Shown here: positions 1 to 42,988 of the stretch, piece by piece
How positions within the stretch are numbered: position 1 is the stretch's first letter
Layout: each line of letters begins with the position of its first letter
IMG/VR virus record: IMGVR_UViG_3300034151_000005
Coordinates: 1-42,988 of that record
Length of the DNA stretch: 42,988 nt
Reading direction: 5' to 3' (one strand)
Origin: a virus
Taxonomy: Duplodnaviria > Caudoviricetes
Notes under the pieces: model-generated
What the model was told of the DNA's origin: nothing
The model's input: only the letters and a program-made list of their open reading frames with translations
Databases searched by the model: none
Made by a program: the position numbers and the translations under genes

Positions 1-127
1 GGGGGGGAGGGGGGAGTTGTCCGCTGGGTGGCCCCTGTTTGTCCGCTTGTCCGCGGACAGCTTGTCCGCCCCCTGTTTTATTGGGAAAACGCCACGTTTT
101 CGCCCTAAAAGCGAAGGTGCAGGCGGA
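1..127. repeat. Terminal direct repeat, copy 1 (identical to 42862-42988); circular assembly overlap
   Basis: First 127 nt match the last 127 nt exactly; 127 is a common assembler k-mer length. Confidence 0.95.
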
Positions 128-220
128 CACGCTGTCCGCCCCCCCCCGGACACGTTGTCCGCCCTTGTCCGCCCCTTGTCCGCGGACAGGGTGTCCGCGT
201 GTCCGCACACGGTTGTCCGC
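18..220. repeat. Iteron-like TGTCCGC array, putative replication origin
   Basis: TGTCCGC at 18, 40, 48, 63, 133, 156, 166, 177, 192, 200, 214; inverted GCGGACA at 53, 123, 182; palindrome TGTCCGCGGACA at 48-59 and 177-188; A/T-tract spacer ~76-110; directly downstream of the helicase-like gene. Confidence 0.75.
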
Positions 221-266
221 AGCGAGAGGCCGGAGAGAATTGGCAGCAGGTGGCGCCTATCCCGGC

Positions 267-1532
267 TCATGCTCGCACCCCGAATCGCTCCGCATCGCCA
301 ACCCCCGGCAAGCGGATGAGTCGGCCCATCTGTACTTCACGGCGCAGCACCCGGTTGAGCGTCTGCACCGTCACGTCAGGCAGTTCCTCGGCGATCGCGT
401 CCCTAGTCAGGGGGATGTGCTTGACTGCCTGTCGAATCCGCAACGGCACCGGCAACTCAGCCGCCGCGTCGGGATCGTCCTGCAAGTCCATCGACGCGAA
501 CGTCGTGGACCCCTCCGTAAACGTCACGGCCACGCCTTGCGGCACGCGCCGGGCTGTGAGGTTCGCCTTGCGGTTGTGGAGCGCGAGCACGATGCGCCCG
601 TCCTGGTCGGGCTCGCCAGCGCGCACAAACCACGTCGCCCGCGCGCCGTTGTGCCAGAACGCGGATCCGAACGGCTTCTGGTCGCCGCCTTCCGCCTTGC
701 TGATGTGCGCCAGGTGCAGGCTCCCCACGCCTGCCGAGCGCGTCGTCTGGAGATACCGCTGCGCGGCTTCGGCGTCTTCCGGCTTGGTGTCACACGCGAA
801 CGCAATGGAGTCGCAGATCAGGTACCCGAGCCTGTCAACTCGTACCATACGCTGGACTTCGTCGCGCATATGCACCAGGGGCCGGTCGCAGCGCTTGTAC
901 CGGATGTCGGGCATGGCGCCGCCACAGATGGCTTCGAGGCGGACGCGATGATCGCCGCCGTCCAGCTCCCAGTCGAGGAGCCCGACCCGGATGCCCTGTC
1001 GGGCCAGTTCCGTCGCCATGTACAGTGCCAGATACGATTTACTCGATCCGCCGTCGCCAAACAAGATCATCGGATGCGCGAGCAACAATGGCACCCCCAG
1101 CACCGACACCGCCGCATCGCCTGTGGGCCGGGGGATGTCACGCAAGGACACCGACGGCGTCCCTGCTCGTTCCTCCGCCAGCACCCGCTGACACAGTTCT
1201 TCGATGAGCCCGACCCAGTCCACGTCGGGCGCCCGTGAGCGGTCCTGGAGGTGCATCGCGCGCGACTTGCGAGCGATGAGGCTCGACAGGTTGAAGTCGG
1301 CCACCGACAGCGACCCGCCCACCGTGCGCGCCCCCGCCATGTCGCAGTCCACCGCCAGTTCGCCGTTCAGTTCATGCCGCTCGCGGCGCAGTCTATCTAC
1401 CCTGAAACTTAGTCCCAAATCCTTAAGCGAGAAGACGTAGGCCTCGTTTTCCCGCCGAAACGTCCGTTTCGCGTCGTCGCTGATCATCGGCGCCGGCGCC
1501 GGCGCCTTGAAGGGACGTGCCGCTGCCGTCAC
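267..1532 (-). CDS. AAA_25/RepA-like replicative helicase-type ATPase with probable C-terminal winged helix
   Basis: Walker A FGDGGSSKSYL, LLDWELD, Walker B LICDS, HLAHISK...KPFGSAFWHNGAR; GTG start overlaps upstream stop (GTGA). Confidence 0.8.
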   Translation of the reverse strand: MTAAARPFKAPAPAPMISDDAKRTFRRENEAYVFSLKDLGLSFRVDRLRRERHELNGELAVDCDMAGARTVGGSLSVADFNLSSLIARKSRAMHLQDRSRAPDVDWVGLIEELCQRVLAEERAGTPSVSLRDIPRPTGDAAVSVLGVPLLLAHPMILFGDGGSSKSYLALYMATELARQGIRVGLLDWELDGGDHRVRLEAICGGAMPDIRYKRCDRPLVHMRDEVQRMVRVDRLGYLICDSIAFACDTKPEDAEAAQRYLQTTRSAGVGSLHLAHISKAEGGDQKPFGSAFWHNGARATWFVRAGEPDQDGRIVLALHNRKANLTARRVPQGVAVTFTEGSTTFASMDLQDDPDAAAELPVPLRIRQAVKHIPLTRDAIAEELPDVTVQTLNRVLRREVQMGRLIRLPGVGDAERFGVRA

Positions 1533-1987
1533 GCTTCGCCACCTGACCGCTGTCTGCTGCTGGCGAGGGCGGCGTCGATGATGGCATCACAACGGGCTGC
1601 GTCGGCCTCGACGCATGGCGCCGAATAGGTGTCAGGCACATCCCGGCATAGGTTCTCCCGCACCGCCACCAACGCTTCCCGCAGTAAGAGCACTTCAGCC
1701 TCCGCGTTGATGGCCCGCGACCGCTGTCCTTGCTCCTCCTCCAGCGACTGCCGCAGCCGCATAACCTCGGCCTCGGCCTTGATACGCCGTGCTTCCTTAC
1801 CACGCGCGGCCTTCTCCTGCTGGAGGGTGGTTATGGTCATGAAGACTTCCACGAGCGCCGCTGCGTCCGCTCGTATCTCATCCCACCCCTCCACCGTTAG
1901 GTCATTGAATAAACGGTTAAACGTATCCGTGTCGATGTGCGCCATCTGCTTCGACACAAACTCTCGTGCCATCTGCTCCGGGGTCAC
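1529..1987 (-). CDS. Hypothetical coiled-coil protein
   Basis: 152 aa, coupled by 4-nt overlaps at both ends. Confidence 0.7.
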   Translation of the reverse strand: MTPEQMAREFVSKQMAHIDTDTFNRLFNDLTVEGWDEIRADAAALVEVFMTITTLQQEKAARGKEARRIKAEAEVMRLRQSLEEEQGQRSRAINAEAEVLLLREALVAVRENLCRDVPDTYSAPCVEADAARCDAIIDAALASSRQRSGGEA

Positions 1988-2187
1988 GCCTGGCCGCCCG
2001 ACTGCTGCCGAAGCGTCAGGTCACGCAGTTGCGTGACCGCGAGGTGCAGGACGGTGCGATAGCCCTCGACCTCGCGCCGGAGGGCATCGCGTTCCTGCTG
2101 GAGTCGTTCGAGGTCGCGATCCATCTCGAGGAGGCGGCGCACCACTTCCTCGAGCATGGAGAGGTCAACTGTCGTCAGGACCGCCAT
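1984..2187 (-). CDS. Small coiled-coil hypothetical protein (67 aa, MAVLTTVDLS...)
   Basis: ATG at 2187 overlaps the upstream TGA (TGATG); heptad-like sequence. Confidence 0.7.
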   Translation of the reverse strand: MAVLTTVDLSMLEEVVRRLLEMDRDLERLQQERDALRREVEGYRTVLHLAVTQLRDLTLRQQSGGQA

Positions 2188-2252
2188 CAGTGCACCGCCT
2201 GTTCGGCGTTGACGTGGCGGGTCGTGCTGGTAGAATAGCGGGCTAGGTCCAT
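2187..2252 (-). CDS. Putative 21-aa leader peptide MDLARYSTSTTRHVNAEQAVH
   Basis: GGAGG RBS (2257-2261) 4 nt before ATG; stop overlaps the next start (TGATG). Confidence 0.55.
   Translation of the reverse strand: MDLARYSTSTTRHVNAEQAVH
2209..2236 (+). promoter_or_regulatory. Sigma70-type promoter on the antisense strand
   Basis: TTGACG (2209-2214), 16-nt spacer, TAGAAT (2231-2236), extended -10 TG at 2228-2229. Confidence 0.75.
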
Positions 2253-2321
2253 GGTGCCTCCGATGCACGATGGCGAATTGGTAAGGCGGCGCCCATGTTC
2301 TCGCATGTGGCGCCGTTTTTT
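2242..2321 (+). ncRNA. Putative ~80-nt antisense RNA
   Basis: Bounded by the promoter above and an intrinsic terminator; no complete ORF inside; complementary to the leader peptide RBS and start codon. The 5' end is estimated. Confidence 0.65.
2287..2321 (+). terminator. Intrinsic terminator on the plus strand
   Basis: CGGCGCC-CATG-ttctcg-CATG-t-GGCGCCG hairpin followed by TTTTTT (2316-2321). Confidence 0.75.
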
Positions 2322-2358
2322 GTGTGACCACTCTACTCCTGCCGGCGCTGGCGCGCAA

Positions 2359-3075
2359 TCAGAACGCCTCGTCCAGTGCCTTTGAGACGGTACCAATATC
2401 GTCAGCAGACCACGGCACCGTCACCGCCAACACGTCCAGCCGCTCGGCGAGCATCCGCGTCTTCACGACGTCGGTCCTGACGTGCGCCGCGATGGCGTCC
2501 CAGTCCCCCTCGGCCACCAGCCGCGCGATGTCGCTGCCGTCGTGCGCGTCGCAGGGCACGTCGAGGGCGAACAGCTTGCAGAAGTTCGATAGCGTCCGAC
2601 GGATGACAAAGGTCCGCTGGGTGTCATCGAACGTCAGGAGCCGGTACAGGTCAATCTGGTCCGTGTTGCCGTACTTGCGCTGGTCCAGCCGCGGCACGGG
2701 CACCCGCAGGAACCGCGATCGCTGGACCAGTGTCGGGATGTCGAACCCCGCGCCGTTGAACGTCACGAGGCGCCTGGACCGGTCCTGGTACACACGCCAG
2801 ATCCGACGCAGTGCGAACGCCTCTTCCTCGACGTCCCGGCAGATCAGCACGGTCGGCTCGCTCGTTTCTTCGGTCTGATAGCCCACGGCCACGATGGCAT
2901 TCGCGTTCCAGTCCAGCGCGGCGTTCGCGATCGCCTCATCCCGCTTCTTGGCGAGATCGGCCGCGATCTTCTCAGGGTCTTTCAGGTTGCCCGCGGCCCG
3001 AATCTCGTCGGTATAGTCCGCGACGTCAGGGCGCCCTACGGTTTCGATGTCCAGTACCAGCCACGTGGGCGTCAT
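2359..3075 (-). CDS. PolB-like/DnaQ-fold 3'-5' exonuclease
   Basis: ExoI LVLDIET, ExoII VTFNGAGFDIP, ExoIII-like HVRTDV; ATGA-coupled start at 3075. Confidence 0.85.
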   Translation of the reverse strand: MTPTWLVLDIETVGRPDVADYTDEIRAAGNLKDPEKIAADLAKKRDEAIANAALDWNANAIVAVGYQTEETSEPTVLICRDVEEEAFALRRIWRVYQDRSRRLVTFNGAGFDIPTLVQRSRFLRVPVPRLDQRKYGNTDQIDLYRLLTFDDTQRTFVIRRTLSNFCKLFALDVPCDAHDGSDIARLVAEGDWDAIAAHVRTDVVKTRMLAERLDVLAVTVPWSADDIGTVSKALDEAF

Positions 3076-3860
3076 CGTTCCACCTCCCACGGGGCCGGCC
3101 CAGCGCCTGAGAGCATGTCGTCATCGTCATCGTCGCCTGGCTCACGCTGAACGGCGCCCGTCTTCAGCACCTCGATCAGCGCGTCGTAGTCGCTGACCCG
3201 GATCGCCTTGCTGTTGTCGTAGCCGTAGCGGAGCAGGAGCGCCTTCACGTCATCGGCGCCCCACAACTGCTCTTTACTGATGGCATACAGGCGCTTGCGC
3301 TGCCCCTCGGTGATGACGCGCTCACTGCGGGCCGAGTCGGCAGGCGCGGCCATGAACTCCGCGATCTCCTGTTGCGTCTTCGTGGCCGTCTGGGGCTGCA
3401 CTGGGGGCGTGACTGGTGTTAGGCCCATGTGTGGCGCAGTGGCCGTCGCGGGCTTGCTCTTGGGCCGTCCCTGCGCGGCTTCCGCGTCGTCGTCCTCATC
3501 GGACACGACTCCCGCCAGCGCCGCCAGACCGTAGCGCTTGCAGTAGCTCGTGACGCTGCCAATGGACTGCGGCGAGGCATCCCGCGCGCGCGCGGTCAGG
3601 GCCGACGACACCCACTCGCCCGAACTGTGCGCGAGCGTCGTCGTGACCGTCACGAGCGCCTCGTCGGCACTGACGCCCTGCAGGATGGCGATGCCATTCG
3701 CGGACAGCGCTTCCCGGCACGCGCCGACGATGGCCGCGAGGTCGCTATACTTGCTCTTGAAGTGCGGGTTTTCGGCGTCCTTGCTGGCAGCCTTCATCAC
3801 GCCTTGGGCCTTGCTCAGCGCCTCGGCGAACTTCCCGATGGTCGGAGAGGTCTGCATCAC
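3072..3860 (-). CDS. erf: ERF-family single-strand annealing protein
   Basis: ALSKAQ...KDAENPHFKSKYSDL...LAHSSGEW...PQSIGSVTSYCKRYGLAALAGV...DDDAE. Confidence 0.9.
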   Translation of the reverse strand: MMQTSPTIGKFAEALSKAQGVMKAASKDAENPHFKSKYSDLAAIVGACREALSANGIAILQGVSADEALVTVTTTLAHSSGEWVSSALTARARDASPQSIGSVTSYCKRYGLAALAGVVSDEDDDAEAAQGRPKSKPATATAPHMGLTPVTPPVQPQTATKTQQEIAEFMAAPADSARSERVITEGQRKRLYAISKEQLWGADDVKALLLRYGYDNSKAIRVSDYDALIEVLKTGAVQREPGDDDDDDMLSGAGPAPWEVER

Positions 3861-4117
3861 GCCACCTCCGGCGCGAGCGTGATGGCGCGGCGCTCGAGGC
3901 CAGTGATGACGTCGTTGACGTCGCAGCCGCGCAGCCCGTCGAGCAGCCGCAGTGCCGCCACCGCGGCCACGTCGTACTTGACGGTTGGGTCAATCGTCAG
4001 CCCGTGCGTGAACTGCAGCGCCTGCAGCCCGCGCACGAGCCCCTGGTCGACCAACCCTTCGAGCAAGTCCGTCATGCGCGCGTCTTCCTGGCGTGGTGTA
4101 TAGTGCATCTGTTTCAT
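3857..4117 (-). CDS. Hypothetical protein (86 aa)
   Basis: ATG at 4117 after GGAAGG; stop overlaps the erf start. Confidence 0.6.
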   Translation of the reverse strand: MKQMHYTPRQEDARMTDLLEGLVDQGLVRGLQALQFTHGLTIDPTVKYDVAAVAALRLLDGLRGCDVNDVITGLERRAITLAPEVA

Positions 4118-4191
4118 GGCCTTCCAGCCCCCCATGGCTGTCTGAGAGAGCCGGCGACGTCGTTGAAGCGGCGTCCCGGCTCGTTTGTCGT

Positions 4192-4386
4192 TTACTCGAC
4201 GTCTATCGCGGCGATCGGTCGTCGCAACTCTGGACGTTCCCGCGTGCACTCCAGGCAGACGTACTCCTCTTCGTCTTCGAGTGAGTCATCAGGGTCAGCC
4301 AGCACTTCATCTCCGCACACGGCGCACTCTAGCCGTACCGGCTCGGTGCACAGTTCCGGCTCGTCTCGCGAATCCCAGCCGCTCAC
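4192..4386 (-). CDS. Small acidic CxxC-CxxC zinc-finger protein
   Basis: CAVC...CLEC; coupled to the upstream stop. Confidence 0.65.
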   Translation of the reverse strand: MSGWDSRDEPELCTEPVRLECAVCGDEVLADPDDSLEDEEEYVCLECTRERPELRRPIAAIDVE

Positions 4387-4658
4387 ATCACCCTCCGATA
4401 CTGGTCAGCATCGAGCGCGCGATCGACCCGCAAGCACCACTCGTAATGGCCAATCTCGGCCGCCTGTCGGTCGGTCCCGTACTGTTCCTGCTCGCCGCCG
4501 AGGCGGATGAGCGCGAACTCGGACGGGATAACCAGCGTCTCGTACACGCGCTGTACCGGCAGCCACGACGTGAACACCTTGACGCCGCTGCGCTCGTACC
4601 GGCCGACGTCGTCCAGCTTGTAGCCGCCCCACGTCATCTGCTCTAGTTTCTCGGCCAT
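4383..4658 (-). CDS. Hypothetical protein (91 aa, MAEKLEQ...)
   Basis: GGGGGAG RBS before ATG at 4658. Confidence 0.65.
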   Translation of the reverse strand: MAEKLEQMTWGGYKLDDVGRYERSGVKVFTSWLPVQRVYETLVIPSEFALIRLGGEQEQYGTDRQAAEIGHYEWCLRVDRALDADQYRRVM

Positions 4659-4858
4659 CGCTCCCCCTTCCGTACGATCATCCGAAAACCTCGACCAGAC
4701 GCGATGACCACCGGAGGCGTTCTGTAGCTTTCGGTTTCCGCCCACTGCAACAATGCGATCGCGAGCGGTGTGTCAATGTCCTCAGCCGCCCGACGCAACG
4801 TCGCAAACAGGCGGCTTCTCGCGTGCTGCAACACGAGACGCGCGGCATCTGGCGTCAT
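4643..4858 (-). CDS. Hypothetical protein
   Basis: ATGA-coupled start at 4858. Confidence 0.55.
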   Translation of the reverse strand: MTPDAARLVLQHARSRLFATLRRAAEDIDTPLAIALLQWAETESYRTPPVVIASGRGFRMIVRKGERWPRN

Positions 4859-5034
4859 CGCTCCCACGAGTCCATGTGCCAGTCGTCCCGCCGCGTGCTG
4901 ATGGCGACGAGCCGCGCGTGCAGGCTCTCCCGCTCCCGCTGCTGCTCGTCCCGCTTCGCTGCCAGAGACAGAGCGACAACCCCAGTTGTCGCCATCACCA
5001 CCACCACGCCGATCACTGCGAGTACCAGTTCCAT
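4855..5034 (-). CDS. Small single-TM protein (59 aa, MELVLAVIGVVVVMATTGVVALSLAAKR...), not in ORF track
   Basis: Translated by hand; GGGGGGAG RBS; hydrophobic N-terminus; stop overlaps the next start. Confidence 0.7.
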   Translation of the reverse strand: MELVLAVIGVVVVMATTGVVALSLAAKRDEQQRERESLHARLVAISTRRDDWHMDSWER

Positions 5035-5057
5035 GTCACTCCCCCTGTGTCCTTCGG

Positions 5058-5264
5058 TTACGACGCCGGCACGTCATCGGGAAACGCCAGCTCAGGACGC
5101 ACGTCCAGGGCCGCCGAGATGCGCCGCACCAGGCGCCAGCTCGGGTTCGCGTTCTTGCCGGTTTCGATGGCGCTGAGCGTCGGCTGGGTCATCCCCGCCT
5201 TGGCGGCCAGCGCCACCTGCGTCAACCCGCGCGTCTTGCGGATGGTCTTGAGTGCGGAAGCCAT
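5058..5264 (-). CDS. Cro-like XRE helix-turn-helix regulator
   Basis: LKTIRKTRGLTQVALAAKAGMTQPTLSAIETGKNANPS; 68 aa with no peptidase domain. Confidence 0.9.
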   Translation of the reverse strand: MASALKTIRKTRGLTQVALAAKAGMTQPTLSAIETGKNANPSWRLVRRISAALDVRPELAFPDDVPAS

Positions 5265-5270
5265 GACCAG

Positions 5271-5299
5271 ACGATACGCCTGTGCGGTTATGTCGTCAA
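5271..5299 (-). promoter_or_regulatory. Early promoter, probably giving a leaderless mRNA
   Basis: Minus strand TTGACG-N17-TATCGT; only 6 nt (CTGGTC) between the -10 and the ATG at 5264; no RBS. Confidence 0.75.
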
Positions 5300-5459
5300 G
5301 GGGTATTTACGTAGGCGTGTACTATGCTTTGGTATAGTGGGCCGGCGGGGTGAGTGCGGCCGGTGCCCAGCCTACCGCCCTCAAGGGTCGCCCCGCCGTC
5401 GTCCGCACACCGCCGCCCGCAGAATTGCGAGCGCCACGGCGCCCCACTCGGACGTGCTG

Positions 5460-5729
5460 TCAGTCGACGCGCCGTACCGTCATCGCAGCGTAGGGATCGC
5501 TCGCGACGTCTTTGACTTCGGCGGTACTCGTCCCCGCATTGCGGAGGACGTTCTCGGTGGTGACCTGGGAGCGGAGGAAGACGGCCAGGATGGCATTGGC
5601 CAGCACGAGCACGGCGGCTTGCTGGTCCTGCGTCATGTGGCCGATGTCGAAGACGATGCAGACGCCAATGATGGACTGCACGAGCGCAATGATGGCGACA
5701 GGTTCGGTGCTAAACCCGAGTCGGCTCAT
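5460..5729 (-). CDS. Putative holin (2 TM)
   Basis: EPVAIIALVQSIIGVCIVF...QQAAVLVLANAILAVFLRSQVT pattern; GGAGA RBS; last gene of the late operon. Confidence 0.6.
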   Translation of the reverse strand: MSRLGFSTEPVAIIALVQSIIGVCIVFDIGHMTQDQQAAVLVLANAILAVFLRSQVTTENVLRNAGTSTAEVKDVASDPYAAMTVRRVD

Positions 5730-5832
5730 GGACTCTCCACGGGGGTGCGCCGAGGCTTTCATCGTGGCCACCAGCAGCGCCGAAGTCTGACGTACTCGCC
5801 CTGACCGTCAGACTCCGGCAGTCTACTCAATG

Positions 5833-5865
5833 CTGAGTTGGAAACAAAGAGATTTCCGACTCCAG
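5833..5865. terminator. Hairpin just downstream of the ART-like gene (possible terminator or stabiliser)
   Basis: GAGTTGGAAA-caaagaga-TTTCCGACTC inverted repeat; no clear U tract. Confidence 0.35.
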
Positions 5866-5869
5866 TGTA

Positions 5870-7480
5870 CTACCGCCGCCGCCGCTCGTCCTCGTCCCGC
5901 TGTGGGCGGCCGACTTGGCTCAGCGGCACGAAGGGCAGCAGGCCGTACTTGCGGAGGATGCTCACTAGCTTGTCGTCGGCGACGACGTAATTGCGAGTCA
6001 CACCACCGGACGCCTCGGCCGCCGCTTCCGCTTCGGCCTGCGTCGCGTAGGGCTGCATGGACCCCTTCACGAACCACTTGTCGCCGAGTTTATCGACGCC
6101 CGCCGTGATGCGCGAGCCTTGGTCGAGGTACTTGATGCCGGGGATGCCCATGTCTTTGAGCTGGCCAGCCACGCCTTCAGGGCCGACTGGGGCCTGTACC
6201 GCACCCTTTTGCCACAAGGCTTCCAGGCGATTCTGCATCTCCCGGTACAACTGCTCGCCGGTCGGGTCGTGGCCGAGTCGATGGTCGCTGAACCGGCCAA
6301 ACTCGCCCGAGAGCAAGTGCTTACGGGCGAAATCCTGCATGGCCTTCGGCTGCGCACTGAGCGGCTTGTCCCAGTCGAGGAACTGCTCCGGGTCCGCGTC
6401 GATGTTCACCTCGTACATCTTGCCGCCGGGCTTGATCGTCGTTTCGGCCTTCAATCGCTCCAGCGTATCCGCACGTCGTGACCAGAGTTGACGAGCGTCC
6501 GCCCCGCGCCATGTCATCTCGGCCTGTTCACGCAGCCCACGGATCGAGGTGTCGATGTCGCTGTCGCTCATAAACGCCATCGCGTCAAGTTCTTCCGGCG
6601 TGAACTTCCCTGAGGCGCGAGCGGCGTCTAAGCTGCCTTTCTTGACGCCCTTCATGCCGGCGGTGAGGTGCTCCCATGTCACGCCAGGAACACCACGGAC
6701 TTCGACTTCCATGGGTGACAGCGCATCGCGATAGCCCTTCGCCACGCCCTCGTGCTCCGCGAAGTAGAGCCCGTGCCCGTACGCCTGCGCGCCTTCGCCC
6801 GTCCCGATCTTCTCGGTCGAGAACTGGTCGAAGTCGTGCGGCGAGCCGTGATAGACCCGGATCGCGCCCGTCTCATCGCGCACGAGTTTCTGTGCGGCCT
6901 TCGACTGCGCCCCGCGAAGGCCGCCCTGCACGCCGAGACCGATCACGCCGCCGAGCACGGCCCCCCGCCCCGTCTCCATGGCCGTGCGCCACGGGTCGAC
7001 GGTGCCCGACTCGGCCAACTGCATCCCCGCTGACGAGGCCGCCGCTCCCGACACACCCGCCGCCAGCGCACGCGGCACCTGACGCAGCAACGGCGCCCCC
7101 CGCTTGAGCGTGGCCCCTGGAATGGGTGCGGTGGCCCCCGCCGCCAGCATTTCGAGCGGGTTGACCGACTCACGCACGCCTTGCGCCACCTCGCGCGACT
7201 GCGCCCACTCATCGCCCATCGCGGCGCCTGTGGCGGTTCCGGCGAAGGTGCCCACCGGGCCTGCGAGCGACCCGATCACGCCGCCCGCGATGCCGCCCCC
7301 GACCCGTGCAGCCAGATTGCCGCCCCACTCCCCCCACGTCTGCGGTGGTCGCTGCGCCTTGAGATGGTTGAGCACCCACGACTCAATCTGCGCGCCAGTC
7401 GTGCCGGCCGGAAACGACACCGGGCCGACGCCTTGCACGTCGACAATGATCGGCTCCGGCATCTTGCGCTTGTCCGCCAT
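5870..7480 (-). CDS. Probable ejected virion protein with a polyvalent-protein-type ADP-ribosyltransferase-like domain
   Basis: VYHGSPHDFDQFSTEKIGTGEGAQAYGHGLYFAE...MYEVNI...GIPGIKYLDQGSR...RNYVV; Gly/Ala-rich N-terminal third. Confidence 0.75.
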   Translation of the reverse strand: MADKRKMPEPIIVDVQGVGPVSFPAGTTGAQIESWVLNHLKAQRPPQTWGEWGGNLAARVGGGIAGGVIGSLAGPVGTFAGTATGAAMGDEWAQSREVAQGVRESVNPLEMLAAGATAPIPGATLKRGAPLLRQVPRALAAGVSGAAASSAGMQLAESGTVDPWRTAMETGRGAVLGGVIGLGVQGGLRGAQSKAAQKLVRDETGAIRVYHGSPHDFDQFSTEKIGTGEGAQAYGHGLYFAEHEGVAKGYRDALSPMEVEVRGVPGVTWEHLTAGMKGVKKGSLDAARASGKFTPEELDAMAFMSDSDIDTSIRGLREQAEMTWRGADARQLWSRRADTLERLKAETTIKPGGKMYEVNIDADPEQFLDWDKPLSAQPKAMQDFARKHLLSGEFGRFSDHRLGHDPTGEQLYREMQNRLEALWQKGAVQAPVGPEGVAGQLKDMGIPGIKYLDQGSRITAGVDKLGDKWFVKGSMQPYATQAEAEAAAEASGGVTRNYVVADDKLVSILRKYGLLPFVPLSQVGRPQRDEDERRRR

Positions 7481-7495
7481 GGGTGCTCCCCCTCG

Positions 7496-8113
7496 CTACC
7501 GACGGCGCCGCATGAACCCCGCGCCCAACAGTCCCATGCCCATCAGCACGAGGCTGGCAGGCTCAGGGATCGGCGGTGGCGGGGGAGGAGGTGGAGGCGG
7601 TGGCGGGAAGCCGCTCGTGCGCTCGATCACGGAGTAGTGCGAGACGTCGTGCGCCACGCTCCCGCCCGACAGGTCAAACGGCGGCTCCGTGAACGGGGTA
7701 TTCCACAGGCCCGACGTCGCTTCCCCGTTGAAGAGGAACGCCACGAGGTTCGTATCGGCGCCGTCCTTGAAGACAATGGCGTAATCGGTCGTCGCGAAGT
7801 TCGCACCGACGATGGCCCACGTATCGCCAGGATTGAGCTGGAGCTGCCCGGCGTTGTCGGTCCAGTCACTGAAGCCGAAGAAGCCCGCGAGATTGATGTT
7901 CGTGAGGTTGGCCACGTTGGAGTTGTCGGGCGGGCTGATGTACTGACAGGCCGAGGTGGCCGTCTCCTGTGCGCCGTAGAACACCTTCGCGGTGCCATCG
8001 GTGACGAAGCTGACGGGACAATTGACGAGCGCCGCCTGTGCCGCCTGGCTCGAGGCCAGCAGCGACACGGCGCAGACGAGGGGACACACGAGGCGAGCGA
8101 GAGCGACACGCAT
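7496..8113 (-). CDS. PEP-CTERM sorting-domain surface protein (205 aa)
   Basis: Signal peptide ending AQAA, poly-Pro linker, IPEPASLVLMGMGLLGAGFMRRRR C-terminus; AAGGA RBS before ATG 8113. Confidence 0.9.
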   Translation of the reverse strand: MRVALARLVCPLVCAVSLLASSQAAQAALVNCPVSFVTDGTAKVFYGAQETATSACQYISPPDNSNVANLTNINLAGFFGFSDWTDNAGQLQLNPGDTWAIVGANFATTDYAIVFKDGADTNLVAFLFNGEATSGLWNTPFTEPPFDLSGGSVAHDVSHYSVIERTSGFPPPPPPPPPPPPIPEPASLVLMGMGLLGAGFMRRRR

Positions 8114-8389
8114 GGGAATCCTTCCGACGAGACCGAACGGTTCCACCGTCCGGGGTGTGAGTTGAGGGCGCTGGGTCAGACCAACCCAGCCATGACAGTA
8201 TCCACCACAGACCGACAATCGAGCCCACGCTCACCGTGAAGAGGTCGAGCAGGCTCATGAGTTCGCGCAACGATCACCCCCCACGCTTCACGAGTGTGCT
8301 ACTGTTGACGTCCCGGCAGGGATGGGAGCCCCTCACAGGGCAGGCGATGCCACCCACGCTATGACGATAGTGCTTTCCCTGCCGGTCAT

Positions 8390-9001
8390 TCACTCCCCCG
8401 TAAAGCACGGGTCACGCGGCAGGCCCGCAATCATCCGCTTGACGTCATCGATGTGCGCGAGCACGGACGGCCGCTCCGGGGTGTGGTTGAACAACCCCTG
8501 CGATGTGTAGTCCACCTGATCGCGAATGAGCGCGACTTCGGCCATGAGCGCGTCCCACTCCGCTCGCGTGATGACGGGCGGCGGCGGTGTCGGCTGGACG
8601 GGCGGCGTCACGGGCGGCGGTGTCGTCACGGGCGGCTCAGGACCCGGCTCCGGTACGCCCGCGCACTCGGGCGCCACCAACACGCCCACCGTGCCGTCGT
8701 CGGCCGTGGCGTGCGTCTGGTCGATCCAGGCCGGTGATGGGTCTGGCCCGCCGGCCCCGCCGATGATGTCGACAATCGAGCAGCCCCACGGCACCGCCGC
8801 GTTCTGCCACGCGATCGCATCGTCGCTGAGGTCGTTCGGGTTGCCGCGCTTGCCATTACGGCCCCACTGCGCGTCCTCCGCGCGCAGCTCGCAGGCCACC
8901 GCTTCGGTGAAGGCGTGCGAGTCGTGAATCAAGCCGGGATGCGCGTCGTTCACGCGCTCGACGACATCAAACCGATTGGGAGCGAGCCACGGATCTGCCA
9001 T
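8390..9001 (-). CDS. Hypothetical protein with a WGxNGKRGN...SDDAIA...VDII domain, Pro-rich linker and C-terminal coiled segment; candidate lysin
   Basis: Clear ORF with AAAGGTG RBS before ATG 9001; function inferred from position only. Confidence 0.6.
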   Translation of the reverse strand: MADPWLAPNRFDVVERVNDAHPGLIHDSHAFTEAVACELRAEDAQWGRNGKRGNPNDLSDDAIAWQNAAVPWGCSIVDIIGGAGGPDPSPAWIDQTHATADDGTVGVLVAPECAGVPEPGPEPPVTTPPPVTPPVQPTPPPPVITRAEWDALMAEVALIRDQVDYTSQGLFNHTPERPSVLAHIDDVKRMIAGLPRDPCFTGE

Positions 9002-9015
9002 AAATGACACCTTTC

Positions 9016-10707
9016 CTAGCGCGTGATGCGCGTGTTGACCTTGAAGACGTAGACCATCGGCCTGCCTGGACTGCCGCCGTGCCGCGTGTCGCGTTCGCCC
9101 TTCACGGCATAGAGCAGGTCCGTGCGCTGGTCGAACCAGGCCCCGTCGATCTTGAACGCATCATCGTCCCAGTCGCTCTGACCCTGAAAGAATGCATCGT
9201 GCATGTCCACGACGTACGTCTCCTTCAGTTCGTGTGGCGCGAGCGTGCCGGACGCGCTCTTGACGAACTCTTGCGGGTCGTAAATCAGGAGATGATTCCG
9301 CATGCTCGCGGACTGGTCGCCAGGGGTGCTGTCCCACTTGCGCGCATCCGTCTGCCCGTGGCAGCACGCGCTGGGCGAATACCACTGATGCACGACCGGA
9401 TACGTCGGACTGGGGACGTTAATCCTGGCGAAGAAGCACACCCCATGCTTGTTTGGCGTGTCGATCCAGACGCCCGTGAAGCACGCATCGAGGTACCAGA
9501 CGTTCGGCACCCGAATCACCCATGACCCGTTGGCACAGTCATAGGGCGGATTGCCGGGATTGTTCGTGCCTGGCGACGTCCCCCACCCGCAGTAGCGATA
9601 CGCCTCCGGGTCCGTGTGCCGCGGCTTCTTGTGGTCGACGTCGTGAAACAGCGTGTTCAGCGAGTCAATCGACCAGCGCGGATGTGGCCCGTTGGGGCCG
9701 TTCGGCGCGGACTCCCCAGGGGTCATCTCGAGCCGGTCGGACGGCCGCGTGGCGTAGTCGGCCAGGAACGGCGCTGGCTGCAACACCGGGCCCCAGGGTG
9801 CGGTGGCGTTCCCGCTCGTGGTGTGTGCCCCGAGGCCCATGCGTCGCCCGCCAAAGTGCGCGTCAGCGACAGCGGCGGGAATGTCCATCATGTACGCGCC
9901 CGTGCGCTTGCTGCCGGTATGTGTGCGCCAGTGCCCGTACTTCGTCAGCGTGCCAGTGCTGTCGTTCAGCACCGCACACCCGATGCTCGGGTCGTTCCAG
10001 CCGGACACGTTGTAGCGGGCGTGGTACGCGTACCACACACACTGCCGCGACGCGTCCCACAGGAGGCCCGCGAGGATGCTCCCGTTGGTGTCGACAATCG
10101 GCCGATAGCCCGCCGACATCGCGCCCCAGTTCCGCAGCAGCGAGGCCACAGGCGCCGTCGCCGGGTCTTTCGTCAGGCTCGCCAGCGTCGGCGGGACGAC
10201 TTCATAGAGGTGGTGCCCGTTCCAGTTGTTCGAGCCGGTATCGCCGCTCCCCGTCATGAGCAAGCGCAGTTGCCCGTTGACGTAGCGGCCCGTGACTGAG
10301 CCGCGCTGATAGTGGAAGCCCCACGTATCCCCAGCCCCGGTGTCCGCTGGCGCCCCGAACATGCCGAGATACACGAAGTCCTCAGGCGCCAATAGGTCAG
10401 CAGGGCCCACTGGCGGTGGCTCAATGACCGGCGGTGGCTCGATCGGCGGTTCGATGATGGGCGGCTCAATCGGTGGAGGGCGTTCGGGCGGGACGACGTT
10501 CGTCCAGGCCGCGCCTGCGACCGACAGCACGTCGCCGTCAGCCACCGACGTCAGCGTCACGTCCGTGAGGTCGTTCAGCGTGTGCGTGTGCGCCTTGTCG
10601 GCCTTGGTCGCAAGCTGCGCGGTGATCGTGTCGAGGGCGGCTTGCAACCCGACGACGTCCTGAATGCGAATCGGTCCATTACTGGAGGGCGGTGCCTTCT
10701 GTGCCAT
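9016..10707 (-). CDS. Tail fibre/receptor-binding-like protein: fibre stem repeat plus ~460-aa globular domain
   Basis: N-terminal IQDVVGLQAALD...KADKAHTHTLNDLTDV fibre repeat, Pro linker; C-terminal domain paralogous to 26163-27530. Confidence 0.7.
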   Translation of the reverse strand: MAQKAPPSSNGPIRIQDVVGLQAALDTITAQLATKADKAHTHTLNDLTDVTLTSVADGDVLSVAGAAWTNVVPPERPPPIEPPIIEPPIEPPPVIEPPPVGPADLLAPEDFVYLGMFGAPADTGAGDTWGFHYQRGSVTGRYVNGQLRLLMTGSGDTGSNNWNGHHLYEVVPPTLASLTKDPATAPVASLLRNWGAMSAGYRPIVDTNGSILAGLLWDASRQCVWYAYHARYNVSGWNDPSIGCAVLNDSTGTLTKYGHWRTHTGSKRTGAYMMDIPAAVADAHFGGRRMGLGAHTTSGNATAPWGPVLQPAPFLADYATRPSDRLEMTPGESAPNGPNGPHPRWSIDSLNTLFHDVDHKKPRHTDPEAYRYCGWGTSPGTNNPGNPPYDCANGSWVIRVPNVWYLDACFTGVWIDTPNKHGVCFFARINVPSPTYPVVHQWYSPSACCHGQTDARKWDSTPGDQSASMRNHLLIYDPQEFVKSASGTLAPHELKETYVVDMHDAFFQGQSDWDDDAFKIDGAWFDQRTDLLYAVKGERDTRHGGSPGRPMVYVFKVNTRITR

Positions 10708-10911
10708 TCATTTTCCCTCAGGCGTCCAGCGGTCGGGCGCGCAGGTATACCCACAAATGCCCCCCGTGCAATCGGGGTGCTGGAGGATCTTCACCGGCCG
10801 CCCATCGGCGCAATAGCGCGGTGCCGCGGACGTGGGCGACAGTTCGATGGTGCGTCGAACGACACAGCCCGGCAGGGCGAGGCCGAGGACCACGAGCCCC
10901 GCCGTCAGCAT
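10708..10911 (-). CDS. Small Cys-rich putative lipoprotein (67 aa)
   Basis: MLTAGLVVLGLALPG-C lipobox-like signal; four further Cys. Confidence 0.55.
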   Translation of the reverse strand: MLTAGLVVLGLALPGCVVRRTIELSPTSAAPRYCADGRPVKILQHPDCTGGICGYTCAPDRWTPEGK

Positions 10912-10924
10912 CGCGGACCGCTCG

Positions 10925-11569
10925 TCACAGGCCATGGCTCGCGAGAATGTACCAGGCCGACACGCCATCACTGACCATCAACACGGATGGCTGCGGCGGG
11001 TTCGTCGCGATGGGGACGGTGTAGGCCCCAAGCTGCGAGTCGATGGTGTCCGTGCCGTCTGGCGTCACCGCGAGGACGATGTTGCCGAAGTTCTTGATAC
11101 ACAGCGGCTGCGTCGCATCGGCCGCTGGCGGCAGCGTGATCACGCACGGGTCCGCCCCGCCCGCACTGTCGACGGTCACGAGCCGGTCGGTGAGCAGCAC
11201 GACGTAGCCGCTCGTGACGTTCTTACTGCCTTCCGACAGGATGGTGCCGAAGTTGCCCGCGAACACCTGACCGACGTTCTCGATGTTGTCGATGGTGTAC
11301 TGCGGCACGTCCTCCGAATCGGTGACGATGAACTTGTAGCCGTTCGGCAGCAGGAAGATCGGCCCGTCTTCCGGCCGCGCTTCCCCGTCGAGAATGATCG
11401 GGTTGGTGTGCGCGCTCTCCGGCGTGAGGTCGACGTCGGTATAGGTCGCCTGTGGCGTGGACGTCCCCGCGACGTAGGTCCACACCTTGCCGCCGATAAG
11501 GGGAACGCCGTCAGCCGTGAAAAAGCGCTGCTCGATCCACGGGATGAGGGCGCCAGGATAGAGGGCCAT
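10925..11569 (-). CDS. Tailspike anchor/adaptor protein (214 aa)
   Basis: RFFTADGVPLIGGKVWTYVAGTSTPQATYTD...TNPIILD is typical of fibre N-termini in P22-like phages; C-terminal ITLP...DTIDS...SDGVSAWYI module; lies after the ejection genes. Confidence 0.75.
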   Translation of the reverse strand: MALYPGALIPWIEQRFFTADGVPLIGGKVWTYVAGTSTPQATYTDVDLTPESAHTNPIILDGEARPEDGPIFLLPNGYKFIVTDSEDVPQYTIDNIENVGQVFAGNFGTILSEGSKNVTSGYVVLLTDRLVTVDSAGGADPCVITLPPAADATQPLCIKNFGNIVLAVTPDGTDTIDSQLGAYTVPIATNPPQPSVLMVSDGVSAWYILASHGL

Positions 11570-11584
11570 AATTAGAGCACTCCC

Positions 11585-11740
11585 ATGATCGAAATTCTCG
11601 ACGCGCGTGCCGTACACTGGCCGACGCCGCTCCGGTGGTTGTACGTCTGCATCAAGTGGTCCCTCGTGGCGCTCGGCTTCTGGATTCTGATCTTCATCAC
11701 CCACCAACGGGTTGAGTCGGTCTGGTCCCTACTGCGATAG
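11585..11740 (+). CDS. Small antisense-strand membrane protein (51 aa), candidate superinfection exclusion; not in ORF track
   Basis: MIEILDARAVHWPTPLRWLYVCIKWSLVALGFWILIFITHQRVESVWSLLR; one TM segment; fills the intergenic gap. Confidence 0.55.
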   Translation: MIEILDARAVHWPTPLRWLYVCIKWSLVALGFWILIFITHQRVESVWSLLR

Positions 11741-13219
11741 CACACGCGACACCTGACCCGGCGCCGCCTTCATCGCCTGCGTAATGGCATGAATGGCGCT
11801 CTCGACTTTCCCTGCACTACCAGACATCAGGGCGTCGGAGAGCTTATCTTTGAACGGGGCCGCCACGGTCGTGCGGAACCATGGCGACTGCATCGCTTGC
11901 GTGAGTTTCTTGCCGGCTGCCGCCCCGACGAGCGTCTTCGTGACGGTATCGCTGAACCCTTCGCCCTGCGAAAACCCGGTCATTCCGCCCATCGCCCCGG
12001 TCAGGTTGGACACGAGCCCGCCACTCTGCGCCTGCGTCCGCAGTTTGGTGGCATCAAGAACCTCCTTCAGCCCGAGCCAGAACGAGACTTCCTTATTGAG
12101 CGTGGCGATGTCGGGGCTGGCGTTGATCAGTTCACGGAACGCGCCCGACCCTTCGCGGAAGGCCCACCCCTTGGCCTTGTCCGTGGCCGAGGCCATCGCG
12201 TTCTGTCCAAACAGGCCCGCCTTATCCGCGATGTCATCCCATGCCTTTTTGATGTAGCGGGCCTGTTCAAGGGGGATGTCGTCACCGAGTTTTCCCACGA
12301 ACGTTTCGAGATCCTTCAGCCCCGCGATGACGACTTCGTGGCCAGGAATCGCCACCAAGTCCCCGCCTGGATCGAGGACATGAAACGACTCGCGCGCCGA
12401 CTTGAGCGTGTCGATGATGGGTTTGCCGGCGATGGTGTGTCCTTCGGCCGACGCGGCGGCATACGCCTGATCGAGCGCATCGCCCACGGCACCCACCTTT
12501 TGCTCTGCGAGCCCGAGCATGGCTTCGCGCGATCCCTTGATGCCACGCTTCAGCATCTCAGGGGCGAGCTTGGCGGCTTCCGACTTGGCCCACTCCTTTG
12601 TCGCCCCGAGCGCCTGTGCGACGTTCTTCTGTGCGCCGATCTTCAGTTTCCCGGCCGCTGTACCGACCATCCCGGCTCCGGGCAACACGGCCGACAGTCC
12701 AGCCGACGCGGCGGCGGCAGGGATCGATCCGGTCTGGAGGTACGTCAACCCGGCGTCCTTGGCCGCCATCGCGGCCTTGGCCTTGCTGGCACCAGGGATG
12801 GGCGCGAAAAACATGGCGGTGTCAGCGGCCAGTTTCCCGGTGGTCTGCATCGCGTTGGTCGGCTTGAGAGAGTCATCGGCCACATCCATGGCCTTCGCCG
12901 AAATGCCTGGGGTGCCGTACAGGGCGTCGGTGATCGTCGTCACGAAAGGCACCATCTGCGCAGCACGCCCAGCGCCGACGACAAGCTGCCCGGCGCTCTT
13001 GGCCAGCCCGGTATAGGCGTCAAGCGGGTTGTCGATGAACGCCTCTTTGGCGCTAAACCTCTGCGTGCCTGTCGGCTCAGGCGCTGCCGTCTTCGTTGTG
13101 GCGTCGACCGTCGGTTTGGCTTCCCCCTCAAGCATCGACGGATCGACCGTCTCGCCAATTTCGATTAACTCCGATGGATGGACCGTGCCGCCAATGGCGA
13201 CCTTACGCTGTGGCGGCAT
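11729..13219 (-). CDS. Ejection (DNA transfer/pilot) protein, gp16-like position
   Basis: Ala/Gly/Lys-rich helical protein, last in the ejection cluster; TGATG-coupled start. Confidence 0.65.
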   Translation of the reverse strand: MPPQRKVAIGGTVHPSELIEIGETVDPSMLEGEAKPTVDATTKTAAPEPTGTQRFSAKEAFIDNPLDAYTGLAKSAGQLVVGAGRAAQMVPFVTTITDALYGTPGISAKAMDVADDSLKPTNAMQTTGKLAADTAMFFAPIPGASKAKAAMAAKDAGLTYLQTGSIPAAAASAGLSAVLPGAGMVGTAAGKLKIGAQKNVAQALGATKEWAKSEAAKLAPEMLKRGIKGSREAMLGLAEQKVGAVGDALDQAYAAASAEGHTIAGKPIIDTLKSARESFHVLDPGGDLVAIPGHEVVIAGLKDLETFVGKLGDDIPLEQARYIKKAWDDIADKAGLFGQNAMASATDKAKGWAFREGSGAFRELINASPDIATLNKEVSFWLGLKEVLDATKLRTQAQSGGLVSNLTGAMGGMTGFSQGEGFSDTVTKTLVGAAAGKKLTQAMQSPWFRTTVAAPFKDKLSDALMSGSAGKVESAIHAITQAMKAAPGQVSRVLSQ

Positions 13220-14745
13220 CACTGCACCCGCTTCCATGATCCGTCAGGCTGTTGCTCGGCAATGCCGCCGCCCTTGATATTCATGCGCTTCGGAGCACCG
13301 CCGGCCGGCGTCTCGCCTTGTGGGACACGGCGTCCGGTCAACCGCTGCTGGTGGATGAACGCGGCCTTGTCGGTCTCAAGATTCTTGATGAGTTGGTCGG
13401 TCTTGTAAATGGCCGTCTCTGGGGTATCGCGCAACGTCGCGAGAATAGCCTTGTACTTGTTCTCGTCTTCCTTGCGGAGTACGCCCCCTTCAAGCGCCTT
13501 ACCGACCCGCTGCCGGACGAGGTCAATGTCGGCCTGCGCCTTGCGCGCGTCGGAATACGGGTTGAGTGCCGAGAGCCCAGCAATCGGCCCGAGATACCGC
13601 TCGTTCTTCTTCAGAATCTCACGCAGATCCACCAGCGACTGCATCGCCGAATCCGTGGCAGCGATCTGCTTGGCCGCACCTTCCGAGAGCGGACGCCCGA
13701 ACCCCGTGAACCCCCGTCGATGCAGTTCGCCTAGAATCTTGCCGCGATCGGTGGCCGTGAGCCGGTCATACTCGCCAGGGTTGGCGATCACGCCTTCGAT
13801 GAGGTCGCCACGGTCGGCACCGGCCGCACCGCCACTCTTCGCCTGTGCCGCAAGGCGATTGGCGTTCTGCTGGGAGATGGCGAGCCCGCGATCACCCTGT
13901 GCGAGCCGCGCGCCACGATACGCCTCTGTCGCTGCTGCGGTGCGGTCTTGGTTCGCGACCGTATCGGCGTGCACTTGCGCTTGCCGCTCGTTGTCGACCC
14001 GCTGGTCTGGCGTCATCCCTCGCGCAAGGGCATCGCGTGCGAACGTCGGCGACCACGGCCCGAACGACTCCACCACCTCTCGCGGTACCTGCTGTTGAAT
14101 CAGCCCAGCCGCAATGCGTTCCTTGTCCTCAGCATTGGTCGCCGTCGAGTACGCCATCGCCGCCGCGCGATGCCAGTCGCCTTTCACGAGGTATTCGAGC
14201 GACTTCGCCTCTTGCGCGTGCAATTTATCGGCGTCGAGGCCGATCTTCCAGATGTGCTCGACCGCCCGCGGGTCGAACTGCTGCGGCAGCAGCGGTTCCA
14301 TCTCAGGGTCATTCTTGATGGCCTGCGCCCGGATCGCTGGCCACAGTTCCGGCCTGGCCTTTGCGTATTCGATCAACCCAAGGTTCTGCTTCAGGGCCAG
14401 CGCTTCCTTTTCGTGTTCCGCCTTGGCCGCGTCGAAGTCCTTCTTGCGCTGGTCCGCCCACGCACTCCCGTACTTCTGCGCCGCGGACGGTGAGAGCCGC
14501 AGCAACCCGGCGTATACCTTGTCCGGTGCACCGCCCGTCTCCGCACCGAGGCGTTGGATCAGCGCATCATCGGCCAGCGCCCGCTCGCGCTGTTGCGCTT
14601 CCGCCGCATTCGCCCGTGCCATCGCGTCACGGTTGCGCGTCTCGGCTTCGAGCGCGGCGCGCTTATTCGCGCGCTCGCTCCAGTCCTCTTCGAGTGGCGG
14701 TAGCGACGCCTGCAACAGACGCGCGTCAGACGGGATGAGTGGCAT
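13219..14745 (-). CDS. Ejection protein, gp20-like position
   Basis: Ala/Gln-rich helical protein following the gp7-like gene. Confidence 0.65.
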   Translation of the reverse strand: MPLIPSDARLLQASLPPLEEDWSERANKRAALEAETRNRDAMARANAAEAQQRERALADDALIQRLGAETGGAPDKVYAGLLRLSPSAAQKYGSAWADQRKKDFDAAKAEHEKEALALKQNLGLIEYAKARPELWPAIRAQAIKNDPEMEPLLPQQFDPRAVEHIWKIGLDADKLHAQEAKSLEYLVKGDWHRAAAMAYSTATNAEDKERIAAGLIQQQVPREVVESFGPWSPTFARDALARGMTPDQRVDNERQAQVHADTVANQDRTAAATEAYRGARLAQGDRGLAISQQNANRLAAQAKSGGAAGADRGDLIEGVIANPGEYDRLTATDRGKILGELHRRGFTGFGRPLSEGAAKQIAATDSAMQSLVDLREILKKNERYLGPIAGLSALNPYSDARKAQADIDLVRQRVGKALEGGVLRKEDENKYKAILATLRDTPETAIYKTDQLIKNLETDKAAFIHQQRLTGRRVPQGETPAGGAPKRMNIKGGGIAEQQPDGSWKRVQ

Positions 14746-14747
14746 GG

Positions 14748-15896
14748 CTACAGGCCCCCACGGGTCCACGCCCCAGGATCGACTGGCGGCGTGCTACGTC
14801 GGTTGTACCAGTTGTTCGCGAACTGTCCGGCGATGTCGCCCAGGTTCGTGATGGTGTTCGCGTTCGCCTGTGCCCCGTATTGCGTCGCGACGCCTTGGCT
14901 GTTGCCGATGCCGATCTGCGCGTTGCCGACGTTGTCCGCGTAGCCGCTCGCGAGGTTCTGTGAGGCGTTCGTCGCGTTCAGTCCGAGGTTCGCCGTGCCG
15001 AGATAGCGGTTGTACTGGTTCATCTGCTCGCCGCTCATGAAATTGGCGGCCCCGAGCTTGCGGGCGTACTCGTTCATCTGCTCGCCGCTCATGAAGTTGG
15101 CGACCCCCGCGAGCCGGTTGTAGTTGTTGCTCTGCTCACCCGCGCGCCGGTTGTAACTGTTCTGGTACTCGGTCGACGCCAGGTCCTGCGCGTACCGCTG
15201 CATCGCCTTCGCCGCCCCGCCGGTCAAGAGCGTGCCGCGCGCCGCCGCACTGCGCGCGAGCGCCTTCGCGCCTTCGTCCATGCGGAAGCCGAACGACGGG
15301 TCATCAGTGATCGGCTTGCCCGCCATCGGGTCGCCGAGCAACGGCCCCACGGCGCCACGGTCGCGCATCACCATGTCGGCAAAGGCCCGGCCCTCTGGTG
15401 TGATGCCCTGCCCGCTCGCCCAGTTGGCGAACGCCTGCCCCTGGGGCGTGACCCCGACCCCGCTCAAGCCACCGAGCGTGCCACCCGCCCCGCCGTGCCC
15501 GCCGCCCTCGACCATCCAGCCCCACGACGCGCCCGGTGCCCCCGCGCCGACCATCGCGTCGATGGTGCGCCCGTCTGGCATCACGAGTTTGTCGAGGCGT
15601 GTCGGATGCTCGAGCAGCTTGATCACGCCCGCGCCGAACGTGCGGTCGATCTCCACCATCGCCGCCCGCATGCCGTCGTTGGTCGCCGGGTACTTTTCGA
15701 GGATGTCCTGCACCGCGCGATCGCTGACCTGCTGCCGCCCACCGGCCTGCTGCTGCTGTGGCGGTGCGCCCGGTGCCGGTGCGGCCGGAGGCGTGCCCAT
15801 GCTCGTGCCCCACGCCGTCGTGCCGCCGGACGCGCCAGGCGCCATCGGGCCGACGTTGGGCGGGCCCTGCTCATCAAACCAGTCTGCTGCAGCCAT
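14748..15896 (-). CDS. Ejection protein carrying the C-terminal half of a P22 gp7-like protein
   Basis: DPSFGFRMDEGAKALARSAAARGTLLTGGAAKAMQRYAQDLASTEYQNSYNR motif. Confidence 0.75.
   Translation of the reverse strand: MAAADWFDEQGPPNVGPMAPGASGGTTAWGTSMGTPPAAPAPGAPPQQQQAGGRQQVSDRAVQDILEKYPATNDGMRAAMVEIDRTFGAGVIKLLEHPTRLDKLVMPDGRTIDAMVGAGAPGASWGWMVEGGGHGGAGGTLGGLSGVGVTPQGQAFANWASGQGITPEGRAFADMVMRDRGAVGPLLGDPMAGKPITDDPSFGFRMDEGAKALARSAAARGTLLTGGAAKAMQRYAQDLASTEYQNSYNRRAGEQSNNYNRLAGVANFMSGEQMNEYARKLGAANFMSGEQMNQYNRYLGTANLGLNATNASQNLASGYADNVGNAQIGIGNSQGVATQYGAQANANTITNLGDIAGQFANNWYNRRSTPPVDPGAWTRGGL
15018..15095. repeat. Internal 54-nt-period repeat (ANFMSGEQMN twice)
   Basis: gttcatctgctcgccgctcatgaa occurs at ~15018 and ~15072. 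Confidence 0.8.
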
Positions 15897-16705
15897 TACC
15901 GCACCTCCGTTGCGCCGCGCTGGAGATAGAACGGCACATCACTGCGCGCCACTTGCCGTGAGACGCCCGTCGGCGACCGCAGCATCGACCCACCACCTCC
16001 GGCGAAGCCCCCGAGCTGCCGACCGCCGCCGTAGCCGCTCGTGCTCTGGAGTGCCGCGGTCGGGGCCTGCCCGAAGCCGAGGGCGCTTGTGGCCGTACTC
16101 CCGCCGCCGCCGAACATGCCACCGAAGGCGCCCGACAGGGCATTGCGGCCGCCGTTGCCCGCCATGATGCGCTGACCGAAACTCTGCGGCTGCGACTGAC
16201 CCATGCCGACTGCGCCGAGCGTGCCGCCTTGCGGGGGTGGCATGTAGGGAGCGCCTGGCGCCGGCACTGGATCCCCACCGCGTCGGAAGTCCTGCGTCGG
16301 GAGCGGGTAACTGCCGCCTTGGTCTGGCGTGGGTAGTACAGGACGTTCGATACCCCTGTGAATGGCATCCCACGGAAGATCCGTGCTCTGACCAGGCTGT
16401 ACTGGCTGGAGATTGTCGAACATCCCATCGTAGGGACTCTGGCCGATTGGGAGCGTTTCGTTGCCCCGTTGCCATGGTGTGTTTGGGTCGTTGCTACTCT
16501 TGCTCCAGCCATCCGGCCCGAAAATGAATGCAGGCGAGTACGCGCGTGTATCACTGCCGCCGACATCGCCGCCCGTGCGGACGTCCATCGTCGGCAACTG
16601 CGACGTGCCGCCCTTCATGCGCGCATTCAGGTCGCGAGGCGCATAGCCCGACTCAATCGGCGCGATGCTGCCGCCGGGAATGCCCTGCTCATCGAACCAG
16701 CTCAC
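15896..16705 (-). CDS. Low-complexity Gly/Pro/Gln-rich ejection-cluster protein (269 aa)
   Basis: GTGA-coupled start (VSWFDEQG...); TAATG-coupled to the next gene. Confidence 0.7.
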   Translation of the reverse strand: MSWFDEQGIPGGSIAPIESGYAPRDLNARMKGGTSQLPTMDVRTGGDVGGSDTRAYSPAFIFGPDGWSKSSNDPNTPWQRGNETLPIGQSPYDGMFDNLQPVQPGQSTDLPWDAIHRGIERPVLPTPDQGGSYPLPTQDFRRGGDPVPAPGAPYMPPPQGGTLGAVGMGQSQPQSFGQRIMAGNGGRNALSGAFGGMFGGGGSTATSALGFGQAPTAALQSTSGYGGGRQLGGFAGGGGSMLRSPTGVSRQVARSDVPFYLQRGATEVR

Positions 16706-17376
16706 AGCACACCGCCGACCGGCTGTCCGTTGAAGCCGATGATCTGCGCGCCCTTGGCGGCATAGAACGGCGCCTGCTCGCGCGGCACCCACGACGCCTG
16801 CCCGGTCGGCGCGCGCATCTGCACCATCCCGCCACCGGCCATCCCGCCGAGCGTGTTGTAGCCACTCGCGTTCGACTGCGCGGCCTGTGTGTGCGGTGTG
16901 CCGCTCTGATTGCGCGGAACGGCCGTGCCCGTCGGCTGCTGCGCGGGCGTGCCGGGCGTCCGCACGCCCAGCCCCTGCTGCGTCGCCGCCGGCAGTGACC
17001 CGACCTGCAGGTCATCGGACGGAATGCCCCCCGCCGACATCCCGACCGGCGCCGGCATCCCCCCGGACGACGCCCCGAACGACGCCGGCAACCCCATGAA
17101 CGAGCCGAGCGCACTCATCGCGGCCCCGCCCGTCTGCGTATAGGGCTGATAGGCTTGCGTCGTCGCCTTCGCGGCCTGCTGCTGGGTCGCGATGGCCTTA
17201 TTGGCCGCCGCTTCCTGTTGGCCGGCGGCTTTCTGCGCGCCTTCCTTCTTGACGTCGTTGGCAATCATGCCCATCCCGGCCGGCACCAGTGCGAGACTCG
17301 CCCCGCCCGTCGGAATCGCCGCCGCCACGCCGCCGATCGCCATCGCGGCCCCGCCTAATTTCGTCCAGAAGCCCAC
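16702..17376 (-). CDS. Ejection protein carrying the N-terminal half of a gp7-like protein
   Basis: Gly/Ala hydrophobic N-terminus, then AQKAAGQQEAAANKAIATQQQ...YQPYTQTGGAAMSALGSFMGL. Confidence 0.7.
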   Translation of the reverse strand: MGFWTKLGGAAMAIGGVAAAIPTGGASLALVPAGMGMIANDVKKEGAQKAAGQQEAAANKAIATQQQAAKATTQAYQPYTQTGGAAMSALGSFMGLPASFGASSGGMPAPVGMSAGGIPSDDLQVGSLPAATQQGLGVRTPGTPAQQPTGTAVPRNQSGTPHTQAAQSNASGYNTLGGMAGGGMVQMRAPTGQASWVPREQAPFYAAKGAQIIGFNGQPVGGVL

Positions 17377-17390
17377 TGTCGTACCCTCCG

Positions 17391-18044
17391 TTACCCGAGA
17401 AACGTACAGCTACCGCCGCCACCACCGCCCGAGGACGGTTCCAGAATCACAATCGCCATGGACGCCCATGTCACCGTGCCGCTTGTGGTCCACGTCGGCG
17501 TATATGTCCCAGCGCCAGACGCCACTTGGTTGATGAGGCTGTGCGTGTAGTTCGAGGCATACGTCTCGTACTCCCCTGAGAGTGCCCATCCGCCAGCCTG
17601 TGCAATCGTCGCGGTGCCCGCGTACGTCACAATGCCAAGGACGAGCGCGCCATCTGGCACCAATGGCTGCGTGACCGCCGGGCCTGTGTTAATACCGCGT
17701 CCCCATGATGGCAACGGCAGACCAGCCACATCCGAGGCCCCAGTAAACTCCGTCACCGTCATCGACACGAAGGTCAATCCGGTAATCGCCACCGTACAGG
17801 CGCCCGTGGCCGTCGCGATGCCCCACGCGATGTAGGTGTGAACATCAGACGCATTCACAAGCTGTAAATTGATCTGCGCCCACGACGTCGGGGCTCCGGA
17901 TCCAGTCGCACTGATGGTCAATAGCGGTCCAGCGCCAGCGATGCCAACCACGAGTAATGACCCGATGGTGACGTTGTTCGGGTACGCATTGCTCAGCGTG
18001 CCGGAGACGGTGTTGCGCTGCGCGGTGACTTCAGCGATGGCCAT
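17391..18044 (-). CDS. Virion fibre-associated beta-rich protein
   Basis: Thr/Ser/Gly/Val-rich; coupled to the upstream fibre gene. Confidence 0.6.
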   Translation of the reverse strand: MAIAEVTAQRNTVSGTLSNAYPNNVTIGSLLVVGIAGAGPLLTISATGSGAPTSWAQINLQLVNASDVHTYIAWGIATATGACTVAITGLTFVSMTVTEFTGASDVAGLPLPSWGRGINTGPAVTQPLVPDGALVLGIVTYAGTATIAQAGGWALSGEYETYASNYTHSLINQVASGAGTYTPTWTTSGTVTWASMAIVILEPSSGGGGGGSCTFLG

Positions 18045-19159
18045 TACGGCGTCACCTCGATCTGCAACGTCACGCGCGTAATGGTCGCTGGCGTGCCGAC
18101 GATCTCGAAGCCGAAGACGTCACCCGCCGTGACCGCCGTGGTCCAGCCGGTCAGCGTGCTATCGGTCGCGCTATCAGCGCCAGAGAGCAACGGCGGGGCG
18201 CTCGCAACAATACTGGTCGTCGGCGGGTACGAACCGAACGCATCGAGGAACACGTCGAACTCGACATCACCCGCGGGTTTCGCGAGCAGCGTCCACTTCG
18301 TGATGGTGCCGCTAATCGGACACTGAATCGTGCCCTTGTCGCCCACGGTCACGACGGTGGCGCCATTGTCGACCGTCACGCCAGGCGTCTTGATGCCGCT
18401 CGCCGCCGTGGCCGAGGCGATGACTTGGGCGATGGTCTGCCCGCCATCCTGAATCAGTTTCCCAGTGGCGCCGTCAAAGGTGGCAATGCGGTCATCGGTC
18501 GCGCTCGCCGGGCCGACGACGTCGCCGCTGGAACTCCCAGAGGCCGAGAGCACCTGACTCGTCATCGTCAGCCCGGAGCCGAGCGTAATTTCCTGGTAGT
18601 CACCCGCGCCACTCGCCGACCCACGCCCGAGCAACCGTGAGGCCGCCGACGCCTGCGCGAGGTTCGACAGCGGCAAGTCGCCCGTGACTTCGCTCGTGAG
18701 ATTGACCGGACCCGCCGTGCCATACACGCCAGACGTCACGCGCACGATGCCGGTGCCGGTCGCCCGCTTCAGGAGCTTGCCGCTCGTGAGGTCGTACAGG
18801 GCAATCTCGCCGTCGACCGACGCGGCGGGCCCGTCCACATCGCCACAGGCGAACACCGCCGCCGCGATGACGTCTCCGATGGTCTGCCCGCCGTCCTGGA
18901 GCAGCTTGCCGGTGATGCCGTCGAACGTCGCGATGCGGTCATCCACGGACGACGCAGGACCGACGACGTCCCCCGTGCCGCCATTGGCCACGAGCACCCA
19001 CACCGCGCCATCCCACGCATAGACGGCGCTCGTGTCCGTCTCGAAGAAGAAGTACCCCGGATCGGGCCCGACAATCGGCACTGGCGGGTCCGGCACGAAC
19101 GCCACGCGCTCGGCAGCCGTGCCGCTCGCAACGAAGGCGTTGAGGGTGGTGTCAGACAA
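18044..19159 (-). CDS. Tail fibre-like protein with GDVxGPAS..D..IA.FD..TGKL repeats
   Basis: Three copies of the repeat; N-terminal FFETDT..YAWDG..W module. Confidence 0.7.
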   Translation of the reverse strand: MSDTTLNAFVASGTAAERVAFVPDPPVPIVGPDPGYFFFETDTSAVYAWDGAVWVLVANGGTGDVVGPASSVDDRIATFDGITGKLLQDGGQTIGDVIAAAVFACGDVDGPAASVDGEIALYDLTSGKLLKRATGTGIVRVTSGVYGTAGPVNLTSEVTGDLPLSNLAQASAASRLLGRGSASGAGDYQEITLGSGLTMTSQVLSASGSSSGDVVGPASATDDRIATFDGATGKLIQDGGQTIAQVIASATAASGIKTPGVTVDNGATVVTVGDKGTIQCPISGTITKWTLLAKPAGDVEFDVFLDAFGSYPPTTSIVASAPPLLSGADSATDSTLTGWTTAVTAGDVFGFEIVGTPATITRVTLQIEVTP

Positions 19160-19174
19160 AACACACGCTCCCGG

Positions 19175-19519
19175 TCATGGGGTGAAACTCACGAAGATCG
19201 GCGATCCTGCGCCGTCAGACACGAACTGGAGCGGCTCCACGCCGAGCGAGAGCGGCACCCACGACGTCCCGACACCCGCCGCATGCCACCGTATGACGTT
19301 CGGCACCGTGAGGTCCACGTCGACCGTCGCCGAGTCGGTGGCCACGCGCGCATTGGGGAGGCCGCTATCGGGCGCCCCGAGGATGTACTCCCCGTTCCCC
19401 GGCGCCACCCCGCCCCCGCTGCCAGCCGTCGTCAACGTCGCGAGGTACTGATACCAGGGCGTCGTGACGCGGCCTTGGGGGTCGGTGATCGGATGCGCGA
19501 TGTTGGGGATATTCGACAT
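19175..19519 (-). CDS. Tail needle/plug-position protein (gp26-like position, 114 aa)
   Basis: PITDPQGRVTTPWYQYL N-terminal motif, typical of the gene after gp10 homologues; TGATG-coupled. Confidence 0.55.
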   Translation of the reverse strand: MSNIPNIAHPITDPQGRVTTPWYQYLATLTTAGSGGGVAPGNGEYILGAPDSGLPNARVATDSATVDVDLTVPNVIRWHAAGVGTSWVPLSLGVEPLQFVSDGAGSPIFVSFTP

Positions 19520-20562
19520 CAGTGCAAGCCCTTCTCGACTTTCAGGAATGCGCCCAAGAGGTTCCACGCCACCGGGTCGCTGACGACCACCTCATACACT
19601 CGGTCCCGCGAGCGCCCAAGCCGCCGCCAGATCGCCCGCCGTGTGTATTCCCCCATCTTCCCCGCCGACACATGCACCTCGTTGCTCCACGTCTCGCCGC
19701 CATCATCGGACCACCGCAGCATCACCGTGGGGTTGCTGCCCTGCCCTGAGACGATCCCGACGCCCGTCTCGAGGTCGACCTGCATCTCGTGGTGGAAGAT
19801 CCATCGGTCCTCATCGCTAATCGCCGCCGACCGTCGCATCCGGCGGGTGAGCAGCGACTCCAGCGTAAACGTGACAACCGCGGCCGAATAATCGAGTTCG
19901 GCCGGGAAGCCCGTGATGGTGTACGCACCCGGCTCCGCGACGGGACTGAAGAACAGCAAGTCTGCGGCAACGCCCGTCAGTTCGTAGGCGCCTACCTCTG
20001 TCCCCAGCACGTACCCGACGAGCGTCGGTGCGTCGGCTCCTGTAACCGTGTACGCCCCTGGCTCCGTCTCCAGTTCGTACACGTTGATCGCGACGAGGTC
20101 CGCCGGGCTCCCCGTGACGACATACGCCCCGCCGACCGTCTCGAGCACGCGCCCAACGAACAGCCCCGCACTACTTCCAGCGATGACGTACGCCCCGGGC
20201 TCCGCGACCATTGGATGCCCGACGCTGAGGTCGGCCGCGCTCCCTGCGATGGCATACGTGCCGACGTCCGTCGAGAGCACGCGCGCCGACAACAGATCCG
20301 CCGCACTACCCGTGATGGTGTAGCTACCCGCCGCCCCATCCAACACACGACCGACGAGTAAGTCGGCCGCACTGCCCGCCACCGCATACGTCCCGACATC
20401 CGTCGGCAGTTCAAACGCCCCGCCCCCACACGTCCCACTGTGCTCAAGGAGGAAGAACCCGCCATCCTCCACCAGCAACACATCGCCGGTTTCCAGCAAC
20501 AACCGCGCACAGCTCGCCGGGTCGCCGCCATCCAGGTTATTGAGGATGTACGGGAGAAGCAC
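19519..20562 (-). CDS. Fusion: LLLExG motif, eight ~22-aa GxYx[IVL][TA]G repeats, gp10-like C-terminal module (copy 2)
   Basis: C-terminus QVDLETGVG...PTVMLRWSDDGGETWSNE...GKMGEYTRRAIWRRLGRSRDRVYEVVVSDPV. Confidence 0.8.
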   Translation of the reverse strand: MLLPYILNNLDGGDPASCARLLLETGDVLLVEDGGFFLLEHSGTCGGGAFELPTDVGTYAVAGSAADLLVGRVLDGAAGSYTITGSAADLLSARVLSTDVGTYAIAGSAADLSVGHPMVAEPGAYVIAGSSAGLFVGRVLETVGGAYVVTGSPADLVAINVYELETEPGAYTVTGADAPTLVGYVLGTEVGAYELTGVAADLLFFSPVAEPGAYTITGFPAELDYSAAVVTFTLESLLTRRMRRSAAISDEDRWIFHHEMQVDLETGVGIVSGQGSNPTVMLRWSDDGGETWSNEVHVSAGKMGEYTRRAIWRRLGRSRDRVYEVVVSDPVAWNLLGAFLKVEKGLH

Positions 20563-21221
20563 TAGCCGACTCCCAGCAGCAGGACAGACCCCGGCGGAAT
20601 CCAGTCGATGATCGCGCCACCTGCCGCCCCATTGCCTCCCGCCTGGTCAGTCGTGGTGCCAGCCCGCGCGCCTGATCCGGCGCCGCCATACGCCGTGCCG
20701 ACGTTGCCGGCGTTGTTGCCCGAGGTACGCCCCGCGCCGCCGTTGCCGCCGGGCGACGTCGCCGTGCCGGCCGTCGTGCCGCTCGCGTTCCCACCCCCAC
20801 CCCCGCCGCCCCCGCCGCTATCGCTGGTGGTGGGCGCGGTCGCCCCATTCCCGCCAGCCGTGACCGTATCGCCCACGCCTCCCGTGGTGGATCCAGTGGC
20901 GCCGGTCCCGGTCGTCGTGGTCGTCGCCCCGCCGGGTCCACCTTTTGCCACCACGGTCGTCGTCCCGAACGTCGTATCGACGCCGTTGACGGTCGCGGTC
21001 GTTGAACCAGTCGCCGCTCCACCGACGACCACGTTGTTGCTGGCCCCTGGGGCCAGCGTCAGCCGGGAGATTACGAACTGACCCCCGGCTCCGCCACCGC
21101 CCGCCGACCCGTTCCCCGTGGCTCCGCCGCCCGCGCCGCCGCCGCCCCACAGTCGCACGCGGGTGTGGCGTGTTTTGGCGATATGCGCCGTCGTGCCGGA
21201 GGTGTACGTGATGACGGCCAT
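20562..21221 (-). CDS. Glycine-rich virion/fibre protein
   Basis: VRLWGGGGAGGG...GGGGAGGQF...GGNGAAGGAII polyglycine-sandwich pattern. Confidence 0.75.
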   Translation of the reverse strand: MAVITYTSGTTAHIAKTRHTRVRLWGGGGAGGGATGNGSAGGGGAGGQFVISRLTLAPGASNNVVVGGAATGSTTATVNGVDTTFGTTTVVAKGGPGGATTTTTGTGATGSTTGGVGDTVTAGGNGATAPTTSDSGGGGGGGGGNASGTTAGTATSPGGNGGAGRTSGNNAGNVGTAYGGAGSGARAGTTTDQAGGNGAAGGAIIDWIPPGSVLLLGVG

Positions 21222-21222
21222 G

Positions 21223-21966
21223 TCACGACTCGATGGTGAAGCCCTTCACCACGATATAGAGCCCGGTGACCGTGCCGACGGTGGTCACGCGGAGTTCCTC
21301 ATCGTCGGCGCCGACGCCAATGATGCCCGCCCCGTCGCCCTCTTTGAAGCCGCCACCGGCCGGAATGCCCGGATGCCCGCCCACAATCTTGGCGGTGCCT
21401 GGCGTCCCGGCGAACGCGGGCGTCGTCGCCGTCCCGAACCCGATCACGATCGACGGAAAGACGGTGTTGGCATTGTCCGCCGTGACGGTCAGTGCCGTGA
21501 CCGCGAACTTCAGCCCTGACGCAATCGTCGGCCCGATGACGGTGTTGCTGATGGCGGTCGTCACCGACATGCCATACGTGACGATGTTGGGGTGCCCGCC
21601 GATGTAGAAGGGAATGCCTGCGCGGTTGGCGTACAGGTTCGTGCGATCCCCAGCCGTGACGGCGGTCGGATTCGTGCCATAGGCGATGGCGACCGCGCCG
21701 ACCTTGACGGGGTTGCCGGAGTCGGCCGTATCGTGCGCGACGTCACCGACGGCATTGACGCTGCCGATATTGGCCGACCCCGCGACGAGCGCCGCCATGC
21801 GCGTCACGTCGACATCAAGGCCATTCGTGGCGTCGCCACCGATACGCGCTGTGCTGGAGGCCGTGCCGCTGACCAGCTTCACGAGCGAATACTTGACGCT
21901 GCTGATGTCCTCGGAGGCGTAGACATCCCCGCCGGTCCCGACGTTAAGGGTCGTGTTGTCACTCAT
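21223..21966 (-). CDS. Fibre-associated structural protein
   Basis: 247-aa Thr/Gly/Ala/Val-rich ORF within the tail cluster. Confidence 0.6.
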
Positions 21967-21974
21967 GGCTGATA

Positions 21975-21996
21975 ACCATGTATTTCATGGTAAAAT
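21975..21996 (+). promoter_or_regulatory. Extended -10 promoter with overlapping inverted repeat upstream of the HNH gene
   Basis: TGgTAAAAT (21988-21996); ACCATG-tattt-CATGGT (21975-21991). Confidence 0.55.
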
Positions 21997-22018
21997 ACTG
22001 AGTCATTTGGAGCCACCC

Positions 22019-22540
22019 ATGCGAAAACTCGATCTCACCGGGGCCACGTTCGGACGACTCACCGCGCTCTCTCTTGCACCGAAACGGGGCGCCAAAACGC
22101 GTTGGTTGTGTCGCTGTGCGTGCGGCAGCCTGTGCGTTGCTATTGTCGCTGACCTCCGCGCAGGCAAGCACCGTTCCTGTGGCTGTCTGCACAAGGACGT
22201 CATTACCAAGCACGGCGCGGTAGGCACGTCTGCCTACACGTCGTGGCAGTCGATGAAGGATCGCTGCCAGAATCCCAACGCGACGCACTACGCGCGCTAC
22301 GGGGGCCGTGGGATTCGTGTCTGCGCGACTTGGCAGAACTTCTCCGGGTTCTTCGGTGATATGGGCGAGCGACCCACCCCGCAGCACACCTTGGAGCGCA
22401 TCGACAACAACGGGCACTACACGCCTGAGAACTGCAAATGGGCCACGCGATACGAACAGGCGCAGAACCGAACGCCGGGCGTGTACCATCCACGCCCACG
22501 AGATCCCATTACTGGTCGCTTCCTGTCCCGTTCGCATTAG
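22019..22540 (+). CDS. Free-standing HNH-type homing endonuclease-like protein
   Basis: [10 protein letters not shown]...WLCRCACG...SCGC...YGGRGIRVC...[22 protein letters not shown]; GGAG RBS; opposite strand to its neighbours. Confidence 0.85.
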
Positions 22541-22547
22541 CGGTGCT

Positions 22548-22940
22548 CTAGGGCGTCGTATCGACGCGCGCAATGACGCTATTGAGGAACTGGTTGGACG
22601 TGTACGTCGGCGGAATCAGCCCGGCCGCCGTGCGGAGCGCGTTCACTTGGTCCAGAATGACGAGCGACTGCGCACGGAACGCGCGCGCTTGCACGGTATC
22701 GCCGAGAATCCACTCTTTCGCGAGCGCCTTCACTTGCCCATCACGCCACGCGATGTGCGCGGGTTCCGTCCAGTCGAACGTCGCCAGGGCCGACTGTGCC
22801 GCCGTCTTCTGTGGCGCGGTGGCGGTTGGGTCGTAGTCGATGCGCGCCGATGTCGGTCCCGTGATGGCCACGCCGTGAATCGGGCAGACCGCCGCGATGG
22901 TCTGTGAGAGACGCTGGTTCTGTTCGCTTTGCGGAATCAT
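22548..22940 (-). CDS. Hypothetical protein, possible fibre assembly chaperone (130 aa)
   Basis: ATGA-coupled directly after a fibre-like gene. Confidence 0.55.
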   Translation of the reverse strand: MIPQSEQNQRLSQTIAAVCPIHGVAITGPTSARIDYDPTATAPQKTAAQSALATFDWTEPAHIAWRDGQVKALAKEWILGDTVQARAFRAQSLVILDQVNALRTAAGLIPPTYTSNQFLNSVIARVDTTP

Positions 22941-23926
22941 GCAAACACCGTCGCCATCAAGCGTGACGTCTGCACGCCACTCGCCGCGCCGACAAACGTC
23001 AACCCGGCCGCACTGCCGAGCCCGTTTTCGTTCCAGAAGAGTTCCGTCAATCCCGAAGCAGACGGAAACCCGTTCCACTGCGCCGCGAACGTGTTATAGA
23101 GCGTGCCGAGCGCAATGCCGCCGGCCCCGTGGATCGTCGACGTCGCATCGACCCCGATCCCGACAGCCGCATAGGCACCGCCACTGCCTTGAAATCCCGC
23201 TTGGAGTACAGCCGTGACGCCATCTTCGAGAATCCCAAGAACAAACCCGACTTTATTGCCAGAGGCCGCATTCGCTTGCCGCCAGCTATTGGTTGTATAC
23301 GTCCACGACGCCGTAGAGTCAAAGACCGCCATCGAGCGCGCCACGCGGTTGTAGTAGTTATAGAGATACCGCTTGCCACCGACTTGCGTCGTCGTGCCGC
23401 CGCCGGAATCCTCGGTCGTCGTCGTCGACGTCGTGTAAAACGTCCCGAGATAGCGCCGTGTCGTCGCCCCAGACTTCACGAGTACGTTATTCTGTAACGT
23501 CAGCGTATCGGCGCGGGTATGTTGATCGCTCCACGCATTCGACCGTTCCAGCGTGAGCGTGCCCGCGTTGTTGTAGACGAACAGGTCGTACAACGCCCCG
23601 CTGGTCAGCGTCCCGAGCGCGAACGACTTCGCACTGCCAATCTCGTAGAGATCCCACCGCGTGCCGTCGTAGAGCCCGACGCGATTGCCTTTGTACCCGG
23701 CCCAGTAGATCGTCGTCGCCCCGGTGATGTCGGTCGCTGTGACCGGGTTGCCGCTATCGAGCGTCAACCGTCCGTCGCAAATCCCCGGCACGTACAGCCC
23801 ACCCAGCCGCGCGTGCGTGCTCTTGTACGACGTGGGCGTCCCGGACGGGTCGTCGACGATGTACGCGAGGTCTTCGAGCGCCGGGACCGACAGCGCTGAC
23901 AGCGCTGTGAGTTTACTGTCAGCCAC
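22937..23926 (-). CDS. Short fibre/receptor-binding-like protein with ADxKLxxL N-terminus
   Basis: MADSKLTALSAL N-terminal fibre module, then a GRLTL.SG.PV...RRYLGT...YNYYNRV domain. Confidence 0.65.
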   Translation of the reverse strand: MADSKLTALSALSVPALEDLAYIVDDPSGTPTSYKSTHARLGGLYVPGICDGRLTLDSGNPVTATDITGATTIYWAGYKGNRVGLYDGTRWDLYEIGSAKSFALGTLTSGALYDLFVYNNAGTLTLERSNAWSDQHTRADTLTLQNNVLVKSGATTRRYLGTFYTTSTTTTEDSGGGTTTQVGGKRYLYNYYNRVARSMAVFDSTASWTYTTNSWRQANAASGNKVGFVLGILEDGVTAVLQAGFQGSGGAYAAVGIGVDATSTIHGAGGIALGTLYNTFAAQWNGFPSASGLTELFWNENGLGSAAGLTFVGAASGVQTSRLMATVFA

Positions 23927-24122
23927 GGCGCCGTTCCTCGGGGATCACCGTGAACGTGTAGTGCTTGCGCCCGCACACCGCACAGATCTGCACGCCAGGG
24001 ACGCCCCCGACGGCCTTGGCCACATGCGCCGGGTCGACCGTGCTCGTGCGCCGGTTCTGCGGGTCGTTGCAGCAGGCCGCGAGGCCCGTCGCCGGATTGA
24101 TCGTCGTATCCGTCGTTGCCAT
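23919..24122 (-). CDS. Small Cys/His protein (67 aa)
   Basis: CC...CAVCGRKH; fills the gap between structural genes. Confidence 0.55.
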   Translation of the reverse strand: MATTDTTINPATGLAACCNDPQNRRTSTVDPAHVAKAVGGVPGVQICAVCGRKHYTFTVIPEERRRG

Positions 24123-24123
24123 G

Positions 24124-24570
24124 CTAGGTCACCGTGAACAGCGTGCCGTTCGCCCCGACAATCGAACTGTTGAAGAGCACCGAGAACGTCTCGCCACTCG
24201 CCAACGTAATCGCTGAGGCGTAGTCGAACCACGACACCAGCGGGTCTGACGCCAACGTGTCATCGGCCACCGCGACGTACTGGAACGGCCCGACCGACCC
24301 CCCAGAAGCCGTGACCGTGAACGACTTCGCCGTGACCGTCAGCACCCCGAGCGTGCGCGTGCCCACGTTGTCGAGGTTGACCGGCCCGCTGTAGCCGCTG
24401 CCCGTGCTGATCTGCGCGAGGTCCGCGCTGACCGTGTCGGCCGTCGCGGACGGCGTCGCGTTGCTCAGGTACGCGACCAGCATGTCTGCGGTTGACCCGC
24501 CCGTGCCGAACAGGTCAGCCGCCCCGCACAGGTACTCGACCCAGCTATTGAACTTGTTGTATGCCGCCAT
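24124..24570 (-). CDS. Small beta-sandwich fibre subunit (148 aa)
   Basis: MAAYNKFN...QISTGSGY...GPFQY...LVSWFDYASAITLASGETF pattern; GGAG RBS. Confidence 0.65.
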   Translation of the reverse strand: MAAYNKFNSWVEYLCGAADLFGTGGSTADMLVAYLSNATPSATADTVSADLAQISTGSGYSGPVNLDNVGTRTLGVLTVTAKSFTVTASGGSVGPFQYVAVADDTLASDPLVSWFDYASAITLASGETFSVLFNSSIVGANGTLFTVT

Positions 24571-24579
24571 CGTGGTCTC

Positions 24580-26166
24580 CTAGGTGCCGTTCCCCGGCGT
24601 GACATCGAGATACGCTGCGGCAAGGAACCAGGCCACAGGATCGCTGACTACCACTTCAAACGTCCGCATGCGCGCACGGCCCGTCTGCCGTACGATGACG
24701 CGCGTCTTGCGCGCCCCTTGCCGCCCTGCCGTGGTCCAGTGCTCGTTCGACCACGTATGCCCGCCGTCGTTGCTCCACCGCACCATCACCTGCGGGTCTT
24801 CGCCCTGGCCATCGGTGAGCCCCACACCGGCCTGCAAGTCGACCTGGAACTTGTCGTACGTCAACCACTGGTGCTCGTCGGTGAGATGCGAGGCACGACG
24901 CAGCCGACGCGTCATCAGCGTGACCGTCGACACCCCGGACGGAATCGGTTCCGGTTCCGGTGTCGGCCCGACACGCGCGGCCAACCCCCAATACAAGCGC
25001 CCAAGACCCGGAGCCGGATCAGTGCTGGGGAGCACATGCAGGACAATCGTCTGCCCACTGACGAACGATTCCGACAGGCCGTCAATCAGCCCGAAGGTGT
25101 CCGCGTCGGCAATGGTCACGACGGCGGTCGTATTCGCCAGCGACCGCTGGATCGTGTGCACCCAATTCGAGCCAGGAAAGAACGGGGGATCGGCCCGTTC
25201 GACCGCCAACCCTGTGACGGTGAGCCCTGATGCCGAAATCGGGGTGAGTGCGCGCAGTGGCCCGACGGCCAACTGCTCACTGCTCATCCATACCCACGAT
25301 TCGTTCAGGTTGTCCACCACATTGTTGTTTCCACCGCAACACATGAACCCGCCATCAATGTCCGGCAGATACCCGACACCGACGGCCACATGCGCGTTAT
25401 GCGGGCCATTGATGCCCGTGCGATAGATGACGATGTCGACCCGCTGCCCGAGCGTAATCGGGAGCGCGAACGTGCTCGTGGCCACCGTGTCGTCGCCCGT
25501 CAACACACACGTCGTGTCGACCGTGCCGCCCGTCCCGTCCTGCAAGACGCCATTCACGAAGGCCCAGGCGGTATACGCCGAGATGCCCATCGTCTGATTG
25601 AAGCATTTCAGCATGAGCGTGGTCATGGTGCCGTCCAGCGCCGCCAGCGAATAGAACAGGCTATTAAACGTCGTGCCTGGAATGTATTCTTGCCGCGCGC
25701 CGTTATTGAACGCCCCTCCGTATGTCCCGGCATTGGCCACATAGCCAGTCGACCCGGATGTGATGCCGTAAATATTGCCCACGCCCTCGCGCTCGATACA
25801 GAACGACAAGTCCTGGCCGGGATACCCTGGCCCTTGATAGTGGTAATTGATGTCCTGACCCGCCGCGACGAACACATCCGCGCCGATCGACACCGCGAGC
25901 GATTCGCCAGCCGGAAGCACCGCCACTTGGTCCGTGGGCGCGCCATCCACGTACAGCGTCGCCGTCACGTCGCTGGGGAATGGCAGGCTCGGCGCCAGGA
26001 TCGTCAGATTCCGAAACGTGCTATCGAACGCCACGGGCGCTTGTGTGAACGTGATGCCGAACGTTGTCGCAATCGAGATGTCGCCTTCGCCGCCCAACAC
26101 GCCAATATTCGAGACGGCTCCGCCCCAGCCGGCGTTAAACGCGGCTTTTGGCAGCAGTTGGATCAC
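24580..26166 (-). CDS. Fusion: ~400-aa beta-rich region, PEPEP linker, gp10-like C-terminal module (copy 1)
   Basis: C-terminus FQVDLQAGVG...PQVMVRWSNDGGHTWSNEHW..AGRQGARKTRVIVRQTGRARMRTFEVVVSDPV; GTGA-coupled start. Confidence 0.8.
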   Translation of the reverse strand: MIQLLPKAAFNAGWGGAVSNIGVLGGEGDISIATTFGITFTQAPVAFDSTFRNLTILAPSLPFPSDVTATLYVDGAPTDQVAVLPAGESLAVSIGADVFVAAGQDINYHYQGPGYPGQDLSFCIEREGVGNIYGITSGSTGYVANAGTYGGAFNNGARQEYIPGTTFNSLFYSLAALDGTMTTLMLKCFNQTMGISAYTAWAFVNGVLQDGTGGTVDTTCVLTGDDTVATSTFALPITLGQRVDIVIYRTGINGPHNAHVAVGVGYLPDIDGGFMCCGGNNNVVDNLNESWVWMSSEQLAVGPLRALTPISASGLTVTGLAVERADPPFFPGSNWVHTIQRSLANTTAVVTIADADTFGLIDGLSESFVSGQTIVLHVLPSTDPAPGLGRLYWGLAARVGPTPEPEPIPSGVSTVTLMTRRLRRASHLTDEHQWLTYDKFQVDLQAGVGLTDGQGEDPQVMVRWSNDGGHTWSNEHWTTAGRQGARKTRVIVRQTGRARMRTFEVVVSDPVAWFLAAAYLDVTPGNGT

Positions 26167-28862
26167 ACCGCCACCTCGAAGACATAGATCATCGGACGCC
26201 CAGGACTCCCGCCGTTGCGCCCGTCGCGGTCACCCTTCACCACATACAGCCGGTTCGTCGTCGCATCGAACCACGACCCGTCAATCTTGTACGCATCGTC
26301 TTCCCACTCCGCCGAGCCCGCAAAGTACGTCTCGGCCATGTCGGCGACGTACGTTTCCTGCAACTCCCACGGCTGGATGTCGCCGTTCGCGCTGTCGATG
26401 AACTCCTGCGGGTCGTAAATCAGGAGATGATTCCGCATGCTGCTCGACTGGTCGCCAGGCGTCGAGTCGGCCTTGCGGACGTCGCTCTGGCCATGGCAGC
26501 ACGGCCCCGGCCCGTACCATTGGTGCACGACGGGATAGGTGTCGCTCGGGACGTTGATGCGCGCGAAGAAGCACACGCCGTACTTGGTGCCGACGTCGAT
26601 CCACACCCCGGCAAAGCAGGCATCCAGGTACCAGACGTTCGGGACCTCAATCACCCACGAGCCATTGGCGCAGTCGTACGGGGGAATGCCGGGATCATTG
26701 GTCCCCGGTGTGCTGCCCCAGCCGCAATACCGATAGTCGTCCGCGTCGGTATACCGCGCTTTTTTGTTCGAGATGCTGTGAAACAGTGTATCGAGCGTGT
26801 CGATGCTCCACCGTGGCTGCGCGCCGGTCGGCCCGTTTGGCGCAGACTCACCCGGCACCGTCTCGAGCGCGTCGGCGGGCCGCGTCAGGTAGTCGGCGAC
26901 GAACGCGGCGGGTTGGAGGACGGGGCCCCACGGGGCCGTGGCATTGCCGCTCGTGGTCGACGCCCCGAGGCCTAACGTGCGCCCGCCAAAGTGCGCGTCC
27001 GCGATGGCTTGGGGGATCGCCATCATGTAGCCGCCCGTGCGCTTGCTGCCCGTCCGGGTGCGCCAGTGGCCATACTTCGTGAGCGTACCCGCGTCGTCAT
27101 CGAGGACGGCCATCCCGATGCTCGGGTCATTCCATCCGCTGACGTTGTACCGTGCGCCGTAGGCGTACCACACGGCGTTGCGGCTCTCGTCCCACAGAAT
27201 GCCGGCCATCACGGAGCCGTTGGTGTCCACGATGGGCCGAATCCCCGCCGACATCGCGCCCCAATTCTTGATCAGCGTGGCATACGGCGCCGTGTTCGGG
27301 TTGGTCGTCCACGATCCTTCGGACGGGATGGTCAGTTCATAGAGCTGATAGCCGTTGTAGCCGTTCGAGGGTGCGTCGCCCGTGCCGGTCATGAGCAACC
27401 GCAGTTCGCCGTCCACGTACCGGCCCGTAATGCTGCCGCGCTGGTAGAAGAAGCCCCACGAGTCGCCTGCGCCCGTGTCCGGTGGCGCGGCGAACATGCC
27501 CAAATAGGTGAAGTCTTCCGGCGTCAGCAGCAACGGGTCGACGTCATTGACCGCGGCGGACCCCGTGACCGCATAGCTGCCGGCGGAGGTCGCGAAGGCA
27601 TAATCGGACTGCGCCGACTCGGCCGCGCTCCCAGTCGTGGCGTAGCTGCCCGCCGACGCCAACAGGAAGTACTCAGCCGGTTCGGGCTCCGGGTCAGGAA
27701 TCGGCACGCCAGGCGTCACACCCGTGACCACCACCGTATCGCCCGCGAGCCCCAACTGGAGGTCGTAGATGGCACCCGAGGTGCGGTCACCCACCAGATG
27801 CGCCCCGAAGGCGTACGTGTGGCACCGCCCGAGGTGCGGCTGCCAATCGAGCTTGATGGCATCCCACATCGCGCGCTCGTGCCACTCCCGCGTCGCCGCG
27901 TCGTAGACCCACGTCGTTGCGAAGCCGCGCACGGTCTCGAGGTCGGGCACGTACAGCACATAGAAGGTGTGCCCCTCTTGCTGGTACGTCCACGCAATCG
28001 CGTCATCGATGCGGTGGGCCTGTCCGAGCGCGAACTCCACCGCATGCGTCGACACCCGTTCGGGCGTGTACCCGTTCGCACGCCAGACGATGCGGTCTCC
28101 GCTCACCCCGGAGCCGAGCCACATGATCGCGTTATCGAACGGCACCGCGGTAAACGCCGCCCCGCAGCCCTGCTCGATCTTGACGCCCGGCACCGGCTGA
28201 TAGGGCACGTCCGCGTCGCCCGTGTTCGACCACACCGACGTGGTCTGCGACCCAAACAGCCACAAGTCGCGATGGCTCTCCACGAGCGCGACGACCTGAT
28301 CGGCTACCGTCGACACCTGAAACACGTCGAGCGCGTCCCAGTCGGTGCCGTCGTAGAGCGCGGAGATCTGGAACTCGTTGGAGTTCGCGCGCAAGGCGAT
28401 GAAGTAGCCATCGCTGAATGTCGCCATCCGGGTCGGCCGTGTCGGGCCCCCGATGCCGTCATCGGGCAGCAGGATGAACGTATTCAGCGCGAGGTCGAAC
28501 AGGAAGTCGTTGCCGGCCGACGTGACGAGCAGCTGATTGCCGTTGGTGCCGTTGCTGCTGATGGTCGCCGGGAAGGCGTTGGCGTTGACCAACCCACGCA
28601 ACGTCGCCGTATGGTTGGCGAAGATCTCGTAAAAGCCGGTGCCCACGACCGTAAACGCCCGCCCGTCCATGGAGAACAGCGCGCGCACTGGCCCATCGGC
28701 GAGGACCACGAACGGCGCGAGGCCAGGGGTTGGCGCGAGCCAGGGCGTCGCCTTGGGCGTGCCGCCGACGTTCTCCAAGTACCAATTGATCGTCCGCTCA
28801 GCATTGACGTTGATGGAGCGGACGCGCCCGGACGGGCCAATGAAGCCGGGGTACTTGGCCAT
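26163..28862 (-). CDS. Fusion: P22 gp10-like tail hub N-terminal ~375 aa, linker with two repeats, ~460-aa putative receptor-binding domain (899 aa)
   Basis: Start at TAATG 28862 (MAKYPGFIGPS...RTINWY...PTPGL...DGYF...LWLFG...W.NTG...YQQEGHTFYVL...TWVYD....WHER...HLVGD); lacks the gp10 C-terminal module. Confidence 0.85.
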   Translation of the reverse strand: MAKYPGFIGPSGRVRSINVNAERTINWYLENVGGTPKATPWLAPTPGLAPFVVLADGPVRALFSMDGRAFTVVGTGFYEIFANHTATLRGLVNANAFPATISSNGTNGNQLLVTSAGNDFLFDLALNTFILLPDDGIGGPTRPTRMATFSDGYFIALRANSNEFQISALYDGTDWDALDVFQVSTVADQVVALVESHRDLWLFGSQTTSVWSNTGDADVPYQPVPGVKIEQGCGAAFTAVPFDNAIMWLGSGVSGDRIVWRANGYTPERVSTHAVEFALGQAHRIDDAIAWTYQQEGHTFYVLYVPDLETVRGFATTWVYDAATREWHERAMWDAIKLDWQPHLGRCHTYAFGAHLVGDRTSGAIYDLQLGLAGDTVVVTGVTPGVPIPDPEPEPAEYFLLASAGSYATTGSAAESAQSDYAFATSAGSYAVTGSAAVNDVDPLLLTPEDFTYLGMFAAPPDTGAGDSWGFFYQRGSITGRYVDGELRLLMTGTGDAPSNGYNGYQLYELTIPSEGSWTTNPNTAPYATLIKNWGAMSAGIRPIVDTNGSVMAGILWDESRNAVWYAYGARYNVSGWNDPSIGMAVLDDDAGTLTKYGHWRTRTGSKRTGGYMMAIPQAIADAHFGGRTLGLGASTTSGNATAPWGPVLQPAAFVADYLTRPADALETVPGESAPNGPTGAQPRWSIDTLDTLFHSISNKKARYTDADDYRYCGWGSTPGTNDPGIPPYDCANGSWVIEVPNVWYLDACFAGVWIDVGTKYGVCFFARINVPSDTYPVVHQWYGPGPCCHGQSDVRKADSTPGDQSSSMRNHLLIYDPQEFIDSANGDIQPWELQETYVADMAETYFAGSAEWEDDAYKIDGSWFDATTNRLYVVKGDRDGRNGGSPGRPMIYVFEVAV

Positions 28863-29605
28863 TACTGGTCCGTGTTGATGTTGTAGCCGTACCGGCCGGT
28901 GTGTGGCAGCAGACCCGGATCGAAGCCGAGATCCATCATCGGCACATTGAGCCGCTTGATGTCGCCAAGCGCATCCGAGGCGCCCATCGCGATCTCCGCC
29001 GTGAGCGCTTTGCCGTACTCGGGCGCCAGCATCTTCGCGAGGTTGTACCGGAGCGCCGTCACGTAGCCTGGGGCCATCACGTAGGAGGTCGTCAACGCGG
29101 CGAACTGCGCGAGCGCCTGTGGCGCATACACGATGACCGGGTTGATGGCGGTATTGGGCACCGGCCAGAACGAGAACGTGCCCGAGGGCATCGTCGCCTC
29201 GTAGTACACGGCGGTCGGCTGTGAGTTCTCCAGCGTCTTCTGCTGGATCGCCTGATACGCCATCTCCGTCAGCGCCCCGAGCGGTAGCTCCGTCTCCGGC
29301 GTCGCATACGAGAGCAGCAATGTCACGAGGTCGACCGACTCCGGCCGCGCGCCGATCCAGTCCGGCGTGGGTACGGTGCCCGTCGGGCCAATGGTGTAGG
29401 TCGCCTGACCTGCGACAAGGTCGTACTGCGACCGCGAGACGACCTGCATCGTCAACCGCTGCGTCGCCCAACTGTCGACCATCTCGTTCAGCCGGTCGAA
29501 CGCCTCCAGCATTTCGGCTGACGACGGCTCTTCGCCCTGCGCGGTGACGCCGAGCAGCCGCATAGTGCCGACGATGAGCGAGCGTGCCGTGACGGTGCGG
29601 GCCAT
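28862..29605 (-). CDS. Head-to-tail adaptor (P22 gp4-like position)
   Basis: TARSLI...LLGV..QGE.P...LNEMVDSW...ALRYNLA..LAPEYG; directly upstream of the gp10-like gene. Confidence 0.8.
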   Translation of the reverse strand: MARTVTARSLIVGTMRLLGVTAQGEEPSSAEMLEAFDRLNEMVDSWATQRLTMQVVSRSQYDLVAGQATYTIGPTGTVPTPDWIGARPESVDLVTLLLSYATPETELPLGALTEMAYQAIQQKTLENSQPTAVYYEATMPSGTFSFWPVPNTAINPVIVYAPQALAQFAALTTSYVMAPGYVTALRYNLAKMLAPEYGKALTAEIAMGASDALGDIKRLNVPMMDLGFDPGLLPHTGRYGYNINTDQ

Positions 29606-29608
29606 GGC

Positions 29609-29857
29609 TTATCGCTGGTACAGAGCCACCATGAGCGTCGGGACGGTGCTGGCGTCGTTGACGCGCTTCGCCTTCACCGGCAGGATGCCGCCGGCAATCG
29701 CGGTAAACGGCACGAGGATGCCGTCTTCGCGTACCACGACCACGACGCCCGCCGTGCCGACGTAAATAGCATCGCACACGCCATCAGGGAAGTTGACGGT
29801 GTCGCTCTTCGTGATGGTGGCGTAGTAGTTGAAGTTCTGGAGGACTTGCGACATCAC
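29609..29857 (-). CDS. Head spike base protein, RcGTA Rcc01079-like
   Basis: ITKSD...AIYVGTAG.V.V...G..V.F...GGILPV...RV pattern; 82 aa. Confidence 0.7.
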   Translation of the reverse strand: MMSQVLQNFNYYATITKSDTVNFPDGVCDAIYVGTAGVVVVVREDGILVPFTAIAGGILPVKAKRVNDASTVPTLMVALYQR

Positions 29858-30090
29858 GTCTCCTTGAGAAACTCAGCCGGAGAATCGCCCCAGCCCGCCC
29901 CGAGCGCGGCTTCCGCCTCGGGCGTGTCGACCGTCTGCGGCGGCTCCGTGGCGTGGTACTTCACCTTCGGGAAGAGCGGGCCCTCAACCGTGGGCAACGA
30001 CGACGCCAGTTCCGCCACCAACGCCTTCACGGGCGCGAAGTAGCTTTCCTTCGGGTCGTACGTGTCCTTGTCCTGTGGCCGTTTTGCCAT
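29854..30090 (-). CDS. Small head-region hypothetical protein
   Basis: FPKVKYH...V...EAEAALGAGWGDSP motif. Confidence 0.65.
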   Translation of the reverse strand: MAKRPQDKDTYDPKESYFAPVKALVAELASSLPTVEGPLFPKVKYHATEPPQTVDTPEAEAALGAGWGDSPAEFLKET

Positions 30091-30095
30091 GGGGT

Positions 30096-30569
30096 CTACT
30101 CCGTGATGTGGGTCGGGCTGTCCGCTGACCGCTTGCGGTACTCGCGCCGCGCCGGTTCCGTCATCGACTGCGCGGCATAGGCGACTTCCGCCGCAGCCTG
30201 GGCGATCGCGCGCTGACTGCCTTCATAGGCGTCCTTCGCCGCGTCGGGATGCTTGTGCCAGCCCTGCGCGACGAGTTCCTCGAGGTGCTGCTCGTTCTTC
30301 GCGATGGTGTCGCGTACCGTCACCTTGCCCTGCGTGCCGTCGGTGTGCGCCTGGAAGACGGTCATCGGGAAGTAGCGCGCCTCATAGCGCCGCACCCCGC
30401 CGTTCTGCTCCAGCTCGAAGAACGGCACGCGCTGGACTTGCTGCGCGAAGCCGGCAACGTGCGTCGTGTACGTCTCGGCATCCTCCGGCGTATAGGGACT
30501 GCCGTCATTCTTGCGCTTCGCTGACGGCGCGAGCGGCATCAACTTGGACTCATCGACTGCGAGAGGCAT
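30096..30569 (-). CDS. Head-region hypothetical protein (157 aa)
   Basis: FPMTVF...HLEELVAQGWHKHP resembles the neighbouring small ORF; TGATG-coupled. Confidence 0.65.
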   Translation of the reverse strand: MPLAVDESKLMPLAPSAKRKNDGSPYTPEDAETYTTHVAGFAQQVQRVPFFELEQNGGVRRYEARYFPMTVFQAHTDGTQGKVTVRDTIAKNEQHLEELVAQGWHKHPDAAKDAYEGSQRAIAQAAAEVAYAAQSMTEPARREYRKRSADSPTHITE

Positions 30570-31165
30570 CACGACTCCTTCGAGACAGGTTTCCGAATGC
30601 GCCACGACCGAGGCGCGACCACTTCAACGGTGAGGTTCATCGCCACGGCCCACGGGTCGACGGCGTCACGCACGCTCGGCCAGTCGTAGTCGTGCCCGCC
30701 GATCCAGCCACCAGGCGCGACGACCGGCCACCACGCGACCAACTCCTGCGCGACGTGCGCCGTGCGGTGGTCATCGTCCAGCCACACCATCCACGCGCTG
30801 TCGGGCTGATGCTGCTTCGCCGCGGAGAGCGAATCCTTGACGGTAATCGTGATGAGCGGCAGCAAGTCACCCACATTCGCCCGACAGGCCGCTTCGAGCC
30901 CGCCCGGTGCCGCTTGCGCCTTCACGAGCGCCTTCTGAAAGTGCGGCTCGGTGATGTGATCGACCGTGATGCCATTGAACGTGTCGTACGCGAAGAGCTG
31001 GAGCCCCTTGTTGGCCTGCGCGGCGAGTTCACACAGCATGCGGGTCGACCGCCCGAAAAAGCAGCCAATTTCAATCAAAGTAGCGCCTGGCGCTGCGGTC
31101 TCCACTGCTTCGGCATAGGCCGGGGCGAAGTCGCACCAGCCGACAATCGACCGCCACGCCGTCAC
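30569..31165 (-). CDS. Class I SAM-dependent methyltransferase (Methyltransf_24-like)
   Basis: LIEIGCFFGRST, YDTF, VWLDDDH, PGGWIGGHDY. Confidence 0.85.
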   Translation of the reverse strand: MTAWRSIVGWCDFAPAYAEAVETAAPGATLIEIGCFFGRSTRMLCELAAQANKGLQLFAYDTFNGITVDHITEPHFQKALVKAQAAPGGLEAACRANVGDLLPLITITVKDSLSAAKQHQPDSAWMVWLDDDHRTAHVAQELVAWWPVVAPGGWIGGHDYDWPSVRDAVDPWAVAMNLTVEVVAPRSWRIRKPVSKES

Positions 31166-31857
31166 GCGGACACCGCCGCTCGCGCCTGTGGCATCGGCCG
31201 ATACGTGATGACGTTCCCCGAGCGGTCACGAATGACCGTCACCCACTGCCCGTCTGGCATCTGGTGCGGCCATAGTTCGATGTGGCTGATGTGCCCGAGC
31301 CGTACCGACGGATCGCCGTAAATCGGCACGCCCGCCTCGGTCAACTGCCGACAGAAGTCGAGATCATCGCACCACTGGTCAGGCGCGCCGTGCTTCCCGA
31401 GCGTCCACCAGTAGGGCCCACCGACCGCTTCGAGCGCGTCCCGCCGCGTCAGCATCCCGCCACTCGTGCACGCGGCCAACGGCACCAGCCCATCGGCCCG
31501 GCTCGGCACCGGAGGCTGCGGGTAGAAGGCCGAGGCCGCGCTCACGTTCGTATGGAGCCACAAGGGCTCAAAATCGGCATGTCGTTGCACCGACAACCCC
31601 ACGACGACCGGCACGTCATGCCGCAACAGGCGCATCAACGTGTCCGTGCGAAACGTGAGGTCGTCATCGAGCCAAAACACCCACTCGGCGCCCCAATCGA
31701 GCGCCATGCGAGCGATGAGGTTCCGATTTGCTGCTGCCGACGACCCACGGCCGGGAATCACGCGCGTACCGGGGGGCCGCTCCAAGTCGCAGAGGTTCCC
31801 CCAAAAAGCCGACCACCGGCCCTGTTCACTGCACGGTACGCCGATGACTCCCGGCAT
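31162..31857 (-). CDS. GT-A fold (family 2-like) glycosyltransferase
   Basis: ANRN, WVFWLDDDL (DxD), GGMLTRR, DDLDFC, GH motifs. Confidence 0.85.
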   Translation of the reverse strand: MPGVIGVPCSEQGRWSAFWGNLCDLERPPGTRVIPGRGSSAAANRNLIARMALDWGAEWVFWLDDDLTFRTDTLMRLLRHDVPVVVGLSVQRHADFEPLWLHTNVSAASAFYPQPPVPSRADGLVPLAACTSGGMLTRRDALEAVGGPYWWTLGKHGAPDQWCDDLDFCRQLTEAGVPIYGDPSVRLGHISHIELWPHQMPDGQWVTVIRDRSGNVITYRPMPQARAAVSA

Positions 31858-31863
31858 CGTGGC

Positions 31864-32463
31864 TTAGCCCACCGTCACGTTGCGGAGATCCTCGATCAGC
31901 CACTGCGTGGCCGACGCGCGAATCACCATGTTGTCGCCCTTGGCGCCGCCGAACGTGGCGACGTCGCCCGTCGTGCCCGCGCCGTTGTAGCCAGTCGTGT
32001 TCGTGACCGTGTAGGCGTCGGCCGTACCCGCCATGATGGTGAGCCGGCGCCCCGCCGACCCAGGTGTCGGGTCCACGAGCGTGTAGGCCGTGGTCGTGTC
32101 CGAGTTCAGGATGATGAAACTGTCCTTGCTCGGCACGGCAATCGCCGTCGGCGTGGCCCCGTAGGTGATGAACCCTTCGGCATCCGGGGGAATCGGCGCG
32201 ACTTCCCCCAGCGGCACACCGGGAAACTCCGAGGTCGGCCCTGCGCTGACCGGCGCCGTCGGGTGATGGGCAACGGCGGCCGTGCCTTCGGTGCCGCGCC
32301 CGCTCACCTTGACCACGAGGCCGGAGACCTCGGTGATCTTGCCGAGGTACTCCTGGTCCACGAGGACCGTATAGCCGACGGTGAAGCCGGTGGCCGCCGC
32401 CACCTTGAACTGAAGGGCGGAATCGGTGATCGCTGCGGACAGCGTCGTTGTCGTGATCGCCAT
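31864..32463 (-). CDS. Putative capsid decoration/head fibre protein
   Basis: Immediately after the coat gene; TTLSAAI...VDQE...RGTEGTAAVAH beta-rich module. Confidence 0.6.
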   Translation of the reverse strand: MAITTTTLSAAITDSALQFKVAAATGFTVGYTVLVDQEYLGKITEVSGLVVKVSGRGTEGTAAVAHHPTAPVSAGPTSEFPGVPLGEVAPIPPDAEGFITYGATPTAIAVPSKDSFIILNSDTTTAYTLVDPTPGSAGRRLTIMAGTADAYTVTNTTGYNGAGTTGDVATFGGAKGDNMVIRASATQWLIEDLRNVTVG

Positions 32464-32467
32464 GGTC

Positions 32468-33712
32468 TTATGCTCCCCACGCCCGCGCGGCGAGTTCGGG
32501 ACGAATGGTCTTCCAGCCGCAGAGGTAGTCCAGCCGCGAGACGTTCATGTCGGTCTGAATGTTGTACTGCTCGACGTACCGAAGCGACACACCCAGTTGG
32601 TTGTTGCTGACGCGCGAGGACTTCGCTCCGCCGTTCGGCATCTCCAGGTCCGCCATCACCATCGTGAAGGCGTCAGGATGGTAGAGCAGGGCCTGGCTCG
32701 AGGTGGTCGCCGTCAACGTGCCCGCCGACGCCGCCGTGGCGCCGAGGACCGTGATCACGGCCTGATGCGCCGGGCTGTTCGTCACCGTCTGGAACGGGCC
32801 AGACGTGATGATCGCTGGAGCAATCGGGATGGTCATGTTGACCGTGGTCGCCGCGTTGTCGATGTCGGCCGTCACGACGAACTGCTGCAGCGCGCCCGTG
32901 CTCTGGTAGTTCTGCGGATTGACGGCAAACACGCCGCCCACCGTGAACACGTCCCCGCGCTTCAGGGTCGTGACGCCAGAGGCCCAGCCGTTCGTGATGA
33001 GCGACGATCCGGTCTGGTCCGCCGTGTTGACGAGCGGCGTGGACGTGGTGAACGCGCCGGTCGTGTGCCGCGCGACGTTCTGATCCATGAACCAGCTATC
33101 AAACCCCAGCGCAGGCCCGGCGAACTGACCGGAACGGAAGTTCGAGCTGATGGTGCTGGACGGGTTGAACACCGCGACGTTGGCGTTGCTGATGGTCGCC
33201 GTCGACAGCGGGTCGAGAATGGCCTTGCGGCCATCGACCGGCGTACCCGCGTTGCTGAGGATGGCCCCCGCCGTCAGGTACGTGATGTTGGTCGAGATGG
33301 CGACGCCAGGCGTGCCGACCGACTGGTACACCTCGGGATAGCAGCGCGCGAGCCCGTCGTAATCGATGGTGTTGGCGAGCTGCTCGGAAGCCGGCTTGAT
33401 GTACCGGCGACGGAAGTCGTCGACTTCGAGCGTCATCGACGCACTGGAGAACGAGATCGCGACGTTCTTCTGGTCCGTGATCGTGACCGGGACGTACGTA
33501 TCGGTCACGTTCTGGACCTGGAGCGCCTGTCCAGAGGTCGTACGGAACCGCTGCGGCAGTCGGGCCTTGACGGTATAGCCAACCTTCGCGCCGGCCTGCG
33601 AATACTGGTCGTCGTACGACCGATTGACGTTGCCGGCGAACTTCAGGGAGTTGACAAGGATCGCAGCCGATTCCTTGGTAATCCAGTCAGGGGTAATGAT
33701 GGTGTTTGCCAC
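32468..33712 (-). CDS. Major capsid protein, P22 coat (gp5) family
   Basis: MANTIITPDWITKE...NRSYDDQ...KVG.TV..RLP...YIKPA..LAN.ID...RLD.L.G...IRPELA; 414 aa. Confidence 0.92.
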   Translation of the reverse strand: MANTIITPDWITKESAAILVNSLKFAGNVNRSYDDQYSQAGAKVGYTVKARLPQRFRTTSGQALQVQNVTDTYVPVTITDQKNVAISFSSASMTLEVDDFRRRYIKPASEQLANTIDYDGLARCYPEVYQSVGTPGVAISTNITYLTAGAILSNAGTPVDGRKAILDPLSTATISNANVAVFNPSSTISSNFRSGQFAGPALGFDSWFMDQNVARHTTGAFTTSTPLVNTADQTGSSLITNGWASGVTTLKRGDVFTVGGVFAVNPQNYQSTGALQQFVVTADIDNAATTVNMTIPIAPAIITSGPFQTVTNSPAHQAVITVLGATAASAGTLTATTSSQALLYHPDAFTMVMADLEMPNGGAKSSRVSNNQLGVSLRYVEQYNIQTDMNVSRLDYLCGWKTIRPELAARAWGA

Positions 33713-33760
33713 GGGTGGCCCTCTCGGGTGGCCACGGGTGCATCACCAACGACGATCTCC

Positions 33761-34732
33761 CTACCGCCGTGCTTTACGGTCGCGTTCAAACGCGCGCCGC
33801 ACGAACTCCGGCCCAAAGGGTAAGTCGTCGAGGGACGTCTCCGCTACCACGGGTGCGCTGCCCACCGGCTTAATGGGCGCTGACACGTTCGGTCGGTATC
33901 CCCCCGCAACTGAGCCGTTGCTGGCAGTCGGCGTGGCGTGCACTTTGCTTTCCAACAGGCGACGCACCACGGAGGCAGCCGCCGTACCGAGACTTTGAGT
34001 CTCATACGCCAACTGAGCGCCTTCTTCCGGGTGCGTCGCCAGGAAGTACGCGATTGCGGGGCCATCGTTAGAGGCGATAATCGCCGCTTCCATGGCCGCC
34101 GATACGGGGAGGCGCGATGCCTCCTGAATCTTCTCGAAATAGTCGGGCGTCTTCGCCGCGAACGACTGTATGCGTTCGGTATGCGTCAAGACCGCCTGCT
34201 CGTGCTGCTGGCGCGCGACCTGTTCGTACTGCGCGGCCTGGATCTGCTGCCACTTCTGCTCAGCTTTCCACTCCGCGCGCGCATCCACCCATGACTCGTA
34301 GCTGTCGAACTCGGCCAACTGCGGGCCGGTGGCTGGGTCCTGCTGTGGCGCTGGACGCTCTTGCGGCTCTGCTGGGGCTGTCGGTGGCGTGCGGTACGAC
34401 TCCAACTGCGCGCGGTAGGTGTCGCGCTCGCGTTCGGCGGCTCGCTGCTGCGCCACCGCCTTGTCGATGCGCGCCTGCACGCTGTCACGCTTGGCAAACT
34501 TACCGTCGGCGCCCCGCTCACGTCCGCTGTCCGGCGTCTCGGGCGTTTCAGCGTCCGCCGCCACGGGGGTCGCGGCGTCACCGTCCGCCTCTCGCTCAGG
34601 CGCCGACGCGGCAGGGCGCGCAACGGCCTCGGGCGTCGACGGGGAGGCATCGACACCCAAGCTCTCCCGCACGGCATTCGCGTCGGGGTTGCTGCTCTCA
34701 ATCACGAAGCCGTCCGATTCGACGGTGCTCAC
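33761..34732 (-). CDS. Scaffolding protein
   Basis: Acidic helical protein (VQARIDK, P...FDSYE, GPAIAYFLA.HP) directly upstream of the coat gene. Confidence 0.8.
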   Translation of the reverse strand: MSTVESDGFVIESSNPDANAVRESLGVDASPSTPEAVARPAASAPEREADGDAATPVAADAETPETPDSGRERGADGKFAKRDSVQARIDKAVAQQRAAERERDTYRAQLESYRTPPTAPAEPQERPAPQQDPATGPQLAEFDSYESWVDARAEWKAEQKWQQIQAAQYEQVARQQHEQAVLTHTERIQSFAAKTPDYFEKIQEASRLPVSAAMEAAIIASNDGPAIAYFLATHPEEGAQLAYETQSLGTAAASVVRRLLESKVHATPTASNGSVAGGYRPNVSAPIKPVGSAPVVAETSLDDLPFGPEFVRRAFERDRKARR

Positions 34733-34920
34733 GGTGTGGCTCCAAAGCGGTACGAGTTGGCGGCGTCATACAGGGGCGACACGAACGGATGCACATCAAG
34801 TCGTTCAAGAAAGAACCGCGCAAGCTCTCGCACGATCCGCCGTGATGGGAGCGGAGTCGTCCTCAGCAGGCGACGTCGCTCTCGTGACCGTCGACGCTGA
34901 AGATTCGCCTTCCCGCTCAT
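34729..34920 (-). CDS. Small basic hypothetical protein
   Basis: Coupled by 4-nt overlaps on both sides. Confidence 0.5.
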   Translation of the reverse strand: MSGKANLQRRRSRERRRLLRTTPLPSRRIVRELARFFLERLDVHPFVSPLYDAANSYRFGATP

Positions 34921-35111
34921 GCCTCGACGCCCACGCGCGCCAACCCTTCACGGATCCGCTTGACCGTCTCGGCGTTCGCGATGTCGTCGAGCGCCTCGAA
35001 GAACTCCCGCACGTTCGTCGGCTTCTGTACGAGGTGCCGCTTGACCTTGCGAAACCGACGCTCATCGAGCGGGCCCCCGAGCAACGCCACAGCGACATCA
35101 TGCGGGCTCAC
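34917..35111 (-). CDS. Small hypothetical protein
   Basis: Coupled by 4-nt overlaps on both sides. Confidence 0.55.
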   Translation of the reverse strand: MSPHDVAVALLGGPLDERRFRKVKRHLVQKPTNVREFFEALDDIANAETVKRIREGLARVGVEA

Positions 35112-37462
35112 TGCGCGGCTCCTGTCGGCTCTGGCGCCAGTTCGGCCTGCTGCTCGGCCAACGCGGCCTGCTGCTCGGCGCCCTGTGCCTGGGCGTCCTG
35201 CTGATGCCCCGCTTGCTGGGCCGCCAGTGCCCGCTGGTCCTGCGCCGACTGTGCCGCCATCCCCGCCTCATGCCCTTGCGCCATCACTTGCTGGTTATAC
35301 GCCTCGAGCTGCGTCAATTCAAACTGCCGCATCTGCAATTCGCCCTGAATCTGCGCCGCCTCAATCTTGAGCTGCTCGATCTCGATCTTGGTCTGGCTGT
35401 CGAGCGACGCGATCCGCTCCTTGCTCTCCAACTCCAACCGCACCTTGTCCAGCTCCGCCTGCGCCTTGACCGTGTCGCGCTCGATGATCTCCGTCTTGCC
35501 GTCCAACTCCTTGGAGAGCATGTCGATCATCTCCTGCGCCTGCTGCATCTGCTGCTGGACCTGTGGCGGAATCTGCGGCTTGCCGTCCTCGCTTTCCTGC
35601 AATTGCGGTGGGAGTTGCTTCTCTAAGCGGTCGGCAATCTGCCGCGCGCCCGGAAAGTCCATGTTGCCGACCCACAGATCCGCAAACAGCGGCACCATCT
35701 GCGGGGCGGCTTCCGCCAATTGCCCCATCATCGCGGTCGACTCTTCCCGCTGCGTCGTGAAGCTCTTCCCAATCGTCACGGCGACGCCAAACGACCCCTG
35801 CCGCAAGTCAAAGCTCTTCGCCTCGGGCGGGGGTGGCTGTCCCGGCGGTACGGCCTGCGGTTGCCCATCGGGCCCCGGCACGAACGGCTGCCCCACCATA
35901 ATCGATCGCCGCTTGTCGTCGGCCCCAATCGCCGCCACGATGCGCCCTGGCCGGCTGTAGATGGCCGGGATGAGGTCGAGTTGTATCTTTCCGTCCAATA
36001 CCATCGACATCGAAGCCAGATTGTCGAGCCACCCGCTACTGCCCTGCTCGGCCTGCTTCTGGAGCGCGAGAATGGCCTTGCCTGACCGCTCACTCGGGTT
36101 CAGGTTGCCGAGGCTCGCATCGAACCGTCCCGTCGTCGCCTTGATGTCCGAGTCGGCCTCATGCGCGGCGAGGGTAATCGCCTGGATCGCGGGCTCGACC
36201 ACACTTCGCTGCGGAGGGGGGAGCGGGTTGCCTGCCCCATCCCGCACCATCTTGATCGGCAACATCGCGAAATTGCGCTGGTTCGACTGATTCCAGTATT
36301 GCTCGTAACCCTCAATCGTCTCGGCGTAGCCCACCCATGGCGCGCGAGGTGCCAGGCCGACGCCTTCGACCTGTGCCGACCGCATGTAGTTGTACGACCG
36401 CTGCGCGTCCATGGCGGGCCGCACCAACCCCGTCCACCGCCGCTCGCCGTTGATGTTCGCCTCGTCGGCAATCACCGGCACGATCGGGATGTACCGCCCC
36501 GGCCAGTCGTTCTCCTCGAGGATCTCGTAGCAGTTCAGTTTGCACCACTTGACCGACCGCACCTCGAGGTCACGCTGGAACGGCTTACCGGTCGCCTCAT
36601 CGATGACGATGGTGGCGTCCTTGGGCGCGTCCTTCACCTTCAGCGTGCGTTCGCTGCCATCCGGCATGGCGAAGAGCGCAATCGGCTCGTAGTTCATCTC
36701 GACGTAGAAGTACTCGGCCACGCGGATGACGTGCCCGCCGTCGTCGGTGCTCTTGACCCACTCAGGCTGCTCATCGCCGATGCTGGTCAGTTCGCCTGGG
36801 TTGTCCGCCCCTGTCTTCGCCAGTTTGGAGTCCTTGAACTGCCGTTTGTAGCGGTCCCACGGAACATCCTCGACCACGAACGCCCACATGCCATCTGACC
36901 AGTCCGGTTCCGTCGCCGACGGGTCGAGGTACACGCTTGCTTGATTGAGAATCCGCCGGTAAACGATGTCTTGGTCGAAGTCGCCATCGTTGGCGTAGTC
37001 GGTGAGGATGCGGTAGAAGCCACGACCCGCTTTGATGGCCCGGTCATACGCCCACGTCCGCGCAATCGAAGCCCGCGAGTCGGCCTGAATGGCGCGCACG
37101 ATGTCTTCGTACACTTCCGCCATCTCCCGCGTGGCGCCGTCGCCCTTCGGGGAGAAGTTCAGCGACAGTTTGGCGTTGCGCGCTTCGTTCGAGGTCTGCG
37201 TAACCGGCTGGCGGAGCTTATTGATGGTGAGACAGGGACGCGCGGGCACCGGAGGCAACCCGCCGCCAGGCTGATACCCGTCTCGAGCGGTGCGGACATC
37301 GTCCGGCCACTGCTCATCGAAGTCCACGAACTTGAGGTCTTCAAGCTCGCGCTCCCGCTGGTCGGCTTCGGCCTCAGACGCCAACTTGAACCGGGCAAGC
37401 GCCTCGGTCAGCCGGTCGTCCTTGCCCGTGCCCTTCGCTGTCGTCGCGGGTCGTTCAGCCAT
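35108..37462 (-). CDS. Portal protein, P22 gp1-like
   Basis: DLKF...QW...RPCLTINKL...YIPIVP...DAQRSYN...SGKAI; long Gln-rich C-terminal barrel helix; 784 aa. Confidence 0.92.
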   Translation of the reverse strand: MAERPATTAKGTGKDDRLTEALARFKLASEAEADQRERELEDLKFVDFDEQWPDDVRTARDGYQPGGGLPPVPARPCLTINKLRQPVTQTSNEARNAKLSLNFSPKGDGATREMAEVYEDIVRAIQADSRASIARTWAYDRAIKAGRGFYRILTDYANDGDFDQDIVYRRILNQASVYLDPSATEPDWSDGMWAFVVEDVPWDRYKRQFKDSKLAKTGADNPGELTSIGDEQPEWVKSTDDGGHVIRVAEYFYVEMNYEPIALFAMPDGSERTLKVKDAPKDATIVIDEATGKPFQRDLEVRSVKWCKLNCYEILEENDWPGRYIPIVPVIADEANINGERRWTGLVRPAMDAQRSYNYMRSAQVEGVGLAPRAPWVGYAETIEGYEQYWNQSNQRNFAMLPIKMVRDGAGNPLPPPQRSVVEPAIQAITLAAHEADSDIKATTGRFDASLGNLNPSERSGKAILALQKQAEQGSSGWLDNLASMSMVLDGKIQLDLIPAIYSRPGRIVAAIGADDKRRSIMVGQPFVPGPDGQPQAVPPGQPPPPEAKSFDLRQGSFGVAVTIGKSFTTQREESTAMMGQLAEAAPQMVPLFADLWVGNMDFPGARQIADRLEKQLPPQLQESEDGKPQIPPQVQQQMQQAQEMIDMLSKELDGKTEIIERDTVKAQAELDKVRLELESKERIASLDSQTKIEIEQLKIEAAQIQGELQMRQFELTQLEAYNQQVMAQGHEAGMAAQSAQDQRALAAQQAGHQQDAQAQGAEQQAALAEQQAELAPEPTGAAQ

Positions 37463-37470
37463 GAACGCGC

Positions 37471-37764
37471 CTAGTGTCCGTCGGCCACAGCACGGCTGTC
37501 AAGCGACGCCAGCTCGGCGACGATATGCGCCAGCGCATCGTAGGGCTTCAGCATCCCCGCGTTGACATCCCGCACCGCGGCCGCCATCACCGACCGGAGG
37601 GCCCGGTACTCCTGCACTTCGCGGGCGAGCGATTCGATCTCGTCGCCGTTGATGTATGGCCCGAACTCACTGCCATCAGCGTCCCGCACGCGCCAGCCTT
37701 CAATGTCGCCAATGACATCGGTCAAGAGCGCCACCTGTGCGTCGGTCAGTGTCACGCCATCCAT
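37471..37764 (-). CDS. Hypothetical protein between TerL and portal
   Basis: 97-aa ORF overlapping the TerL-C end. Confidence 0.55.
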   Translation of the reverse strand: MDGVTLTDAQVALLTDVIGDIEGWRVRDADGSEFGPYINGDEIESLAREVQEYRALRSVMAAAVRDVNAGMLKPYDALAHIVAELASLDSRAVADGH

Positions 37765-38483
37765 CCACTGCCCCCATGAAACGCCTGCGTGGGATTGTAC
37801 GGCTTCGGCACCGGCTTGGTGCGTGCCCGATCCAGCCCGCTCACGACCAAGTAGCGCGTCGCGTCCTGCAAGTGGTCGTGCTCCTTCACAATCCGCCCGC
37901 GCTCGTCGCGCCGATACAACCGGTACTCGTCAAACCACGGCCCGCATGACGCGAACACCTTCAGTTTCCCCGCCGACAGCCGCTCCCACACCCGCTGGAT
38001 CCCAGCCTCGACGGCCTTGTCTGGCAGTTCCACGTCAATCCCGAGGTCACCGTAGATCTGCATGAACGAGCGCCCATCGTAGGCGTTAATCGCCGCCGCA
38101 TCGCCCACCCCGCGGATCCACTCCCCGCGCGCCTTCACGGCCTCGGCATGGACCGGCGGCTCGACCTGGCCCCGCTTGTACACGCTGTAGATGTAGAGCA
38201 CGTCGACGTCCCGATCCCAGGCGCCCCACACGGCAGCCGTCCACTCCCAGCCGGTATCCATGCCAAATGCGCGCGGCCAGTGCGTCGGGATCTCGAAGTC
38301 CGACACCTTCACATCGTCTTCGCTGACTTGATAGATGGCGCCAGAGCCGAGTTGCGGGATGCCCTTGGACCGTGCGTCTCGCTGATACGGCGGGATGCTC
38401 GCCCACAGCGAGTCCCGCATGTCCATCGTGAGATGCGGCGCGTCATCCCAGGTCGCCGTGACTACGTATCGAGACACGGCCAT
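37752..38483 (-). CDS. terL: Terminase large subunit, C-terminal (nuclease) fragment
   Basis: WDDAPHL...RDARSKGIPQLGSGAIY...FGMDTGW...DHLQDATRY; AGGA RBS. Confidence 0.88.
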   Translation of the reverse strand: MAVSRYVVTATWDDAPHLTMDMRDSLWASIPPYQRDARSKGIPQLGSGAIYQVSEDDVKVSDFEIPTHWPRAFGMDTGWEWTAAVWGAWDRDVDVLYIYSVYKRGQVEPPVHAEAVKARGEWIRGVGDAAAINAYDGRSFMQIYGDLGIDVELPDKAVEAGIQRVWERLSAGKLKVFASCGPWFDEYRLYRRDERGRIVKEHDHLQDATRYLVVSGLDRARTKPVPKPYNPTQAFHGGSGWMA

Positions 38484-38674
38484 TCCTGGGGCGGTGGTCG
38501 AGTCGTACCGCGTGGCACCTTCAGCTTAAGCGCCTTCCCGCAATACGGGCAGAACCGATAACCGTGCTCGGCCGGCGTGCCCACATCCCACGCGATGTTG
38601 CGCTGATCGCATCCGGTGAAATACGTGTCGCCTTCTAAGTAGTCGGAGTCATAGGTCCACTCGCATTCAGTCAT
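38462..38674 (-). CDS. Small zinc-ribbon protein between the TerL halves (70 aa)
   Basis: MTECEW...GC...FCPYCGK. Confidence 0.65.
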   Translation of the reverse strand: MTECEWTYDSDYLEGDTYFTGCDQRNIAWDVGTPAEHGYRFCPYCGKALKLKVPRGTTRPPPQEWPCLDT

Positions 38675-38715
38675 GCGGCTTCTCCATGGATGCGCCCACC
38701 GGGCAGGAACGACAC
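38671..38715 (-). repeat. Orphan duplicate of the last 15 codons of TerL-N (copy of 38826-38870)
   Basis: Encodes the same SFLPGGRIHGEAA*; the three internal differences are all synonymous. Confidence 0.9.
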
Positions 38716-38718
38716 GGC

Positions 38719-38829
38719 TTATCTCGCCTGCATCCAGTAGGCCGCCAGCAGCAAGCCACCCACCACGACGATGAGCGTCCAGATCGTGCTGATATGGCGC
38801 TCGCGCTCGCGCTGTTCCCACGGGGTCAT
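38719..38829 (-). CDS. 36-aa single-TM protein between the TerL halves
   Basis: MTPWEQRERERHISTIWTLIVVVGGLLLAAYWMQAR; ATGA-coupled to the TerL-N stop. Confidence 0.65.
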   Translation of the reverse strand: MTPWEQRERERHISTIWTLIVVVGGLLLAAYWMQAR

Positions 38830-39509
38830 GCGGCTTCCCCATGAATGCGCCCACCAGGCAGGAACGACAGCACGAGCGGCGTCAGTCCCATTAAGGGTGT
38901 GAACGTCATCGCGATCATCCCACCGCCGACCATCGTCCGTAGCAGACACTCGGTGTAGATGTCCTCAGGCGGCTCTTCGTCGAGGTGGATCATGTCCTGC
39001 TCGGTGCCCTGGAACGCCTCTCGCCTCTGGTCGTACGACTTGAGCTGTAACACCGACAGCCCGCCCGTGATGTGGCGCACGTACACGCTCTCGATGGCGT
39101 CAGGCAGCCCCGCCTTCGCGGTCTTGCGCTCAATGAGGTGCTCGGGGATGAAGCCGGTCCCCTCTTCGCCTGGCCGCCCGAGGTACGCCTTCTGCAAGAT
39201 GTCGCGCGTGGTCTTGCCGGTATCGCCTGCGGCCCACATGGACACCGGCTTGTCGAAGCGCCGGCCATCCCACCACGGCGCGAAGTAGTCGTACATGCCG
39301 GTCAGGTGAAGCGCGCACTCGTACGCCGCGCACTGCGTCTTGCCCACGCGGTTGGCCGCAATCATCAGGCGCTCGCGATGGTCCTTGCCGGCGCGCATGA
39401 ACGCGCGGTGCTTGTCGTAGCCGTCCCACGAGTACGTCAGGAGTGGGTACGCAAGGCGACGCTCCACCTGCTCGAGCAGCGCGATGTCGTCGTCTCGCGT
39501 CTCGAGCAT
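38826..39509 (-). CDS. terL: Terminase large subunit, N-terminal (ATPase) fragment
   Basis: Walker A AANRVGKT, Walker B IHLDEEPP, coupling motif TFTP; ends GEAA*. Confidence 0.9.
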   Translation of the reverse strand: MLETRDDDIALLEQVERRLAYPLLTYSWDGYDKHRAFMRAGKDHRERLMIAANRVGKTQCAAYECALHLTGMYDYFAPWWDGRRFDKPVSMWAAGDTGKTTRDILQKAYLGRPGEEGTGFIPEHLIERKTAKAGLPDAIESVYVRHITGGLSVLQLKSYDQRREAFQGTEQDMIHLDEEPPEDIYTECLLRTMVGGGMIAMTFTPLMGLTPLVLSFLPGGRIHGEAA

Positions 39510-39838
39510 TAGACGTCCTCGAGTATCCGCTTCGCATGCGTCGACGCCAGCCGCTCAGTCAACGATCGGGCCCGATCGAGCAGTTCGTCGGTCGGCATCT
39601 TGCGGTAGTCGCTCACGTTCATGTCGATGGTTTCCTTCGGCTTCCCGTAGGCGAACTGGTACAGCTGCACCTCGACGGCCTGCGCGGTGCCCCGCTTGAG
39701 ACGCACCTTCAGCGCCTGGAGGTACTCGGGGTCAGTGAGCATCCGCCGGGCAAGCTCCTTGATCTCGACGGTCACCTTATTGGGTACGCCAGGCGTCCGG
39801 CCTGGACTACCCCCACGCTTTAGGTGCTCGCGCGACAT
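39509..39838 (-). CDS. terS: Terminase small subunit
   Basis: GRTPGVPNKVT..IKE...AYGKP motif; TAATG-coupled to TerL-N. Confidence 0.75.
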   Translation of the reverse strand: MSREHLKRGGSPGRTPGVPNKVTVEIKELARRMLTDPEYLQALKVRLKRGTAQAVEVQLYQFAYGKPKETIDMNVSDYRKMPTDELLDRARSLTERLASTHAKRILEDV

Positions 39839-40134
39839 TCTGGACTCCGCGTGGTCAATTTTTCCACAGGCGTATTCCGTCCGAGGTACACGTCGAACAG
39901 GGGTGCGCGCATGCTGCACAGTTGACAGTCGCACCCCTGCGGAATGGACGTGTAGTTGGGGTCGGCGCGTCGTGCGTCATCGTGAAGCCGCTGGTCGTGC
40001 GCCCCCATGACGGCGAAGCGGAGGTAGTGCACCGTCTTGCGGAGTGCGGCCGTCTCAGCTTGGAGGCGTGCGACGAGGGCTACGATAGCGGCATCGCTCT
40101 TGGGCATCGCTTTCGCCTTCTCTTCAAGAATCAT
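39820..40134 (-). CDS. Hypothetical protein with H..H...CDCQLC
   Basis: ATGA-coupled start. Confidence 0.55.
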   Translation of the reverse strand: MILEEKAKAMPKSDAAIVALVARLQAETAALRKTVHYLRFAVMGAHDQRLHDDARRADPNYTSIPQGCDCQLCSMRAPLFDVYLGRNTPVEKLTTRSPECRAST

Positions 40135-40367
40135 GGCCGGAACGACGGACAGCCGCAACGGTTCAGAGGCGTGCCGAGTGCGAATCCTTCCCTATCGCAG
40201 TCATAGCCCAGGCACCGGAACGGTGCCACATCCGGTGAGCACGGCTGTGGATGCGTCGTCGCGCACGCCTTGTCATCGTGTCGATGCCAATGGTCGGGGT
40301 GCCCACACCGGATGCATGTGGCTGTCAATGCCCCGAGCGCGGACAGGTCTTTCGCTTTGTTCTTCAT
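40131..40367 (-). CDS. Cys/His-rich small protein
   Basis: CIRCGH...H...C...CGC..F. Confidence 0.6.
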   Translation of the reverse strand: MKNKAKDLSALGALTATCIRCGHPDHWHRHDDKACATTHPQPCSPDVAPFRCLGYDCDREGFALGTPLNRCGCPSFRP

Positions 40368-40368
40368 C

Positions 40369-40584
40369 TCAGTGCGCCGGCCGCTTGGAGGGGGGTCGCT
40401 GGACCCCCTTCTCGGGGACGAGGGTGACGTAGAAGCCTTCCATCAGTTCGTCTTGGCGCTCGAGGATGCGCGCGGCATCCTGTCGGGACAGCAGGATTTT
40501 GCACCACGCTTCGCCGTCGCGGTCAGCCCCGATGCAGGACTGCCCGCCGGCCAGTTGCGCGAGGAAGCAGAGCGGGTCACTCAT
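40369..40584 (-). CDS. Hypothetical protein (71 aa)
   Basis: ATGA-coupled start (MSDPLCF...). Confidence 0.55.
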   Translation of the reverse strand: MSDPLCFLAQLAGGQSCIGADRDGEAWCKILLSRQDAARILERQDELMEGFYVTLVPEKGVQRPPSKRPAH

Positions 40585-40673
40585 GAACGCCTCGCGCAGC
40601 CACACACGCCACCAAGCGCCATCAGCGCGGCACCCACGACCATACACACCACGGCGATGTCGATATCAGCCAT
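40581..40673 (-). CDS. 30-aa hydrophobic peptide, not in ORF track
   Basis: MADIDIAVVCMVVGAALMALGGVCGCARRS; abuts the upstream stop and overlaps the downstream start. Confidence 0.55.
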   Translation of the reverse strand: MADIDIAVVCMVVGAALMALGGVCGCARRS

Positions 40674-40853
40674 TTATCGCGGCAGCACGTTCGGCAGGTT
40701 CACGAAACGCGTCAGCAGGAACAGGAGAATCACGAGCAGCGCGAGCACCTGAATGGCTTTCGCCCAGCCGGGCGGCATCGGGACTTGCGTGGTGATGACG
40801 TACACCAGAAATCCGACGAGCGCGAGCACGCAGACGAGCAGGATCAGATCCAT
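40674..40853 (-). CDS. 59-aa two-TM membrane protein, Thivi_2564-like; not in ORF track
   Basis: MDLILLVCVLALVGFLVYVITTQVPMPPGWAKAIQVLALLVILLFLL...; GGAGG RBS. Confidence 0.7.
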   Translation of the reverse strand: MDLILLVCVLALVGFLVYVITTQVPMPPGWAKAIQVLALLVILLFLLTRFVNLPNVLPR

Positions 40854-40865
40854 AGGGCCTCCAGT

Positions 40866-41000
40866 TTAGCGCCAGTCGTCATCAAAGGGGGAGTCGCGCC
40901 AGAGCGCCTTGGACAGCTCCCACGCGGCCACACCCCCGACCACGAGCGCCGATAGGGCCGCGAGCGCGCACGCGACGAGCAGCCAAGCATCACCGCTCAT
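40866..41000 (-). CDS. 44-aa single-TM protein, not in ORF track
   Basis: MSGDAWLLVACALAALSALVVGGVAAWELSKALWRDSPFDDDWR; ATGA-coupled. Confidence 0.6.
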   Translation of the reverse strand: MSGDAWLLVACALAALSALVVGGVAAWELSKALWRDSPFDDDWR

Positions 41001-41236
41001 GCGGTCGCCTTCGTCCCGCGCTTCTCCGGTGTGCCGGCGAGAGCGGCTCTCGCGTGCTGTACCGCTGCCATGTGATCGGCGCCGTCGATATGGAGCGGAG
41101 ACGCAATCCCGTCCAGCGCCTCCCGCAGCCGCGCGTTGTCGGCCTCGGCCTGTTCAGCGCGGGCGCGCATGGCGGTGAGTTGCTGCCCGAGGTCGACCAA
41201 CACGCGCCCTTCCAGTGTCGGTGGGACGTAGCTCAT
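40997..41236 (-). CDS. Small coiled-coil hypothetical protein (79 aa)
   Basis: GGAGG RBS; ATGA-coupled. Confidence 0.6.
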   Translation of the reverse strand: MSYVPPTLEGRVLVDLGQQLTAMRARAEQAEADNARLREALDGIASPLHIDGADHMAAVQHARAALAGTPEKRGTKATA

Positions 41237-41655
41237 GCGGGCCTCCGGTAGTGTGCTCGCTCTTTGATGTAGCCGTGCTGCGCGAGGTAGGCCAGTACCA
41301 CATCGAGGTCGCCCACCAGATGCGGGATACCGGCCCCGCCACAAAGGCGCTCGAATTCCGCCTGTTGCGGGCGTAATCGGCCCCCTGCGGCCTTGCACTC
41401 GATCCACAGGCCGTGCGCGCACGTTTGAGCTTTACTGCCATACGTTGCGAAACCACCACCCTCGGGCGTGCGATGCCACGGTGAGTCCGGCAGCAGCACG
41501 TACAGGTCCGGGATGCCGGGCGTCTGCCCGGTGCCCATGCGCGCGGACTCGTGGCGCGGCGGACGGCCAAGCACGTACACCGCGGCGCCGACGGTACGGA
41601 GCGCCTGGACGATCTGCGACTGGATGACCTTCTCGGAGATGCGGGGCGTCTTCAT
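41233..41655 (-). CDS. VRR-NUC (PD-(D/E)xK) nuclease, probable Holliday junction resolvase
   Basis: SEKVIQ..I...PGIPDL...WIECK...GRL...Q..F. Confidence 0.85.
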   Translation of the reverse strand: MKTPRISEKVIQSQIVQALRTVGAAVYVLGRPPRHESARMGTGQTPGIPDLYVLLPDSPWHRTPEGGGFATYGSKAQTCAHGLWIECKAAGGRLRPQQAEFERLCGGAGIPHLVGDLDVVLAYLAQHGYIKERAHYRRPA

Positions 41656-42212
41656 CGCAGACCTGCCAGGACAATCAACGGCAGCGCCAACGCCGACGCA
41701 TGACGCGCCGCCGCCGCATCCCAGGCCGCGAGTTGCTCCGCGATTGCGGTCCTCGTCATGGCGTCCGCATGCCAGCCCTGACAGCGTCGGTCCAGGTCCC
41801 ATCGATGATGCTCCAGCCCACACCCGACCATGCTGGACCCCTCAACCTCGAACTGACGCCCATCGATACTGAGCCGCAACGAGTGATGGCGATCCCCCAG
41901 CAGCAGCCCATCGCACACCACGATCGGCGGCGACAACTCACCGACGAACGGCACCCCGCGCCAGGTGTTGAACTCGGCCCGCACGAGCACACCCGTGTCA
42001 CGCTGCCGGCCGATGACCCACCCGCGATGAGGGGTGACGCCAGACACCCCCGCGTCGAGCGCCACCCGCCCAAAGGGCTCGACCTCCTCGAGCTGCACCG
42101 CGTCGAGCTGCCGCGCCACCGAGAGCGTGATCTGCCGCGAGCCCACCATCAGCACCCGCACCTCTGCGGTCAGCGTTTCCACCGTGGCCGACGCCACGCC
42201 TGCCACCGTCAT
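41652..42212 (-). CDS. Hypothetical phage protein (186 aa)
   Basis: ATGA-coupled at both ends. Confidence 0.65.
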   Translation of the reverse strand: MTVAGVASATVETLTAEVRVLMVGSRQITLSVARQLDAVQLEEVEPFGRVALDAGVSGVTPHRGWVIGRQRDTGVLVRAEFNTWRGVPFVGELSPPIVVCDGLLLGDRHHSLRLSIDGRQFEVEGSSMVGCGLEHHRWDLDRRCQGWHADAMTRTAIAEQLAAWDAAAARHASALALPLIVLAGLR

Positions 42213-42793
42213 GCGGCCCTCCGCTGGCTCGTGACGAACGCGCCCCACTGGGCGGCCATCGCCTGCGCGATGCCCTCGTAGGTGCGAGAGCGGTCCTTGC
42301 TCCGTGTCAGGCTCGGCGCCATGCGGTGAATGCGCGCGTCCCGACCCGAGACGATGTGGGTGGGCTGCAACAACGGCAGGGCCTTGAGCCACAGACACGT
42401 CGCCTTGGTTTCACCATGCCCGAACTGCCACGGCTGAATCACCTGGTCCGGTTTGCGGATGCGGCTGCTGATGATGCTGACGGGGTTCTCGAGCGCGATG
42501 TGTGGGACAGGCGCATCGAGCAGGAACCGGACGAAAGCCAGGGCCGAGGCCTGCTCGACGCGCTTGGCCGTGAACCACCGGGCGCCACTGACGGCCAGGT
42601 GCGTGCACGGAGGATGCGCAATGAGTAAATCCCAGCCGCAGTCCATCGCCTCGCGCACGTCGCCGATGATGTGCTGCGGGCTGTCCTCGTCGGCCTCGAG
42701 GATGTCGCAACTCCATGCGTCCCAGCCGCGAGCCGCGAACGCACGCCGGACGGTGCCACTGAACTCGCAGGCAATGAGCACCCGAGGCGTCAT
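42209..42793 (-). CDS. Short phage-type DNA cytosine methyltransferase-like protein
   Basis: VLIACEFSG, SCD, GDV, AHPPCT (catalytic PC), ENP, RSRTY.GIA.AMA.QW. Confidence 0.75.
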   Translation of the reverse strand: MTPRVLIACEFSGTVRRAFAARGWDAWSCDILEADEDSPQHIIGDVREAMDCGWDLLIAHPPCTHLAVSGARWFTAKRVEQASALAFVRFLLDAPVPHIALENPVSIISSRIRKPDQVIQPWQFGHGETKATCLWLKALPLLQPTHIVSGRDARIHRMAPSLTRSKDRSRTYEGIAQAMAAQWGAFVTSQRRAA

Positions 42794-42861
42794 GACGCCC
42801 TCCGAAGGGGGTGCTGTTGTTGTTGTTGTCCGGACAGCCCTGGACCTCCCCCCCCCCTAAA

Positions 42862-42988
42862 GGGGGGGAGGGGGGAGTTGTCCGCTGGGTGGCCCCTGTT
42901 TGTCCGCTTGTCCGCGGACAGCTTGTCCGCCCCCTGTTTTATTGGGAAAACGCCACGTTTTCGCCCTAAAAGCGAAGGTGCAGGCGGA
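42862..42988. repeat. Terminal direct repeat, copy 2
   Basis: Identical to 1-127. Confidence 0.95.

Follow-up and report, generated by a model that had tools for sequence, protein, structure and literature searches.

In the phage analysed here, a short RNA predicted from the plus strand (RNA 1, about 80 nt, 2242–2321) covers the SD sequence and start codon of a 21-aa leader open reading frame (ORF) that heads the replication genes, and it probably acts as a cis-antisense throttle on those genes, in the manner of CopA/tap or sar. The window is the whole stretch of DNA that was analysed, 42,988 nucleotides of a virus record whose 127-bp terminal repeat makes it a circle of 42,861 bp (66% GC). 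The predicted promoter and terminator, the complementarity, the chain of overlapping stops and starts and the recurrence of the layout in relatives can be read from the sequences themselves, and RNA 1 is very probably made.

All annotated genes lie on the minus strand. A PHROGs profile search of 70 selected ORFs identified P22-type portal, head, head-closure and ejection proteins as well as ERF, a 3’-5’ exonuclease and a single Cro-like HTH protein. Pfam and PHROGs searches of the phage found no tyrosine or serine integrase, no S24-type repressor and no ParA, in agreement with the sequence-only reading, which had described a phage lacking CI and integrase. Scans with PF00589 and PF07508 (integrase/recombinase) matched 0 of 5 records and scans with PF00717 (S24-type CI) and PF13614 (ParA partition ATPase) 0 of 4, in a set where G411 and G408 are incomplete and with profiles that divergent or RNA-based systems would escape. 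The host group may be Acidobacteriota, because relatives of the phage helicase are found mostly in Acidobacteriota genomes; among GenBank phages, neither the helicase nor the exonuclease had a match. Soil and sediment DNA runs contain this phage sequence, none of the 24 runs listed for it being an RNA run, and contigs from three of them (X4, X5 and X9) cross the RNA region with zero differing letters, while those of run X6 reach only 2311 within it.

The antisense promoter (2209–2236, plus strand) is located within the leader ORF and combines a -35 TTGACG (2209–2214), a 16-nt spacer and an extended -10 with TG at 2228–2229 and TAGAAT at 2231–2236. It is the sole 10/12 consensus match on both strands of the 42,861-bp circle and thus the genome’s best sigma-70 promoter. 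The intrinsic terminator (2286–2321, plus strand) consists of a bulged GC stem (2286–2316) and a T6 tract (2316–2321); its z score was -4.59, none of 200 shuffles folded equally well, and the built-in terminator scanner missed it, probably owing to the bulged stem. With its start placed by promoter spacing, RNA 1 (approximately 2242–2322) is predicted to form two hairpins with a folding energy of -38.4 kcal/mol (z = -3.90), which 1 of 200 shuffles equalled. The first of these (2249–2273) holds the anti-SD in its loop (2258–2264), where 4 of the 5 bases have unpaired probabilities of 0.93–1.0, and the anti-start codon in its stem. Both the minus-strand SD, GGAGG at 2261–2257, and the ATG at 2252–2250 fall within the predicted RNA, so the complementarity claimed by the sequence-only reading agrees with the coordinates. 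The promoter and terminator pair it described was also recovered, and its strength is hard to match by chance: of 200 genome copies shuffled block-wise by dinucleotide, with a terminator window 40–220 nt downstream, 34 contained a 9/12 promoter with any terminator, 3 a 10/12 promoter with any terminator, and none a 10/12 promoter with a strong T6 terminator.

Facing the antisense promoter is a predicted weak sense promoter, TTGCGC-17-TAGAGT (2358–2330, minus strand), with a score attained by 1% of 3000 random positions. The two promoters are about 90 bp apart, and the predicted sense start (approximately 2323) coincides almost exactly with the 3’ end of RNA 1. The sequence-only reading had overlooked both this promoter and a second unit at 4099–4193. 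Two other modes of action for the region were considered and set aside. Attenuation of the pT181 type was rejected, there being no minus-strand terminator near the leader. Action of RNA 1 on many start sites was not convincing, as only 1 of 22 non-cognate sites (ERF, -34.2) plus the 7480 gene reached the pass mark, set at the 5th percentile of background; among 10-mer matches in the genome, none extended to a complementary site of at least 12 nt elsewhere.

The leader (2187–2252, minus strand) encodes a hydrophilic peptide. Its 3’ part is predicted to fold so that the SD-like AGGCGG of the following gene is enclosed in a hairpin, with unpaired probabilities of 0.0–0.1 at four bases, and such a hairpin over the next SD is what a tap-like leader would require. 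The next two genes encode putative products: a 67-aa coiled-coil-like protein (1984–2187, minus strand) with one relative at 88%, and a 152-aa protein (1529–1987, minus strand) whose codon-position GC resembles that of the other genes. In-frame extensions of the 67-aa gene to 124 aa (TTG at 2358) and of the leader frame to 69 aa were considered and rejected; relatives of the 67-aa protein have the short start. None of the Atlas look-alikes of this protein, or of the 86-aa protein described below, scored as high as 0.9.

The fourth gene of the chain (267–1532, minus strand) encodes a 421-aa AAA_25-like protein, the AAA_25 match (E 1.8e-5) lying below the curated cut-off. Its structure model (pLDDT 93, confident) matches RecA and DnaB folds, and the protein is likely to be the replicative helicase; a PDB sequence search with the helicase profile returned no match. 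Beyond it lie TGTCCG/CGGACA repeats (16–222), predicted iterons that extend over the circular junction to approximately 42825. That iterons follow the helicase, as had been proposed, is borne out by the concentration of 15 of the genome’s 46 hexamer copies within 1–240, and these repeats are likely to be the origin.

The leader overlaps the 67-aa gene by 1 nt, the 67-aa gene overlaps the 152-aa gene by 4 nt, and the 152-aa gene overlaps the helicase gene by 4 nt. The junctions of the proposed unbroken coupling chain are therefore as described, but the chain alone proves little because 8 of the 11 gene junctions in the early operon overlap. Strong independent initiation of the downstream genes had been named as evidence that would count against coupling; these genes do possess SD-like sites, of -7.1 (67-aa gene), -5.8 (152-aa gene) and -5.9 kcal/mol (helicase), the helicase’s own SD being weak, and such sites weigh against the proposed throttle.

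In the mechanism we propose, host polymerase would make RNA 1 constitutively from the plus strand. The RNA is complementary along its whole length to the 5’ part of the replication-gene mRNA; pairing would begin between its anti-SD loop and the loop of the SD hairpin and would block ribosome loading on the 21-aa leader. Translation of the leader would open the hairpin over the SD of the 67-aa gene; if the leader were not translated, this SD would stay folded and less would be made of the downstream products, the helicase among them. The effect could reach the helicase by lost coupling, by Rho-type polarity or by RNase III cutting of the duplex, routes that are familiar from CopA/tap and OOP. 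Because two genes intervene, overlaps are common and the helicase has a weak SD, we are less sure of translational coupling alone across the three junctions than of polarity or duplex-triggered decay. Output from the weak sense promoter would be silenced by RNA 1, while the strong early transcript from 5299 would titrate it, producing a delay. More genome copies would yield more RNA 1 and less helicase synthesis, which would amount to a dose-sensing threshold.

Control of replication by an antisense RNA and a leader is textbook knowledge for plasmids. The arrangement resembles that of plasmid R1 (IncFII), where, as outlined in PMC12361487 and PMC5415839, the cis-encoded antisense RNA CopA lies over the leader region of CopT/tap/repA; R1 also has a short leader ORF coupled to the replication genes and, as is predicted here too, combines a long upstream transcript with a local promoter. 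The predicted RNA 1 gene likewise lies in cis over a replication leader, but the setting is a phage rather than a plasmid, RNA 1 directly covers the leader SD and start codon, and a RecA-fold helicase stands two genes past the leader (other initiator families take this place in relatives). A direct overlap of leader stop and initiator start is found in the related phages L216 and G412. Searches here gave no IncFII RepA initiator, no CopB and no Rfam CopA match; the protein is AAA_25, with a RecA-DnaB fold.

P22 sar, according to PMC12197685, is a phage antisense RNA of 68–69 nt whose pairing with the target prevents the start of translation. RNA 1 is similarly short and spans a translation start, with SD and ATG both inside 2242–2321, but the target of sar is the antirepressor gene ant and the target here is the 21-aa replication leader; among the 70 ORFs scanned, no antirepressor had a PHROGs match. 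The Rfam sar model gave no match at E up to 10 or at the gathering score. As for C4, it had no Rfam match either, and RNA 1 as a whole is without a family match, its top entry, ctRNA_pGA1, scoring 15.8 bits (E 2.2) where the cut-off is 45, which is chance level. Across the window and 13 related loci, nothing besides tRNAs and one int-alpA RNA elsewhere reached an Rfam gathering score. The CopA/tap- or sar-like circuit of the sequence-only reading thus stands as a cis-antisense layout over a leader heading replication genes, not as membership in any of these RNA families.

Other antisense systems share parts of this layout. Lambda OOP RNA pairs at the 3’ end of the cII mRNA, while RNA 1 covers a start site and stops 38 nt short of the upstream gene’s stop. 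The likeness between the two lies in features outlined in PMC12197685, in which OOP is a 77-nt cis-antisense phage RNA that adjoins replication genes, pairs with cII mRNA and brings about RNase III decay of its target. Short counter-transcribed RNAs also block translation of a replication gene in pMV158 (ctRNA II; outlined in PMC12361487) and of transposase in IS10/IS200 (outlined in PMC8450116). The ctRNA_pGA1 of Rfam is a plasmid countertranscript as well, whereas a leader ORF is interposed here. An early or replication operon is also under RNA control in P4, whose CI RNA acts from the same strand as its target through short matches. The c4 RNA of P1/P7, as sketched in PMC12197685, is of this same-strand kind too, whereas RNA 1 would be a true opposite-strand RNA.

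A second antisense unit (4099–4193, plus strand) is predicted upstream in the same early operon. It has a -10 TATAGT (4099–4104) with no good -35, a 5’ hairpin and a terminator (4148–4193), its z score is -3.70, and it covers the SD and ATG of an 86-aa gene (3857–4117, minus strand) that overlaps the start of the ERF gene; its RNA would run from about 4111 to 4190. The distance from TATAGT to the T-rich tail, 79 nt, equals that of unit 1, and the early operon’s two widest gaps, 106 and 74 nt, are each occupied by one of the units. Unit 2 would likely act on the recombination genes as unit 1 does on the replication genes. In L162, where the 86-aa gene is 53% alike, a TG-n-TAAACT box stands at the aligned position 77 nt from the tail; the anti-SD loop is kept and the sequence of the terminator stem differs. 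L222 carries a unit similar to unit 2. A stretch of L216 (3700–3810) has a possible likeness to it, but the T tract of its hairpin is on the sense strand. Scans of viral contigs for the exonuclease and the 86-aa gene (single or two-row queries) gave no match.

The layout of unit 1 recurs before replication genes in related phages. In L216/L163 it lies directly before a PHROG replication initiator whose start is overlapped by the stop of a 13-aa leader, and it comprises an antisense TAGAAT, an anti-SD loop, a -28 kcal terminator and a sense promoter TTGACA-17-TAAAAC. In G412 an 18-aa leader overlaps the PHROG initiator, with an antisense TG-n-TACTAT, an anti-SD loop and a weaker terminator that the strict detector missed; another unit lies ahead of the recombination genes of this phage. 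A search by DNA pattern only brought up the unit of L312/G411, which turned out to belong to a phage sharing the capsid and portal PHROGs; the gene under this unit is of the HNH family and overlaps an initiator gene. The initiators behind these units belong to families unrelated to the AAA_25 helicase. The leader peptides of different units share no sequence outside the -10 box, as would be expected if translation of the leader matters and the peptide does not. Conservation in related genomes, the check named by the sequence-only reading, was thus seen in layout for L216/L163, G412 and L312/G411, but no replication unit was found in L162 or in G003, G283 and L217–L221, several of these last being fragments. 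The initiator module of L162, the relative nearest by exonuclease, is not preceded by a unit, and the exonuclease stop there abuts the next gene.

The frequency of such units was estimated in several ways. A pattern scan of viral contigs returned 42 stretches, 32 of them distinct; in 26 of the 32 the terminator did not exceed -13.5 kcal/mol in strength, so that they were taken as chance, and 6 had terminators of -20 kcal/mol or better, two of which had shaped the pattern. Among the four new strong matches (L312, L291, L292 and L307), L292 was set aside as uncertain for a -10 that doubles as a stop codon and L307 for having no start codon at SD distance. In L291 (2458–2576), a sense promoter, an antisense unit and the 182-aa ORF that this unit covers form an insert adjoining the head genes of a different phage, and the insert looks like a self-regulated mobile gene. 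A strict detector, built from the units themselves and finding one match in 17 of 100 shuffled genomes and two in 1 of 100, located a strong unit antisense to early genes in 5 of 13 phage records or loci; G001 gave two weak matches, and none was seen in G003, G283 and L217–L221, several of which are fragments. The detector also matched at L319 1309 (minus strand; G411:21309), a second match in G411 that falls in the structural region. Of 75 short coupled ORFs with an SD, gathered from 27 records or loci, 5 had an antisense -10, and 3 of those 5 head replication genes. An exact-motif scan of viral contigs matched only L013, a chance occurrence at the lysis-gene start of an unrelated phage. Exonuclease matches in Acidobacteriota genomes (26 of 401) were chromosomal-looking except for G283 and yielded no further unit.

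The strand of the RNA is suggested by the folds themselves. In 13 units the predicted stems contain 38 G-U pairs when read from the antisense strand and 11 when read from the sense strand, and the antisense strand is the more stable in 10 of 13 (p = 0.09). Many units have a poor -35, and as a group they are too divergent for a usable MAFFT alignment.

Antisense transcription could itself be the regulator, the strong plus-strand promoter interfering with or occluding the weak facing sense promoter as happens between the convergent promoters of phage 186. The geometry described above, in which the promoters face each other and the terminator reaches to where sense transcription is predicted to begin, suits this explanation, and sense promoters with a TTGACA -35, stronger than the one here, occupy the equivalent place in L216, L312, L291 and G412. 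The anti-SD in a hairpin loop, present in most phage units, is a feature of RNA pairing that interference would not need, and the unit 2 counterparts of L162 and L222 have no clear facing promoter. We therefore regard interference as an improbable explanation of the layout.

Silencing of an early product toxic to the host, whether the leader peptide or the protein of 67 or 152 aa, in the manner of type I toxin-antitoxin or kil/icd-like systems and with replication control as an incidental result, is quite improbable. In its favor, the leader in this phage precedes two genes for putative products rather than the helicase, and genes unconnected with replication lie under unit 2 and under the unit of L291. 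The leader is hydrophilic and unconserved, unlike the small hydrophobic toxin under antisense control that defines type I systems, and the L216 and G412 leaders run straight into the initiator with no candidate toxin between them.

Genome loci of the same helicase family extend the layout beyond phages. In 73 of 80 loci analysed (7 were left out), 6 strict antisense units were found within 1 kb upstream of the helicase against 0.28 expected from the other distance bins (p = 5e-7). With the -10 filter dropped, the 1-kb upstream bin held 13 antisense versus 2 sense matches, and the other antisense bins held 0–6; 2 of the 8 units found in this way do carry a -10, against a background of 2.9% (p 0.02). 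These units surfaced only after the demand for a -35 was dropped, and when a near-consensus promoter was demanded, no antisense pair lay in the 1 kb upstream of helicase relatives. Viral helicase loci (38 of 55 tested) showed no enrichment, with 0 in the -1 kb bin. Of 14 integrated-element loci, 10 have a covered ORF (22–229 aa) overlapping the start of the helicase gene, and 7 have the TGTCCG/CGGACA hexamer after the helicase. Among 11 unit-bearing loci, 6 carried an integrase or serine recombinase and two a capsid gene (52 of 118 ORFs scanned). The presence of the unit, the helicase family and the hexamer in integrase-bearing loci indicates that this predicted replicon is common to the phage and satellite-like elements. 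In one such element, L102, the Rfam int-alpA RNA (4129–4193) lies upstream of an AAA_25 element that also bears an antisense unit. Promoter-terminator pairs on the helicase strand of L083 (about 1246–1400) and L022 (2312–2400) may be other small RNAs.

This shared replicon raises the prospect that the unit is a leftover, acquired together with the helicase and iterons from a satellite-type element and without a role in a purely lytic cycle. The helicase family, iteron hexamer and upstream unit that are common to integrase-bearing elements, and the fact that L162 manages without a replication unit, speak for such an origin. Against it stand an intact terminator, a promoter that no other in the genome equals, the occurrence of units ahead of non-homologous initiators in other phages, and the further unit preceding the recombination genes; we give an idle remnant little credence. 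It is very improbable that no RNA is made and that a chance promoter in the gap accompanies a hairpin acting on the mRNA as a stability or processing site, for although 10/12 promoters occur about 0.5 times per shuffled genome, the strong pair occurs in none of 200, the T tract and G-U pairs indicate the plus strand, and the layout recurs in relatives.

If the antisense throttle on replication operates as proposed, lytic-looking phages without CI or integrase would carry RNA feedback on replication, which could set timing, sense multiplicity or permit a carrier state and would bear on predicting phage lifestyle from genomes. A literature search that covered subscription papers thinly found no report of an antisense-plus-leader cassette gating tailed-phage replication genes. 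New are the predicted facing sense promoter, the second unit, the cassette before unrelated initiators and, in integrated elements, the unit ahead of the helicase family. The cassette, some 170 bp in length, can be recognised by its layout and not its sequence and is missed by Rfam; the unit 1 promoter is near enough to the sigma-70 consensus to be testable in a standard reporter strain. A wider and doubtful extension would be that a P22-like clade, likely of Acidobacteriota, has dropped CI and integrase for an RNA-only switch, in which two antisense RNAs gate recombination and replication, plasmid-type copy and incompatibility control permits extrachromosomal persistence and kin exclusion, and the portable cassette is shared with integrated satellites and has been attached to unrelated replication modules. 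Extrachromosomal mycobacteriophage prophages with RNA-based origins are described in PMC7157519, but these carry parABS.

Several further features of the genome were observed. The Cro-like HTH gene and the early promoter (5299–5271), together spanning 5058–5299 (minus strand), stand at the head of the early operon; within 5299–5264 only 6 nt separate the -10 from the ATG, and the message of the Cro-like gene is likely to be leaderless because of this spacing. Pointing away from the Cro-like promoter is an extended -10, TG-n-TATAGT at 5333 (plus strand; region 5330–5460), which opens into an ORF-less gap of 120 nt at the site of CI in lambdoid phages and may be a remnant or a further small RNA. 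The terminase large subunit (37752–39509, minus strand) appears to be in pieces, with PHROG matches at 38826–39509 and 37752–38483 separated by a 130-aa ORF (38462–38854), a possible intron, insertion or split gene. A PEP-CTERM protein gene (7496–8218, minus strand) encodes a host-type surface protein that is unusual for a phage, and a 536-aa virion-region protein (5870–7480, minus strand) has a weak match, below the cut-off, to ART-PolyVal, the ADP-ribosyltransferase of polyvalent proteins. An extended -10 promoter-like site at 21969–21996 (plus strand) is antisense in the tail region, with no terminator seen downstream, and a very strong hairpin occupies 40385–40415 within the late-early region.

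Follow-up and report, generated by a model that had tools for sequence, protein, structure and literature searches.

Three consecutive ORFs on the minus strand of a viral genome (Duplodnaviria; Caudoviricetes; IMGVR_UViG_3300034151_000005) raise the question of whether an ejection protein of the P22 gp7 type can be built from separate genes and, if so, what holds its parts together. We refer to the ORFs as A, B and C in their order of transcription, and to the whole stretch of DNA analysed, 42,988 nucleotides, as the window. The features discussed below are collected in Table 1.

Table 1. Coordinates of genes, domains and motifs around the split gp7-like locus.
Feature	Position	Strand	Description
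Tail-fibre-like gene	18044-19159		Upstream of A
ORF A	16702-17376	-	224 aa; GTG start; first half-protein of the split gp7-like pair
phrog_598-matching part of A	17086-17286	-	Residues 31-97; N-terminal arm of the gp7 hairpin; modelled helix at residues 31-75, pLDDT 80-90
C-terminal motif of A	16738-16830	-	Residues 183-213, VQMRAPTGQASWVPREQAPFYAAKGAQII; P190, G192 and G209 invariant in 41 sequences
ORF B	15896-16705	-	269 aa; middle gene between A and C
N-terminal WFDEQG motif of B	16682-16699	-	Located by regex; conserved stretch runs on as IPGGSIAPIESGYAP
C-terminal motif of B	15899-15985	-	MLRSPTGVSRQVARSDVPFYLQRGATEVR; HMM E 1.1e-8
ORF C	14748-15896	-	382 aa; ATG start; second half-protein
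N-terminal WFDEQG motif of C	15864-15881	-	Located by regex; W6 invariant in 37 aligned sequences
Alpha/beta domain of C	15507-15734	-	Residues 55-130; conserved among relatives; pLDDT above 90 (AlphaFold2)
phrog_598-matching part of C	14814-15314	-	Residues 195-361; by position, fingertip and returning arm of the gp7 hairpin
Next gene downstream of C	13219-14769	-	516 aa; gp20-like by position only

Two parts of one gp7 family

A PHROG scan placed both half-proteins in the same family. Residues 31-97 of A matched positions 11-77 of phrog_598 ('DNA ejection'; E 7.3e-6, 26.8 bits) and residues 195-361 of C matched positions 85-207 (E 1.9e-15), while residues 1-228 of P22 gp7 itself corresponded to positions 1-232 of this family (E 2e-95). 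The score of 26.8 bits for A is a modest one. Since A and C match different stretches of phrog_598, they represent complementary, non-overlapping parts of one gp7 family. This agrees with the initial annotation, which had placed the N-terminal half of a gp7-like protein in A and the C-terminal half in C with a third ORF between them; the comparison of both halves with P22 gp7 that it had suggested, made here through PHROG profiles, led to one gp7-like family. Moreover, residues 287-324 of C aligned with residues 133-167 of P22 gp7, tblastn hits fell on genes of phages P26218 and VvAW1 that are annotated as 'DNA ejection', and an HMM of the A-family N-terminus also matched an unsplit gp7 gene at locus L068 (E 8e-4). 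Unsplit forms of 228-260 aa were found in Rhodoferax phage P26218, Vibrio phage VvAW1 and L068. Alignment of the A family against P22 gp7 with hhalign was not significant, PDB sequence searches with A and C profiles returned nothing below E 0.05, and B matched no PHROG family.

A preprint on P22 describes each gp7* as doubling back to give two helices, with a fingertip of residues 90-126 occupying the wedge between gp10 hub subunits (bioRxiv 10.64898/2026.09.03.749273). The break in the gp7 family profile falls at about gp7 residue 77-85, just before this fingertip. A canonical member is one polypeptide of ~230 aa that folds back on itself; here the gp7 parts lie in different ORFs with B between them, and the locus is therefore a split variant and not a canonical member of phrog_598.

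The three genes are tightly packed. The GTG start of B overlaps the TGA stop of A as GTGA, and the ATG start of C overlaps the TAA stop of B as TAATG, with GGAGGTG 6 nt upstream of the C start. The longer annotated ORF of B begins at 16792, and the alternative GTGA start lies directly before S-WFDEQG. The long ORF is probably not used, and translation of B would begin at the GTGA start instead, which is common to a relative (L102). Genes of 516 aa and 502 aa lie downstream of C, both without a family match; for the former, neither PHROG nor Pfam gave a match. In the 516-aa gene, relatives have an MPxDPSIPL-type N-terminal start in common, as judged by eye. An Rfam scan of the whole window gave 0 matches.

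A starts with a hydrophobic stretch, continues through a long helix and a disordered linker, and ends in a mini-domain that AlphaFold2 models with confidence as a strand-strand-helix-strand unit spanning residues 181-213 (pLDDT 86-96). The best PDB match to the model of C by Foldseek had an E of 0.91 and the alpha/beta domain was without a PDB match. Wide fold searches with the models of C and A aligned only generic helices (Z up to 6.7 and 5.9, respectively) and barely covered the alpha/beta domain and the mini-domain; an atlas search with residues 170-224 of A gave no usable match.

Facing motifs at the gene junctions

A and B both terminate in MRAPTG..V..PFY..[KR]GA, and B and C both begin with WFDEQG. 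Regex searches of all six frames placed WFDEQG at the two sites in Table 1 and nowhere else; [AS]PTG..PFY and PFY..[KR]GA likewise occurred at no position other than the C-terminal ends of A and B. HMMs of the relatives, built without B, also matched B, with E 1.1e-8 for the C-terminal motif and E 0.0014 for the N-terminal motif (among 8067 ORF fragments). Judged by these profile scores, the motif matches in B are far beyond chance, and the shared architecture of the two junctions described in the initial annotation is upheld. The motif of A is followed by a 14-aa tail that is absent from relatives.

The same arrangement recurs outside the window. All 18 relatives of A (~200 aa) end in the C-terminal motif, and all 22 full-length relatives of C carry a W-led DWFxEQG-like motif inside their first 18 residues, the W being invariant. 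The family consensus is a ~30-aa element, V.[LM]RAP.G....VP......[YF]...GA..V, at the end of the first protein and (D/S)WFxxQG at the start of the second. A search of viral contigs returned 41 loci. In 24 of them, the ORF that precedes the gp7 C-half gene gave a match to the motif HMM at its C-terminal end, and in 22 of these 24 at most 6 residues followed the motif. Removal of 5 duplicates left 36 distinct loci. Both motifs stood across the same gene boundary in 16-18 of them, the C-terminal motif alone in 3-5 (e.g. L089 and L084), the WF motif alone in 2 and neither in 13, a co-occurrence with a Fisher p of 5e-4 to 2e-5, uncorrected for phylogeny and computed over loci that are not independent. 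By homology, then, a split gp7-like gene with a facing motif pair is widespread in uncultured viral relatives, and co-occurrence across adjacent genes, the check proposed at the outset, was found at distant viral loci.

Turning to the middle gene, B is, on the evidence of its terminal matches, a mosaic that begins like a C-type protein and ends like an A-type one. Residues 1-32 match the N-terminus of the C-type protein P0015 (63% identity, E 4e-9; first 28 residues of P0015), residues 46-78 the N-terminal extension of P0019 (E 2e-7), and residues 242-268 the C-terminus of the A-type protein P0096 (56% identity, E 3e-7). The mosaic points to junction duplication, and B may have arisen when the A/C junction was duplicated. 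Given its C-type start and A-type end, B could be placed between A and C as one more link. Variable middle ORFs with both motifs recur, namely B itself, its relative P0112 (271 aa, E 8.7e-20) and a 105-aa ORF at L102 (C-terminal motif HMM E 4.5e-7), in line with the earlier suggestion that extra cargo can be inserted at this position. Not every middle ORF carries the full pair: at L100 and L056, and at L063 as judged partly by eye, one or both motifs are absent. B is mostly Gly/Pro/Gln-rich with a GC3 of 0.74 versus 0.88 in A and C, and its middle shows weak codon bias (GC3 about 0.62-0.65 across 16301-16750), so that part of B may be under little constraint. The middle of B is also poorly conserved. 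A word-indexed search returned no near-length relative of B, and nothing was found in scans of viral contigs with C and B as single proteins or in a metagenome scan with an alignment of B and P0112.

Readings of the motif pair

We propose that A and C each supply one arm of an ejection protein of the P22 gp7 type, made from separate but translationally coupled genes, and that the motif pair is likely a non-covalent clasp that re-joins them; we give this reading as a whole an even chance. The mini-domain would bind the WF peptide, or the two together would make up the hub-proximal tip, and A and C would thereby rebuild the gp7 hairpin. The motif pair would then mark an old fission site of the hairpin beside the hub-binding fingertip. 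Several observations weigh against such a clasp. Pairing is not obligatory, as the 3-5 of 36 loci with the C-terminal motif and no WF motif indicate, and the WF motif lies anywhere from 2 to 53 residues from the protein start, the latter in L064. At L100 and L099, a C-type gene with the WF motif directly follows a gene whose protein terminates in GYGRRY and lacks the C-terminal motif. Moreover, the hairpin helices could associate via the helical bundle alone, the PHROG match of A is modest, part of the middle of B may be little constrained, and the co-occurrence counts are not independent of phylogeny. Complex prediction for residues 1-140 of C and residues 165-224 of A, with alignments supplied for both, gave scores of 0.12 and 0.11 where the mark is 0.32, which speaks neither for nor against binding.

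A doubtful alternative, although the strongest of those considered, is that each motif binds a third component, be it a gp10-like tail hub, the portal barrel or a gp20-like protein, and not the other motif. Their facing arrangement would simply reflect that both come out at the hub-proximal tip of the hairpin, and B would merely add copies of two hub- or portal-binding elements. The break does adjoin the fingertip that contacts gp10 in P22. The mini-domain is also modelled as an autonomous fold and is more widespread than the WF motif, with diverged hairpin-helix ends recognised by eye in L071, L086, L090 and L093, all of them without a WF motif downstream. However, unsplit members must bind hub and portal too, yet they do so without the motif pair, which is absent from L068-70 by HMM and regex and from P22, P26218 and VvAW1 as judged by their length of 228-246 aa. 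Furthermore, the WF motif is found almost only behind the C-terminal motif, which the upstream protein carries in 16-18 of the 18-20 WF-bearing loci.

It is unlikely that the mini-domain is instead a self-association module, joining A to a neighbouring A and B to A, with the WF motif serving an unrelated role as a processing or capsid-targeting signal and the two motifs linked by descent from one insertion. The strand-strand-helix-strand unit may be akin to half of a swapped-hairpin dimer (SpoVT/AbrB-like), a likeness for which Pfam gave no match; in the wide fold search with the A model, nothing but its long helix was aligned. The P22 record has gp7 losing its N-terminal 20 residues to a host protease, and terminal signals therefore exist in the gp7 family; in addition, the preprint has P22 gp7* subunits acting as inner/outer pairs (bioRxiv 10.64898/2026.09.03.749273). 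Self-association nevertheless leaves the tight co-occurrence of the motifs across the boundary unexplained, and the present data give no sign of C processing. In A3, our alignment of C-termini from the A family, no Pfam family appeared in more than 2 of the 41 members at E up to 10, and no listed family was named a docking domain.

Still less probable is that the motifs are relics of a once contiguous long gp7 insertion, kept by local folding or inertia and with no joining role, B being a neutral by-product of duplication. The low GC3 and poorly conserved middle of B would agree with this, as would the loss of motifs from the middle ORFs of L100 and L056. Against it, nothing outside the gp7 core is better conserved than the motifs, down to about 30% overall identity, and their invariant residues have persisted while codons changed synonymously, with 4 codons used for each of the invariant P and G and 3 for the A before P (22 loci). 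Nor was a contiguous form seen, the motif and the gp7 C-half standing in one open frame in 0 of 24 loci. One candidate for a fused form, a 494-aa virion-module protein of L026 ending in ..VPKNQTAQYKGHTITSDGQGHWFDEQGKEVTE, was dropped because its BLASTP comparisons with A and C were not significant. All 51 stretches returned by a WFDEQG scan of viral contigs, that of L026 among them, lay in unrelated proteins (HNH endonuclease tails, terminases and others).

Least probable is that A, B and C form one polyprotein through frameshifting or stop read-through, or that their stops are assembly errors or signs of a decaying gene. The ORFs do follow each other with a -1 shift at each junction (A to B, B to C), and at five distant loci a stop in frame separates the two genes, the halves being in frame in lineages such as L057 and L067. 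Against this, neither junction contains a slippery heptamer (X XXY YYZ), and relatives differ in junction frame (0, +1 or +2), with either a stop in frame or an ATGA/GTGA overlap at the boundary. GTGA, ATGA or TAATG start overlaps and a strong ribosome-binding site are present, the two-gene form is kept in dozens of loci, and the same A-B-C DNA is present at 100% identity in two further metagenome assemblies (L098 and L101), so that the stops are not errors of one assembly. The missing heptamer and the frames of the relatives speak against a programmed -1 frameshift or read-through fusion. An RNA-level coupling element was rejected as well, since both the distance of the WF motif from the start and the junction frames vary. 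Taken together, the varying junction frames, the lack of slippery sites and the synonymous codons at invariant residues point to a protein-level feature of separately translated genes.

Returning to a clasp between A and C, a broader version of it can be put forward tentatively, as possible rather than probable. The C-terminal mini-domain and the N-terminal DWFxxQG peptide may constitute a portable two-part docking code, by which a large group of uncultured podoviruses would build the gp7 part of the channel from separately made, separately ejected chains. If so, the hub-proximal tip of the channel would be an evolvable slot for extra proteins such as B, because any protein with both ends could be spliced into the chain. 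The chain of docking modules envisaged in the initial annotation thus survives in part: the motif pair is real, conserved and co-occurring, whereas a simple modular code is at odds with the middle ORFs of L100 and L056, which lack one or both motifs, and with the 3-5 loci that have the C-terminal motif but no recognisable WF motif.

The gp7 exit and the first hub-attached section of the DNA channel have only just become available in near-atomic detail, in P22. A natural, widespread split version, with its hairpin cut beside the hub-binding fingertip, conserved additions at the ends and extra link proteins apparently tolerated, offers a ready-made test of the contacts that hold the gp7 channel structure together. 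Whether ejection proteins have to travel as one chain each is a further question that it touches. Moreover, should the motifs bind each other, they would provide a small natural pair of protein connectors from phages.

Comparison with known systems

Our literature search found no paper with WFDEQG or joining docking domains to split phage ejection proteins, and among the papers listed none was on split gp7 genes. In PKS and NRPS systems, docking domains comprise a short C-terminal element on the upstream protein and a short N-terminal element on the next, in gene order. The present locus has this placement logic alone in common with them; the context there is enzymatic and here that of a virion protein, binding between the motifs is hypothetical here, and with a Pfam cut-off of E 0.01 none of A, B and C was assigned a family, hence no sequence relation. 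The likeness to PKS docking domains that had been drawn earlier does not extend beyond placement.

Split inteins are alike in having a broken gene with a conserved C-terminus of the first product and a conserved N-terminus of the second. The elements here are about 30 and 7 residues long, and a split intein was rejected: no Hint/intein family was found in Pfam and no conserved Cys, Ser or Thr nucleophile stood at the motif borders, which were checked in alignments of 22 relatives of C (A1) and 18 relatives of A (A2). Closer is natural gene fission with reassembly of the fragments, where adjacent, translationally coupled genes likewise encode complementary parts with conserved elements at the new termini. 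The difference is that the termini here carry added, dedicated elements that are absent from the unsplit family, and that the junction appears to have been duplicated into a middle protein.

Closest is the P22 gp7 family (phrog_598), a functional analogue of T7 gp14, to which the locus belongs by sequence, with the N-terminal arm in A and the fingertip and returning arm in C. Its gene order would fit that family as well, since it lies behind a tail-fibre-like gene and ahead of two large genes that stand, without a family match, where gp20- and gp16-like genes are expected. Known members of that family are single chains of 228-246 aa, whereas in the present locus the chain is interrupted ahead of the fingertip, some 590 further residues lie between its halves, the conserved alpha/beta domain among them, and the cut ends carry a conserved motif pair with a third gene in the gap.

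The gp7-like locus and its setting

The 42,988-bp window is a complete virus record from IMG/VR. It has direct terminal repeats, and its minus strand carries almost all of its genes. PHROG scans identified the structural module of a P22-like podovirus, with terminase, portal, scaffold, major head protein and gp10-like 'head closure Hc3' pieces. The gp10-like pieces are followed by tail-fibre-like genes, then by three adjacent genes, A, B and C, and then by lysis and recombination genes. The A-B-C locus was found identical in two further metagenome assemblies.

The initial annotation had placed the halves of a gp7-like protein in A (N-terminal) and C (C-terminal), with a third ORF between them and the same motif pair at both junctions. 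Both observations held. A residues 31-97 match positions 11-77 (E 7.3e-6) of phrog_598, the 'DNA ejection' family that includes P22 gp7, and C residues 195-361 match positions 85-207 (E 1.9e-15); B had no match in PHROGs or Pfam. P22 gp7 residues 1-228 match positions 1-232 of the same profile (E 2e-95), and the numbering of the profile is therefore nearly that of P22. Single-gene forms occur in cultured phages, namely P26218 (246 aa) and VvAW1 (228 aa). In the six-frame translation of the window, WFDEQG and the [AS]PTG..PFY..[KR]GA element each occur exactly twice, where they had been annotated. The GTG start of B overlaps the stop of A as GTGA, and the ATG of C, preceded by GGAGGTG, overlaps the stop of B as TAATG.

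Features of the window discussed in the text
Feature	Position	Strand	Remarks
ORF C	14748-15896	-	382 aa
C residues 266-301	about 14994-15101	-	18-residue tandem duplication ..ANFMSGEQMNEYARKLGA ANFMSGEQMNQYNRYLGT..; absent from all aligned relatives
C residues 55-130	15507-15734	-	alpha/beta domain inserted before gp7 fingertip
ORF B	15896-16705	-	269 aa
14 extra C-terminal residues of A	16705-16746	-	QIIGFNGQPVGGVL; 16/18 relatives stop at ..RGAVEV
ORF A	16702-17376	-	224 aa
ORF directly upstream of A	17391-18044	-	217 aa; without family; GC3 0.71, low like B's, unlike its neighbours
gp10-like tail hub family (phrog_578)	19519-20562	-	
gp10-like tail hub family (phrog_578)	24580-26166	-	
gp10-like tail hub family (phrog_578)	26163-29777	-	
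Large terminase, nuclease part	37752-38483	-	one of two terminase ORFs within 37752-39509
ORF between terminase parts	38462-38854	-	130 aa; contains CPYCG zinc-ribbon-like word
Large terminase, ATPase part	38826-39509	-	

The gp10-like hub family is likewise divided: phrog_578 positions 14-362 sit within a 1204-aa protein, and positions 372-472 are found twice, at the C-terminus of the gene that follows and at that of a third gene ~4 kb downstream. The partner of the gp7 fingertip, the segment that docks into this hub in P22, is thus unusual here too. The large terminase also appears in two ORFs, and Rfam detected no intron in the window. Split-gene relatives L104, L105 and L106 (the last a weak match) lie on metagenome contigs binned with Burkholderiales, Vicinamibacterales and Gemmatimonadaceae genomes, a hint that the wider group infects soil bacteria.

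Junction motifs across relatives

All 22 full-length relatives of C (35-69% identity) carry a W-led word resembling DWF[DAGST][EQ]QG (the WF motif) inside their first 18 residues; its W is invariant, and stayed so when 14 more distant sequences were added. All 18 relatives of A (~200 aa) end in ..GGLVQMRAPTGQTxWVPRxQAPFYAQRGAVEV. After addition of 21 more distant C-termini and that of B, P190, G192 and G209 remained invariant and V185, A189, V197 and A210 nearly so. These alignments show the junction motifs to be features of the family rather than a chance local occurrence.

Co-occurrence across adjacent genes in viral databases had been proposed as a check, and it was found. A viral-contig search with the C-family alignment recovered 41 loci. 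In 24 of them, an HMM made from the C-terminal element with B left out matched the C-terminal end of the ORF lying upstream of the gp7 C-half gene, and in 22 of these 24 no more than six residues follow the motif. Typical ends before the stop are VLLRAPTGQTKAVPADQVDYYLARGATRG or VTLQAPTGEMRKVPRGMVQQYVSRGARVING, and the next genes start with MADDWFTAQG, MSWFDTN or MGWFDDN, among others. Once 5 duplicates had been dropped, 16-18 of the 36 distinct loci had both motifs, 3-5 the C-terminal motif alone, 2 the WF motif alone and 13 neither (Fisher p 5e-4 to 2e-5, a statistic that ignores shared descent). By eye, the upstream end is a diverged hairpin-helix in the two WF-only loci, and the first protein ends in a similar pattern in four 'neither' loci (L071, L086, L090 and L093).

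The halves are separate genes, with motifs under selection at the protein level. The second gene lies in frame 0, +1 or +2 relative to the first, depending on the locus, and junctions are either an in-frame stop followed by ATG or an ATGA/GTGA overlap. Neither window junction has a slippery heptamer, and no open frame spans both the C-terminal motif and the gp7 C-half in any of the 24 loci. Synonymous variation is seen in the codons of the invariant P, G and A residues (22 loci). An RNA element spanning the junction is unlikely, because the distance of the WF motif from the start codon ranges from 2 to 53 residues.

ORF B and other middle ORFs

B is a mosaic. Its residues 1-32 share 63% identity with the N-terminus of P0015 (E 4e-9) and its residues 46-78 align with the N-terminal extension of P0019 (E 2e-7), both C-type relatives; its residues 242-268 share 56% identity with the C-terminus of the A-type relative P0096 (E 3e-7). 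Exactly this order, with a gene of C-type head and A-type tail sitting between A and C, would result from a duplication spanning the A/C junction. GC3 is 0.74 in B, lowest in its first half, versus 0.88 in A and C. An exhaustive search of 1.84 billion representatives found a single relative of B, P0112 (271 aa, E 8.7e-20), starting MAAGNWFDEQG and ending MMRAPNGVSRQVPRMHVPFYAQRGATEIR.

Other middle ORFs vary. The relative L102 (54% identity) has, between its A-type and C-type genes, a 105-aa ORF that starts VSWFAQQQ, ends VEMRGPDGSTRRVPAQDVRKYQALGAEVVG and has the same GTGA overlap as B. Those of L100 and L099 are B-like, have LPTMDFRTGGD in common and end in GYGRRY without the C-terminal motif. 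By eye, that of L063 has a MALYP start copied from its C-type neighbour and a half-motif at its end; that of L056 has no motif. Middle ORFs in several loci thus make the junction a recurrent site of gene gain, at which both motifs are often, not always, kept. Taken together, the sequence comparisons show that a gp7-like gene has undergone fission, that its new termini bear conserved protein-level elements which co-occur, and that the junction is apparently duplicated.

Predicted structures and comparison with P22 gp7

The AlphaFold2 model of A (41 sequences) predicts a long helix at residues 31-75 (pLDDT 80-90), a disordered linker and a confident mini-domain at 181-213 (pLDDT 86-96) formed by strands 184-188 and 194-198, helix 199-207 and strand 211-213. 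That of C (37 sequences) predicts a short helix covering the WF motif (pLDDT about 67), a confident alpha/beta domain at 55-130 (pLDDT >90) and helices from 196 to 367. No solved structure matched A or C convincingly. The alpha/beta domain of C is strongly conserved, with H97, D102 and D113 invariant among 23 sequences, and matched no family or fold.

The mini-domain and the WF peptide may keep the chains joined at the tip nearest the hub, a reading to which we give about an even chance. There are four grounds for it. The motif pair is tied to split forms and absent from the unsplit forms examined, and the motifs lie close against the facing termini. With tightly coupled translation, the C-terminus of the first protein would be released next to where the following N-terminus emerges, and the cut ends must adjoin if A and C pack like the two gp7 helices. 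The main rival, that each motif binds something else at the tip (for example hub, portal or the gp20-like protein), seems to us rather improbable. Split gp7 genes and these junction motifs are nowhere described in the portions of the literature covered by our search.

A 2026 preprint on P22 infection intermediates (bioRxiv 10.64898/2026.09.03.749273) describes each gp7* as a chain that doubles back and contributes two helices to a 24-helix bundle, with residues 90-126 as a 'fingertip' lodged between subunits of the gp10 hub and the C-terminal arms entering the outer membrane. The profile mapping of P22 gp7 puts the break, at positions 77/85, just before the fingertip. Conservation in C peaks in the stretch ..RSAAA[KR]GTLLTGG.., which probably falls where the fingertip should be, as judged from profile positions. 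Relative to P22 gp7, the outgoing arm comes from A, and the fingertip and returning arm from C.
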